Source of the DNA: a virus
Lineage: Duplodnaviria > Caudoviricetes
IMG/VR virus record: IMGVR_UViG_3300021185_000405
Span: 1 to 56,082 of that record
DNA: 56,082 nt
Strand: one strand, 5' to 3'
This document shows positions 1 through 56,082 of the stretch, piece by piece (the stretch's first letter is position 1; each line of letters opens with the position of its first letter). Below the pieces are notes generated by a model. That model had not been told where the DNA came from. It made no database searches and saw only the letters and a list, made by a program, of their open reading frames with translations. The position numbers were made by a program, and so were the translations under genes.

Positions 1-2179
1 AAAGACCTACTGCAGTGTTTATAGCACCTACTCCAGTTGTGCCATTATTAACTGTAGTTTCTAAGTTAGTTATTTTAGTAGAACTTGAACCAGACAAACC
101 TACAGCTGTAGATAGACTAGATATAGCTGTTGCATTAGAAGTTAAACGTGTGTCATCAACAGCTACCCAGGCACTACCGTTGTATCTATATTGTTTGTTA
201 TTATCATTAGTGTCAAACCACAAATCACCTGCGTTTACCCCTGTAGGTTGATCGTCTTGTGAATGTATGGCTATGCCAGAAGTATCGTTTACGGCCACCC
301 AGTTACTGCTACCAACCGCAGTTGCACGATACAACTTGTTGTTATCGTCTGTATCTATCCAAAGGTCGCCAATAGCTGTAGCAGCTGGTGCTGAAGTTCC
401 TACAAAGGTTGTTACTTTACCATCTGCTTTTGCATCTGCATCTGCAGCATCTTGTAGTGCAGCTGCAATTCCTGAATCTTGTGTTGCAACCCAAGAGCCC
501 GAACGTCGAGTATAAACTTTGTTACCATCGTTAGTGTCAAACCAGATGTCACCTTCACTTGCAGAACCTGGAGCATCATTTTGGTAAAAACTGTCAATCT
601 TACCATCTGCTGTTGATTGCGCTGTAGCTGCGTTTGCTATTGCTGTCCCGATAGAACCATCTTGGATAGTCACCCATGCGCTTCCGTTCCAGCGGTAAAG
701 TTTATTGCCATCATTGCTGTCAACCCAAAGATCATTTACAGCTACCGCAGTTGGAGCATCATCTTGTACAAAAGTTTGGTTCTTCGCGTCTACTTTAGAA
801 GTTAGAGCAGTAACAGAGGAGGTACTTGCTTTAGTTGCTATGTCATCATCATTAGATGTTATCTGTGTTTGTAATCCACTAATAGCATTAGCTACTCCAT
901 TCGTACCACCAAAACCATTTAACGCACTGTTTAAAGATGTAATAGAACTAGTTTGGTTAGTTATAGTACCTTCAGCAGATGTAAGTCTAGTGTTCAAACC
1001 GCTGACTGCAGTAGCTACAGTAGAGGTTCCAGAGTAACCAGACAAAGTACTTTCTAGTTCTGTAATATCTCCTGTGTGAGCAGTTATTGTTCCTTCTGCA
1101 GATGTTACCCTAGTTGTTAAAGCACCTATAGCAGAAGCATTTCCGCTTATATTATTATTAGCATTAGTTATAGAAGAATTTAAAGATGTAATATTTATTG
1201 AAGTTGATATATCTCCATTGTCACTAACACCCGCAACTAGTAATAAATCAGATGCGTTTTGAGATATGGCATTACCATTAGCGGTAATCTGCGTTTGTAG
1301 AGTTGTATCAGAGGAACTAGTAGACCCGGCCGTACTTGCTGCCCAGGTACTACCGGTGTACACGAATATCTCATTACCGTTGTCGGTGTCCATCCATATA
1401 TCACCAGCTTGCAAGCTACTGCTGTCATCTCTACTTGTAGGTGCAGAGGTTGACCTTATAACCCTAGGTGTACTTGTTGATAAACTATTAACTGAAGCTT
1501 GGGCGGCGGCAGCTGCAGAGTTTACAGTAGCTATAGTAGTCTGTAAGTTAGCAGTAGTAGAACCTAAAGTAATAGGTATAGTTGTGTTTAATGTAGAGAA
1601 ACCAGGTAGAGCACTTAACTCTTCTGAAAGAGCTTGCATTACTGCCCCAACATCAACTGCAGTAGTAGCAGCTACGCCTTCAGTAGCATTGTAAGGGCTT
1701 ACTACGTCTGCAATACTTACAAACCTAACCCAATAATAATAAGTAGCTCCATAACCTACTTCATCAGCATATACAAAAGCATTAGTAGTAGATATAAGAG
1801 TAGCGCCGCCAAGAGCATTTGCTTGCGATCTCCATATTTCTGTGTATGCGTGGTTCCCGTAACTAGCTTTGTCCCAAGTTAAAAGTATGCCAGTAAAAGC
1901 ACCACTTGCTTCTAGGTTAGTAGGTGCGGGTGGGGTGGTAAGATCTCCAGGCCCACCGTCATCTGGAGGAGATATGCCATTTTCTACACCAACAGCCTTG
2001 TTTCTTACCTTTACGATACCAGAATCAGATAATTCTCTAAGAGTTACAGCTCTATCTAAAGGATCACCACGTCTGCCTAATCTAACTTCTAATGCTTCTT
2101 TAATAGCATCGAGTGCTATCTTTAGTTCTCTGTCAGTTTTCGGAGGTATATTTTTTAAGCCTGGAAGTTTTGTAGTCAT
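1..2179 (-). CDS. Tail fibre / host-specificity protein (runs off the left edge, 3' partial)
   Basis: Not in the ORF track. ATG at 2179 overlaps the upstream stop (TAATG). Translates MTTKLPGLKNIPPKTDRELKIALDAIKEALEVRLGRRGDPLDRAVTLREL..., and the frame was open wherever checked. Contains repeated GD(L/I)WxD(T/S)xDxNKxY..W modules and Ser/Thr/Ala-rich coiled-coil-like stretches. Confidence 0.8.
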   Translation of the reverse strand, partial: MTTKLPGLKNIPPKTDRELKIALDAIKEALEVRLGRRGDPLDRAVTLRELSDSGIVKVRNKAVGVENGISPPDDGGPGDLTTPPAPTNLEASGAFTGILLTWDKASYGNHAYTEIWRSQANALGGATLISTTNAFVYADEVGYGATYYYWVRFVSIADVVSPYNATEGVAATTAVDVGAVMQALSEELSALPGFSTLNTTIPITLGSTTANLQTTIATVNSAAAAAQASVNSLSTSTPRVIRSTSAPTSRDDSSSLQAGDIWMDTDNGNEIFVYTGSTWAASTAGSTSSSDTTLQTQITANGNAISQNASDLLLVAGVSDNGDISTSINITSLNSSITNANNNISGNASAIGALTTRVTSAEGTITAHTGDITELESTLSGYSGTSTVATAVSGLNTRLTSAEGTITNQTSSITSLNSALNGFGGTNGVANAISGLQTQITSNDDDIATKASTSSVTALTSKVDAKNQTFVQDDAPTAVAVNDLWVDSNDGNKLYRWNGSAWVTIQDGSIGTAIANAATAQSTADGKIDSFYQNDAPGSASEGDIWFDTNDGNKVYTRRSGSWVATQDSGIAAALQDAADADAKADGKVTTFVGTSAPAATAIGDLWIDTDDNNKLYRATAVGSSNWVAVNDTSGIAIHSQDDQPTGVNAGDLWFDTNDNNKQYRYNGSAWVAVDDTRLTSNATAISSLSTAVGLSGSSSTKITNLETTVNNGTTGVGAINTAVGL

Positions 2180-4161
2180 TACACTTCCTTAAGCTCTACG
2201 ATTGACTCTCCTAAACAAACCTCGTTTACAATTTTCGCAGTCTCTATCTCAAAAGCAAAAGTTTTATGTACGCTTGCGGGCAACCGCACTGTAGGTTCGG
2301 GTATAGCTGTAGCACTAAAACTAGGAGTGGTACCCGTAATACTAAAAATACTACCGCTTGTAGATATAGTAGCGTTGTATATTACCGAGCCATCTCCGTA
2401 CACTTTTAATGTTACCGGGTATGCTTCTGCATCTACTTTTGCAAACCCCATACTAGTAGGCCTTGCCATTGGAAAGTCTTTACTCTTCCAATTGTACGTA
2501 AGGTTAGTAGAACTACCTTGAAACTTTTTAATTTTATTTCCTATTATTAAATACAGCTCGTTATCGTCAGGGTCAGTAAAACCGCCGCGTATTAACGCAC
2601 CTGCATCTAGATCTACAAGTGCGTTTGTTCCCTGTCGGGGGTCAAATATAAATCCACCAAAACCGGAGCCAGTGTTGTAAAACCCTACATACCTTCCTTG
2701 CCAGTAAAAACCTGTGATAGTAGAAGGGTAGTAGTTAGCTTGCCACTGTTCTGCAGTTATTATCGGCTCTGTTATATTTTGAGCTTGGGCACCAGAAACT
2801 GCAATAAGACCGTCTGGCCCTGCATATATCACTGTTTCGCCCATATCCACCATAGATCTTTTACTTAAACACGCTTCTGCTGTTTCTATTTTTATAGCAA
2901 TCATGGCTGAAGGGTCGCTACCCGTTACTAAGTAAGGAGTGCTTTCTGTTCCTACAATAAGGCCGTTAGAGGTGGCTTTTATACCTACTATTTTTTCTTC
3001 TATACCTAGCCTATAAGCAGCAGGCCAAGCGTGTGGTTGGTAAGCTTCACTAAAACATATTCTATTGCCCGTAAAACCAGCAAAAGTACCGTTACCTAAA
3101 GCTAGCAACCCTTTCATAGGCCCGTCTGGGTATAGAGCGCTGTCATCTGGTGGCGCAATCCAAGTGCTAGAAGGTATAACTTCAGCTAGTTCAGTGTTTT
3201 TTGATACATCTGTATAGGTCGTAGCAGACAATGCCAGCTCTGCTACAAATTGAAATTGCGTAGAATTAGAACCAGTGTTAGATCTGTATATTCTTTTCTT
3301 TGATAAGTTGGTATTACTAATACTTGTAGAAGTCTCTAGCGCAGATAGAGCTACGGTCATATTATCATCCGTGGTTATAACTGTAGAGGCGGGTGAAGGA
3401 GGTCCTTCTTCTCCGTACGCAGATACAAAAGTGTATACGTAGGAAGTTTCGTAATCTAACTCTGCGTCTGAATTACCACCAAGTGCTACACCGTTTGCTA
3501 CAGAGGCACTGTTACCCGTACCCGTTGCAGCAGCAGATAATTCTACTGTTAAAGTAGAAACACTAGGCACTGTCTTTATTTTATAATTACCGTTTATATC
3601 TGCAGCAGCTACTCCCTGCGTTGTAGAAAAACCTGTAAGTGTTATGTATTCACCTACAGAAGCACTATGTGCAGTGGCTGTGCCACTTGTAGAAGTAGTT
3701 ATTGTTATAGTAGAACTTTCATTTACAAATGCGATAACTCCATCAAACTGTGTTTGTCCTACTGGGGCTACCGTAGGAGCGGCTGTAGGAGCGGGAATAC
3801 CTAATCTGTAAGCAGAATTAGGATATACAGAACCGCCAATTATGTCAGAAGACCTACCCATTTTAGGAAAAGTTTGACCCGACCAATATAGCGTGTCATT
3901 GGTATCTCCTGGTATAGCACTACGCACGACATTTACATCTTCATCGAATTGTAGCCAACGTTCTGGATCATCTGTGTACTTAAAAACAGATTGCCTAGAA
4001 GAATTAGAAAGAGTAAGAGTATCAGAGTTATCTCTTATAGGTACTAAACGCCCACTTTCAAGATTTACGTCAGTAGCTGTTGTAGCTAACTCATCTTTTA
4101 ATAGACGGGGAGAAGCTTTAGGGGCAAGCCCTCCGAATGTGTTAAGTTTAATATAGGCCAT
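2179..4161 (-). CDS. Virion structural protein, probable tail nozzle/stabilisation protein
   Basis: 660 aa. N-terminus MAYIKLNTFGGLAPKASPRLL, YVYTFVSAYGEEGPPS and CFSEAYQPHAWP motifs resemble beta-propeller podophage tail proteins. Confidence 0.65.
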   Translation of the reverse strand: MAYIKLNTFGGLAPKASPRLLKDELATTATDVNLESGRLVPIRDNSDTLTLSNSSRQSVFKYTDDPERWLQFDEDVNVVRSAIPGDTNDTLYWSGQTFPKMGRSSDIIGGSVYPNSAYRLGIPAPTAAPTVAPVGQTQFDGVIAFVNESSTITITTSTSGTATAHSASVGEYITLTGFSTTQGVAAADINGNYKIKTVPSVSTLTVELSAAATGTGNSASVANGVALGGNSDAELDYETSYVYTFVSAYGEEGPPSPASTVITTDDNMTVALSALETSTSISNTNLSKKRIYRSNTGSNSTQFQFVAELALSATTYTDVSKNTELAEVIPSSTWIAPPDDSALYPDGPMKGLLALGNGTFAGFTGNRICFSEAYQPHAWPAAYRLGIEEKIVGIKATSNGLIVGTESTPYLVTGSDPSAMIAIKIETAEACLSKRSMVDMGETVIYAGPDGLIAVSGAQAQNITEPIITAEQWQANYYPSTITGFYWQGRYVGFYNTGSGFGGFIFDPRQGTNALVDLDAGALIRGGFTDPDDNELYLIIGNKIKKFQGSSTNLTYNWKSKDFPMARPTSMGFAKVDAEAYPVTLKVYGDGSVIYNATISTSGSIFSITGTTPSFSATAIPEPTVRLPASVHKTFAFEIETAKIVNEVCLGESIVELKEV

Positions 4162-4168
4162 TTTTTCA

Positions 4169-4621
4169 TTATACAGTATTCAGAACTGATTCTTGCAGTT
4201 CTCGACTCCTTCTTCCTACTTGGTTAAACCATCTGCTGTCTTCCATTTCAGCTGCCATTTGTTTCCAATCGTGTGCTCTACATGCTTTTAGCATGTTACG
4301 GAACTTAGAAAGTCTAGTCCCTCCTAAATTAAAGCACATATTAACTATAACATGTTGTATATTTTCGGGTAAATTATAAAAATCTTCTTCTGTACCAAAC
4401 ACGTGTATAGCCTCATCTACGTGCTTAGCAAAATCATCTTCATAATACAGATCAACAACTTCTTGTGATACTTTAGTACCCACTTCCCAATCGTATTCAG
4501 GATCATTGGGTTGACATAGGTGCCCAACACCTAGTGTTTTGTAGCCTAAACTATCTTTATATATCTCTAAGACTTCACCCTCGTGTCTTTTAATCTCTTC
4601 TTTTAGTTGTTCTACATTCAT
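4169..4621 (-). CDS. Lysozyme/endolysin (GH24, T4-lysozyme-like)
   Basis: HEG-x5-YKDSLGYKTLGVGH gives the catalytic E/D/T arrangement; also NMCFNLG and SRWFNQVGRR. Confidence 0.92.
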   Translation of the reverse strand: MNVEQLKEEIKRHEGEVLEIYKDSLGYKTLGVGHLCQPNDPEYDWEVGTKVSQEVVDLYYEDDFAKHVDEAIHVFGTEEDFYNLPENIQHVIVNMCFNLGGTRLSKFRNMLKACRAHDWKQMAAEMEDSRWFNQVGRRSRELQESVLNTV

Positions 4622-4866
4622 GGTGTTATTATCCTGTCGTCTACTGATTTAATCTTATCTTCTTTTAAAAAGACTTGCAGTTCCGTTACAGTTGTTTTTT
4701 GTGCTGCTTCTACTTTTCGTAAGTTAAAATCAGCGTCTTGCCATTCGCTTTGTAACCTAACTAACATGTTAAATTGCTGAGCTACTCGGTCAGTCATCTG
4801 GGTTATATCGTATTGTTTACCATCAAAGTTGATTAACTGTGGTAATTTGCTTTCGGCTTTAGCCAT
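4618..4866 (-). CDS. Small hypothetical protein (coiled-coil)
   Basis: Start re-assigned to MAKAESK at 4866, preceded by SD AAGGAGG; overlaps the lysozyme start. Confidence 0.65.
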   Translation of the reverse strand: MAKAESKLPQLINFDGKQYDITQMTDRVAQQFNMLVRLQSEWQDADFNLRKVEAAQKTTVTELQVFLKEDKIKSVDDRIITP

Positions 4867-4876
4867 AGGTACCTCC

Positions 4877-5059
4877 TTATAAAAAGCTAGAACCAATGAT
4901 AAGGACATACACGCCTATAATCATTGTTGTGAACTTAGTGTCCATACGGTCAAACTTAGCATCTCCTTTGTCTAAGCGTTTCTCTATAGCAGTGTATCGA
5001 ATATTACACTCTCTTTCGTGTGATTCAATTTTTGCCAATGTTTCTTTCACCGTAGCCAT
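4877..5059 (-). CDS. Small coiled-coil protein with C-terminal TM helix (possible holin/XhlA-like)
   Basis: 60 aa; hydrophobic C-terminus MIIGVYVLIIGSSFL; near the lysozyme. Confidence 0.55.
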   Translation of the reverse strand: MATVKETLAKIESHERECNIRYTAIEKRLDKGDAKFDRMDTKFTTMIIGVYVLIIGSSFL

Positions 5060-5079
5060 GTTGAAATTATATACTAAGT

Positions 5080-5814
5080 CTAGATAAACTCAATTGAATG
5101 AGTTCCGTTTCCAACAAAACTAATGGCGCTGCTGTAAACGCCTGCAAATCCATGGGAAGCAGTCCATATTCTAGAAGTACCACTAACACTAGAAGTCCAT
5201 CCAATGAGCGATGTCCCGTCAGACTGGTTATAATCTCCAGTAAAACCACCCCCACTTGGTAGAAGATTTCTTACTCTTATAGTACTCCAAGAATTTGCTG
5301 CCGGTGCGCTAGCTTGATACCCAACACCTCTTACTACAACAAACAATTGACCTCCTAAACTAAGGGCCTCTTGACCAATACCTTCAAGATAATAGGAAAA
5401 AGTAGAAGGGCTACCAAAGTTACCAACTCCTCGAAGGTCGGGTGTTCCTGACTGTGCGCCCAATTTCATATAACCCTGAGATGTAGAAGAGCCATCGTTC
5501 CTTACAACAGATGCCCCATGCGCAGTAAAAGCACCTGTTAGGGTTCTAGTAGCTGCGCCTTTAGTAGATCCGCTAGTATAACTACTTGAACCGCCTACAA
5601 CTCCTCCTGTATCATGTAAATCATCAAATCGTAAAGTTTGATTACCCCCATTAATACCAAGAGTATTGTTAGAGCCATTTGCCTGGGGAGGCATATGCCT
5701 GTAGTCAGTAAAAGATATATTAGAATTAGATTTAGCAGACACACCTTGGTTAGGTGTACGATAGACACTAGCTAATTCTGCCATATCTACATTTGTATCT
5801 TTAAACCAAGACAT
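5080..5814 (-). CDS. Gly/Ser-rich protein, probably virion/fibre-associated
   Basis: 244 aa, Gly/Ser/Thr-rich; TAATG-coupled to the upstream gene. Confidence 0.5.
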   Translation of the reverse strand: MSWFKDTNVDMAELASVYRTPNQGVSAKSNSNISFTDYRHMPPQANGSNNTLGINGGNQTLRFDDLHDTGGVVGGSSSYTSGSTKGAATRTLTGAFTAHGASVVRNDGSSTSQGYMKLGAQSGTPDLRGVGNFGSPSTFSYYLEGIGQEALSLGGQLFVVVRGVGYQASAPAANSWSTIRVRNLLPSGGGFTGDYNQSDGTSLIGWTSSVSGTSRIWTASHGFAGVYSSAISFVGNGTHSIEFI

Positions 5815-6446
5815 TAATAATATTCCATTTTATATTTTTCAAAAGTACAACTGTAATTATTTTTTACGTTCTCCCAAGTTTCACCTTCGGGAACGTTATA
5901 ACTTTGAGTAACTTCTCCTAAGTTTACCATGCTCCCCCAATTTTTTACATTTGACTCTTCTATATTACGAAAGTAGTTTATCCAAGACGTTAAGCTATCG
6001 TGTATAGGAGAACCTATATCTACGTAGGTGTACGCTACTGTAGCACCTAAAGACTTTTCTACTTCTCCTAAAACATTATGATACTCAGACACAAATAAAA
6101 AGTTTCTCGTACCATCTGCATCTGGCCTCATTAGGAAGTTACACAAATGGTATTCTCCGCCGTCATTAATAAACCCGATAAATAAACCTACAAGGTGATT
6201 GTTAACATAAGTACCTATAAGTACCCCGCCTGGTTGTAATAAATTTCCTAGGCAAACGTTGTACCAAAAATCTGTTTTTATATCTTCTGAAGCAGAAGCT
6301 ATTTCTTCTGGAGTGTAGTCTACTCCAGGATAAGCATAAGTACCTCTATTTATATACCCACTAGACTGTATATATAAATCTTTTAAAACACCTTCGTAGT
6401 AAAGAGTTGTTATGTCTTCTTCTGTAAGTGATGCGGCTTTGTACAT
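5814..6446 (-). CDS. Hypothetical protein
   Basis: Likely start MYKAASL at 6446, just after the stop of the PLOD-like gene; Tyr-rich and acidic. Confidence 0.6.
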   Translation of the reverse strand: MYKAASLTEEDITTLYYEGVLKDLYIQSSGYINRGTYAYPGVDYTPEEIASASEDIKTDFWYNVCLGNLLQPGGVLIGTYVNNHLVGLFIGFINDGGEYHLCNFLMRPDADGTRNFLFVSEYHNVLGEVEKSLGATVAYTYVDIGSPIHDSLTSWINYFRNIEESNVKNWGSMVNLGEVTQSYNVPEGETWENVKNNYSCTFEKYKMEYY

Positions 6447-6448
6447 TC

Positions 6449-8290
6449 CTACAGTATATCGCCTTTGTACCTTTGTGACCATATAGTAAGACTGTACTTA
6501 GTGCCTTCAATAAGTTCTACACATTCGTGTGGGTGTGTTACTTGTCCTGGGAATAAAAGCAGTTTACCTACAGGTATATCAGCATTGCTTATGCCTTGTC
6601 TAGGAAAAAATAACTCGCCACCTTTATAGTTTTTATTTAATTTTACTGAGCCAGTTACGTGCGAAGAGTCATGGTGTAATGCTAATTTAGTTTGTGAATT
6701 TGTAGAATACTTCAACATAAACGCATCTCTTACACCCTCTACAACCATAGGATTCCAATAAGGTTCTATTATAGGTTTGACATGTTTTTGCCAATGTTCT
6801 TCTAATTCTTGGTATAGGTTAAGTTCTTTTAGCCTTATCTCTTGTGCAGGGTAAGTATCGTTAGGCAAGCTTTTCCACTCTGCATTTTGCTCTGCTAGTT
6901 CTATAAGTCTTTGGCATTGATGTTCTGACATAAAATCTATCAGTATCATGTCTTTATCTATGACTTCATAGTCATGGGTAGGGGTATGAAACAAGTTGTA
7001 CTGCGGGTACATTTCTTTATAGATACGTTCAAAGTTATCTTTTGCAGAGTCATCTCCATTGCCGTGGTATATACAAGGACAACACGTTGTCTCTTGGTTA
7101 TGTAATTGTTTACCTAGCATAGTTATATTAGGCTCGTGACACTGAAATATATAAGCTTCTACGTCTAAGCCTATGTCATAAATGCCTTCTAAATATGCTT
7201 GTTGATAAAACAACTGATCGTCTTGGCGATCTGTTATAGAACCGTGGGTTAGTATTTTTTTTATTTCTCCTACTTCACCAATAAACGTACCAGAGTTAAG
7301 ATATCTATACCTAGTATGCACGGAAGGAAACTGATTACCTAAACTAGGATCGGGCCAACACACTTCTTCTGCAGAAAAAAGTACCTTATGTCCCATATCT
7401 AAATATCTTTCTTTGATTGTTTCTAATGAATCAGAATAAAAAACATCGTACGCATCTGTAAAGAGTAAAATATCCGTGTCCGGCAAATGTTGTATATGTT
7501 GTTTTAGTATATTTACTTTTTGACCACCACCTGGCCCTGTCATATCTGAGCCTCTCCAGTCAACACCTGCACCCCAGTTATCTATTTTTACACTGTGCTT
7601 ATCTGCAGAATCATATAGTTTTTTCATTTTGGTCACGTCTGTACCAATTGTTATTGCATGTATAGTCATATCTCTCCTATCATTACGTATGTCAGAAGGT
7701 AGTATATCAGTGCGGGCTTGGTTACAAGCATCTTCTTGTAAAGCCAACGCCATAAGACTGCCTTCCCTAATTTGTTCTGGTATGTACTCATCTACGGGTA
7801 TTATACCTTCTTGCATTATATTAGTACCCAAAAGCTTTTTTGCTCCTTTTGGTGCTATAACGTAAGCTGTAGTGTTGTAAGGGTACCAAGGTCTTTCTAA
7901 CCTATCCCCCATTTTTATAGTATTTTGAGGTTCGTTTTCATTACGTTGTAGGTATAACAAATCCCAATAGTCTATTGTATGGTCATAAAACTCTTCATCC
8001 CACTTATCTATATTTATAATTGCATCATCCTCTATTACATATATAGGCTCATCTAACTCTACGCACTTTTGCCACATGTTTCTATGTGATAAAAAACACG
8101 CTACTTCTGTAGGTACAATACCTCTTTTTTGAAAAGGGTCTATCCACCCAGGCCTTGTTTTGTACATAGATAAATCTTTATAGCCGTCTACTGCTTCTAC
8201 AAACGTGTAGTTTTTTAACGTTGGGTTTTTCTCTATAAAATGTTGTTTACGTTCAGGCCTACTTTTTAGATTAATTACAAACTTCTTCAT
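6449..8290 (-). CDS. Fused GT25 (COLGALT-like) glycosyltransferase + PLOD/LH3-like glycosyltransferase + lysyl-hydroxylase-like 2OG-Fe(II) dioxygenase
   Basis: aa 1-~200: VINLKSRPER, EAVDG, ACFLSH, EDDA, WDLLYL, PVDEYIP (GT25). aa ~208-425: GGGQKV, FTDAYDV, FSAEEVCWP, YLNSGTFIG, DDQLFY, HGNG (PLOD GT domain). aa ~440-613: HHDSS, GGELFF, FPGQVTHPHE (PLOD hydroxylase domain). Confidence 0.88.
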   Translation of the reverse strand: MKKFVINLKSRPERKQHFIEKNPTLKNYTFVEAVDGYKDLSMYKTRPGWIDPFQKRGIVPTEVACFLSHRNMWQKCVELDEPIYVIEDDAIINIDKWDEEFYDHTIDYWDLLYLQRNENEPQNTIKMGDRLERPWYPYNTTAYVIAPKGAKKLLGTNIMQEGIIPVDEYIPEQIREGSLMALALQEDACNQARTDILPSDIRNDRRDMTIHAITIGTDVTKMKKLYDSADKHSVKIDNWGAGVDWRGSDMTGPGGGQKVNILKQHIQHLPDTDILLFTDAYDVFYSDSLETIKERYLDMGHKVLFSAEEVCWPDPSLGNQFPSVHTRYRYLNSGTFIGEVGEIKKILTHGSITDRQDDQLFYQQAYLEGIYDIGLDVEAYIFQCHEPNITMLGKQLHNQETTCCPCIYHGNGDDSAKDNFERIYKEMYPQYNLFHTPTHDYEVIDKDMILIDFMSEHQCQRLIELAEQNAEWKSLPNDTYPAQEIRLKELNLYQELEEHWQKHVKPIIEPYWNPMVVEGVRDAFMLKYSTNSQTKLALHHDSSHVTGSVKLNKNYKGGELFFPRQGISNADIPVGKLLLFPGQVTHPHECVELIEGTKYSLTIWSQRYKGDIL

Positions 8291-8766
8291 TAGTTAAATT
8301 CCTTTGCTACTTCTACATCATAGTTCCAGGAGTTTATATTCATAGATACTCTTTCTCCACTTTGAATAGGTGTTACTTTGTGTTCTAGACCAGGACCAAA
8401 CATGACAAGTCTATTTGTCACTGGTGTTATACGCATGTTATTTTTAAATATAAGTTCGCCACCTACTAAATCTTTTACATGGGGGTAAAAAACTATAGAA
8501 CATATAGGAAAATGGCTTTGTCCTGTTTTAAAAAAAGTTTGTTCATCTCTGTCTTGGTGCCAATCTGGCATACCATTCCTATGAAACCAAATGTCATACC
8601 CTACTTGATTATCAAAGTTAAAGTAATTAGCTGCTGTATTTATAAGTCGCCTAGCAACTACGCCGTTATCGTGTTCTTCTTCTTTCTTAAAATAAGTGTG
8701 ATTGTTTTCGTTGTTTATAGTCTCTAAGGTCGTAGGGTAAAAGACTTTATCTACTATTATAATCAT
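8290..8766 (-). CDS. 2OG-Fe(II) oxygenase (prolyl-hydroxylase-like fold)
   Basis: WHQD...GGEL...HKVTP...GERVS supplies the HxD...H triad and the 2OG-binding Arg. Confidence 0.85.
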   Translation of the reverse strand: MIIIVDKVFYPTTLETINNENNHTYFKKEEEHDNGVVARRLINTAANYFNFDNQVGYDIWFHRNGMPDWHQDRDEQTFFKTGQSHFPICSIVFYPHVKDLVGGELIFKNNMRITPVTNRLVMFGPGLEHKVTPIQSGERVSMNINSWNYDVEVAKEFN

Positions 8767-9317
8767 CTAAACTTCGGTCCTTCTATCCAGGCTACTAAAG
8801 ATTTACGCACGCCACTAGTTACAGGCATAACCGTGTGTCGTATTGGAGAAGGAAAACAAAATACTGTACCGCGTTGTGCTAAAGCCTTGGGGTCGGGTTG
8901 TTCATACATAGGGTCTAAAAGAAATTGTCCTCCTTCATATTCTGTAGGGTCGCTAAGCTGTATTGTTACACTAATCTTTCTATCAAAAGAAGTATTACCT
9001 GCCCAAAAAGTATCATGGTGCCAGTCATAGTAGCCTTGGTCTGTACCATTATATATAGTGTATTGGATATCTTCTAAATAAGAAATGTCAAAACCAAAAG
9101 CTTGTCTATTAGCTCTAGTAGCAAACCCATATATGAGTTGATTTATCCACTCTATCTGTCCTGCCCACCTTACTTCAGATCTTCGTACGCTTGTGTTTAC
9201 ATCTCCACCATCGCCTACATTAGCTTTCATAGGCTGTAGCTTTTCACATTCTTCTATTATTTTGTTGCAAGTAGTAGGCTGTATGCCTCTTTCCCACATT
9301 TGCCAAATCGAATTCAT
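8763..9317 (-). CDS. 2OG-Fe(II) oxygenase (P4Hc/PKHD-like)
   Basis: YDWHHD, RKISVTIQLSDP.EYEGG, FPSPIRHTVMPVTSGVRKSLVAW. Confidence 0.9.
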   Translation of the reverse strand: MNSIWQMWERGIQPTTCNKIIEECEKLQPMKANVGDGGDVNTSVRRSEVRWAGQIEWINQLIYGFATRANRQAFGFDISYLEDIQYTIYNGTDQGYYDWHHDTFWAGNTSFDRKISVTIQLSDPTEYEGGQFLLDPMYEQPDPKALAQRGTVFCFPSPIRHTVMPVTSGVRKSLVAWIEGPKFR

Positions 9318-9331
9318 AACACCTCCTGTGT

Positions 9332-13231
<3,900 letters not shown>

Positions 13232-13248
13232 CTTACATCTCCTCTATA

Positions 13249-13674
13249 TTAAGAAACAGTTACCGTCCAGGTAATTGTCATAGCGTCTGAAGCACCTTTG
13301 TTTACTACTGAGAAAACAGTTCTACATAACATAGTTCCACCAGAAGAAGCATTTAAAATAGCCGCTTCTGTCACAGCGCCAGTACCAGTACCAGCTGCAA
13401 ATGTGTCAACATATACAATATCAGCGCCTGATACTGTTGTTGATGTTAAACCAGTTCTAGCTAACTCACTAACTAAAGCAGTTTGACTTGCTGCAGCCGG
13501 TGTAGTCCCAGAACCAATTGCCATGTGTGACATTGCAGTAGCTGAAGTGTCCTTCATTCTACTAGCAACGTAACCCTTTCCTGCAGTAACAACTAAGTTA
13601 GGAACTTCTTTAACGGTTTCGCCATTGATAGCAATGGTTAATTTACCTGTTAGTTTTAAGTCATCATTTAACAT
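13249..13674 (-). CDS. Tail/fibre-associated structural protein
   Basis: 141 aa; NLVVTAGK, MAIGSG, TEAAILNA..G.MLCR pattern typical of phage tail-fibre anchor proteins. Confidence 0.65.
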   Translation of the reverse strand: MLNDDLKLTGKLTIAINGETVKEVPNLVVTAGKGYVASRMKDTSATAMSHMAIGSGTTPAAASQTALVSELARTGLTSTTVSGADIVYVDTFAAGTGTGAVTEAAILNASSGGTMLCRTVFSVVNKGASDAMTITWTVTVS

Positions 13675-13682
13675 AATTTCTC

Positions 13683-14765
13683 CTAGTTAAGTGTATTACT
13701 ATTTAAAGCCGAGGCATTTAATGCACTTTGTCTATTTGCATTTAGAATACTGATCGACTCAGTTATTGTAGCACTATCTTGTGCTGATTTACCAAAACTA
13801 TATATATGAGTTTCGGAAATAGTTGTGGTATCTGATTTACCTAAACTTGTATTTAAAACCTCTACATCACTAGTAGAGATACTATCGGTCTTACTCAAAC
13901 TGCTAGAAAGCGTTTGGTTGTCTGTAAAACCTATGGTTTCTTCTTTACCTAAACTTGTATTTATAAACTCGCTATCACTAAACGCAAAGGTATCAGACTT
14001 ACCTAAACTAGTAGCTAGTGTTTCGCTATCTGCAAAAGCGAATGAGTCGGTAAACCCTCCTGGAGTAAAGTCTATAGCATGACTTTCTACCATACCAAAC
14101 GTGTCAATCCTAGTTTTAGCCCAATCGTACGTAAGTACGTCTGCTATAGACACTACGTTAGTTTTGTTGCCCAATACGTCCGTAGCAAGGGGATCATCCA
14201 AAGACGTTCTATCGTCTAAAGATATAGTATCAGCAAAAACACGTTCAAATGTGACTACTCTAGAAAATACTTCTGACATGCTAACACTATCTGTTTTGCC
14301 TAAATTAGGTTCTAAAACTTGGCTATCTGACATAGTAGTTGTATCAGATAAAGCTTTGCCCATGGCGTAATTTAATATTTCTGTTACGGACACGGTATCG
14401 TCATGTGCCCCAGAGAATGACACGGCAGCCGCATCAGACATAGTAGGTGTATCTGCAAAACTTAGACCTAGAGTTCTTAATATATCTACGTTTTCAGTAA
14501 AACCTACAGAGTCTGTAAGAGCTTTAGATAAATCAAATTCGTGGAACTCTGATATGTATGCAGCGTCATCTGCACGTTTATCTATATCGTAGCTAAGCAC
14601 ATCTGTATAGCTAAAGGTATCGCTAAAGAGTCTATCTAATGTATCTGGGTTTAGGTATAAATCGGTAAGTTGTAGATTAACATGGGTTACTTGGCCCTTT
14701 AGGTCAACATGAGCAATGCTACCTTTTAGGTCTACAAAAGAAGTAACGCTCTTAAGCTTAGACAT
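13683..14765 (-). CDS. Acidic Ser/Thr/Asp-rich repeat structural protein
   Basis: 360 aa with ~18-aa repeats (SLGKSDTFAFSDSEFINT / SLGKEETIGFTDNQTLSS / SLSKTDSISTSDVEVLNT). Confidence 0.65.
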   Translation of the reverse strand: MSKLKSVTSFVDLKGSIAHVDLKGQVTHVNLQLTDLYLNPDTLDRLFSDTFSYTDVLSYDIDKRADDAAYISEFHEFDLSKALTDSVGFTENVDILRTLGLSFADTPTMSDAAAVSFSGAHDDTVSVTEILNYAMGKALSDTTTMSDSQVLEPNLGKTDSVSMSEVFSRVVTFERVFADTISLDDRTSLDDPLATDVLGNKTNVVSIADVLTYDWAKTRIDTFGMVESHAIDFTPGGFTDSFAFADSETLATSLGKSDTFAFSDSEFINTSLGKEETIGFTDNQTLSSSLSKTDSISTSDVEVLNTSLGKSDTTTISETHIYSFGKSAQDSATITESISILNANRQSALNASALNSNTLN

Positions 14766-15139
14766 TAGTCAAAGTCATTACGAACTTTAAACTTAATTAA
14801 GTCCTGAACGGTATGTATTCCTCCTCCTGAAGAAGTAAATTCTATTTCGCCCTCAAACGTTCCTGCTGTAGTCCAAGTTCCACTTGGTATAGTAAAGTTT
14901 ACTCTGCCATTAGCAGCGTCTGCTATCGCACCAGTAATTGTTTGTGTCAATGTTGTTTGTCCGACTTCTCTTATTCTTAGTTTTACAGAGCCACTAGATA
15001 AACTTAGAGCTGCCCAAGTATCTGAGTTTTCTGTATCTAACGTCTTACCACTTGCAGCAGTATTACTATCTTTTAATGTTGTTTCTAAAACAGGTAGTGT
15101 GTCTCCCACTACAAATTTTATTGTGTCTGAATATGCCAT
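14765..15139 (-). CDS. BppU-N-like Ig-fold structural protein
   Basis: IKFVVGDTLP...G.VNFT...AGTFEGEIEFT...T......FKV pattern. Confidence 0.6.
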   Translation of the reverse strand: MAYSDTIKFVVGDTLPVLETTLKDSNTAASGKTLDTENSDTWAALSLSSGSVKLRIREVGQTTLTQTITGAIADAANGRVNFTIPSGTWTTAGTFEGEIEFTSSGGGIHTVQDLIKFKVRNDFD

Positions 15140-15147
15140 AATTAATT

Positions 15148-18100
15148 TTACCTTCCTAAATTCCTAGTGTCTAGTTGACTGTATACAGGCAAAAAGTCTG
15201 AAGGACGCCAATCTAAAGTTACTCCGTCATAAACTCTTTCTGCCGTAGGCCCTAATGGGGGGATCCAAAAAGGATTACCATACCTGTGGCTTTCTAAAAA
15301 CACAGGCAAAGCTAAAGAAGCAGGTCCTAGCATACCACTTCTGTCTATTATTTCTGTCATGTATTGGCCTGTACTCATATCATCTGATTTAAAATAATTT
15401 ACTCCTGGGTCATTTGGGCTAATACCAGGAAGCACCCAAGCCAAAAATGCTTTAAACATTTCTCTTATTTCTAAACCTAACATTGTTATAGGCAATAACA
15501 TTCCTGCCATCATAAGTATAGGCATAGCCCCTGCACCCGCACCTTGGTTTACAAACCCTTTATGAGATTCTTTTAACGCAGGGAATACAATTGTTTTTCC
15601 ATAAGCATAAAAGAAAGATTTAAGTTGCCATATAAGTGCATACCTAGGGTCATTAGCATATGCAGGTCTTTGCGCTGGGTTGGGTCTAACAATAGATTCG
15701 TCTACAAACTGAGCTAAAGCCTCGTTAACTTTCTCTCTAATAGCTTTATCTGTTTTACCTTTTTCCCAGGCTAAAACTTCATCAGCTGTTATATTTAATT
15801 CTTTTAAATAAGTTTGTGACTGAACATTTCCATTTTGAGCTTTACGTGCGTGGTCTTGTAAAAATCTAGTACCCATGCCCGTAGCAAAAACTCTAGTAAA
15901 CCTAGTATATGCCTCTAGGCCTGTTACTCTGAACCAAGTATCAGTAATATCTTTTGCGGACTGCCCCATAAAATCTTGTTCGCCAGCTAAAACAAAGAAA
16001 CTAGACATAGCATCTACACCTATAACTCCTACTTCCCGTGCTAAATCTGCAGCTTCTTGCGGGTCTTTTATCATGTCTTTTATAACATTAGTAACATCAC
16101 TTATCTTAGCGGTGCCCCTTGCTCTTAGTATAGGCCCTGCTGTATCTTGTAAAGAAGCTATAACAGTCAGCCCTAGTAGGGTAATAACATTTAATGTTAG
16201 TCCAAAGTTATTTGCTGTTCTTAATAACCCATTTTGTATTGGTTTTATTTTTCCAAACATAGAATTTATCATATCTTCAGCTTCTTGCCTCTGGGCTTCA
16301 GATAGTTTGCTAAGTAGTCTTTCTAATTCTACAGTCCCTCCAGATTTATCAAACTCATAACGTAAAGCAACTTTATCTAAATATTTTTTAAGTGCTACTT
16401 CTGGAGCTTCTGCTAATTGCGTATCTATAAGCCTCTGGTTTGGTATAGCTTCAAAATATTGTTTCCTAGCGTACAAAACTCCTACATCTATTTCTTCTTT
16501 TGCCGTAAATTCAATATCGCCATTGTTTTTACTTACTAAATCCGTAATAACTTTTCTAAGCGTGGCATCTTTTGCTTTTGGGTTATATTCTTTTAGTAAA
16601 TTAAATAAAGTTGTTTGTTTGTTTTCATCAGTTGCGATTTCAGCTATAGCAATTACCCTAGGAAAGAAGTTTTTTCTAAAATCTACATCTAAGTTTTTAA
16701 GACCTAAATCTTCATATAATGTTTCTAGATAACGTCTTAACTCTGCCGCTTGTGGGTTGTTTAGGTCTTCCATAGCTATTTCATCATTAGCAGCTAAGTT
16801 TATAGCTGCTTTTTGTTCTTCATTAAAAGTGCTGTAAAACCAACCGTCTTCTACCCCTAATATTTTTGCAACATCATTTAACATTGCATTTGCTCTTCTA
16901 GTTTTTAGAGTAAATATACCTGCTCTACCCGAAGCCCCAACACTCCTAGGGTCTAAGTTAAAGAAATCAGCTATTGCTTCTCCTGGAGTCCCAAACTGTC
17001 TTAGCCTGGTGTCTGTTGTTAGTAATATTGCACGCAGCCATTTAGGCATGTTTTTTGTAGTTAGTAACTTGTTTGCTTGTTCGAGTACTTTTTTAAGCTG
17101 TTTATCTGTATATGTTTGCGGCCCTAATATACTTTCTAATTGTGTTTCTATTTTAGCTTTAACTTCGTAAGGCACTTGTTGGTTTTCTGGGTTTCTTATC
17201 TTGTCTTGTAAATCTCTGGAATACTCATCAAATGTTTCATTTAAATCTAACCTTTGTCTCTGCGGCTTACTTAGTGCACCGTATAATTTTTTCTGTGAAT
17301 TAGCTAAACGTTTAAACCAATTTTGGGCAGGCGCATTCATATCACGATACGTAGTGCCGTCTACGTTTAATCCTAACTTATCTCTTATAGCTAAAGAATA
17401 TTGATCTGCTACAAAGTTGTTAAACCCTGTTTCATTATTTGTATAAGTAGCAGGAGCATTTTTTCCTTTTCGTATTTTTTCGTAGGCCTCTAGTAGCTTC
17501 TTTCTTACTGCTGGTACTTTTAAACTTTTCTCTAGTTCTTGGAAAGTTAAAGAATTACCTAACTCTTTTAAATAAGCAGCATAGTATGCTCCTTCTGAAA
17601 CGTTTTTATTTGTTTTCATCAAGATAACATCAAAATCCCTATACTGCAGAGTCATAGCTAAAGCATTGTCATTGTTTAAAAGTTTTTTTCTTTTACTTTC
17701 AAAATGTTTCATATCTAACTTGCCTTGTATAGCAGCAGATAGCTGTGAATCATTTAGTTCAGCTTCAGCTGAAATAACTTTTAAGTTAGTTTCTAAACCT
17801 AAGTTTCTTGCAGAGGTAGTTAGGCCTTTTATTATTTGCTGCCTAAAAGGTAACGAAGCTCTTTTGCTTTGAGTTTGTGTTGTTTTGTTACCAGTAGTAG
17901 CTGCTGCTCTTTGTGCTAAAACATCTTTAAGTAAAAAGACAGTATTAGCACCTTTAAACTTACGATTATCTTGAAAACCTGGTTTTGAAGTAGCTTCTTT
18001 ATTTTCTTTAAACTGTTGTAAAGGTCCTTCGATAGCTAATACGTATTTACTTGTTTTTGTACTAAATTGAGGCGGATATTTAAACGCTTGTTGTTGTTCA

Positions 18101-21100
18101 AATTGAGAAGTTTGAGTAGATATTTTTTGTCTTAGTTTAGTTTTATCTACCGTACCTCTAGACATCTCGTAGTACTGGTTTCTACCTCTAAACGCTTTTC
18201 CTTGCTGGTCTTGGTAAGACTCAAACAAAGCTGCATCTTGTAAGTCCATTTTAACAGCGCTTGTGTCTACTGGGTTTCCTAAAGCAAGATCATCTGTCTG
18301 AAACAATCCACTGTCTTCTAAAAAGTCTGTCTGTCTTTCTATTTCTATAGCTTGTATATCTGCTATATAAGTTCCTATAGGGACTTCTCTATTTATACTT
18401 CCCCCTACATCTACAAAACGTTCCATTTTTCGCTCTTGGTAGGTAGTTTTTCCAGTATTCTCGTTTACATCTCTTGGGAAGGATGCTTTGTCATCTTTTA
18501 CGAATCTACCTGGTGAGTTTCTTTTATCTTGTGCTTCTATTGCTGCTATGACTGAGCTTATAGGAGCTAAAAACCCAGCGTATACTCTATCTTGGGCAGA
18601 TAACTGTTTTTCTAACTCTTGCGCTTCTTGTTCTAGTGGGTCAGGTCTTTTTGGAAAGGTTCTATACCCTTGTTGGTTAACGGGCGGCTCTCCCTCAAAT
18701 GCTCCTGACCAAGTCATAGAAGAAACGTTTTCTATTTTTTCTTTTAGTTCTTGTAGTTGGTCTAGGGTTAGTTCTTCTATGGTATTTTCTTCTAAGTTTT
18801 GTACAAAAGGAGCGATAAGTTCTTTTCTTTGTAAAGTTTCTAGTGCGCCTTCTTCTCCTCGTTTTTTACTTTTTAAAGACGGAAACTCTAAAAAAGGAGT
18901 ACTCAGTTGGGTAAAACTTTGCTCAGTAAACATATTTTTACTTAGGTCAGTTAAAGCAAATTTCTTTTCTAGTTCTTTTAGCTGAGCTTGTAATTGTTTT
19001 TCATCTTTGCTTAAAATTACTTTAAGCACTTGTGCTCCTGCACGGCTTGTTAATAAGTCATCTAATAAAGCGTTGATTGATATAGTAGGAGCCCTAGGCC
19101 CTATTTTAGGGTCTTTTCTTTCGGATGGTTTTGGTCTTCTTTGTACTTGACTAGTAATATTAACAGGGCCTGTTTCTCCCTTTATTGTGTCTGGATAATA
19201 TTCGAGTACAAATCCTTGTTGTTCTAGTAAAGTTATACCGTCTAATAAAGCTGCTACTCTTTGAGAATATTGAGTAGTAAGTTCCCCACTATCTCTTCTA
19301 CGGGTAATTTTAGTAATCGTAGTTATTCCTTCTAGTAAAACTGCTATATCTATTTTTCCAGTAGGAGTTCCTTCAGATAGTCCCGCATCTAAATCTTTAA
19401 CTTTAAAGTAAATAGGATCCTTATAGTTACCACCTTGTGTCCTTTCTTTAGCCTGAGCTATACGAGTTCGTAGGTCCTCTTTTACGTTTCTTACTTCACT
19501 AGGATTTCTACCTGCCGCTTGTAAAAATTGTTTTTCTTCGGGTTGCATTCTAACTAAAACAAAACCCCTATCTTTATAATTTTTTAATTGCTTTTGATAT
19601 TCTCTGTTTAGTTTTTTGCCTTTAAACTTCCTTGCATCTGGAAGACTAACAATCGGGGACTGAAATACTTCTCCTTTTTTAGAAGCAGTTCTAATACCTG
19701 GTATATCTGACCTATTTACTATTCGTATATATCCTACTCCTTCTGTACGGTTGCTTTCTTCTTTTGATCTAGTAATAAATTGTTCTAATAGTTTTTTAGA
19801 TATGTAAGGTTTTTGTTGCTCATACTCTTGTTGTAAAGTAGGGTGCACATAGCTTTTTGCTCCATTTACAGCATTCCCATTTGCTTTTGGGTCATCTTTA
19901 CTTATTCTAAAAGCTTTTTTAGTAGCGGAATCTACGAAAGGATTTTCTACAGTCCCTGAACCAAACCTTTTTGCAACTATAGGGTTATTAGGGCCTAGTG
20001 GTTCTTTAGTAAAAGAAGAATCTTGCTGGTCTACTACTACGTTAGTTTTGTTAAGTATTTCTGTTACACCTACTCCTGGTATGTTTCTAACATCAACTCC
20101 TTCCTCATCCATTCTCCTCATAGGGCTGGTAATAGAATCATCTTGCTCTATACCAGAACCTAATTCAGAAAGTTCTTGTAACAAAAGACCTAGCTCGTTT
20201 GCTGGAGACTCTTTAACTGCTTTTAAATAATTTCTATCATTTTGGTTTCGTACCCCAGAAGCTTTTTCCGCTCCTACTACTGCACTGTATATTTTAGATA
20301 GTCTAGTTTTTACTTCTGGAGCTGCTTTTTTTAACACTGAGGTTATTTGTTTAGTGCTTTGTGCTCCTTTAGTAGCATTAGATACCATGTTTACAAAAAA
20401 TACTAAGTCTTTGTAGGTGATGGGAAGTTTATAAGTATCCTGTATATAAGAGTCAAAAGCTCTAGATTGTGCTTGGGTTACTTGTCCTTTTTCTATTGCC
20501 CTAGCCTGTTGAGTTACACTCATATCTAAAGTAGACGCTTCTGCTTGTCCAAAATCATCTCCGTCTGTGCCCATTTCTGAATTATCGTCTGTTATTTGGA
20601 AAGCTTCCTTTACACTTTTAAACGGGGTTGTGCCTTTAACTTCTAGGCCTTCTAGTCTGTAGGCCCTATGCTCTGCTAAAGTTTGACTAATTATTTTGTA
20701 ACGTTTCGGATCAGCGTTTCCTAAAATTTCTTGCATTTTAGCTTTTGCTTTTTCAAAATCGTTTTCAAAAGTACTAGAAGTGCCTTGGTAATGTACAAGT
20801 TCGTTAGACTTTGTATCTAGAATACCTACCACCATATCATCGCCTGTTTTTCTAGTTCTGCTGTACCCTAATCCTTTCTCTGCTAAATAAGCATCTTGTA
20901 GCTCTGTGTTAAATGGGTATAGAGTAACTAAGTTTTGAAACTCTTGGGCTTTTGTAGCATCTGTAGTAAAAAAAGCTCCCCTAGCAGTAGCTACTGAAAA
21001 AGCATCAGGTAGTATTTTTTGTAGCTTGTTTAAGTCTGCTGCGCTCTTGCTATCTATGTCAATAAAAGCGCTATCTTTGTTTGAACTAGTATTAGCTACA

Positions 21101-22482
21101 AAATCAAACTGTGACTCTAAAGCAGTGGCTCTTTCTGCCATTACACGCCCCATTTCACTTTCATTATATCTTTGCTTAAACATTTTTAGGCCAGCTTCTT
21201 CTGCTTTGCCCATATTAGTAAGCTCTCGTAGTTTGTTCATAGCACCGGTACCACCACCTAGTGCTCCACCTACTCCTACTCCACCAAAGAAACCTGCAAA
21301 TAAAGCATTTAGCCTATCTACTTTTGCGTTTGCTTGCGTGTAATCTTGGTCTATCTCTAATTTTTGCTGTACGGAAAGTTCTTCTTGGAACCCTTCTGCT
21401 ATAGCTTCAGAAACAGAAGTAACCGCCATAGTCTCTAACATATCCCCAAAAAAAGTAGAGGTAGGACGAATCTCTGGGGTAAAGGCATCGTCCATTCGCG
21501 TTGATACTTTTAACTTACCACCTTTCTTTAACTTTTTAAGTAAAACCCCGGCTGTAGCAGCTTCTGCACCAAGTCCTATAGCACCAAATACTTGTCCTTG
21601 TCCTAATGCAGCTATTGCATCTTCCGGTGATCTCATACCTTCGTCTGCATAGTCGCTAAAAGATATACCAGTACCCATACGTTGTTCTTGATTATAGGCG
21701 CCTGCTAATGCACCTTTAGTAAATCTACTGCTTAGTTTTTGGCTACGTAGCTGTGCATATATGTCATCTAATGCTGCTAAAGAGTCTTTGTCTGTTAGTA
21801 GTTCTGGGAAAGGTAAGTCTCTCCCTTTTTTTTCTGCTAACGCATTTTTATAAGCTTTATTTAAAAGCTCTTCTGCATTTTCCTTTAGGGTGTCTGGTTT
21901 TCTAGCCGCTAGGGTTTTCGGTATTTGTTTGAGGCCTTGTCTACCTGCTGCTTGTAAAGCACCTGCACCTAGTACTAGGCCCGGGGTTGCTGTACCACCA
22001 GTTAAAATAGTACCCCCTGCTACAATACCCCCTACAACTGCAGCTTCTGCAAAACTAGCTGCCAGTGAAGGTACAAATTGACCGGTAGCTGCTGCTACCT
22101 GATTAAAAAAACCTCCTATAGTAGGCTCATCTAAAAACTCTCCGAAGCTTTCCATACCAGCTAGAGGTATAGCAGACTCATCTTCAAACCTATCTCCTTC
22201 TCGCAAGAAGTTTTCTGCGTCTTCGTTGTTACCTCGAATAGTAGCTATAGCAGCTTTGAAGTTTTTATTTTGTGCATTTATGTTAGATACCCCAGACTCT
22301 ACCCCTGCTCTAAGGGCTTGTCCCGGCGTATCTATAGGTTCTGCTCGTGTGGGTCCTGCTTCTGGGGACAGGGTGCCCGCACGTTCTTCTAGTCTTTCGT
22401 CTTCTGAAAACTTATCTGCTTGTTCTGGTGCAAGCTGCCCAGCTCTAAGTCTTTGTATAATATCTTGTTCACTGACTGCCAC
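15148..22482 (-). CDS. Very large internal virion / DNA ejection protein
   Basis: 2444 aa with Gly/Ala-rich hydrophobic segments near both ends; last and largest of a run of internal-protein-like genes in podovirus gene order. Confidence 0.65.
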   Translation of the reverse strand: MAVSEQDIIQRLRAGQLAPEQADKFSEDERLEERAGTLSPEAGPTRAEPIDTPGQALRAGVESGVSNINAQNKNFKAAIATIRGNNEDAENFLREGDRFEDESAIPLAGMESFGEFLDEPTIGGFFNQVAAATGQFVPSLAASFAEAAVVGGIVAGGTILTGGTATPGLVLGAGALQAAGRQGLKQIPKTLAARKPDTLKENAEELLNKAYKNALAEKKGRDLPFPELLTDKDSLAALDDIYAQLRSQKLSSRFTKGALAGAYNQEQRMGTGISFSDYADEGMRSPEDAIAALGQGQVFGAIGLGAEAATAGVLLKKLKKGGKLKVSTRMDDAFTPEIRPTSTFFGDMLETMAVTSVSEAIAEGFQEELSVQQKLEIDQDYTQANAKVDRLNALFAGFFGGVGVGGALGGGTGAMNKLRELTNMGKAEEAGLKMFKQRYNESEMGRVMAERATALESQFDFVANTSSNKDSAFIDIDSKSAADLNKLQKILPDAFSVATARGAFFTTDATKAQEFQNLVTLYPFNTELQDAYLAEKGLGYSRTRKTGDDMVVGILDTKSNELVHYQGTSSTFENDFEKAKAKMQEILGNADPKRYKIISQTLAEHRAYRLEGLEVKGTTPFKSVKEAFQITDDNSEMGTDGDDFGQAEASTLDMSVTQQARAIEKGQVTQAQSRAFDSYIQDTYKLPITYKDLVFFVNMVSNATKGAQSTKQITSVLKKAAPEVKTRLSKIYSAVVGAEKASGVRNQNDRNYLKAVKESPANELGLLLQELSELGSGIEQDDSITSPMRRMDEEGVDVRNIPGVGVTEILNKTNVVVDQQDSSFTKEPLGPNNPIVAKRFGSGTVENPFVDSATKKAFRISKDDPKANGNAVNGAKSYVHPTLQQEYEQQKPYISKKLLEQFITRSKEESNRTEGVGYIRIVNRSDIPGIRTASKKGEVFQSPIVSLPDARKFKGKKLNREYQKQLKNYKDRGFVLVRMQPEEKQFLQAAGRNPSEVRNVKEDLRTRIAQAKERTQGGNYKDPIYFKVKDLDAGLSEGTPTGKIDIAVLLEGITTITKITRRRDSGELTTQYSQRVAALLDGITLLEQQGFVLEYYPDTIKGETGPVNITSQVQRRPKPSERKDPKIGPRAPTISINALLDDLLTSRAGAQVLKVILSKDEKQLQAQLKELEKKFALTDLSKNMFTEQSFTQLSTPFLEFPSLKSKKRGEEGALETLQRKELIAPFVQNLEENTIEELTLDQLQELKEKIENVSSMTWSGAFEGEPPVNQQGYRTFPKRPDPLEQEAQELEKQLSAQDRVYAGFLAPISSVIAAIEAQDKRNSPGRFVKDDKASFPRDVNENTGKTTYQERKMERFVDVGGSINREVPIGTYIADIQAIEIERQTDFLEDSGLFQTDDLALGNPVDTSAVKMDLQDAALFESYQDQQGKAFRGRNQYYEMSRGTVDKTKLRQKISTQTSQFEQQQAFKYPPQFSTKTSKYVLAIEGPLQQFKENKEATSKPGFQDNRKFKGANTVFLLKDVLAQRAAATTGNKTTQTQSKRASLPFRQQIIKGLTTSARNLGLETNLKVISAEAELNDSQLSAAIQGKLDMKHFESKRKKLLNNDNALAMTLQYRDFDVILMKTNKNVSEGAYYAAYLKELGNSLTFQELEKSLKVPAVRKKLLEAYEKIRKGKNAPATYTNNETGFNNFVADQYSLAIRDKLGLNVDGTTYRDMNAPAQNWFKRLANSQKKLYGALSKPQRQRLDLNETFDEYSRDLQDKIRNPENQQVPYEVKAKIETQLESILGPQTYTDKQLKKVLEQANKLLTTKNMPKWLRAILLTTDTRLRQFGTPGEAIADFFNLDPRSVGASGRAGIFTLKTRRANAMLNDVAKILGVEDGWFYSTFNEEQKAAINLAANDEIAMEDLNNPQAAELRRYLETLYEDLGLKNLDVDFRKNFFPRVIAIAEIATDENKQTTLFNLLKEYNPKAKDATLRKVITDLVSKNNGDIEFTAKEEIDVGVLYARKQYFEAIPNQRLIDTQLAEAPEVALKKYLDKVALRYEFDKSGGTVELERLLSKLSEAQRQEAEDMINSMFGKIKPIQNGLLRTANNFGLTLNVITLLGLTVIASLQDTAGPILRARGTAKISDVTNVIKDMIKDPQEAADLAREVGVIGVDAMSSFFVLAGEQDFMGQSAKDITDTWFRVTGLEAYTRFTRVFATGMGTRFLQDHARKAQNGNVQSQTYLKELNITADEVLAWEKGKTDKAIREKVNEALAQFVDESIVRPNPAQRPAYANDPRYALIWQLKSFFYAYGKTIVFPALKESHKGFVNQGAGAGAMPILMMAGMLLPITMLGLEIREMFKAFLAWVLPGISPNDPGVNYFKSDDMSTGQYMTEIIDRSGMLGPASLALPVFLESHRYGNPFWIPPLGPTAERVYDGVTLDWRPSDFLPVYSQLDTRNLGR

Positions 22483-22483
22483 A

Positions 22484-24589
22484 TTATTCCCTGGTACGCT
22501 GTTCTAGTTTAAACGCTGCTAAGGCTAGGTCTGCAGTTCTCTTATCTGGGAATAAACGTCTAAATTGGTTGCCTGTCATAATGGGTATCATCTGTTTACC
22601 GTTTGGATCTCTAATAACAAGTTGATCTATCTGTTCTTTATTGCCTACACCTCGGGTTTGTATTTCTATGTTCCCTGCTATATTACCTGCAACTTCGCTG
22701 TAGTTCTCTCTATTATTTAAAAACCTAGTGCCAAATACTCCATTTGGATCTCTAACGCCTTCTGATACCATGTAAGCTGCTACTAAATCTCCTATTTCTT
22801 GGGTAACTAGTTGAGATGTTGAACCACTTATATTTTCTAAATCGGGTCTTAGTTCTGTACCATTCACACCACCTTTTTTGAAAGCTATATTGATAAGTTT
22901 TTTAAACTTATTCAATTGCATACCGCCCTCTAGTGGGTTTTGGAATGATTTTTGAGTCTCGCCTGTATAATCTTCAAAATAATTTATTTCGGCCGATAGT
23001 TCAACCATTTCATCGAACGCTGCTAAGCCAGCCTCTGTACCTTGTTGTATTAAAGTATTTCTTATTTGAGCATTTTTAGTTCTATTAGCGTCTTCTCTTT
23101 GTATTTGCGCAGCTTTTGTATCTAATCTATCGTATACATTTGTACTTCCGTCATCTGTGTTCATTAAGTTATAAGCAAACTCAAAATTCTTATTAAAGTC
23201 AGATTCACTACCGGCTGCAATCGCGTAAGCTACCGCTGCTTCTTTTCTACCAAATTCTATTTCTGGGTCGTCTGGTATCTTTCTAAAGTCAGAAGGGTCT
23301 TTAATATCGTATCTATTAAACACTTGTTGAGCATTATTTAAGAACGTTTCTTCCATACCTATCTTCATTAGTTCTTCTTTGTTCTCTGTTAAGAAAGTAC
23401 TTATTTCTTCTGCTGAGCCTGTTTTAGGGAATACTAAATCAGTGCCTGCAAACACTTCTGCTTTTGGTGTAGTTCTTTGATACTCTACGCCGTTTTGTGT
23501 CATATTGTCTGGGGCTGCTTCGGTTAGTCGTGTGGTAGTTACTTGTTTACTACCCGCTTTAGCTCTTGGTACGGGCCCTGGTACTTTTTCAGTAGTTTGT
23601 GCTCGTTCTAGTTTTTGTACCCCAGTACTATCACGCAGTTGTTGTTGCTCTTCATTATTTATCCCTGCCTTAATAGCAAGGTAATTTGAAGGAACTAGGC
23701 TTAATATTTGCCTTTGTATGTCACCGCTTTGATCAAAAAACATTCCATCTGCAACCATTTTCATTGCTTGGTCTTTAGTAAGGGTTTGGTTTTGACTGTC
23801 CGCGTCTCTTTGTGCTTGTTCGGTTTTTTCTCGTTGAGAGGAATTATAGTCATCTATAGCATCTTGGGTCATTGAACCAATTGCTACTATTTTTTCAGCT
23901 GCCTCTACAGGTGACATTTTTCCTAACTTAACTTGCTGATCAAAGTAATCTATTTGTTCTTCCGCATCCATTTCTTCTACGGGTTTATTAAGAACGTTAG
24001 TGCCATATTTTTCTTGCGTGGCTAAAAGAGTTTGGCCTCTTTGCCTCAAAGCAGCTGCATTACTATTAAGATCAGTTTTTCTAACCGCAGTATTAAACAA
24101 AGTCCTAAAGCTTTCTGTATCAGAAGTCATAACTACATCATTAGGATCATTACTAAACCCTAAAGTTTTAGGTACTACGCCCTGGTCGCCTTTAATATCA
24201 TAGTGTATATTGCCGTTCTTGGGGTTTATCCTTATGCCTACTACTTCCCCCTCTACTGTTTTACCATCCATGTCAGTGTAAGACCTAGCTGTGCTCAAAC
24301 TGTTTATAAACTCTACCATTGTGTCGTGTTCTTTGGGTTTTACAAACTTCGTACCATCACCCATAAGTTCTAGTTTTGATAAGTCTTTGTCCGGGTTACC
24401 CTCGCCGTACATCATTGTATGAAAGTTTTCTTCGCTTACGTTTGCGTATTTTTTTCCAGTTTCTACTATATCTATATGATCTAAATAAGGAGATAAAGTG
24501 CCCATAAGAACATTAGCTTCAGACTCAGCTCTGTCTTCTGTATCTTTTCTTTCCGCTCTGCTGGCAGCTAACCCTGAAAGATAACTCAT
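22484..24589 (-). CDS. Putative internal virion/ejection protein
   Basis: 701 aa, helical and charged; position before the giant protein. Confidence 0.55.
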   Translation of the reverse strand: MSYLSGLAASRAERKDTEDRAESEANVLMGTLSPYLDHIDIVETGKKYANVSEENFHTMMYGEGNPDKDLSKLELMGDGTKFVKPKEHDTMVEFINSLSTARSYTDMDGKTVEGEVVGIRINPKNGNIHYDIKGDQGVVPKTLGFSNDPNDVVMTSDTESFRTLFNTAVRKTDLNSNAAALRQRGQTLLATQEKYGTNVLNKPVEEMDAEEQIDYFDQQVKLGKMSPVEAAEKIVAIGSMTQDAIDDYNSSQREKTEQAQRDADSQNQTLTKDQAMKMVADGMFFDQSGDIQRQILSLVPSNYLAIKAGINNEEQQQLRDSTGVQKLERAQTTEKVPGPVPRAKAGSKQVTTTRLTEAAPDNMTQNGVEYQRTTPKAEVFAGTDLVFPKTGSAEEISTFLTENKEELMKIGMEETFLNNAQQVFNRYDIKDPSDFRKIPDDPEIEFGRKEAAVAYAIAAGSESDFNKNFEFAYNLMNTDDGSTNVYDRLDTKAAQIQREDANRTKNAQIRNTLIQQGTEAGLAAFDEMVELSAEINYFEDYTGETQKSFQNPLEGGMQLNKFKKLINIAFKKGGVNGTELRPDLENISGSTSQLVTQEIGDLVAAYMVSEGVRDPNGVFGTRFLNNRENYSEVAGNIAGNIEIQTRGVGNKEQIDQLVIRDPNGKQMIPIMTGNQFRRLFPDKRTADLALAAFKLEQRTRE

Positions 24590-25167
24590 ATCATAAACGC
24601 CGCTAAAATTGATGTACCCATACCTATCATATTACTAGAATACCCAGCTTTTGCTTGTTTGTATGCGCCCCTTCTTGCAACCTCTCCTTGGGCGGCTGTG
24701 CCTAAACTAGATAAAGCCCCTGCATTTACGCCTAGCCCTATGCCGGTTATTTCTTGTAGTAAAGATTGGTTTATTTGTCTTTGTTGCACTCTTGCGTTAT
24801 TCACACTTCCAGCTAAAGATAGTTGGCCTTGTCTTTGTGCAGCATTTTGTTGTTCTTGTAGTTGAGCACCAGACAATCCTGCTCCTCCATACCTTTCTAA
24901 ATTTCTTTTCTGAATTTGAGCAGCAATCTCTGTTTGTTGTTTAGTGTTTTCTCTAGTTCGGTCTACTAACTTAGTACTGTCTAGTTTTCCTATTAGTTGA
25001 TTTTCAAAGTCTCTAAAATTATTTATATAACTTGCGTAGTCGTCTCTGAGTATTTGAGCGTACGTTTCGTCTGGGTCGCTTACATTTTGAAGCCCGAGTT
25101 GTGAGAAAGAATCACCCTGCTGGTTTTTCATATATTCTTCCATGCCGTCTGTTAGTCCTCTTATCAT
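24586..25167 (-). CDS. Putative ejection (pilot-like) protein
   Basis: 193 aa, Gln/Ala/Gly-rich with hydrophobic C-terminus MIGMGTSILAAFMI. Confidence 0.55.
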   Translation of the reverse strand: MIRGLTDGMEEYMKNQQGDSFSQLGLQNVSDPDETYAQILRDDYASYINNFRDFENQLIGKLDSTKLVDRTRENTKQQTEIAAQIQKRNLERYGGAGLSGAQLQEQQNAAQRQGQLSLAGSVNNARVQQRQINQSLLQEITGIGLGVNAGALSSLGTAAQGEVARRGAYKQAKAGYSSNMIGMGTSILAAFMI

Positions 25168-25724
25168 CCGAATATACCCACTTTATCGTCATCATTTCTG
25201 CCTTTGTTATAGCCTTGCATTGTTGTATAAGCACTTCCTAAACCAGTGCCTACTTTTTGTAAACCCTTTATCATTCCTGCACTTTTTGTGTAATCTGCTT
25301 TTGCTAAATTTAAAGTGTCTGTTGTAGATATTTTAGAAGCTTGGGCTAAACCTGAAACTGTCTGATTAGCTATACCTGCTCCCGCTTTTACTCCAGAAAC
25401 CTGGTCACTTAGCGCTCCAGTATATCCTTGGGTAGCACCCTGTAATAATTGATCAGAACCAGCCATTACTAAATTAGCCTGGTTGTTTATACTTTGTACT
25501 GCTTGTCTATTTGGATTCATAGTAAGGCCTTGCATGGTATCAGCTGCCGCTCTACCTTCTCCCATAGCTATTAAAGAGTCTTCGTCTCTAAACGCATTAG
25601 CTGTACCCTCTACTATTCTAGGTTTTATTGCTTTGTCAAAAAAATTCTTTTGGGCTAACCCAACAGCTGCGCTTGCCTTATCAGTTTCACTTGCTTGGTA
25701 GTCTGATTTTTTTGGTTTACTCAT
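25164..25724 (-). CDS. Putative ejection protein
   Basis: 186 aa, Ala/Gly/Gln-rich; overlaps both neighbours. Confidence 0.55.
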   Translation of the reverse strand: MSKPKKSDYQASETDKASAAVGLAQKNFFDKAIKPRIVEGTANAFRDEDSLIAMGEGRAAADTMQGLTMNPNRQAVQSINNQANLVMAGSDQLLQGATQGYTGALSDQVSGVKAGAGIANQTVSGLAQASKISTTDTLNLAKADYTKSAGMIKGLQKVGTGLGSAYTTMQGYNKGRNDDDKVGIFG

Positions 25725-26164
25725 TCTACTTTTCTCCTATAAACTCTTGTATCTAAATCCCAACCTCTAGCTATTGCATAAGGTTCTAATTCGGGTACAT
25801 GTGACTGAGCTTCTATGTACTTACACCCGGAGCTTTTAGCTAGCTTATTAATCCAATCTTCATGGGCTAGCCATTCTCCACTGCCTTTACTGTAAGTATA
25901 CGCTATCCACATATACAATGTCTTGTCTTTTGTGTACCTATCGGTTTCGGTAGTAAGTACTAAAAACCCGACTGGAGAGGTAAATAAAAACGCTCTTTCA
26001 TTTACACACTCACTATAAACATCTTCTGGGATAAAGGTTAGACTGGGATTGTCTGCTAATATACTTTCTAAACCTGGTTTTACAATGTTCCACGTGGAAC
26101 GTATATCAGTAAGCACCGGTTCAACAAAGACATTAGTAGTCGATCTCCTTTCCATATCTTCCAT
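25721..26164 (-). CDS. GNAT-fold-like virion assembly protein
   Basis: 147 aa; LYMWIAY, AKSSGCKYIE, GW pattern; position between adaptor and internal proteins. Confidence 0.5.
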   Translation of the reverse strand: MEDMERRSTTNVFVEPVLTDIRSTWNIVKPGLESILADNPSLTFIPEDVYSECVNERAFLFTSPVGFLVLTTETDRYTKDKTLYMWIAYTYSKGSGEWLAHEDWINKLAKSSGCKYIEAQSHVPELEPYAIARGWDLDTRVYRRKVE

Positions 26165-26807
26165 AGCGCCTCCTTGGCTTACCTATTCCTTTGTATTTTA
26201 CTGTTCGTTTTACGCCCAGATCCCCGCCTCTTGCACGAAGTTCTGCCTGCATAATTTCCATATTAAACTGTGCTAAATATTCTCTAGCTGCACCTACATC
26301 GGTCCATTCTCTGTTTGGCATGCGAAGTAGCCTGTATAAAGTGCCATATATTAAAGCATCTCTATATTGATTAGATATTGTAGTATCAATATTGTTTGAA
26401 GTTCTAGATGGTTTTAAAGCTACGCTAGCTAAAACTGGTTCGGAACCACTTGGTACTGGTACTAGCCAAAACGTGCTTGGTGTTTTTTGTAAGTATACGT
26501 GCGGCTGTCCAGTGCGTTCTCTCCAGTCAGGGTAGTTTAGATCTAAACTACGTGGGCTTATTGGATCCATGTCTCTACCGTTGTACGACATTAATAGTAC
26601 TTGATGCACTTCTGTGCCAGTAGGTATATCAAAATCGTATTCGTAAACACCTGAAATGGTGTTAAATGCGTCCATGTCTAATATATATGCTTTAGAACGT
26701 TCGCAAAATTCTATAGTAGCCGAACGTAAGTTAGCCTCAACTAGACTGTCGGGGCAAAAAGGAACGTAAGGTAAAACTTCTTTTACTAAAGAAGAGTAAC
26801 TTGCCAT
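26133..26807 (-). CDS. Head-tail adaptor / tail tubular protein
   Basis: 224 aa; PYVPFCP...IEFCERS and ALIYGTLYRLLRMP..W pattern. Confidence 0.65.
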   Translation of the reverse strand: MASYSSLVKEVLPYVPFCPDSLVEANLRSATIEFCERSKAYILDMDAFNTISGVYEYDFDIPTGTEVHQVLLMSYNGRDMDPISPRSLDLNYPDWRERTGQPHVYLQKTPSTFWLVPVPSGSEPVLASVALKPSRTSNNIDTTISNQYRDALIYGTLYRLLRMPNREWTDVGAAREYLAQFNMEIMQAELRARGGDLGVKRTVKYKGIGKPRRRYGRYGKEIDY

Positions 26808-26808
26808 T

Positions 26809-27546
26809 TTAGCCTCCTTGTCTTGGTGCTGCTACGGGCGGTAGGTTTGGAGCTGCTCCTATATTACTAGTTCTATCATTGTTCGGGCTTAATAGCTCCT
26901 GGGCTTGTGAACCCTGTCCGACACAATTTAAAAACAGTTGGTAATGAGACTGGGCTCTTTGTGCATTACCTGCGTATTCAGAATCTTTTTGGTAAGCTCT
27001 AAATAGAACATAATCTATTATGCCGTTTGCATAAATATCATCTACTGAAATAGTTGCACTACCGTTAGCTAAATCTGTTGGAGAAGCTGAATAAACAATT
27101 TCTACAAATGAATTACCCGCTACGCCTGGGTAGACATAATAATTTCTTGGGTCATCTTCATCAAAAATGTAATGTTTAATTACTGTAGTATGGGCTGCAT
27201 CCCCACCAACACTTGGATCATGCCAGTCGGGTTCTTGTGTGTTTAATATATCAACATTAACAATCCTAACTGATCTTTTACCAGTAGCACTTGCGCTAGC
27301 TGCGGACATATTTCTTACTACTTTAATTAATCTTAGTCCTGCGCTAGGCAGAGTTTGTTTTGTGCCAGTTACGAGTTGTACATTGGCTGTAGTAGCTGAA
27401 GACTCGGGTCTAAAGTTTACAATTTCTCTTTGGCCATCGTTTATATACCTGATTAATTCAGCTTCAGGCCACCTAACGCTGGTGGTGTCTTGTAGGATAT
27501 CTTTAATCCTGCTTAATATATTACTACCTGTAAGTGTCCCGGCCAT
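26809..27546 (-). CDS. Head-tail adaptor (DUF6682-like)
   Basis: 245 aa; LQD...VRWPEAELIRYINDGQREI, YVYP, DYVLFRAYQKD. Confidence 0.7.
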   Translation of the reverse strand: MAGTLTGSNILSRIKDILQDTTSVRWPEAELIRYINDGQREIVNFRPESSATTANVQLVTGTKQTLPSAGLRLIKVVRNMSAASASATGKRSVRIVNVDILNTQEPDWHDPSVGGDAAHTTVIKHYIFDEDDPRNYYVYPGVAGNSFVEIVYSASPTDLANGSATISVDDIYANGIIDYVLFRAYQKDSEYAGNAQRAQSHYQLFLNCVGQGSQAQELLSPNNDRTSNIGAAPNLPPVAAPRQGG

Positions 27547-27556
27547 AATTCATCCT

Positions 27557-27901
27557 CTATTGTGCAGCTTCTAGTTCTGCAATTAAATCTGTTTTTTTCT
27601 TGCGTCTGTCAAGTTCAATGCCTAGGGTGCGTCCATGTTCTTCTAGTTGCGCCTTTGTCATCGCTTCTAAATCTACTGAAGGTGTAGTTGCTTCTATAAC
27701 TTTGTCTAAAATTTCTACAGCTTCTTCTATGACGGGTTCTGCTTTAGCAGTTTTTGCGCCATCTTTTACTTCTGTGCATCCTGCTTGTAAACATAACAAT
27801 CCTAAATCATTTGCTACTTGTTTTGGTTCATTTGCAATTAAATATACACTTGCACCCCAAGTAGAAGCTACTGATTTGTCTTCATTTGATACTATCCACA
27901 T
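27557..27901 (-). CDS. Hypothetical protein with C-terminal Rho-N/HeH-like motif
   Basis: C-terminus LEAMTKAQLEEHGRTLGIELDRRKKKTDLIAEL. Confidence 0.65.
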   Translation of the reverse strand: MWIVSNEDKSVASTWGASVYLIANEPKQVANDLGLLCLQAGCTEVKDGAKTAKAEPVIEEAVEILDKVIEATTPSVDLEAMTKAQLEEHGRTLGIELDRRKKKTDLIAELEAAQ

Positions 27902-27915
27902 AATTTTTACTCCTT

Positions 27916-27946
27916 AAATATGGGTGACTAACATTAGCCACCCATA
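27916..27946 (-). terminator. Hairpin, probable terminator after the major capsid gene
   Basis: Minus strand TATGGGTGGCTAA-TG-TTAGTCACCCATA followed by TTT. Confidence 0.6.
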
Positions 27947-27959
27947 AAATATACCACAA

Positions 27960-29105
27960 TTAATAAGCTACATCTAATCTTATTACACCAAAGTCTTCAG
28001 TCTGTCCTGTGTGGTCAGAATGATAAACTGGCTTTTTAAGACCGAATATTTTACCAATTGAAATACCGTTCTGGTTTCCATAGTCAAATGTGTCTTCAAC
28101 TATTTCTGGAATACCGATATCAGCCATTGCTAGTGCTTGTGCACCTGCGAAGATACATGCAGAACCATTGACATTAGCGTCAGCTCCCCATTTGTACCCA
28201 GCTGAACCAGCATTTGATGATGTTCCAGTAGTAGCTCCGTTTGTGTTAAACACATGTCTGAACTCATGGATCATAACTCCGTCAACCATTAGGCTTGAAG
28301 AACCTGAGAACAAGCTTGAGCTTGGTCCTCTTACTCCAGCTTGTCTTACGTTAGCAAGGAAGTCTGAATCAAGTTTTAGGTCCGCCATTACTTGTGGAGT
28401 AACAAATAGATGGAACATCTCTTCGTTTCCTGCACCTCTTAAGCCTCTGATGTATTGGTCTTTAGCGTAAGCTTTTAGATCAACAATAGCGCCATAGCTT
28501 AGTTTGTCAGCTGCAGCAGTTGCAGTAACATCACCGGCTACGATACCATTAGTAGCATCAAATCTTCTATGTCTATTAGAAGTTGGTGCTGATACATCAC
28601 TTGAGAACTCTAAGTCGTTTAGGTTTTGGCCTGAATTCATTGAAGGTCTTAGAGCTCCATTGTTTTTCAAGTTATACCCAACTCCTGTTAGAGTAAGGAA
28701 TGCTAATTGGTCCATTCTGTCAGCCATTGCATAAGCAAGTGCATCTCTTGAATGTTCCCTAAAGTTTACAACAGATTTCTGGTCGTTCATTCTACCAGAT
28801 AGCCTGTTAGCAAATCTTAGTTGGTCAATTTGCACGACTAAGTCGTACGCTCTTAGGGCCTCTTCATTACCTTCTAGAGTATTGTCACCAACGATACCAT
28901 CACCAGTCATATCGGCTAAAAGTGTTAATACAGCTCTAGCTCCTTTTTCTGATTGAGTAAGTTCAGATATTCTCTGAACCATTGCGTTAGATCCGCTACC
29001 TGCGAATTGGTTAATGAAGGACATATTTCTAGCTACTCGCCAGAAGTCTCTTGACCAGATCGTTAATTGTTCACTGGTTAGAGCAGCAAAGTTTGTATTT
29101 GCCAT
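27960..29105 (-). CDS. Major capsid protein (N4-gp56/DUF4043-like family)
   Basis: 381 aa after portal and scaffold; GDNTLEGNEEAL, IDQLRFANR, FDYGNQ.GISIGKIFGLKK; SD AAGGAG. Confidence 0.9.
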   Translation of the reverse strand: MANTNFAALTSEQLTIWSRDFWRVARNMSFINQFAGSGSNAMVQRISELTQSEKGARAVLTLLADMTGDGIVGDNTLEGNEEALRAYDLVVQIDQLRFANRLSGRMNDQKSVVNFREHSRDALAYAMADRMDQLAFLTLTGVGYNLKNNGALRPSMNSGQNLNDLEFSSDVSAPTSNRHRRFDATNGIVAGDVTATAAADKLSYGAIVDLKAYAKDQYIRGLRGAGNEEMFHLFVTPQVMADLKLDSDFLANVRQAGVRGPSSSLFSGSSSLMVDGVMIHEFRHVFNTNGATTGTSSNAGSAGYKWGADANVNGSACIFAGAQALAMADIGIPEIVEDTFDYGNQNGISIGKIFGLKKPVYHSDHTGQTEDFGVIRLDVAY

Positions 29106-29134
29106 GATAATTTCTCCTTATCATTAAAGTTTAA

Positions 29135-29300
29135 TAACCAGTCGACTTTTGGAGCGACTTTTATCCGTATACCCTATGTCGTTGGGATAACGCTCTCGTA
29201 AGTTACGGGTACGAATCCGGCCAGTTTAACGCCCTGTGCTGGCGAAAGCGTATGTTTTACAGGAACGACCCTGGTAAGATATCGCTCTTACGTGCGAACT
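29135..29300 (-). ncRNA. Structured 5' leader of the major capsid gene (tandem H-type pseudoknot candidates)
   Basis: Three units starting TTCG, each with two interleaved stems (details in findings). Confidence 0.5.
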
Positions 29301-29305
29301 TATTT

Positions 29306-29319
29306 TTAAGATAACACAA
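29306..29319 (-). promoter_or_regulatory. Possible extended -10 promoter for the capsid transcript
   Basis: TTGTGTTATCTT (TGn-TATCTT) directly upstream of the structured leader; a similar TTGTGTTACACT occurs at ~51923 on the plus strand. Confidence 0.3.
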
Positions 29320-29320
29320 T

Positions 29321-30331
29321 TTATCCGAAATCTCCACGCATTCTACGCAAAGTTTCAGCAGGTAAAGCGTCAAACTCATCTATAGACAATTTATCTATAT
29401 CTACTTTCTTGTCGGTTTTATTTTTACCTTTCATAGCAGGCGGTTGTTTTTCAGCCGCTTCTATTTTTCTATTAGTGTTAGCTATTTTCTTTTTCTCTAC
29501 AATTTTTTTATTAACTGGCTTAGCTGCCGGCTCTGTAGTAGCAGCTTTGCCCATAAGAATATTAACTGATTTTTGTAGTGCATCTGCGCCAGTAAACCCT
29601 TGTACTATGTAAGCATCTCTTAGTTCTAAAACTTCGTTTGTTTTATCTTGGTTAAAGTTTGGATCTGCTTGGTTTAGTTCTGGGTAAGTAGCTTCTAACT
29701 CTAATGCTTTTGCTTGTAATTGTTGCTGTTCTGTAGACTGAGCTACTGTCTGCCCCATCTTAGCTTGCATCTCAAACATCATTTGTTGTTTTTCAGCTTG
29801 CCTAATATCGTTTCGTAACTGCGTAGCTTTTGCGTTTTCTCCTTCCATGATTAAGTTTTGGTACTCTAATTCTTTAGCATCAAAATCAAATTCTGGAGCT
29901 TCATTAACGTCTTCTATTTTAGGAGCTAGTGCCTCATCTAGTTTTTTCTGTAAAGCTTTTTGTTTTGCTAATACTTCATCAAACCTAGATTTAGGAATCA
30001 TTGGTTCTTTTTGAGCAAGTCCTGTCTCATCTGGTCCCTCAGATTGTTGTGTATCTTCCTCATCTTCTGCCAGTAGCTCTTCTTCTGCTGTATCTTCTCC
30101 GTCTTCGTCTTCAGCTTCAGCCTCTTCCTCTTCTGGCTCCTCTTCAAGCTCTTCAGATGATTCTTCTTCAACTTCAACATCCTCATCGGTTTCCTCCTCC
30201 TGGGTTTCTTCTGGGGTTTCAAAATTCATATCGACCTCAAATACTTCATTGTCTTCTGCGGTCTTTGGGTCTGCTCCGGGCATGCCCTCTAACACGACAT
30301 CTAATTCTGCTTCTTGGTTGTTCTTAGCCAT
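29321..30331 (-). CDS. Capsid scaffolding protein
   Basis: 336 aa, extremely acidic N-terminal third, IPKSRFDEV then coiled coil; lies between portal and capsid. Confidence 0.8.
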   Translation of the reverse strand: MAKNNQEAELDVVLEGMPGADPKTAEDNEVFEVDMNFETPEETQEEETDEDVEVEEESSEELEEEPEEEEAEAEDEDGEDTAEEELLAEDEEDTQQSEGPDETGLAQKEPMIPKSRFDEVLAKQKALQKKLDEALAPKIEDVNEAPEFDFDAKELEYQNLIMEGENAKATQLRNDIRQAEKQQMMFEMQAKMGQTVAQSTEQQQLQAKALELEATYPELNQADPNFNQDKTNEVLELRDAYIVQGFTGADALQKSVNILMGKAATTEPAAKPVNKKIVEKKKIANTNRKIEAAEKQPPAMKGKNKTDKKVDIDKLSIDEFDALPAETLRRMRGDFG

Positions 30332-32447
30332 TATCGGTACCTCCTGTTTTGTCTAAGTTTTTCATTGCTTCGGTAGCCATCTTAGCTGCCGCCGCTGTGT
30401 CACTCTGTTCCTTACGCATTTCGTTTGTCAATTGCGACAATCTTTCACGTAAATCGAGCTCTTCACGTTTACCTTGAATTTTACTTTGTAATTCAGCAAT
30501 CTTCAACTGTGGTTCGCTTTCTATCTGATCTACTTTAGCAACATTTACTGCTGCTTGTGTCTGTAAGTTAGCTACTTCTGCTTCTAGTTTAGCAATTTCA
30601 AGCTGCGTACTTCTGATTTGTGATTCCATTTGGAATTTTTGTAGTTGTATCTGTTCTTGCGTTGGAGGCGCATTACCCTCCATTTTTCTAATTCTATCCG
30701 CAACATCTGCTTTACGCGATAAATGTGAATACTCTACTATCATGTCGTTTGGTATAGGTACTCCAGCCTGGCGTAGAGAAATAGCTTCTGCAAACTGCAT
30801 CTCATCAAAGTTATCTCTAGCAGGTGCGCTTGATACTACAACATCGTATTCGCCTAGTTGTAGGTCATTTACAACTTCTCCTTCTGGTGTCATTTCATTT
30901 ACTCGCAAAGGCACTCTTGATTTATAAGGGTCAGATTCATCTGTTATTTGTATAACTCTTTCTTCTGTATAAAAACTTTGCACTAGGCTTAAAATAGACT
31001 CTGCTAAATACTGCCTAGTTTTTGCTAAGTTAGTAAGAGGCACTTGCAACATAGTAGAGCCTCTGTTTTGTTTCTGTTGTATAGCTACACCAGATACTTC
31101 TGCGCTATCCATACCTAACATTGCATCTGTAATACCGCTGATTTGTTTAATATTAGCTGCTGCTTTTTGTCCTAGTCTATCTAGTCCAGTAGGTATTTGG
31201 TTAGGCGGTATTTTTGCCGGTGGTGTAGACCCACGGTTAAATTCTAATACTAAGCCAGTTTCTGCTCCGTGTTCTTCTAGATCGTCTGCAGTCATGCCCG
31301 CAAGCGAACCGTTTTCTACAATCCAACCGCTGTTTGCAGTTGTATTTACTATATGCAATTCTTGTGATGTTATTTTGTTTAGTTGTTCCTGCGGTGACAA
31401 CAAGTTACGGACCATGCCGAACGGTTTTCCTCTACGAAAGTATGGAAAATACGGAACGATAGTAAAATTTTTATACGGGGACCAATCATCAAAAAGAACT
31501 ACAGTATCTGCAGTTACAGTCCACCTTACTTTTCTAACTGTCTTAGTCATTATGTCTAAGCCAAACTGGTCCGCAAACTCTTCTCTTTTTTTCTTGCTCC
31601 AATTATAAGGGACGTCGCGCATGTCACCAGTAACAGGGTCTAAGTAAAACATACAATCTTTTAGCCTATAATACTGTCGTTCTATTACTCTTATAGCCCT
31701 AAGCATTCGTGCGTTCTCTGGATCCCCAGGGAACTGTTGTCCGTAATTGTGTTCGTCTGTATCTCCATATCTTTCTTCTTCGTATTCCATAGAGTCAGCG
31801 CCTAAAGTAGTACCTGTTTCAGCTAGCATTCTTAATTTATCTGCTTTGTCTTGACCGTACACTTCTTCTACTTCATCTATACTCATCCACTTGCTTTCAA
31901 ATATTTCGTTCCAAGTTCTTGGGTCATAATGTTTTGCGTCGGGGTCGATAAGAATGTCTAAAGGGTCTTTTGCTTCTACTCTTACTTCACCCTGTACGTG
32001 GTCAGAAAAATCTATACGTACATCAAAATATCCTCTGTCTTGTATTAACCCGTCAGAAAACACTTGGTTTTCTATCCACTCTAGTTTGTTATTGTCTGCT
32101 ATTTGAGAATAAACCTGGGTTAAAACATCTGCAGTTTTTTGATTGCCCCCACCTCTAGGTTTAAATTGTATGTCTGCTTTTTTCGTGCTTTGTTCCCCTA
32201 ACACGGCATTAATTGTAGGGAGTATTGTATTTATAGTTAGTGCGGGCCTACCCTGATCGTCGAGTTGTTGCATGTCAAACTCATCCCACTGGTCCCCTCT
32301 ATAATACATGTCACATTTTTTAGCCATGTCTATGTATTCTTCATGGCCGCTGTCGCGGGCTCTGGTGTAGCAATCCCACTGGCTTTTTGCTAGAGACAAC
32401 TCTTCCGCTTTGTTAAGATTTTTCTTTATTTTTTTCTTATATGCCAT
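30324..32447 (-). CDS. Portal protein (P22-like)
   Basis: Likely start MAYKKK at 32447; YYRGDQW, GRPALTIN.I.P, PYFPY, L.PQE.LNK, SGVAI; follows TerL. Confidence 0.9.
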   Translation of the reverse strand: MAYKKKIKKNLNKAEELSLAKSQWDCYTRARDSGHEEYIDMAKKCDMYYRGDQWDEFDMQQLDDQGRPALTINTILPTINAVLGEQSTKKADIQFKPRGGGNQKTADVLTQVYSQIADNNKLEWIENQVFSDGLIQDRGYFDVRIDFSDHVQGEVRVEAKDPLDILIDPDAKHYDPRTWNEIFESKWMSIDEVEEVYGQDKADKLRMLAETGTTLGADSMEYEEERYGDTDEHNYGQQFPGDPENARMLRAIRVIERQYYRLKDCMFYLDPVTGDMRDVPYNWSKKKREEFADQFGLDIMTKTVRKVRWTVTADTVVLFDDWSPYKNFTIVPYFPYFRRGKPFGMVRNLLSPQEQLNKITSQELHIVNTTANSGWIVENGSLAGMTADDLEEHGAETGLVLEFNRGSTPPAKIPPNQIPTGLDRLGQKAAANIKQISGITDAMLGMDSAEVSGVAIQQKQNRGSTMLQVPLTNLAKTRQYLAESILSLVQSFYTEERVIQITDESDPYKSRVPLRVNEMTPEGEVVNDLQLGEYDVVVSSAPARDNFDEMQFAEAISLRQAGVPIPNDMIVEYSHLSRKADVADRIRKMEGNAPPTQEQIQLQKFQMESQIRSTQLEIAKLEAEVANLQTQAAVNVAKVDQIESEPQLKIAELQSKIQGKREELDLRERLSQLTNEMRKEQSDTAAAAKMATEAMKNLDKTGGTDNG

Positions 32448-32448
32448 A

Positions 32449-34092
32449 CTATGCACTCATTGCCGATTTCTTTTTCGGTCCTTTTGCTATATATCTTAAC
32501 TTATCTCGCCAAGAAGGTATATGTTCTGGCGCCTCATAAAAAGTTGCATACTCTGTCATCATTAAACCAACCCATGCCAAAGCATCAACTTGATCGTCAT
32601 GCACGCCGTTAGGAAAACGTAAAAGCTCAGCCACCATTGGCCCCGTCCAAGCGGCATCTTCTGGGAGGAAAACTTTACCCTGTTGCATTCTACCCTGGAT
32701 CGCTCTAGCTCTAGCTTCTTTGTCACGTCGCCCTACTTTTAGATCTTTAAAATACGCAGAATGTAATTGTCTTTCTGCTACCCTTTTTTGTAGAAAAGGC
32801 CCGATAGCCATTTCTATGTGTCCTTTTTCTATTCCAACTATACTAGGCCTCCACTGTTCATAAAAGTCTAATATTTTTTCTACTAACTCAAAACCGTCGT
32901 ACTTGCCACGGATAACATCTACAACATACATATTGTCGTATTCATCAATACCTATAGTTATGCCCACAGAAAAATCGTTCCTGTCGCGTTGCCCTATAGC
33001 CAAATCCCACGCCGTATAATACCGAAGTCTATCATATTCTATTTCGTCTGGCTCAAAATACTGAATCATATCTCTAGTAAAATAATCACCATCATCTGAT
33101 ACGGGGTTCTGTTGATACAGAGCACTCCAATCTCTAGGCCCAATAGCTTTTTGTATTTTCTCTAAAGATTCTACATTGTACCTTTCTGGGTGTAGTGAAT
33201 CCCCTTGGCTTCTGAACTCCTCATCTTCTTCGGCTATTGCAGGGTATTTAACTACTTCCCAGTCATCGGCTCCATTTTCACTAGCAGTTAATAGTCTGCC
33301 AGCTAAATCATCATCGTGCCATCTCGTTAAAATAACTAAAATACCGCCACCAGGAGCTAAACGTGTATACGCGGTCGAAGTATACCAATCCCAGGTCGCT
33401 TCGCGGCTGTTTTCAGACTCTGCATCTTCTCTATTTTTTACAGGGTCATCGATTAATAGTATATGGGCACCTTTACCCGTGATACCACCACCAACACCAG
33501 CTGCAACGTAGCCACCACCGTGTGTAGTTTGCCAAGACTCTACAGATTGCGAGTCTTTATCTAGTTTTGTGTCTTCAAATACGGTTTTATAATTAGGTTC
33601 TCTTAAAACTTGTCTAACTTTCCTAGAAAAACTCATAGCTAAAGATCCAGAATACGAACAACTAATAAATTCGTGCCCTGGGTTACGCCCGAGATGCCAA
33701 GCAGGGAAAGCAATACTAGCCAAGGTTGATTTGCCGTGACGAGGAGGCATAAACAGCATAAGCCTTGGGGATTTCTTATCTGCTACGTCCTGGCTAAATT
33801 TTTCTAGCCTTTTACAGATGTCTTTGTGTACCCAACCTGCTTGGTAATCAGGATTAAACTTTTCTACAAACGGAATCATGCGTTTTCGCGACAAAATACG
33901 CCTTGCAAGCTCTTGTTCGGCCTTAACTTGCGCTTTTTCTTGTTTTTTTGCTTCTTTTTCTTGTTTTTTAGGCATAGGAAGCTGTTCTGCCTCGTCTGCA
34001 GCGCAATAAACGCACAAACCTTTAGGCAAAACAAGGTTATCTGCTAAAAGTTTCTTACATTTATAGCATTCTATCTTTGGAAGCTCTGTCAC
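32449..34092 (-). CDS. terL: Terminase large subunit
   Basis: MPPRHGKS (Walker A), LLIDDP (Walker B), TRWHDDDLAG, LYQQ.P, WDLA, HDDQVDAL nuclease motif; GTG start. Confidence 0.95.
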   Translation of the reverse strand: MTELPKIECYKCKKLLADNLVLPKGLCVYCAADEAEQLPMPKKQEKEAKKQEKAQVKAEQELARRILSRKRMIPFVEKFNPDYQAGWVHKDICKRLEKFSQDVADKKSPRLMLFMPPRHGKSTLASIAFPAWHLGRNPGHEFISCSYSGSLAMSFSRKVRQVLREPNYKTVFEDTKLDKDSQSVESWQTTHGGGYVAAGVGGGITGKGAHILLIDDPVKNREDAESENSREATWDWYTSTAYTRLAPGGGILVILTRWHDDDLAGRLLTASENGADDWEVVKYPAIAEEDEEFRSQGDSLHPERYNVESLEKIQKAIGPRDWSALYQQNPVSDDGDYFTRDMIQYFEPDEIEYDRLRYYTAWDLAIGQRDRNDFSVGITIGIDEYDNMYVVDVIRGKYDGFELVEKILDFYEQWRPSIVGIEKGHIEMAIGPFLQKRVAERQLHSAYFKDLKVGRRDKEARARAIQGRMQQGKVFLPEDAAWTGPMVAELLRFPNGVHDDQVDALAWVGLMMTEYATFYEAPEHIPSWRDKLRYIAKGPKKKSAMSA

Positions 34093-34166
34093 TACTTTTT
34101 CTTTTTCTTAGCTGCTTTCTTTTTCTTTTTAACTGGCCCTCTAGGGTAGCCTTTTCCATAGCCCAT
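34092..34166 (-). CDS. 24-aa Lys-rich mini-protein
   Basis: MGYGKGYPRGPVKKKKKAAKKKKK*; SD AAGGAG; stop overlaps the TerL start (TAGTG). Confidence 0.65.
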   Translation of the reverse strand: MGYGKGYPRGPVKKKKKAAKKKKK

Positions 34167-34181
34167 GCTTTTTCTCCTTTA

Positions 34182-34478
34182 TTAACACTTCCAGCGCCTA
34201 CGCGCTTGCCTAATTCTTGAATTTGGGTCGTTTCTCGTTTTAGCAGAGCTTCTTTTTAGCTGTCCTGCACTCCTAGCGCAATAAGATTTACGTCTTTTTG
34301 CTGCTTTTGAGCCTTTTTTGACTTTTCCGGTAACTGCTGTCTTTAATTTAGAGCCTGGGTTCGCTTTTCTATACGCAGCGACCCCTTTTTTGGTCATTCC
34401 TGCGCCGGATTTGGTTTTTCGGTAGTTTCCGCCCTTACCCGTAGTTTTTCTTATAGCTTTTGCTCTTTTCCTAGGCAT
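34182..34478 (-). CDS. Highly basic 98-aa protein (DUF6321-like)
   Basis: GMTKKGVAAYRKANPGSKLK...RRKSYCARS...RRRWKC. Confidence 0.75.
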   Translation of the reverse strand: MPRKRAKAIRKTTGKGGNYRKTKSGAGMTKKGVAAYRKANPGSKLKTAVTGKVKKGSKAAKRRKSYCARSAGQLKRSSAKTRNDPNSRIRQARRRWKC

Positions 34479-34648
34479 TATTTTCTCTTACTCTGTGATC
34501 TCTTTATAGCTTTATTTGTAGGAGCTCCTTTTGCGCCTTTTTTACGCATAGGTTTACCTTTTTTTCTTTTTTGGGCTATGTTGTACCACAAACCTTTTTT
34601 AGCTGTCCTACCATCTTTAGTTTTATGTGTTTTCTTTTTTGCTGGCAT
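34478..34648 (-). CDS. 56-aa Lys-rich mini-protein
   Basis: MPAKKKTHKTKDGRTAKKGLWYNIAQKRKKGKPMRKKGAKGAPTNKAIKRSQSKRK*; TAATG-coupled at both ends. Confidence 0.7.
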   Translation of the reverse strand: MPAKKKTHKTKDGRTAKKGLWYNIAQKRKKGKPMRKKGAKGAPTNKAIKRSQSKRK

Positions 34649-34746
34649 TACTTCTTTCCCCCTTTGTACGACTTCTTAGTTGTACCTTTCTTCTTGCCTT
34701 TTTTCATCTTCATGCTTTTTGGTTTTGCGTTTATACAATGTGCCAT
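34648..34746 (-). CDS. 32-aa Lys-rich mini-protein
   Basis: MAHCINAKPKSMKMKKGKKKGTTKKSYKGGKK*; SD GAGG upstream, TAATG-coupled downstream. Confidence 0.6.
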   Translation of the reverse strand: MAHCINAKPKSMKMKKGKKKGTTKKSYKGGKK

Positions 34747-34748
34747 AG

Positions 34749-35525
34749 TTATAACCTCACAATATCGTTAATATCATTTTTCGGAACTACAAACCGCGAA
34801 AGGAAGGGTACTTCCGATTTTTCATTATCACCCGCCCGCCTGGGTCCGAGCTCTATATTAAATAGTTTACCATTAACTTGTAGGAAAGCGTCAACATATT
34901 GTTTAACTGTATATGATTTACCCGAGCCGATTGGTTCTATTTGTTTTGTTCCAGGTTGCCCAACTGCAGATACTATTGCTGCGCACAAGTCGTCTACGTG
35001 CACATAGTCTCTGACACAAGTGCCGTCGTCCGTATCGTAATCGTTTCCAAAAATAGTAAAACTTTTTGACTCTATTGCAGCTTGCGTTGCCGCATACAAA
35101 CCTTCTGGGTTCGTTGGCGTCCGACCACCGACATTAAAGAAACGAAAAATTGTATAGTCCGGACAGTTCTCTTTTACTATTTCTTCGGCAGCTAACTTAG
35201 ATAGCGCATAAGGTGACGTAGGATCGTACGCCGCACCTGTGGATGCTAAAAGAAATTTTGCGTTGGGGAATTTTTCTATTACGTTTTTTGTGCCGACCAG
35301 ATTTGTATAAAAGTAGGCTGTAGGTTTTTTAACGCTTTCGCTTACTTTTACTAACGCTGCTAAATGTACTACTACATCTACACTAGGATCTATGTCGTTG
35401 GCCGCACGTCGGATGTCCCAATCTTCTATGTCGAAGGTTAAAAGTTTAATCCCTTGTTTGGTTTTTAATTGTTTTACTAGCTCGGTGCCTATATAACCCC
35501 TGGCGCCCGTTACTGCTACAATCAC
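34749..35525 (-). CDS. NAD-dependent epimerase, UDP-glucose 4-epimerase (GalE)-like
   Basis: GARGYIG Rossmann motif, HLAALVKVSES, YALSK (YxxxK), RFFNV, FGNDYDTDDGTCVRDYVHVDDL, RRAGD. Confidence 0.85.
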   Translation of the reverse strand: MIVAVTGARGYIGTELVKQLKTKQGIKLLTFDIEDWDIRRAANDIDPSVDVVVHLAALVKVSESVKKPTAYFYTNLVGTKNVIEKFPNAKFLLASTGAAYDPTSPYALSKLAAEEIVKENCPDYTIFRFFNVGGRTPTNPEGLYAATQAAIESKSFTIFGNDYDTDDGTCVRDYVHVDDLCAAIVSAVGQPGTKQIEPIGSGKSYTVKQYVDAFLQVNGKLFNIELGPRRAGDNEKSEVPFLSRFVVPKNDINDIVRL

Positions 35526-36028
35526 TTCTGCGGTTCTAAGTAAGACATATCTACTCCGGCTAGTTTTAAAAGCTCGGAATCCGGCAGTCGTTCTAGTTGC
35601 TGGATCTTGTCTACATTTATATTAACTTGTGTTGCTTGTTCAGGTGCGAATAACCCATGTAGTTTACATAGGGAGTCGACGACGTTTTTTTCTTCTGTGG
35701 CGGTGGCCGATTTTCGGTGGGCCTCAAGATACATAGTGGTGGCCGTGTTTCTATCGAACTTCACCTCTTCGCGCATTTCCTCGCGTAAGTATTCTATGGC
35801 CTGGTTGATTTTTGGTTTTTTAAAAACTTCGTACACATGGTCCATGTTTCTGTAACCAGCAGCTCTACCTGCCGCAGATTTATTTAGTCCTCTTAGGTGA
35901 AACAATATCAATCTTTCTTCTTGGACAGAAAGCTCGGATAATTTTACTCCCGCGTAAGGAAAATGGGATTGAAGTTCGACTCTATCTTCGTCAGTAACTT
36001 CCATTGGTTGATCTGCGACTAAGCTCAT
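35522..36028 (-). CDS. terS: Terminase small subunit
   Basis: AAGRAAGY helix-turn-helix-like motif and LCKLHGLF; first gene of the packaging arm. Confidence 0.7.
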   Translation of the reverse strand: MSLVADQPMEVTDEDRVELQSHFPYAGVKLSELSVQEERLILFHLRGLNKSAAGRAAGYRNMDHVYEVFKKPKINQAIEYLREEMREEVKFDRNTATTMYLEAHRKSATATEEKNVVDSLCKLHGLFAPEQATQVNINVDKIQQLERLPDSELLKLAGVDMSYLEPQK

Positions 36029-36240
36029 ATTCCTAAATATACCTTATAACGTTTTATAAGGGAAATTTATAATAGAAAATTTTTTTTGAAAAAGTAGTTC
36101 TATATCGCCTTCTCATCCCCACATCCCTATGCCAGCGACCCACCCCCTCCCCGAATCCGATTTCTAAACGTAACTCTAGGTTTCATCGATTGGAACCTTG
36201 TCTTGAAAAATACAGGTACTGGAACAGCGTAAAGCTGTTC

Positions 36241-36268
36241 TTCCATATAGGTTTGTGAAGGGTATAAC
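36241..36268 (+). promoter_or_regulatory. Possible sigma70-like early promoter
   Basis: TTCCAT-16 nt-TATAAC about 40 nt upstream of 36309; preceded by hairpin GAACAGC-GTAAA-GCTGTTC. Confidence 0.3.
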
Positions 36269-36308
36269 AGACGTTGTACTCAATTAACTAGCTATATAGG
36301 AGATTATC

Positions 36309-36617
36309 ATGGCTAATACAATAACTAAGTCTTTCGACACTAACACTGTCAAAGCAAACAAAGGCAGAGCTTTATCTGTCTCCAAGAACGGCAACCTAAA
36401 CATGGACGCTAAAGTAGCGAACCCAGCTTACGAAGAGAAAGCGAAGAAGGGCACACCTGAGTCATACAAAATGACATCTATCAGGGACTGCTTCGACTTC
36501 TTCTTACTCAAAGAGGATGGTTCAATATCGTTCAAACTTAAACCACATGTAAACCTAGCCGGTGGCACAGCAGTCACAGCGTTCGGTAGAGAGTGGACAC
36601 CGCAGGACGAGGAGTAA
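36309..36617 (+). CDS. Early hypothetical protein
   Basis: 102 aa, SD AGGAG, first gene of the rightward arm. Confidence 0.75.
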   Translation: MANTITKSFDTNTVKANKGRALSVSKNGNLNMDAKVANPAYEEKAKKGTPESYKMTSIRDCFDFFLLKEDGSISFKLKPHVNLAGGTAVTAFGREWTPQDEE

Positions 36618-36619
36618 TC

Positions 36620-36868
36620 ATGAGAATATCATATACTCTAGGTCGTATAACTAAGGGAGTAGCGAAAGCTGCTCTTCCTGTTGGCAAATGGGCAACCCAA
36701 CAAGCAGCCAACATAACATCGGAATTTGTGCGTGGTATGGCAGAACAACCTACTATCACCAAGGTCGAGAATATCGATGAGGAAATCAAGCAAGAACTAG
36801 CATCTGAGCCAGTTCAACCTGAGCTTCCTTTAGAGCATCCTGAACAACCAACTAGGAGTTCAGTATGA
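36620..36868 (+). CDS. Early hypothetical protein
   Basis: Start re-assigned to MRISYTL at 36620 after SD GAGGAG. Confidence 0.7.
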   Translation: MRISYTLGRITKGVAKAALPVGKWATQQAANITSEFVRGMAEQPTITKVENIDEEIKQELASEPVQPELPLEHPEQPTRSSV

Positions 36869-36924
36869 ATATACATTACTTACCAGAGTCCATATGGGCT
36901 CTGGTTGAACATTGGAGAACATAA
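36865..36924 (+). CDS. 19-aa peptide
   Basis: MNIHYLPESIWALVEHWRT*; SD AGGAG; ATGA overlap upstream and TAATG overlap downstream. Confidence 0.4.
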   Translation: MNIHYLPESIWALVEHWRT

Positions 36925-37112
36925 TGAATATATCATTAGTACTTATTGATTACGCAGCAATCGCAGTAATCGTTTACATATCGCTGACTATCTTAACTAG
37001 AGCAGCCATCATTGGGCTATACGCCTACTTCATTAGAGAATTTTTCAAGTCTGAATCATCCTCAACATCATCGGTCAAGTCTGACCAATTCAATCCTAAC
37101 TTAGATTTCTAA
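36924..37112 (+). CDS. Small membrane protein
   Basis: MNISLVLIDYAAIAVIVYISLTILTRAAIIGLYAYF; SD GGAG. Confidence 0.65.
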   Translation: MNISLVLIDYAAIAVIVYISLTILTRAAIIGLYAYFIREFFKSESSSTSSVKSDQFNPNLDF

Positions 37113-37124
37113 ATTAGCCATCAT

Positions 37125-37154
37125 AGGAGCCCTTCGGGGCTTCTTCTTTTTTTT
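37125..37154 (+). terminator. Rho-independent terminator
   Basis: AGGAGCCC-TTCG-GGGCTTCT followed by a T-run; cUUCGg tetraloop. Confidence 0.88.
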
Positions 37155-37278
37155 AACCAACTCTCCGCCCGCTACGCGCCCGGAATCCACCCGTTATAGG
37201 AGCTACTATCATGCCTTTTCACTACTATCATCACGAGCGTATGCGAGTGTGCCTTGTGCATACAACATGCTTGACTTT

Positions 37279-37560
37279 GGTTCCTTGTGTTCCACGGACC
37301 TGCCCCGATGTGGAACCAGTTCATGGAACCACGACAATGCCTGTTAATATGCCAAGGCGGCGGCGTTGGCCTGCCTGCGGTTCCACGGTTCCGCTAAGTT
37401 CAGCTGCTATGTTATTACGACCGACCACCGGCCTAGGATATAGAATAGATAATGAACATCATTTTAGTATGGAACCACGGAACCATACTCTAGAACCCGC
37501 ATTCTTATCGCCCTGTTTGCGTTCCACATGTAGTGGAACCAAGTGGAACCACATGGAACC
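37279..37560. repeat. GGAACC/GGTTCC iteron-like repeat array (candidate replication origin)
   Basis: About 12 copies in 280 bp in both orientations; the last three are exactly 10 bp apart. Confidence 0.7.
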
Positions 37561-37739
37561 GGCCCAGCAGCCTGCAGCATGTAAAATGCTGCTTCCATAT
37601 AGTTTATTGTTAGGTCACATGTGGCTTACAACGACAACACGCAGTCGTACTAAAGTGCGTGTCGGTGTCTCCGAAACGACCACGGCCAGATGACAAGCTG
37701 GCCACTAACTTATCAATCCATAACCACAAGGAGGTAACT

Positions 37740-38186
37740 ATGGGATTAGACGCATATGCTGGTTTTCAGCACACACAACACACGTTCGCAGATAACGTTG
37801 AGCCTATCAATCATGATGTACTCAGCGAGACTCTAGAACATGATGAAGACTTTTATTGGCGTAAACACGCTAGATTGCAAGAGTTCATGCAGCAACTATG
37901 GAGAGTCAAGAACTTCGGTGAAGAAGCCGACCAATGGCGCGGGCTCCGTATGGACGGCAAGCATGATTACCACGGTCTGTTGTTTCTAGAAAAGATGGAC
38001 ATATTACGGCTGCAAGAGTTGGTACAAGACGATAACTTACCTTTTTGTCCAGATGGTTTCTTTTGGGGACAGCAGTTCCAAGAAGAAGCTATGAAAGACA
38101 ACAAACCGTTGGACTTGAAGTTCTGCGAGACAGCACTCAAGTGGCTTGATGAAGGCAAGAAGGTTTGGTACGACTGTTCATGGTAA
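37740..38186 (+). CDS. Conserved phage hypothetical protein (MGLD-x-Y type)
   Basis: Start MGLDAYAG after SD AAGGAGG; YWRKHARLQEFM, GFFWG, VWYDCSW. Confidence 0.8.
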   Translation: MGLDAYAGFQHTQHTFADNVEPINHDVLSETLEHDEDFYWRKHARLQEFMQQLWRVKNFGEEADQWRGLRMDGKHDYHGLLFLEKMDILRLQELVQDDNLPFCPDGFFWGQQFQEEAMKDNKPLDLKFCETALKWLDEGKKVWYDCSW

Positions 38187-38195
38187 GGAGGAACT

Positions 38196-38348
38196 ATGAT
38201 TAAAGACTATTTTAGATCAGTACTAATGGGTACGGGCGTTCTGTTCGTACTCTTTGGTATCGCAACGAGTATTCAATACTCACTTTTACTGCTCGGTATC
38301 GGTATCGGTATCGGCTCAATATTGTATTTACTATGGAGGTTATTATGA
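38196..38348 (+). CDS. 50-aa two-TM membrane protein
   Basis: MIKDYFRSVLMGTGVLFVLFGIATSIQYSLLLLGIGIGIGSILYLLWRLL*; SD AAGGAGG. Confidence 0.65.
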   Translation: MIKDYFRSVLMGTGVLFVLFGIATSIQYSLLLLGIGIGIGSILYLLWRLL

Positions 38349-38497
38349 ATGCAAATATAGTTAGTGCGCTGACCACGGCGCTCTGGATTTTAATAGAACT
38401 AATACAGTTCGGTTACATGGCTTATCTAGCCTGGAGGAATAGAGATGTTACTAGTAGGAATATTGTCGGCGCTGGGTCTGCTAATCCTAGCACTTAA
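38345..38497 (+). CDS. 50-aa membrane peptide
   Basis: MNANIVSALTTALWILIELIQFGYMAYLAWRNRD...; SD GGAGG; ATGA overlap. Confidence 0.55.
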   Translation: MNANIVSALTTALWILIELIQFGYMAYLAWRNRDVTSRNIVGAGSANPST

Positions 38498-38777
38498 AGC
38501 AGGCGGCAAGAAGGCTATCGGTCACGATATCTTTGTTGACGTTCTGATCACAGTCACATTGATGGTGTGCTTTTACGGCACATTCAGCGGTATGACTGCA
38601 GCAATGATGGGCGGTTTGTCTGCGTCTATTGTCTTGTTCGTTATGAAGAAGACGATGGTGCACGAGAAACTAACTGTCGAGAAAAGCGAACATGTTGTTA
38701 TGAGCAAACCTGTTCAAATTAAAATACCTACAGTCAAAACTAAATGGAAGACTGTACAACCCGAATGGAGGAGTTAA
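38445..38777 (+). CDS. Membrane protein (about three TM segments)
   Basis: 110 aa with hydrophobic N-terminal two thirds; SD GGAGG. Confidence 0.7.
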   Translation: MLLVGILSALGLLILALKAGGKKAIGHDIFVDVLITVTLMVCFYGTFSGMTAAMMGGLSASIVLFVMKKTMVHEKLTVEKSEHVVMSKPVQIKIPTVKTKWKTVQPEWRS

Positions 38778-38779
38778 AA

Positions 38780-39796
38780 ATGCAAACCATAAATCCACAA
38801 GCACTTAAAGACGAATTGAAAGACGCTATTATAGCTGGCTATCCCGCAATGGTATGGGGTGGGCCAGGTATCGGCAAGTCTGATATTCCTAACCAAGTCG
38901 CCGCCGAAATGAATATGAGTATTATAGATTTTCGTGCAAACTTATTTGACCCAGTAGATGTTCGAGGTATACCGTATTTAGCGCAAGCTAATGCAGACTC
39001 TATCAAGTACACCTCATGGGCTATACCAGATGTGTTCCCAATAGCAGAACGAGACGGTGAACGAGGTATCTTGTTTATCGACGAGTTGCCAACAGCACCA
39101 GCTGCTACGCAGAATGCGTTCTTACAATTATTGCTTAACCGTAAACTGGGTGATTATGAGCTCCCAATAGGTTGGGCAATATTGTGTGCAGGTAACAGAC
39201 TAACTGACTCAGCTGCTGTATATCAGATGCCAAGTCCAGTTAGAAACAGACTAGCACATTACGAACTAGAACCAACCTTAGATGATTGGGTAAGTTGGGC
39301 TCACCAACACAAGATTGACACAGATGTTATATCGTTCATACAGTACAGACCAGGACTATTATCTAGTTTTGATCCTGACCAGTATGCGTTTCCAACACCT
39401 CGTGCTTGGTCAATGGTTAGCAAAAAGCTCCAACGAGCGAACAACAACCCAGAACGATTGTTCTATGGTGTAGCATCACTAGTCGGCGACGGCGCTGCTG
39501 GTGAATTTGTAGCTTTCAAAGAGATAGCTAACAAACTACCTGACATAGATGCAATCATCAAGGATCCAACAAAGTACAAGCGCGACGACAATCCAGCGCT
39601 ACTTTACGCGTTGGCTAATGCTATTGCAGCAAGAGCAGAAGACAGCAAGATGGATAACATAATGAAACTAGCCGACAAGTTAGTCGTAGAGTATCAAGTT
39701 GTGTTAGTCAAAGGTTGTCTAGCTAGAGATAAACAATTGCGTCAACACCCAGCTATTCGTGGTTGGATTACTAAAAACGCTAGTGTCATATTATAG
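38780..39796 (+). CDS. MoxR-like AAA+ ATPase
   Basis: Likely start MQTINP at 38780; GGPGIGKS (Walker A), DVRGIP, LFIDEL (Walker B), AGNR, NRLAH, TPRAW. Confidence 0.9.
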   Translation: MQTINPQALKDELKDAIIAGYPAMVWGGPGIGKSDIPNQVAAEMNMSIIDFRANLFDPVDVRGIPYLAQANADSIKYTSWAIPDVFPIAERDGERGILFIDELPTAPAATQNAFLQLLLNRKLGDYELPIGWAILCAGNRLTDSAAVYQMPSPVRNRLAHYELEPTLDDWVSWAHQHKIDTDVISFIQYRPGLLSSFDPDQYAFPTPRAWSMVSKKLQRANNNPERLFYGVASLVGDGAAGEFVAFKEIANKLPDIDAIIKDPTKYKRDDNPALLYALANAIAARAEDSKMDNIMKLADKLVVEYQVVLVKGCLARDKQLRQHPAIRGWITKNASVIL

Positions 39797-39804
39797 GAGT
39801 AATT

Positions 39805-40464
39805 ATGAAAACAGTAAGATTATCTAGAAGTCTCAATTGGGACATAGAAAAAGCAGCAGGGAACAAGTACGATTCGTCTAACCCTGCGAAGGAATACCCG
39901 CAAGACGGTATGCCTACCTTTATAGAACTTGGCTATCAACAAAAGATTGATGCGACCTTGTCTCACTTCAAGCAAACTTGGGGTTATGACTGTCCATGCA
40001 ATTATGTGGAAAAGCTAGTTATATCTAGTACGGCATTCACTACGGATAGCGACGGTAACAAAACAGATGACGCGTACGAACAAACATTTCATCTAGCTCT
40101 ACCAAGCCAACAAGTTCCTACTATGTTGGTTAAGTGGGGCGATGAGATGCGTGTTAAAGTCAAATCTGATGACTCTACGTTCTTAGAATGTATGGATATC
40201 AAGATGTTTAACGACAACCGCGAACAAGCAAAGCGTCAATATCTATTCAAGATACGAGAAGTGCTAGGCAGATTTAGTACCTTAAATCAGTTACTTAAAG
40301 CTGCACCGTACATGAAAGACGTTGTACCACAAGATAAGCTGCAAAAAATGCACGAGAAAGACGATCGTTCTGGACGTGTAACAGCACAGGCTGAGCTTGC
40401 TGACAATGAGTTATCAGAGTTACGCGAGGTCTTGTTAGAAGATGCACTATTAGGAGACAACTAA
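39805..40464 (+). CDS. Nmad5-like protein (paralogue 1)
   Basis: N-terminal VRLS..L and C-terminal L.RFSTLNQLLKAAPYMKDVVP. Confidence 0.5.
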   Translation: MKTVRLSRSLNWDIEKAAGNKYDSSNPAKEYPQDGMPTFIELGYQQKIDATLSHFKQTWGYDCPCNYVEKLVISSTAFTTDSDGNKTDDAYEQTFHLALPSQQVPTMLVKWGDEMRVKVKSDDSTFLECMDIKMFNDNREQAKRQYLFKIREVLGRFSTLNQLLKAAPYMKDVVPQDKLQKMHEKDDRSGRVTAQAELADNELSELREVLLEDALLGDN

Positions 40465-40631
40465 TGTCTGTCGAAGTAATAGTTAAATTACCACCAGAAT
40501 TAGGCAAGGGCATGGTCTGCGACGACGTAGACCATCTAGCCCGCATACTAGAATATCAAAGTAAAAAGTATGATATACACGGCGTAATTCTTATAGGAGA
40601 TAAAGATGAATCCAACATTTGTAAAAGCTAG
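40464..40631 (+). CDS. 55-aa hypothetical protein
   Basis: MSVEVIVKLPPELGKGMVCDD...NICKS*; TAATG coupling; SD AGGAG. Confidence 0.5.
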   Translation: MSVEVIVKLPPELGKGMVCDDVDHLARILEYQSKKYDIHGVILIGDKDESNICKS

Positions 40632-41709
40632 ATCAAGACTTATTCTTGACAACCCATTCTTCGGCACTTTGTGTTTACGACTCAAAGCGTCTGAGTGGGA
40701 AGAGCCAACAGGTGCCACCGATGGTGTGCACTTGTTTTATAACGCTAAGTGGTTCGAGAAGCTCACAGAAATGGAGCGTATCGGTTTCTTAGCGCACGAA
40801 GTTATGCATGTTGTCTTTCTACACATTACACGTAGAGAAGAACGACATGCGACAAAGTGGAATGTAGCTTGTGACTATGCAATTAATAATTATCTAGTTG
40901 CAGAAGGTTTTATATTACCAAAAGGCGGACTTGTGGATGCGCAGTATGATGACATGACTGCAGAAGCTATCTACGGTTTACTTCCTGAGCCCGACAAAGG
41001 CTGGGATAATGTCGCCGTAGATCTTGGTAAATGCGGTGGAGTTATGGACCACCCTGGCACAGATGGCACAGCCGGTAAAACCGGCGCCATCGAGGCTGGC
41101 TTGACTGTAGCAATACATCAAGCGGCCGAATCGGCCAAGGCGCAAGGTAAACTTTCAGCTGACTTAGAATCTTTGATAACTGATATTACAGACCCAAAGG
41201 TCGACTGGAAAGCAGTGTTGGCTCGTTTCTTACGCTCCAACAACAAGTCTGACTTTACATGGGTTAGGCCTAACAGACGATTTATCGGCTCTGGTTTATA
41301 TCTACCTTCACTACACAATCCCTGCTTAGAAGAGATTGTTATTGCAGTAGATACATCAGGCTCTATATCAGATGACGAGCTAAAACAATTCACAACAGAG
41401 ACATCATACATCCTGCATGAGCTAGCACCCGAACGCGTGCAATTTATACAATGCGATGCAGAAATCAATGATGTAACTGAGTACACACGTGAATCATTAC
41501 CACTAAAAGTAACGTACAAGGGCAGAGGAGGTACAGAATTTACACCGGTCATAGACTATGTAAACGAAAACCACCCAAACGCAGCTGCGCTTGTATATCT
41601 AACCGACCTAGAATGCGGAGACTTTGGCGATCAGCCACATTATCCAGTGTTATGGGTTACAACCCAAGATCACAACGCCCCTTACGGTGAAGTGATCCAC
41701 ATGCAATAA
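40606..41709 (+). CDS. DUF2201-like HExxH metallopeptidase + vWA domain protein
   Basis: PFFG, ATDG, AHEVMH, WNVACDYAIN; vWA MIDAS DTSGS, GRGGT.F.P, YLTD. Confidence 0.9.
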   Translation: MNPTFVKARSRLILDNPFFGTLCLRLKASEWEEPTGATDGVHLFYNAKWFEKLTEMERIGFLAHEVMHVVFLHITRREERHATKWNVACDYAINNYLVAEGFILPKGGLVDAQYDDMTAEAIYGLLPEPDKGWDNVAVDLGKCGGVMDHPGTDGTAGKTGAIEAGLTVAIHQAAESAKAQGKLSADLESLITDITDPKVDWKAVLARFLRSNNKSDFTWVRPNRRFIGSGLYLPSLHNPCLEEIVIAVDTSGSISDDELKQFTTETSYILHELAPERVQFIQCDAEINDVTEYTRESLPLKVTYKGRGGTEFTPVIDYVNENHPNAAALVYLTDLECGDFGDQPHYPVLWVTTQDHNAPYGEVIHMQ

Positions 41710-41724
41710 ATAGGAGATTATATT

Positions 41725-42609
41725 ATGGCATCAGTAAGAATGACAATGGCTCTACGTGAGCGATTAGTAGACAATTATCGTAAGCAGATTCAGTCTGCTT
41801 ACAATAACAACCTTAACGTAGATAAAGCAATAGACGAAATTGTAAGTTCTGTGCAAACAGGAGCTGGGTACGAGTTTAAAGAGCTCGTTCTAGCTTCTGA
41901 GCATTTAGCAGAACACCTACATAACCATGCAGTTAAATGGCACGCACACACTAAACGAACTAACGGCCAAACAACTATATCTACAATACACGTACCATAT
42001 GGTCGTGAGCAAAACGATAAAAGAGACTATATGCCAATAGAGAAAGCTAGTGAATTACATGTTATATGTAATCCTAACAGACCTCTTACGGAAAACTTTA
42101 AAGCTTGTCTTGAATGGAATGATCGCTACACCAGTAAATGGGAAGACGACGGCGTCAAAGAACCATCTAAAACTTATGTAGAAGGCGATCTTATGTTTAT
42201 ACATGATTTTGGCGATAACCCTGTATATTTACCTTATCTAACTGTAGGTACAGAACAGATGTATCACGCTAAAGAAGATTACGCTCCAAATTGTGAATGC
42301 GCTATCGTAGTGTCTGACCCAAAATTGTGTGCTATTCTAGAAAACATACCTAAAGCAAAAGTAAAGGCAAGTGAAATGGTTAAGAAGTTTGAAACGTTTG
42401 TAGAACCTATTACAACGCTTAAAAAGTTCTTAGATGTATTTCCAGGCGGTAGGTCTTTAGTACCAGAAGATGTGCTAAAAGACATGGCGGCACCTGCAGT
42501 TAAGCGTAAAGAACCTGCAAAAACAGTAACTGCAGAAGAACTTATGCCAGCTGAGCTTAAACAAGAGCTTAATGAGGTTATGCTAGAATCATCACTATTG
42601 GGGGACTAA
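41725..42609 (+). CDS. Nmad5-like protein (paralogue 2)
   Basis: N-terminal VRMT..LR, C-terminal ITTLKKFLDVFP....LVPED, ending LNEVMLESSLLGD like paralogue 1. Confidence 0.5.
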   Translation: MASVRMTMALRERLVDNYRKQIQSAYNNNLNVDKAIDEIVSSVQTGAGYEFKELVLASEHLAEHLHNHAVKWHAHTKRTNGQTTISTIHVPYGREQNDKRDYMPIEKASELHVICNPNRPLTENFKACLEWNDRYTSKWEDDGVKEPSKTYVEGDLMFIHDFGDNPVYLPYLTVGTEQMYHAKEDYAPNCECAIVVSDPKLCAILENIPKAKVKASEMVKKFETFVEPITTLKKFLDVFPGGRSLVPEDVLKDMAAPAVKRKEPAKTVTAEELMPAELKQELNEVMLESSLLGD

Positions 42610-42612
42610 AAT

Positions 42613-42795
42613 ATGCAAGCAGAACAAACAATATGGCAATACAATTCAGAATATTCGTATGAAGCTAATATGAATAACTGGAGAGACGCAGCTAATTTCG
42701 AGCGTAAGCAATACCAAGAGGCGTTGCTTACCGAAGAACAAGCTGAAATGAAATTCCAAGAATATTATCCAAGGAGTGATTATGAGTGCAATTAA
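42613..42795 (+). CDS. Hypothetical protein
   Basis: 60-aa ORF in operon context. Confidence 0.6.
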   Translation: MQAEQTIWQYNSEYSYEANMNNWRDAANFERKQYQEALLTEEQAEMKFQEYYPRSDYECN

Positions 42796-42973
42796 GAATT
42801 ATATGTTTGACGTTGGTGAATATGCTGCAACAAACGGCATAAAAGCTGCTATGAGCAAATTCATAGAAACAGAAGACAACGTTAAGTCATGTATTATATT
42901 TTCTTTTGCTTTTGACGGCAATTGGGAAGAGTTTATTGCTGAAGGTAATTGGGAGCCGCCAGCAGTTCACTAA
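42782..42973 (+). CDS. Hypothetical protein
   Basis: Likely start MSAIKNY after SD AAGGAG. Confidence 0.6.
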   Translation: MSAIKNYMFDVGEYAATNGIKAAMSKFIETEDNVKSCIIFSFAFDGNWEEFIAEGNWEPPAVH

Positions 42974-42993
42974 CATGCCAAGGAGTGGCATTA

Positions 42994-43040
42994 GTATAGC
43001 CCAAGTTTCGGTGTCCCGTCTTGGGCTATGCGCTTTTAGT
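42994..43040. terminator. Hairpin between convergent genes, probable terminator
   Basis: GTATAGCCCAAG-14 nt-CTTGGGCTATGC followed by GCTTTT. Confidence 0.6.
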
Positions 43041-43451
43041 TTACGATACGTAAACCCAAATTTCTAGCGTACCAGATACAACATCGCCTGCTGGAGCTAC
43101 TTCACAGATGATATCAATTGTATCGTCTGCAGCGTAGTTCACAGGAGCTATGTCAGCGTCTTTTTGATCGCCACCACCAGCTTGTCCACATGTAGATGCA
43201 GCAATGTACTTATCAGTATCACCACCATCACCAACACCCCAGACAAGGCCTGTGCCAGTATCAAGATCACTAGAAACGATTTTTACATCATGTACTGTTT
43301 CACCAGCAAAAACGTCTACCATTTTGTAAACGTCAGCTGCGTTTGGTGCTGCAGTTAATGTAATTTTAGAATATCTAACACCTAAAGCTCCGCTTGGGAA
43401 AGGCTTAAATGATTGATTTCCAGCTACCATGTCACTTGTAAAAGTTGCCAT
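43041..43451 (-). CDS. Probable capsid decoration / minor structural protein, inverted within the early arm
   Basis: 136 aa, beta-rich; DLDTGTGLVWGVGDGGDTDKYI pattern; SD GGAG. Confidence 0.55.
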   Translation of the reverse strand: MATFTSDMVAGNQSFKPFPSGALGVRYSKITLTAAPNAADVYKMVDVFAGETVHDVKIVSSDLDTGTGLVWGVGDGGDTDKYIAASTCGQAGGGDQKDADIAPVNYAADDTIDIICEVAPAGDVVSGTLEIWVYVS

Positions 43452-43548
43452 AATATTTCTCCGTTTGTGTTATTACCCATTATTAGGTAATATCTATAGT
43501 CATAAAGACAAATAGGATGTTTGTCAAATTTAATTAAGGAGTAATTAG

Positions 43549-43761
43549 ATGCCCCCATCACATGTATATGTAAAACGTAACCCGTTGCACCCTTATACAT
43601 ACAATAACCCTGACGATTTACCATATATCCAATGGAAATATGTCCGCATATCTCTTGCTTACACTATGTATACCAGTAAGCAAATAGGTTGGGAACGTGC
43701 AAAGCGTTCAGAATACGAAGAATGGTGTACAGCAATGATTAAGTTCAAGGAGGAACTATGA
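43549..43761 (+). CDS. Hypothetical protein
   Basis: 70 aa; SD AAGGAG. Confidence 0.65.
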   Translation: MPPSHVYVKRNPLHPYTYNNPDDLPYIQWKYVRISLAYTMYTSKQIGWERAKRSEYEEWCTAMIKFKEEL

Positions 43762-43988
43762 AAGTACAAATATTAATAAAAAACAGCCGACACGGCCATG
43801 ACTACGAAGTCGTGAGAGCAGATGCTTTTTTTAACAACAAAGACCTAGAAGAAGACTACCGCCAAAAATGCGAAGACAGATGGCATGAAGAGTTATTAAA
43901 CGACGGCGAACAACCTACCGAAGACGATTATGTTGAATGGTACGAAGTTACTAGCCCAATACAATTAGAAGTCCAGGAGGGATTATGA
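43758..43988 (+). CDS. Acidic hypothetical protein
   Basis: 76 aa; SD AGGAGG; ATGA overlap. Confidence 0.65.
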   Translation: MKVQILIKNSRHGHDYEVVRADAFFNNKDLEEDYRQKCEDRWHEELLNDGEQPTEDDYVEWYEVTSPIQLEVQEGL

Positions 43989-44158
43989 AAGAACCAAAAC
44001 ATTGGATAAAAATACATGAAGCTACAATTGGCCATCACGAAATGTTAGACAACGTACAAGATGTTTTAGCAGACATGGACATAGATTGTTATAACGATAT
44101 GGAACTCGCAAGAAAAAACCAATGCGATTTGTATGTTATTTTTGAGAAACAAGAATGA
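43985..44158 (+). CDS. 57-aa hypothetical protein
   Basis: MKEPKHWIKIHEATIGHHEML...FEKQE*; SD AGGAGG; ATGA overlaps on both sides. Confidence 0.6.
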   Translation: MKEPKHWIKIHEATIGHHEMLDNVQDVLADMDIDCYNDMELARKNQCDLYVIFEKQE

Positions 44159-44241
44159 AAAAAGAACTTAATCAAATAGCAGAAATGTTAGAGAGCTTAC
44201 AACAAGACATAAATAAATTTATAAGGTGGTTATTTAAATGA
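44155..44241 (+). CDS. 28-aa peptide
   Basis: MKKELNQIAEMLESLQQDINKFIRWLFK*; ATGA overlaps link it to the previous gene and to the polymerase. Confidence 0.45.
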   Translation: MKKELNQIAEMLESLQQDINKFIRWLFK

Positions 44242-46034
44242 AAAAATTATATTTAGACTTTGAGACATATTATGACGTGCAATTTTCACTGACTAAAATG
44301 TCCACAGCACAATACATAAATCACAAAGATTTTAAGGTTTGGGGAGTAGGACTGAAAGTAGACGACGAAGCTACGGAATGGTACAGCGCAGATGAAACAG
44401 ACGATGTTTTAGCTGCAATAGATTGGAGCGATATCGCTTTAGTTTGCCATAACACTTTGTTTGATGCCTTCATTCTTACAAGGCATTACGGTTATAACCC
44501 TGCGTATTATTATGATACGGCTGCTATGAGCAGAGGTTTATATCCTAACATGTCGGCTAGGCTGAAAGACTGCGTTACACGCGAGTTTCCGTCTGACAAT
44601 ACTATGCGAAAGGGAGAAGAGTTAGCAAGTGCCAAAGGCATACGCGACCTTGACCCTACGCTTGACGAACAAATTGGTTCGTATTGTATTCAAGATGTTG
44701 ACTTAACGTACGCACTCTTCCAGTCCTACATGGTTGGGTTTCCAGAGTCTGAACTAGACTTGATCGACCTAACTACACGAATGTTCGTGGAGCCAAAGCT
44801 TCAATTGGACCAGCCTATGCTGTTGCAATATAAAGAAGATATGGCAAAACGTGCAGAAGATGCCATCGAGTCTTCAGGTGTAACACGCGAAATTCTTGCT
44901 TCACAACAAAAGTTTCGTGCACACCTGGAGCAGCTTGGCATTACGATACCCACGAAGAAAAGCCCAACAACAGGTAAACAAATACCTGCATTTGGAAAAA
45001 ATGACCCTGCGTATTTGCAAATGTGTAACATGTACCCAGAACATCGTGCATTGTGGGACGCCCGTGAAGTAGTCAAATCACGTATAGATGAGACTAGAGC
45101 ACAAAGGTTTATTGATTCGTGCAATCCTGACGGCAGCTTCGGTGTACCGTTACGATATTATGCCGCACATACAGGTAGGTTCGGTGGGTCTGATAAAATC
45201 AACCTACAAAACTTACCTCGCGGATCTAAGTTACGCACGGCAATCAAAGCTCCAGTTGGTCAAAAGTTATTTATAGCTGACTTGTCTAACATAGAAGTTC
45301 GCATGCTAGCGTGGTTAGCTAAAGAAGCTGACTTACTTGATGCTTTTAGAAACAAACGCGATGTTTATTGCGAATTTGCTTCGCAAGTGTACGGTAAGCC
45401 AGTAACCAAAGCTGACACTTTAGAAAGATATGTCGGTAAAACTGCGGTACTAGGTCTGGGTTACGGTATGGGACATGTAAAGTTCCAAGATACTTTAAAA
45501 ACTGGAGCTGTCTCTGTAGATGTAACCGATAGCACTGCCGTGCAGATTGTCCAGCAGTACAGGGGAATGTACACAAACATACCTATATTGTGGGCGAGGA
45601 TGAAAGATTTACTTTTCAGTATGATTTCTCCTAGAGAATACGGTACACATTACGGGCCCATTACGGTCGGCCCACAGCAGCTAACCTTGCCAAATGGCAT
45701 GGCACTTAAATACCCTGACTTACGATATGCAGGTGGTGAATTTATATACAGCACACAGAAAGGAATAGTTCGTACGTACGGACCACGCCTAGCAGAAAAT
45801 GTTATTCAAGCACTAGCAAGAATAGTTATTACTGACCAGATTCTGGAAGTTCATGCGTTACCTGAAGTCGACGTAGTTCTACAGGTACACGACGAAATAA
45901 TCGCATTAGGGTCTGAAGTCGATTCAGATGCTACAATGGAAAAGATTATGAATATTATGAAAACCCCACCCTCATGGTGCAGTGATTTACCACTAGATGC
46001 CGAAGGAGGCGTTAGCCAGGTATATGACAAATAA
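44238..46034 (+). CDS. polA: DNA polymerase family A with 3'-5' exonuclease domain
   Basis: DFETY (ExoI), HN..FD, YCIQD, HTGRF, NLQNLP, motif A ADLSNIEVR, motif B RYVGKTAVLGLGYG, motif C VHDE. Confidence 0.95.
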   Translation: MKKLYLDFETYYDVQFSLTKMSTAQYINHKDFKVWGVGLKVDDEATEWYSADETDDVLAAIDWSDIALVCHNTLFDAFILTRHYGYNPAYYYDTAAMSRGLYPNMSARLKDCVTREFPSDNTMRKGEELASAKGIRDLDPTLDEQIGSYCIQDVDLTYALFQSYMVGFPESELDLIDLTTRMFVEPKLQLDQPMLLQYKEDMAKRAEDAIESSGVTREILASQQKFRAHLEQLGITIPTKKSPTTGKQIPAFGKNDPAYLQMCNMYPEHRALWDAREVVKSRIDETRAQRFIDSCNPDGSFGVPLRYYAAHTGRFGGSDKINLQNLPRGSKLRTAIKAPVGQKLFIADLSNIEVRMLAWLAKEADLLDAFRNKRDVYCEFASQVYGKPVTKADTLERYVGKTAVLGLGYGMGHVKFQDTLKTGAVSVDVTDSTAVQIVQQYRGMYTNIPILWARMKDLLFSMISPREYGTHYGPITVGPQQLTLPNGMALKYPDLRYAGGEFIYSTQKGIVRTYGPRLAENVIQALARIVITDQILEVHALPEVDVVLQVHDEIIALGSEVDSDATMEKIMNIMKTPPSWCSDLPLDAEGGVSQVYDK

Positions 46035-46218
46035 AAAATCAAACTTAATCCTAACAAGAAAAGTTGGTGACCGAATCGTGTTGCACACTGGATCAGGAGA
46101 TCCTTTGTGCACGATTACAGTTACAAATGTTTCACATAAAGCATGCAAACTAGCTTTTGAAGCAGACTTTTCTGTTCGTATAGACAGGGAAGAAGTTTAC
46201 AAAAAGAAGGAGAAATAA
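46024..46218 (+). CDS. csrA: Carbon storage regulator CsrA/RsmA-like RNA-binding protein
   Basis: LILTRKVGDRIVL...ITV......KLAFEA..SVRIDREEVY matches the CsrA pattern MLILTR..GE.I.I...I.V.....V..G..AP..V.V.REE.Y. Confidence 0.82.
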   Translation: MTNKKSNLILTRKVGDRIVLHTGSGDPLCTITVTNVSHKACKLAFEADFSVRIDREEVYKKKEK

Positions 46219-48705
46219 ATGAAAATTGTATTTTTACAAGCTAAAAAACCGCTTGTCAAAGAAATAACAAAGGACGGTACAAAACCATATCCTCTTGTTA
46301 AAAACTTTACATCACATGAAGAAGCTATAACAGTAGACAAAAAAGGTCTTGATAAGCTGTTTCGTGTAACTAATGCTGCCGCTGAACAAGGCTTTTGTAT
46401 GTTAAAAGGTTCATTAAAACGACCATTAGTTGATGAGCCCAGAGCATTCATGACCGATCGTGCAGTATCAACTGAGCTTTTAGTGTTAGACGTAGATGGT
46501 TTACGTGCAACACCCGGCGATGACCTACAAGCTATGGCCGATCGTATCGTGCTTCAGTTACCTGAGCTCTTTCACGATTGTTCTTATATAGTTCAAGCCA
46601 GTGCTTCTTTAGGTATTAAAAAAGATACTGTTTCATTACACCTATTCTTTTTGCTAGATATGCCAGTTCATCCGAAGACTCTAAAAGACTTTCTTCGTAG
46701 TTTAAATTACGAATCAGAGTTTCTTGCAGAACAGATTACTTTATCGGCCAACGGCCAAAGTCTTTCGTGCGTGTTAGACCCATCTGTGGCAGATAACAGT
46801 AAGTTAATTTATATAGCACCACCTAAATTTGTTGGTGTTAAAGACCCATATCCCAATGGCAGATTCATCAAGGTTGACCGTGGTTCAGCTGTTCTTAAAA
46901 TCTCCTCATCTTTAGTCGGTGTTAATCCTGAAAAGGTACACGCCCTCGGTTTGCAGATTAAAGATAATTTAAGGAAGAAAAACAATCTTCCTAAAAGAAC
47001 AGGCAAGTTATCTACGGTCAACGTTGCTGGTGAAACACACGAAGTGTTACAAAACCCAGACAAAATGACTATAGAAGTTACTCGTGTAGCAGAACCTTAC
47101 GTTAACTGTAACGTGAACGGAGGCGACAGTGGAGGTTATTACTTTTTGTTAACCAGTCCACATTACATGTACAACTTCAAAGGAGAACCTGTATGGGAAA
47201 TAGAAAAAGCTGATGTAGATTTCTACAGAAGTATATTTGATATTTTTGCAGATAAAATAAACGCAGAAACAAAACAAAAACCAATTGTCTTACGTGATTT
47301 TTACACAGACACATTTTATAACGGAGTATATGATGAAACAAAACAACAATTTAGTGAAGACTACCCACTCACGCCTACCAATAAAAACAGCCTTAACGAT
47401 TTTCTTAAAAGTCATGGTCGCGGCGCCTTGGATTATGTCCCTGATGCTCGTGTCGTATTTGATCCGAGCACTGACGAAGGTATCAACCTTGATACAGTCC
47501 CGTACAGCGTAAACCTTTTCCGTCGTACTAAATACATGATGAACCCTAATGAAAATGTAAAACAACTTTCGTACGGTAGTGCTATTGAGATCCAAGATGT
47601 TGCACCTAATTTCTATAAATTAGTTATGCACATACTCGGAAACGGTAAACCAGAGTTTGAACATTTCATTAACTGGCTTGCGTACATATATCAGAACAAA
47701 CGCAAAGCTATGACCGCATGGATATTTACGGGCGTACCAGGCACTGGTAAAGGTTTGTTTGTACACAAAATACTTAAACCATTGTTTGGCGAACAGCAAA
47801 CACCTATGAGAGCATTAGAAAACATAGAAGAACAATTTAACTTATACATGAGAACAGCAATGTTTCTAGTAGTTGATGAGTTTCGTATGGCTGACTCAGG
47901 CTCAGTAGGTAAAATGGCGGACAAACTAAAACACCAGATAACAGAACCAACACTTACTATTAGAGCGATGCGTACAAACCAAATCGAGCTGCCATCTTTC
48001 ACGAACTTTATCTTTCTTACTAACAGAGCAGATGCAGTTAAAATAGAAGACAGCGACAGAAGGTATAACGTAGCACCAAGACAAGAAACTAAACTAGAAA
48101 TAGCTAACAAACAAGTAATAGAAAATATAGACTTGTTAGAACAAGAATTATTTATAGTTGCAGGCTTACTGCAAGAGTTTCAAGTAGATGCTCGTATGGC
48201 TCATACAGCTTTAGAAAACGACGCAAAGAAAGAAATGAAAGAAGTGTCTATGTCTATACTAGAAGAGTTTGCAAATGCAATACGCATACGCAACTTAGAA
48301 TATTTTACAGAAGTATTAGATATACCACTTACTAACACTTTTGACGCAGGCGGCATTAGCACGGCACAACGTTATGTTAAAGAATGGTTAGCACAATCTA
48401 ACAACGAACAAGTTATACCATTAGCTCACTTTAAAGTTGTTTATGACGCTATGACTGACAGCCGTAATACTATATCCCAACGAGAGTTTGCTAAACGTAT
48501 GTCCAGGCTTAATATAAAAACCGCACGTAAACGTGTAAGTACAGATCGTACAGCTGGTATACCGCGCGGTGTTGTATTAGTTTGGAAAATAGATAATAAT
48601 GTAAGAAAGGATTTGATCGAACAACATTTCGACGAAAGGGACTTAGGACTAATAGATGAAGAATCTAACACAATCCAAGCGTCCAGACCTAATCTCAACG
48701 GTTAG
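46219..48705 (+). CDS. Primase-helicase (AEP-like N-terminus, DUF5906/NrS-1-like helicase C-terminus)
   Basis: LVLDVDG and SLHLFF (AEP-like motifs); GVPGTGKG Walker A, VVDE, FLTN, DRRY. Confidence 0.85.
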   Translation: MKIVFLQAKKPLVKEITKDGTKPYPLVKNFTSHEEAITVDKKGLDKLFRVTNAAAEQGFCMLKGSLKRPLVDEPRAFMTDRAVSTELLVLDVDGLRATPGDDLQAMADRIVLQLPELFHDCSYIVQASASLGIKKDTVSLHLFFLLDMPVHPKTLKDFLRSLNYESEFLAEQITLSANGQSLSCVLDPSVADNSKLIYIAPPKFVGVKDPYPNGRFIKVDRGSAVLKISSSLVGVNPEKVHALGLQIKDNLRKKNNLPKRTGKLSTVNVAGETHEVLQNPDKMTIEVTRVAEPYVNCNVNGGDSGGYYFLLTSPHYMYNFKGEPVWEIEKADVDFYRSIFDIFADKINAETKQKPIVLRDFYTDTFYNGVYDETKQQFSEDYPLTPTNKNSLNDFLKSHGRGALDYVPDARVVFDPSTDEGINLDTVPYSVNLFRRTKYMMNPNENVKQLSYGSAIEIQDVAPNFYKLVMHILGNGKPEFEHFINWLAYIYQNKRKAMTAWIFTGVPGTGKGLFVHKILKPLFGEQQTPMRALENIEEQFNLYMRTAMFLVVDEFRMADSGSVGKMADKLKHQITEPTLTIRAMRTNQIELPSFTNFIFLTNRADAVKIEDSDRRYNVAPRQETKLEIANKQVIENIDLLEQELFIVAGLLQEFQVDARMAHTALENDAKKEMKEVSMSILEEFANAIRIRNLEYFTEVLDIPLTNTFDAGGISTAQRYVKEWLAQSNNEQVIPLAHFKVVYDAMTDSRNTISQREFAKRMSRLNIKTARKRVSTDRTAGIPRGVVLVWKIDNNVRKDLIEQHFDERDLGLIDEESNTIQASRPNLNG

Positions 48706-49411
48706 TGTCAAGGAGGACATCGAACTAGGCTATATACCAGCCTGGTCTTACTCGACTTTAAAAACATTTGAGTCTTGCGCTTACCGCTCTTACATAGCTA
48801 AAGTAAAAAAAGTACAAGAGGACTTCGGTCCCGCAGCTGCACGTGGCACAGAAATACACAAGCAAGCTGAAGATTATGTAGGCGGATTATTAGCTGAGCT
48901 ACCTGACACCCTAAAAAAGTTTACTTCAGAGTTTAAGAAACTACGCGAAATGTTCGCAGAAGCACAAGTAGAACTAGAAGGTGATTGGGGTTTCACACGT
49001 GAGTGGGGAACAACTGGCTGGCTAGCAAAAGATGTGTGGGGACGGATCAAACTTGATGCGTTTGTACACGAGTCAGAAACATCAGCAAGAGTTATAGATT
49101 ACAAAACAGGTAAAGCTTATGGCAATGAGATTGCTCACAGCCAACAAGCTCTTGTTTACGCAATCGGTAGCTTCTTTAGATATCCAGAATTACAGATTGC
49201 TAAAACCGAGATATGGTATCTCGACCACGGCACTATGTTAGAACAGGTGTATACGCGGGACGAAGCTATGGTCTTCATGCCCAAGTTACACGATAGAGCA
49301 ATAGCTATGACTACTGCAACCAAGTTTCCGCCAAACCCTAGCAATTACAATTGCAAGTGGTGTTCGTATGGCAAGGGCGAGTTCCCTGTTTGCGAATGGG
49401 CAGAAACCTGA
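48656..49411 (+). CDS. PD-(D/E)XK (RecB/Cas4-like) exonuclease
   Basis: WSYS.L..FE.C, RGTEIH, KLD...IDYKTG, Q..VY, C-terminal CKWC...C. Confidence 0.88.
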   Translation: MKNLTQSKRPDLISTVSVKEDIELGYIPAWSYSTLKTFESCAYRSYIAKVKKVQEDFGPAAARGTEIHKQAEDYVGGLLAELPDTLKKFTSEFKKLREMFAEAQVELEGDWGFTREWGTTGWLAKDVWGRIKLDAFVHESETSARVIDYKTGKAYGNEIAHSQQALVYAIGSFFRYPELQIAKTEIWYLDHGTMLEQVYTRDEAMVFMPKLHDRAIAMTTATKFPPNPSNYNCKWCSYGKGEFPVCEWAET

Positions 49412-49456
49412 TACAATAATATTAACGAATAACGAAAGAACGATTAAGGAGTAACG

Positions 49457-50818
49457 ATGAACGATATACCTGTGGCTTACGACCACCAACAAAAGACTAC
49501 TGATTTCATAGTAGCAAACCCTAAATGTTTAATAACCTCAGATCCTGGTACTGGCAAAACGCGTGCGGTTTTAGATGCTCATGCTATACTCGGAGGCAAG
49601 ACATTAGTCTTAGCACCACTTTCAATATTGGAAGCGGCGTGGGGGGAGGACATTGACAAGTTTCAACCCAATATAAAATATGGAGTAGCTTATGCAAAAA
49701 ACAGAGAAAAAGTCTTTAAAGACATTGATAACCTCGACATGGTCATCACTAATTTCGAGGCTGTTAACTTTCTACGTAAAAACTCACGATTCTGTAAGCA
49801 GTTCGATACAATCGTTATTGACGAATTTACCGCTTTTAAAAATCGCACAGCCAAACGTAGTAAAAATCTCAAAGAAATTATCTACCATTTTACTAATAGG
49901 ATTGCCATGTCTGGTACTCCTAATAGTAATACTATTCTAGATATATGGCACCCAGCATACCTAGTCGACGACGGTGAGCGACTAGGTGCTAGGTTCTTCC
50001 AATTCAGATCCCAAGTATGTACGCCAAAGTTCAATGGCTTTGCAAACGAATGGATTGACAAACCTGATGCAGAAGATGCAGTTGCAATAAGACTGCGCGA
50101 CATTACCATCCGTTATGCATTGTCAGAATGTATGGATCTACCTGACAACATAACACGAACAATCAACACTAACTTGTCTAAACAGATACAGCAAAAATAT
50201 AATCTCCTTGCTAAAGATTCTGTGTTGTATACAAAGACTGGCACAGTCAACGCGGTTCACGCGGGAGCTCGTGTCAAGAAGCTACTGCAGCTAGTTACAG
50301 GAGCAGTATACGACGAAGATAAGTTAGTGCAGTTTGTACATCAAGAACGTTATGACATAGTTATGACACTTGTAGACCAACGTGCACACTCCCTGGTAGC
50401 ATTCAACTGGCGACACGAACGTGATGCTTTAGTTGAGCTAGCAGAAAAACAAGGTGTGTCATACGAAATCATTGACGGTACGGTTAAAGCCGAGAAGAGA
50501 AAAGATATCGTAGCACGATACCAAGCAGGCCAAATTAAAATGCTATTGTGTCACCCACAATCAGCATCTCATGGTCTTACTCTTACAAAAGCTAACACAG
50601 TTATATGGTGTTCGCCTACGTACAACGCTGAACACTTTCAGCAATTTAACCAACGTATTCATAGAGCAGGTCAAACACAAAAGACCGAGACTATATTAAT
50701 ACAAGCTAGAAACACTTGGGAGCCCGAAGTGTACGCTAAGCTAAATACTAAACTAGGGCGAATGGAAAATCTATTACACATTCTACAGGAGGTAGGACAT
50801 GGCAAAGAAACTAAATGA
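49457..50818 (+). CDS. SNF2-like superfamily 2 helicase
   Basis: DPGTGKT, IDEF, MSGTP, HGLTL, QFNQRIHRAGQ. Confidence 0.92.
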   Translation: MNDIPVAYDHQQKTTDFIVANPKCLITSDPGTGKTRAVLDAHAILGGKTLVLAPLSILEAAWGEDIDKFQPNIKYGVAYAKNREKVFKDIDNLDMVITNFEAVNFLRKNSRFCKQFDTIVIDEFTAFKNRTAKRSKNLKEIIYHFTNRIAMSGTPNSNTILDIWHPAYLVDDGERLGARFFQFRSQVCTPKFNGFANEWIDKPDAEDAVAIRLRDITIRYALSECMDLPDNITRTINTNLSKQIQQKYNLLAKDSVLYTKTGTVNAVHAGARVKKLLQLVTGAVYDEDKLVQFVHQERYDIVMTLVDQRAHSLVAFNWRHERDALVELAEKQGVSYEIIDGTVKAEKRKDIVARYQAGQIKMLLCHPQSASHGLTLTKANTVIWCSPTYNAEHFQQFNQRIHRAGQTQKTETILIQARNTWEPEVYAKLNTKLGRMENLLHILQEVGHGKETK

Positions 50819-51170
50819 CTTATTAGCCGAGTACGGCAAAACACGTGACGAGATAAAATCTCTACAAGCACAAGAAAAAGAACTAAATGTTATCAAGCGT
50901 GAGCTTGAGTACCAAATTACTATTAGGATGCAAGAGGAAGGCCTCGATAAAATCTCTAATAGTGGTAGGACAATCTCTATTAAACAAGAGATTGTGCCGA
51001 CCGTAGAGGACTGGGATGCACTTCAGGACCACGTAGTTAAAACTAAACAGTTTGAATTACTCCAGAAGCGTATGTCAGCCACTGCGTATAGAGAGTTGAT
51101 TTCATTAGGTACGGACGTACCTGGAGTGATCAGCACAGAGTTAACCCGTATTAATTACAGGTCAACATAA
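50799..51170 (+). CDS. Conserved phage replication-module protein (coiled coil)
   Basis: 123 aa; VEDWDAL...ELLQKRMS...VPGV. Confidence 0.7.
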   Translation: MAKKLNDLLAEYGKTRDEIKSLQAQEKELNVIKRELEYQITIRMQEEGLDKISNSGRTISIKQEIVPTVEDWDALQDHVVKTKQFELLQKRMSATAYRELISLGTDVPGVISTELTRINYRST

Positions 51171-51207
51171 TAATAACCAATAACGAATGACGAAAGGAGG
51201 AATAACG

Positions 51208-51876
51208 ATGTCAAACGATATTAGCGTAGTAACGAGCAAGGTTCCAGCTCATGTAAAATCGGGATCAAAACTAGGTAATGAGAATGTACAATCTGAACAT
51301 ATCTCAGTACCAAGGGTAAAGCTACTTCAGAAAATGAATAACGAAGTTGACCCAAATCATAGTGAGCATATAGAGGGCTGTAAAGAAGGCGACTTTATAA
51401 ACACTGTGACTGGCGAAAACTACGGTTCATCTATGTATGTAGTCAACACTCACTTCAAAGAAGAGTTTGTTGTGTGGAGAAAGCGTGAAGAAGGTGGCGG
51501 TCTTGTAGGGAACTTCCCAACAAGAGGTGAAGCTGAAGACTATCTAAGTGAAAACAACTTAGAAATGGCTAAGCACGACATCACTCAAACGCAAATCCAT
51601 ACTTTACTTCGTTTGGATGATAAGACGTCAGAAGTATCTGATATACCTTTTCTATTTGATTGTGCTTCATCAAAGCTCAAAGTATCTAGAGAATGGAATA
51701 CTAAGATAATGAAACAAGGTGGAGATAGATTCTCTTTCTTGTGGAAGATGTCTTCAGTCCCGCAAAGTAATGCAAAGGGCTCTTGGGTCAACATTGACAT
51801 CACAGGTGTTGATTGGCTAAAAGACGAAATTTACCAACAAATAAAATCTTTCTATGAAAGAACGTTTGTTAAGTAA
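51208..51876 (+). CDS. Putative single-stranded DNA-binding protein
   Basis: Start MSNDIS after SD AAGGAGG; G.ENV...I.VPRVKLLQ, N.KGSW motif; replication-module position. Confidence 0.6.
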   Translation: MSNDISVVTSKVPAHVKSGSKLGNENVQSEHISVPRVKLLQKMNNEVDPNHSEHIEGCKEGDFINTVTGENYGSSMYVVNTHFKEEFVVWRKREEGGGLVGNFPTRGEAEDYLSENNLEMAKHDITQTQIHTLLRLDDKTSEVSDIPFLFDCASSKLKVSREWNTKIMKQGGDRFSFLWKMSSVPQSNAKGSWVNIDITGVDWLKDEIYQQIKSFYERTFVK

Positions 51877-51886
51877 ATAAGTACGT

Positions 51887-51926
51887 GCAATCCGGGTGCG
51901 ACATTATAGGTCGCATCCACGATTGT
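51887..51926 (+). other. Long intergenic hairpin after the putative SSB gene
   Basis: GCAATC-c-GGGTGCGAC-ATTATAG-GTCGCATCC-ac-GATTGT. Confidence 0.55.
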
Positions 51927-51940
51927 GTTACACTTAATAT

Positions 51941-52342
51941 GTGCGTGAAAAGGAGTTCATCAACAAAGTGCATCGACACTTACCTAAATCAATCTATCGT
52001 TGGAAAATTAACGACGCTTATCATGGCGGCGTACCAGACACATTTTACTCAGGCCGCAATGGTCATTGTTTTATCGAGTATAAATATAAAGAAAAATTAC
52101 CTAAAAGAGATTCGTCTCAAATTATTTTGAACTTATCTCCCCAACAAAGAATATGGCTAACCCTTCAACATTCTAATAATGTTATATGTTATGCCGTGCT
52201 TGCCTCGAAAAATAAAGTTTTTGTAACCCAAGAATTTAATATGCCTGGCTTAACGCTAAAAGATTTTAATGAACAAAGTATTCCTTTTAAAGAATATATA
52301 CAATTAATAGAAAATATAACTATAGGAGAAACAAATGACTGA
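51941..52342 (+). CDS. VRR-NUC / Holliday-junction resolvase-like nuclease
   Basis: E..F, GGVPD, FIEYK, LSPQQRIWL. Confidence 0.82.
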   Translation: MREKEFINKVHRHLPKSIYRWKINDAYHGGVPDTFYSGRNGHCFIEYKYKEKLPKRDSSQIILNLSPQQRIWLTLQHSNNVICYAVLASKNKVFVTQEFNMPGLTLKDFNEQSIPFKEYIQLIENITIGETND

Positions 52343-52595
52343 TTATGTAAACTCGCCACCTCATTATAATACCGGAAACGTGGAGTGCATCGTGGCAATA
52401 GAAGAAAGTATGACCCCAGAATCTTTTAAAGGATATCTAAAAGGAAACATCCAGAAGTATATGTGGAGGTATGAGGCTAAAAAAGGACTACAAGACGTCC
52501 TTAAAGCTCAATGGTACTTAAATAGGTTGATAAAAACACTAGAAAAAGAGCAATCAGTGTCTGACGCACAGGAAAGCCCGCCAGATAAATATTGA
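52335..52595 (+). CDS. DUF3310 family protein
   Basis: VNSPPHY..G.VECI, GN..KY.WRY..K.G..D..KA.WYL. Confidence 0.9.
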   Translation: MTDYVNSPPHYNTGNVECIVAIEESMTPESFKGYLKGNIQKYMWRYEAKKGLQDVLKAQWYLNRLIKTLEKEQSVSDAQESPPDKY

Positions 52596-52631
52596 TTTAG
52601 TTGGACCTACGGCCTTAGTTACCCTAACAAA

Positions 52632-52657
52632 ACCTCATACAGAGCATTGTGTGAGGT
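52632..52657. terminator. Hairpin at the convergence of the two transcription directions
   Basis: ACCTCATACA-GAGCAT-TGTGTGAGGT between the DUF3310 and HNH stop codons. Confidence 0.4.
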
Positions 52658-52902
52658 CATTTTTTGCCAGCTTTCTTATTTCTGGCGAAAGAACGGTTTT
52701 TTGCTCGTCTAATTACTTTTAGGTTAGATTTCTTATTGTTTTTAGGATTTCCGTCTTTATGGTGAACATCATTCCCATCTCCCTTCTTAATTAACCCTAG
52801 CTTTTTTGCCATTCTATTAGCTGCATTACGCATTGCTCGCTTTTTTATTTGAGCAGGTTTGCCTTGGTAGTTCTTATATTCTTTTTTGTAGTCTCTTGCC
52901 AT
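52657..52902 (-). CDS. Small basic HNH-motif protein
   Basis: RDYKKEY...DVHHKDGNPKNN..SNL......NR. Confidence 0.8.
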   Translation of the reverse strand: MARDYKKEYKNYQGKPAQIKKRAMRNAANRMAKKLGLIKKGDGNDVHHKDGNPKNNKKSNLKVIRRAKNRSFARNKKAGKK

Positions 52903-54654
52903 CTAAACAGTATACACCTTTAACTGTTCTTCTTTACCCTTTACACTTATAGTTCCAACATAAGTCATTTGGTCTAATACTTTGTCTGCGGTAGACTCTC
53001 CGATCAGTATATCTACCCCTGCATCCTTAGTAGCTGATTCTAACCGAGCAGCTACATTTACTGCGTCACCTATTGCTGAGTAATCAAATCTAGAATCGGA
53101 ACCCATGTTTCCTATAATTGCATCACCAGTATTTAACCCTATACCTATTGCTATTGGTTCGGGTAGTTCTTTTTGTAGCATGCGAATAGCTGTACGCATA
53201 TCTCGGGCACAGGCAACGGCACGTTTTTCATGTTCATCTAAATCGAGGGGGGCGTTAAAGATGGCCATACATGCGTCGCCTATGAATTTGTCCACCATAC
53301 CACCGTGTGCCTGTATACATTCTACTTGTACGGTAAGGACCTTGTTCATTATGTCAGTTACTTGTTCTGGTTCTAGTTTCTCAGATAAATTTGTAAACCC
53401 TCTTACGTCAGTAAAAAGGAATGTGCATCGTCTTCTTTCTCCCCCGAGCACCAAGAGGTCTGGATCTTTTTGTAGTCGTGCAACCTGGCGTGGATCCAGG
53501 TAATGCCCGAACTGTTCCTTAATCTGTTGTCTAAGTTTATATTGTTCGCCAAAGCGCAACCAAAACTCTTGTACAGATATAAGTGTCATTGATACTATAC
53601 TATAACTAAAGTCTATAAGTATATTATTTCGTGCAAACCATACAGCAGCTGCAACTTGCGCGCAGTATAAAAGCCCGACCCCCGCCATAGAACCTGCAAC
53701 AGGTGAGAATCGTATTATAACTATTACTAATGACAAGACCCCTACTAATATAATTAATTCATATAATACAGAGGCCCCTGGAATTTGTGGTACATCCACA
53801 GTCATGCTTTCTGCTAAAGCTGCTTGTACTTGGTGTGGGTACTTTAGTCCTACGGGCGTTGCTATCTGGGGCATAACCCCCTTTGCAGTTACTCCTACAA
53901 ACACAAACTTATCACGTACATTCATCTCTTCCAAGCTAGTGCTCGGAGTATCAATCCAAGATACCCACCTACGACCAATGCTATCTACAGGTATTTCTGA
54001 ATAGTTAGGTATAGTAAGTTCTTCGATCTGACCTTGCTGTCCTTTAATAATGTACGTATCTGCACCGCTAATCATTTTAATAACTTGTACGCCAAAAGAC
54101 GGAGTCCAACCATCTGGAGTCTGAAGCAATAAAGGTAAACGCCTGACTAAATTATCTACATCAGTACGTGCAACTGCTAGCCCCTGGTAGGCTGAGTCTG
54201 CTAGCACGGGCACATTTCCAACCACACCTTGTGAGGCAATACCTTGTATGGGTTCTCCATCTCCTAATATAACTGTGCCTGTAGTTGGAGCATAAGAAGT
54301 GCCCCCTTCAAACGTAGCAATAACACTCGGACCTTGCAATAAAGCATCTGCAAATGCCTGATCTCCACCGAATCTATCTGCTTGTGGAAACGCAACAACC
54401 CAACCAACACCTAACGCCCCTGCTTCTAATAAGTCTAATTGTATTCGTGCAAGGTCTTGTCGCGGGTAGGGCCAGCCGCCCGCAAGTGCTACATCTTCTT
54501 CTGTTATATCTAACGTGGTAAACCAGCCAGATGGATCTGGTGTCTGTACGAGTGCATCAAACGCTTTTAATTTAAGTATCTCTGTAGCTTGCCAGTTAAA
54601 TAGTAACGGTATTGCTAACAAAGGTACGGTTATTAAAGAAATCCATTTCTTCAT
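52903..54654 (-). CDS. CHASE2-domain membrane adenylate cyclase (class III)
   Basis: N-terminal TM; CHASE2 (GGWPYPR, D.DNLVRRLPL, TPVG..YP); three TM helices; FTDVRGFT, DKFIGDA, DYSAIGDAVNVAARLE, VKGK. Confidence 0.92.
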   Translation of the reverse strand: MKKWISLITVPLLAIPLLFNWQATEILKLKAFDALVQTPDPSGWFTTLDITEEDVALAGGWPYPRQDLARIQLDLLEAGALGVGWVVAFPQADRFGGDQAFADALLQGPSVIATFEGGTSYAPTTGTVILGDGEPIQGIASQGVVGNVPVLADSAYQGLAVARTDVDNLVRRLPLLLQTPDGWTPSFGVQVIKMISGADTYIIKGQQGQIEELTIPNYSEIPVDSIGRRWVSWIDTPSTSLEEMNVRDKFVFVGVTAKGVMPQIATPVGLKYPHQVQAALAESMTVDVPQIPGASVLYELIILVGVLSLVIVIIRFSPVAGSMAGVGLLYCAQVAAAVWFARNNILIDFSYSIVSMTLISVQEFWLRFGEQYKLRQQIKEQFGHYLDPRQVARLQKDPDLLVLGGERRRCTFLFTDVRGFTNLSEKLEPEQVTDIMNKVLTVQVECIQAHGGMVDKFIGDACMAIFNAPLDLDEHEKRAVACARDMRTAIRMLQKELPEPIAIGIGLNTGDAIIGNMGSDSRFDYSAIGDAVNVAARLESATKDAGVDILIGESTADKVLDQMTYVGTISVKGKEEQLKVYTV

Positions 54655-55031
54655 TTCCTACTCCTTAGTTCACTTGTTGAAAAAGAATGTTTACGGCTGG
54701 TGTAGAACACTTCATGCATACCTTTACCAGTAAACGGTTTGTCGGTGTAGTCTTCTCCTATAAACCTAATATCTATATAAGTACTGTTTAATAAATCTAA
54801 CAGGCTCTTTTCTGTATCATAGGGTATAACTTTATCTATATATTTAACGGCTTTAAGTTGCACATATCTTTCGTATATAGATTGAATTGGCTGGTTTTTG
54901 TTTTGTCTGTCTATGCTTGGGTCTGTCTGTAGCCCTACTATTAGGTAGTCACAGTTGTCTTTAGCTTCCTTAAACATAACTACATGACCTGCATGTAATA
55001 AATCAAAAGCTCCGCATGTAAATCCGATCAT
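54651..55031 (-). CDS. Cytidylyltransferase-like (TagD/RfaE-type) nucleotidyltransferase
   Basis: GAFDLLHAGH (HxGH), LIVGLQTD, ER...L.AVKYID, GEDY, FSTSELR. Confidence 0.88.
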   Translation of the reverse strand: MIGFTCGAFDLLHAGHVVMFKEAKDNCDYLIVGLQTDPSIDRQNKNQPIQSIYERYVQLKAVKYIDKVIPYDTEKSLLDLLNSTYIDIRFIGEDYTDKPFTGKGMHEVFYTSRKHSFSTSELRSRK

Positions 55032-56082
55032 CCTGATCCTTGTGTAATCTTTATAGTAGAGTCACCCCCACCGTTTACTAACACTTGTTGTGTCTTACCG
55101 TCCTGTAATAATATTATAGTATAGCCTTGCGATATATTTAAGGTCAACTTAGTAGCCTGGGTTACTGCTCTCTCTAAAATAAGAGTGTCGTCTTGTGTGA
55201 AAGTTGTTATCTGGGTAGTGAGATCTTGCCCGAACTTTGTACCTTGTACTAAAGAACCTACTGCTAAAGCTTGGTCCCCTAGAGTATCTAACTCTTGTAT
55301 AACTGCAAGCAGGTCCTCAAAGAAGTTTACATCTAAATAGTTTATGTCGAGCTCGCTAAACTCAAGTGAATCTTCTGCTAAGTAATCAAACTCTAAGTCT
55401 TCAAACTCCAAATAATCTATATCTAATATAGCACCACTGTTTGCGGACGTTGTGGATATCTCTGTGGATAACTTTGATTCGTCCGGAGGGCTTACAATAA
55501 GCATGTTATCAATTATGTCTAATGTTAGATCTAGAATAACAGGTTTGCTTGGTGCGTTCTCAAATACATTTACAGTTGTAGCTTCATAAGGTTTGTTTAG
55601 TGTTACTGTACCCATTGCGGTAGTAACAAGTATCTCACCACTAGATATTCCGTTAGCATCTGGCAATAATATAATAAGTGATCGACCTAGCTCATCTACT
55701 GTACAAGTAAAATCTGTACCTCTAATTGCTATATCTGCTGTAGGTGTGGATAACGAGATGTTCTTTTTATCTATTTTTCCTAGCTTACTACTAACAAAAC
55801 GTGCTGTGCCGTTCGCAAAACGCAAAGCCATCTTACCCTTAGATGGGTCAGGGTCGTATACATACTCAGTAATTACAAGTTTTGAATGTTCTGTCAGTCG
55901 GACAATAGAGTCGTCCAGGAAGGTAATGCCTACACGTCCGTTAGTTGTACGAACGTCATCCATTTGTTGAATGTTAAAGTCTAACTCAGCGCCGTAAGGT
56001 TGGTCCCTTAATACGCTAGCGTCTCCTTTTAGTTCTGATATACCACCAATATTAGCAGCTTGTGCTTGTACCTTGGTCGTTT
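55028..56082 (-). CDS. FecR-domain protein (5' partial, starts beyond the right edge)
   Basis: Frame open from 56080 (TTKVQAQAANIGGISELKGDA...); D.VRT.NGR..I.F.D.S.VRLTEHS, TPTA.IAIRGTDF; acidic repetitive C-terminus. Confidence 0.82.
   Translation of the reverse strand, partial: TTKVQAQAANIGGISELKGDASVLRDQPYGAELDFNIQQMDDVRTTNGRVGITFLDDSIVRLTEHSKLVITEYVYDPDPSKGKMALRFANGTARFVSSKLGKIDKKNISLSTPTADIAIRGTDFTCTVDELGRSLIILLPDANGISSGEILVTTAMGTVTLNKPYEATTVNVFENAPSKPVILDLTLDIIDNMLIVSPPDESKLSTEISTTSANSGAILDIDYLEFEDLEFDYLAEDSLEFSELDINYLDVNFFEDLLAVIQELDTLGDQALAVGSLVQGTKFGQDLTTQITTFTQDDTLILERAVTQATKLTLNISQGYTIILLQDGKTQQVLVNGGGDSTIKITQGSG

Follow-up and report, generated by a model that had tools for sequence, protein, structure and literature searches.

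A tightly packed operon in a marine phage

The stretch of DNA analysed here (the window; 56,082 nt) is a phage genome that is about 93% complete, and the carrier of the enzyme described below is a marine phage. Five genes packed tightly on one strand form an operon that encodes a collagen-like tail fibre, two small oxygenases (oxyA and oxyB), a 613-aa enzyme with three domains and a 222-aa protein; a further gene of the same operon follows.

9332..13231, minus strand: collagen-like tail fibre, 1299 aa (ORF list, Pfam, PHROG tail-fibre families)
8763..9317, minus strand: oxyA, prolyl-hydroxylase-like (PKHD) 2OG-Fe(II) oxygenase, 184 aa (2OG-FeII_Oxy_3, 4.7e-14; PDB 3dkq, PiuC)
8290..8766, minus strand: oxyB, second small 2OG-Fe(II) oxygenase, 158 aa (Pfam, 1e-7; PDB matches weak only)
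6449..8290, minus strand: three-domain enzyme (GT25, PLOD-type GT, lysyl hydroxylase), 613 aa (ORF, Pfam, PDB, AF2, Foldseek, phrog_61)
7691..8290, minus strand: GT25 domain of the enzyme, about residues 1-200, resembling the catalytic C-terminal domain of COLGALT1 (COLGALT1 alignment, conservation)
7001..7672, minus strand: PLOD/LH3-type glucosyltransferase domain of the enzyme, about residues 207-430 (LH3 alignment, Foldseek, conservation)
6452..6973, minus strand: lysyl-hydroxylase (LH; 2OG/Fe) domain of the enzyme, about residues 440-613 (LH3 and L230 alignments, conservation, Foldseek)
5814..6482, minus strand: 222-aa protein (ORF list)
5080..5814, minus strand: 244-aa protein, next gene of the operon (ORF list)

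A gap of 14 nt separates the fibre gene from oxyA, and overlaps of 4, 1 and 34 nt join oxyA to oxyB, oxyB to the enzyme gene, and the 3' end of the enzyme gene to the gene of the 222-aa protein. At the junction of oxyB with the enzyme gene the sequence is TAATG, with AAGGA before it, and the enzyme ORF starts with ATG (ORF list). Elsewhere in the window, the portal shares about 40% identity with portals of KPP25/phiR18-type Pseudomonas phages, and a tRNA search found no tRNA genes. When 24 kb of the window was compared with phage records by megablast, nothing matched; thus, the phage as a whole has no known close relative in culture.

Domain architecture of the 613-aa enzyme

An earlier note, made from the sequence alone, had read the 613-aa chain as a fusion of three domains, and the ORF, Pfam and PDB searches bear this out. 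Pfam places GT25, GT and LH in this order from the N- to the C-terminus, and human LH3 is matched in the PDB sequence search with E 3.6e-38 (GT, residues 212-418; LH, residues 447-601). Judged by sequence, the domain matches lie far beyond chance. The accessory (AC) domain is absent: in the LH3 alignment and the AF2 model, GT ends near residue 430 and LH begins near residue 440. Since the three domains and their short linkers fill the whole chain, there is no space for such a domain, as the note had also argued. Structure prediction, which the note had suggested as a check, came out in its favour: the AF2 model has a pLDDT of 91.1 and its folds match the LH3 GT domain, the L230 LH domain and COLGALT1, although how the domains are placed relative to one another is uncertain (pTM 0.51). 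Every motif that the note had quoted is present, namely WDLLYL (109), AYVI (142), GAKKLL (149) and PVDEYIP (165) in GT25; GGGQKV (254), DAYD (279), FSAEE (305), CWP (311), LNSG (331), DDQLFY (357) and HGNG (409) in the PLOD-type GT; and HHDSS (539), HPHE (586) and GTKY (596) at the C-terminus. Conservation was scored on 43 relatives of 25-85% identity; across this diverse set, all three domains keep their metal, donor and catalytic residues.

The N-terminal domain passes the Pfam cut-off for Glyco_transf_25 (CAZy GT25; residues 2-169, E 1.8e-23, 83.9 bits, cut-off 24), and residues 3-173 align with the catalytic CGT domain of human COLGALT1 in the PDB sequence search (E 2e-15), as against 7e-5 for bacterial GT25 enzymes. 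The fold search gave the same ranking: COLGALT1 scored E about 1e-14, mimivirus R655 1e-8 and a bacterial GT25 galactosyltransferase 1e-7. In COLGALT1, EDD 435-437 is the Mn2+ motif, D522 is the catalytic base and E523 anchors the amino group of hydroxylysine (Hyl), and the acceptor cleft is lined by the YW motif (Y494, W495) and K470; the human W495A mutant has no activity (PMC12987934). R351 and R354 of COLGALT1 are R11 and R14 in the phage enzyme. The Mn2+ motif corresponds to E87-D88-D89, kept in 43, 42 and 43 of the 43 relatives, and D522/E523 to D167-E168 within PVDEYIP (PVDEFLP in COLGALT1), kept in 43/43 and 38/43. Tyr is likewise found at the Y494 position (Y138; 36/43 relatives). W495 and K470, by comparison, are both Asn in the phage enzyme: N139 (relatives N 21/43, W 17/43) and N117 (N in 19, K in 12 and R in 5 of 43). 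The start of the phage chain corresponds to COLGALT1 residue 343, the chain has no NGT/GT1 domain (Pfam, AF2), and the lid loop 561-580 of COLGALT1 has no confirmed counterpart in it.

For the middle domain, GT_PLOD is matched at residues 209-414 (E 4.3e-52, 177 bits, cut-off 27), and the model superimposes on the human LH3 GT domain 6wfv with TM 0.85, rmsd 2.1 Å and 32% identity (Foldseek). Mimivirus R699, a collagen galactosylhydroxylysyl glucosyltransferase with which this PLOD-type catalytic domain is shared, is matched with E 1.2e-28 by PDB sequence and 2.7e-20 by Foldseek; R699 is a stand-alone GT-AC protein, whereas the phage GT is embedded between GT25 and LH and lacks AC. The key residues are W245, K258, D279-x-Y281-D282, E308, W312, N332, D357-D358 and H409, and each of these sites (DxxD, gating Trp, poly-Asp, His) is conserved in at least 39 of the 43 relatives. 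D279/D282, W312 and D357/D358 correspond to the LH3 DxxD motif, to the gating Trp145 and to the poly-Asp residues Asp190/191, the latter two being named in PMC9546862.

The C-terminal domain falls slightly under the Pfam cut-off for 2OG-FeII_Oxy_3 (residues 527-605, E 6.6e-5, 24.2 bits, cut-off 27). Its best PDB match is the LH domain of mimivirus L230 (E 3.4e-9), on which it superimposes with TM 0.76 and rmsd 2.0 Å (6ax6; Foldseek). The Fe(II) triad H539-x-D541...H588 aligns with those of LH3 and L230 and is kept in 43/43 relatives. K598 aligns with the Arg of LH3 and L230 that binds the C5 carboxylate of 2OG. The earlier note had rightly read GTKY here, and its worry over the missing Arg is eased by the relatives, which carry Lys (35/43) or Arg (8/43), so that the position is always basic. 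In a homodimer prediction for two copies of residues 436-613, the LH domain, one control scored level with the query.

The collagen-like fibre and other neighbours

Two blocks of the 1299-aa fibre, residues 133-564 and 612-1172, together hold 331 G-X-Y triplets, and the C-terminus of the protein is a Peptidase_S74 chaperone domain (Pfam). Lysine occupies Y 60 times and X never in these blocks, proline X 98 times and Y never, and threonine Y 178 times. X-Lys-Gly is the lysyl hydroxylase site (PMC9546862), and all 60 lysines lie in this context. Two ORFs within the fibre gene, 9624..11168 (plus strand) and 9712..10974 (minus strand), were rejected as artefacts that arise when the G+C-rich triplet repeat is read in other frames. 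Neither the phage context nor this adjacent, probable substrate had been seen in the earlier note.

Of the related IMG/VR loci, 35/35 that extend 5 kb or more upstream have a collagen-like ORF on that side and on the same strand, and 0/41 that extend 5 kb or more downstream have one there; these counts are drawn from related, non-independent phages of 46-85% identity. Synechococcus phage S-PRM1 and Roseobacter phage CRP-6 have the same fibre-enzyme arrangement. Among 49 distinct enzyme-linked fibres (8591 triplets), lysine is found 2356 times in Y and not once in X, and threonine fills Y in 3393 triplets. By comparison, 76 collagen-like ORFs taken arbitrarily from viral loci that lack the enzyme have 65 lysines in X and 181 in Y, and only 5.9% of their triplets contain lysine, against 27% in the enzyme-linked fibres. 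We therefore regard the adjacent fibre as the probable substrate of the enzyme. In our literature searches, no paper connected a tail fibre with a lysyl hydroxylase, a COLGALT-like protein or a PLOD-GT protein encoded by a phage.

A homologue of the 184-aa oxygenase stands between fibre and enzyme in 26/35 loci whose fibre contains proline and in 0/11 whose fibre does not. An iterated HMM search for divergent small oxygenases found none in the other 9/35 proline-containing loci, in some of which the intervening genes encode methyltransferases or have no Pfam match. OxyA is a candidate proline hydroxylase, with the X-position prolines of the fibre as its probable target. Homologues of the 158-aa oxygenase occur in only three related loci. 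Those of the 222-aa protein adjoin the enzyme in related loci and accompany the module; the protein itself has no match in Pfam or PHROG, and an Atlas look-up gave only a weak acetyltransferase lead. The 244-aa protein has no family match in Pfam or PHROG, and homologues are present in some related loci.

The enzyme family comprises at least 488 IMG/VR contigs and at least 475 protein clusters at 90% identity. Eleven phage records contain a relative (36-46% identity over 93-100% of the query), and the named carriers are Synechococcus phages S-PRM1 and S-CAM9, cyanophages S-8S53/55/56 and roseophage CRP-6, where it is annotated as 'hypothetical protein' with no collagen-related annotation. A search of prokaryote genomes with the single 613-aa protein found no relatives; a pattern built from a 14-row alignment gave five full-length matches, on MAG contigs of five different taxa. 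These are probably binned phage contigs, and the fibre-enzyme arrangement recurs in all three with enough flank. phrog_61 ('2OG-Fe(II) oxygenase') matches the enzyme over its full length (E 2.6e-110). It thus represents the same full-length family as the named phage entries, and the function proposed below is stated in none of them.

Proposed function and relation to known systems

Homology, the structural models and gene order together make it likely that this cytoplasmic phage enzyme modifies the phage's own collagen-like tail fibre, by hydroxylation of lysine and then glycosylation. By homology, the C-terminal Fe(II)/2-oxoglutarate domain would convert the lysine of G-X-Lys-Gly into 5-hydroxylysine on the unfolded chain. 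The GT25 domain, presumed to be inverting and Mn2+-dependent like COLGALT1, would then transfer a hexose to the 5-OH group, either galactose, as in animals, or glucose, as in mimivirus L230. The PLOD-type GT would add a second sugar, probably glucose, as do LH3 and R699, to give a Hyl-linked disaccharide. With the three domains fused and no AC between them, each lysine could be processed stepwise by one polypeptide, and this would yield a triple-helical fibre that is glycosylated. The benefit to the phage might, speculatively, be helix stability, protease resistance or receptor interaction. A precedent exists in mimivirus, where L230 hydroxylates and glucosylates viral collagen lysines and R699 glucosylates Gal-Hyl (PMC9614988 and PMC9546862). 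Against this reading we count the Asn residues in place of W495 and K470, the lack of a confirmed lid-loop counterpart, the Lys in place of the 2OG-site Arg, the sub-threshold Pfam score of the LH domain, the low pTM and the non-independence of the phages behind the linkage counts.

Since L230 is reported with only a hydroxylase and a single glucosyl transfer, the full three-step chemistry is not guaranteed. The enzyme could instead be bifunctional like L230 and make only Hex-Hyl, with one GT domain having another acceptor or a structural role. The characterization of L230 as hydroxylase and Hyl glucosyltransferase only (PMC9614988) would fit this, though proteins of L230 length have a complete PLOD part; so would the missing COLGALT1 acceptor residues. 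We nevertheless think it rather unlikely, because the metal, donor and catalytic residues of both GT domains are kept in at least 38 of the 43 relatives, so that a decayed or purely structural domain is not expected; the PLOD AC domain, by contrast, is described as non-functional (PMC12003778). Complete loss of catalysis, leaving a fibre-assembly factor with an enzyme-like fold, has a parallel in the inactive GT-A domains of PLOD AC and COLGALT1 GT1 (PMC12003778), but is hardly credible for a protein whose catalytic residues in three domains are (nearly) invariant among 43 sequences, down to 25% identity.

Threonine is the most frequent Y residue, both here (178/331 triplets) and across the fibres (3393/8591), and the GPT repeats of Bacillus BclA are O-glycosylated. 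The GT domains might thus glycosylate Y-position threonine while the oxygenase domain hydroxylates another residue. Among candidate acceptors, however, only Y-position lysine occurs in 52/52 fibres, and one fibre (L079) has 25 lysines and no threonine in Y; most relatives retain E168, whose COLGALT1 counterpart anchors the Hyl amine, and the oxygenase domain is specifically LH-like, all of which makes this option improbable. Source annotations of the relatives ('GR25 family glycosyltransferase involved in LPS biosynthesis') and the PHROGs category of the family ('moron, auxiliary metabolic gene and host takeover') point to an auxiliary metabolic or host-takeover enzyme, in which GT25 would remodel host LPS or envelope sugars and the oxygenase would be unrelated to the fibre. 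This seems very improbable, given that COLGALT1 outranks bacterial GT25 enzymes in both sequence and fold searches, that the gene sits in a tail-fibre operon in all 35 informative loci from unrelated phage types, and that collagen lysines are the only known substrates of the fused LH and PLOD-GT domains. The earlier note would have counted a clustering of the domains with generic 2OG enzymes or LPS GT25 as evidence against its reading; in similarity ranking, COLGALT1, LH3 and L230 come first.

Among the closest known systems is L230 of Acanthamoeba polyphaga mimivirus (895 aa), a lysyl hydroxylase and hydroxylysyl glucosyltransferase (PMC9614988 and PMC9546862). It too is a viral single chain with N-terminal GT25-like and C-terminal LH domains, its substrates are collagen-like proteins of the same virus, and its GT25-like domain uses UDP-Glc (PMC9614988). 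The phage enzyme differs in lacking an accessory segment of about 250 residues (the middle of L230 being inferred from proteins of the same length), in its Lys at the 2OG site, and in coming from a tailed phage, where it is linked to a tail fibre. LH3/PLOD3 (GT-AC-LH) shares the GT domain, with the DxxD, Trp and Asp-Asp counterparts, and the HxD...H triad; the phage enzyme differs from LH3, too, in its 2OG-site Lys, in the lack of an accessory domain, signal peptide and ER context, and in the additional N-terminal GT25 domain.

The order GT25-GT-LH with a spacer is found in 31/150 representatives. In AC-bearing relatives the spacer measures 220-300 residues, and GT25+PLOD fusions with AC reach about 860-1000 aa, against 613 aa for the phage enzyme without it; in the environmental proteins P0170 and P0171, of L230 length, a complete PLOD part follows GT25. 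The phage enzyme is therefore a compact, AC-less variant of an already known GT25+PLOD fusion, and its single-chain form is not unprecedented. The earlier note was right that animals split these activities, but the fusion itself is not unique, as single GT25+PLOD chains of L230 length exist. The link that the note drew to animal origins is supported only in part: in a quick, unrooted GT-domain tree, the AC-less short forms, the phage enzymes among them, fall outside the AC-bearing clade that holds animal PLOD. It is conceivable, though doubtful, that the 613-residue enzyme of ocean phages makes fibres with Hyl-disaccharides and that its AC-less form is ancestral first to L230-like proteins and then to the split PLOD and COLGALT of animals. 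Were this true, collagen lysine modification would be older than animals and would have begun on virion fibres. A common ancestor of LH/PLOD and COLGALT has been considered possible by the authors of the COLGALT1 structure (PMC12003778), and the large natural set of fusions with and without AC makes this question testable by rooted phylogeny.

According to the R699 authors, bacterial systems still cannot make glycosylated human collagen, one obstacle being the difficulty of obtaining human collagen glycosyltransferases in active form from bacteria (PMC9546862); a compact enzyme native to the bacterial cytoplasm is thus an obvious candidate tool. The phage enzyme also offers a minimal model for the coupling of the LH, GalT and GlcT steps. 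If our reading holds, an abundant family currently labelled as LPS glycosyltransferases or generic 2OG-Fe(II) oxygenases would extend the known modifications of tailed-phage virions by lysine hydroxylation and subsequent O-glycosylation of a collagen triple helix.

Fibre operon of a tailed phage

The window, a 56,082-bp IMG/VR virus record estimated to be ~93% complete, encodes a major head protein, portal, large terminase, family-A-like DNA polymerase, primase and helicase; the head protein, portal, terminase and replication genes thus mark it as a tailed phage genome. Gene orientation and GC/AT skew flip at ~36000: structural genes occupy the minus strand to the left of this point, replication genes the plus strand beyond it. 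A tightly packed minus-strand operon has the enzyme gene in fourth place; a 14-nt gap separates its fibre gene from oxyA, and the following gene pairs overlap by 4, 1 and 34 nt. The enzyme start reads TAATG, with AAGGA ahead.

Genes of the fibre operon and further genes in the window
15148-22482, minus strand: 2444-aa virion structural protein (phrog_30152, E 1e-17), upstream of the fibre module
9332..13231, minus strand: predicted 1299-aa collagen-like tail fibre, operon gene 1
8763..9317, minus strand: 184-aa 2OG oxygenase (oxyA), operon gene 2
8290..8766, minus strand: 158-aa 2OG oxygenase (oxyB), operon gene 3
6449..8290, minus strand: 613-aa enzyme (ORF call, ATG start)
5814..6482, minus strand: 222-aa ORF, after the enzyme gene
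5080..5814, minus strand: 244-aa ORF, after the 222-aa ORF
4169-4621: lysozyme-like 150-aa protein
2179-4161: internal-virion-protein homologue

By its sequence, the 1299-aa product of the first gene is a tail fibre of the collagen-like kind: it matches Pfam Collagen (E 4.9e-82) and PHROG tail-fibre families and ends in a Peptidase_S74 chaperone domain. It contains 331 G-X-Y triplets, in which Lys of the collagen blocks occupies Y 60 times and X never, and all 98 Pro residues are at X. The helical-domain site of lysyl hydroxylases is given as G-X-Lys-Gly (PMC9546862), and COLGALT1 is described as recognizing Y-position hydroxylysine (Hyl) followed by Gly (PMC12987934). Two long ORFs within the fibre gene (514 aa, 9624-11168, plus strand; 420 aa, 9712-10974, minus strand) were rejected as other-frame readings of its G+C-rich triplet repeat, which has a GC content of 0.56 versus ~0.39 elsewhere in the window. 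Pfam and PHROG searches with the 222-aa and 244-aa proteins returned no match, and the 222-aa protein gave at most a weak acetyltransferase lead; in many related loci its homologues directly follow the enzyme or precede it by 0.8-2 kb.

Domains and catalytic residues of the enzyme

The earlier note had read the enzyme as a fusion of GT25, PLOD-type GT and lysyl hydroxylase (LH) domains, and every motif it listed is present in the 613-aa translation. Pfam places Glyco_transf_25 at residues 2-169 (E 1.8e-23), GT_PLOD at 209-414 (E 4.3e-52) and, just below the cut-off, 2OG-FeII_Oxy_3 at 527-605 (E 6.6e-5). Among PDB sequences human LH3 came first (E 3.6e-38), aligned over two separate segments (GT, 212-418; LH, 447-601). 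Mimivirus R699 (E 1.2e-28), human COLGALT1 (~2e-15, residues 3-173 onto its catalytic C-terminal domain) and the mimivirus L230 LH domain (3.4e-9) also matched well; bacterial GT25 enzymes reached only 7e-5 and generic 2OG oxygenases (PiuC) only 0.08.

An AlphaFold2 model built from a 43-sequence alignment gave a mean pLDDT of 91.1 and a pTM of 0.51, so the single domains are confident but their relative placement is not. Foldseek against the PDB recovered the proposed folds, namely the human LH3 GT domain (6wfv; TM 0.85, rmsd 2.1 Å, 32% identity), the L230 LH domain (6ax6; TM 0.76, rmsd 2.0 Å) and COLGALT1 (~1e-14, 26% identity), together with R699 (E 2.7e-20). Lower matches were mimivirus R655 (1e-8), a bacterial beta-1,4-galactosyltransferase of GT25 (1e-7), and then prolyl hydroxylases and PolD (~1e-7). 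The GT25 part is therefore COLGALT-like by both sequence and fold, as had been suggested. The GT domain ends at ~430 and directly meets the LH domain at ~440, which leaves no room for the PLOD accessory domain (AC), again as anticipated.

Residue correspondences were read off sequence alignments with LH3, COLGALT1 and L230, and conservation was counted in 43 relatives of 25-85% identity. In the GT25 domain, R11, R14 and Y138 align with COLGALT1 R351, R354 and Y494, E87-D88-D89 with the EDD motif (kept in 43, 42 and 43 of 43 relatives, respectively), D167 with D522 (43/43) and E168 with E523 (38/43); in COLGALT1, D437 of the EDD motif is described as a Mn2+ ligand, D522 as the catalytic base and E523 as holding the Hyl amino group (PMC12987934). 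Two acceptor-cleft residues of COLGALT1 are lost, W495 being replaced by N139 and K470 by N117; the W495 position is Asn in 21 and Trp in 17 of the 43 relatives. In the PLOD-type GT domain, D279/D282, H409, W245, K258, E308 and N332 align with LH3 D112/D115, H253, W75, K89, E141 and N165, whose functional roles come from structural work on LH3. W312 and D357/D358 align with two further LH3 sites, Trp145 and Asp190/191, that PMC9546862 names; no PLOD-GT site is retained in fewer than 39 of the 43 relatives. In the LH domain, H539, D541 and H588 fall on the Fe triad of LH3 and L230, which is invariant (43/43). K598 does replace the LH3/L230 Arg, a substitution that the earlier note had flagged in its GTKY motif; the site is Lys in 35 and Arg in 8 of the 43 relatives and is thus a conserved basic residue. 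Some 2OG oxygenases have Lys at this position.

Conserved linkage to collagen-like fibres

Full-length homologues (tblastn, 36-46% identity) were found in 11 phage records, annotated as hypothetical protein or 2OG oxygenase; the carriers are the Synechococcus myoviruses S-CAM9, S-PRM1 and S-8S53/55/56, a marine single-cell virus and Roseobacter phage CRP-6. The gene order in S-PRM1 is collagen-like gp158, gp159, two 2OG oxygenases and the enzyme, and in CRP-6 the tail fibre gp60, collagen-like with GAKGQKGE repeats, is encoded one gene upstream of the enzyme. In the protein database 475 clusters reach E ≤ 1e-3, and the top 120 of them span 427-628 aa (three below 600) and all contain GT25 and GT_PLOD; at least 488 IMG/VR contigs carry a relative.

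Among the 80 best loci, a collagen-like ORF lies upstream on the same strand in all 35 that have at least 5 kb upstream, and downstream in none of the 41 that have at least 5 kb downstream. Across 49 distinct fibres (8591 triplets), Lys was counted 0 times at X and 2356 at Y, and Pro 1661 times at X and 33 at Y. The control was a sample of 76 viral collagen-like ORFs, drawn by means of a Gly-periodic DNA pattern, from loci that lack the enzyme; here Lys occurred 65 times at X and 181 at Y, and in 5.9% of triplets versus 27% in enzyme-linked fibres. The linkage holds over myo-, sipho- and podo-like genomes, with counts that are phylogenetically non-independent.

In the related loci (L004-L083), a homologue of the prolyl-hydroxylase-like oxyA lies between fibre and enzyme in 26/35 with a Pro-containing fibre and 0/11 with a Pro-free fibre (Fisher p 1.3e-5, rows non-independent). 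Since fibre Pro is nearly all at X, oxyA, if a prolyl hydroxylase, would have X-position Pro as its target, in contrast to animal collagen P4H. The interval between fibre and enzyme holds genes for SAM-dependent or FkbM-type methyltransferases at three loci (L027 9144-9953, L031 8052-8834, L047 9417-10004), and in one relative (P0130, 875 aa) GT25-GT-LH is preceded by a fused TylF/Methyltransf_24 domain, which hints at further modification such as sugar O-methylation. In S-PRM1, a nucleotide-sugar epimerase gene ~3.6 kb downstream of the enzyme homologue (L001 13428-14219) could supply a UDP-sugar donor. Chromosomal contigs of freshwater Actinomycetota (Ilumatobacteraceae, Acidimicrobiia; L208-L281) encode stand-alone proteins of ~217 aa, measured from stop to stop, that share 33-42% identity with the LH domain, and no collagen-like ORF lies within 8 kb at any of the 74 loci; at L272 the gene is adjoined by genes for a GluRS-like protein and a periplasmic binding protein.

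Architectures and proposed pathway

Domain architectures of the 150 best representatives after 50% clustering (spacer, extra segment after GT)
GT25-GT-LH (short, enzyme-like): 43 of 150
GT25-GT-spacer-LH: 31 of 150
GT25-GT-spacer: 19 of 150
GT25-GT: 14 of 150
GT-LH: 11 of 150
GT-spacer-LH: 4 of 150

Past GT25, the long environmental forms P0170 and P0171 align to LH3 residues 14-713 (P0171 in one stretch, P0170 in two) and hit the LH domain of L230 with 1e-52 to 1e-72, and so represent GT25 plus a complete PLOD. Other combinations occur in environmental proteins (P0122, P0147, P0204 and others): P0122 has two GT25 domains ahead of GT-LH, GT followed by GT25 is also found, GT-LH alone measures 417 aa and GT25-GT-spacer without LH ~720 aa. 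In a GT-domain FastTree of 129 rows, all but one of the spacer-bearing rows fall in a group of 63 (support 99) with no short form within, and in a quick IQ-TREE of 100 rows one branch (SH-aLRT 92) has 53/55 spacer-bearing rows and 0/45 short forms on one side; both trees are quick and unrooted, and the AC label denotes spacer length save in P0170 and P0171. The sole named animal sequence sampled, Lingula anatina PLOD1, falls within the spacer-bearing group. These trees show that AC presence or absence tracks one deep split; they set no order of age for the two states. The link to animal origins drawn earlier is partly supported, with the short forms lying outside the group that contains the animal PLOD.

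Domain homology, residue conservation, operon structure and synteny with Lys(Y)-rich collagen are established, and the best reading, which we consider probable, is a three-step Lys hydroxylation and double glycosylation of the fibre by the enzyme. The LH domain would hydroxylate Y-position Lys to 5-hydroxylysine while the fibre is nascent, the GT25 domain would place a sugar on that hydroxyl and the PLOD-type GT would add a second, as in the animal Glc-Gal-Hyl pathway, with a single chain performing all three steps in the host cytoplasm. We infer each of the three activities as well as the sequence of steps, the sugars donated and the benefit to the phage.

The closest characterised protein, mimivirus L230, is described as having lysyl hydroxylase and Hyl glucosyltransferase activities (PMC9614988, PMC9546862), with R699 as a separate Gal-Hyl glucosyltransferase (PMC9546862); the enzyme might, less probably, likewise perform a two-step chemistry, one of its GT domains then using another acceptor or being structural. 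Thr glycosylation is an unlikely alternative, Thr standing at 178 Y positions of the window fibre. Host LPS remodelling would accord with the JGI label of some members (LPS GT25), set against the closer match to COLGALT1, and a non-catalytic role would have to accommodate the retained Fe triad and GT residues.

PHROGs assigns the family to phrog_61, labelled '2OG-Fe(II) oxygenase' in the auxiliary-metabolic category, and a literature search found no publication connecting such a phage protein with collagen-like fibres. For collagen-like proteins of bacteria, Iyer et al. 2010 predicted that dioxygenases of other families hydroxylate them, and they took cyanophage dioxygenase arrays as secondary-metabolite genes (PMC2938197). 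Based on these comparisons, we rate the enzyme as a probable phage-encoded version, compact and AC-less, of the enzymes that modify collagen lysine in viruses and animals; its candidate substrate is clear.
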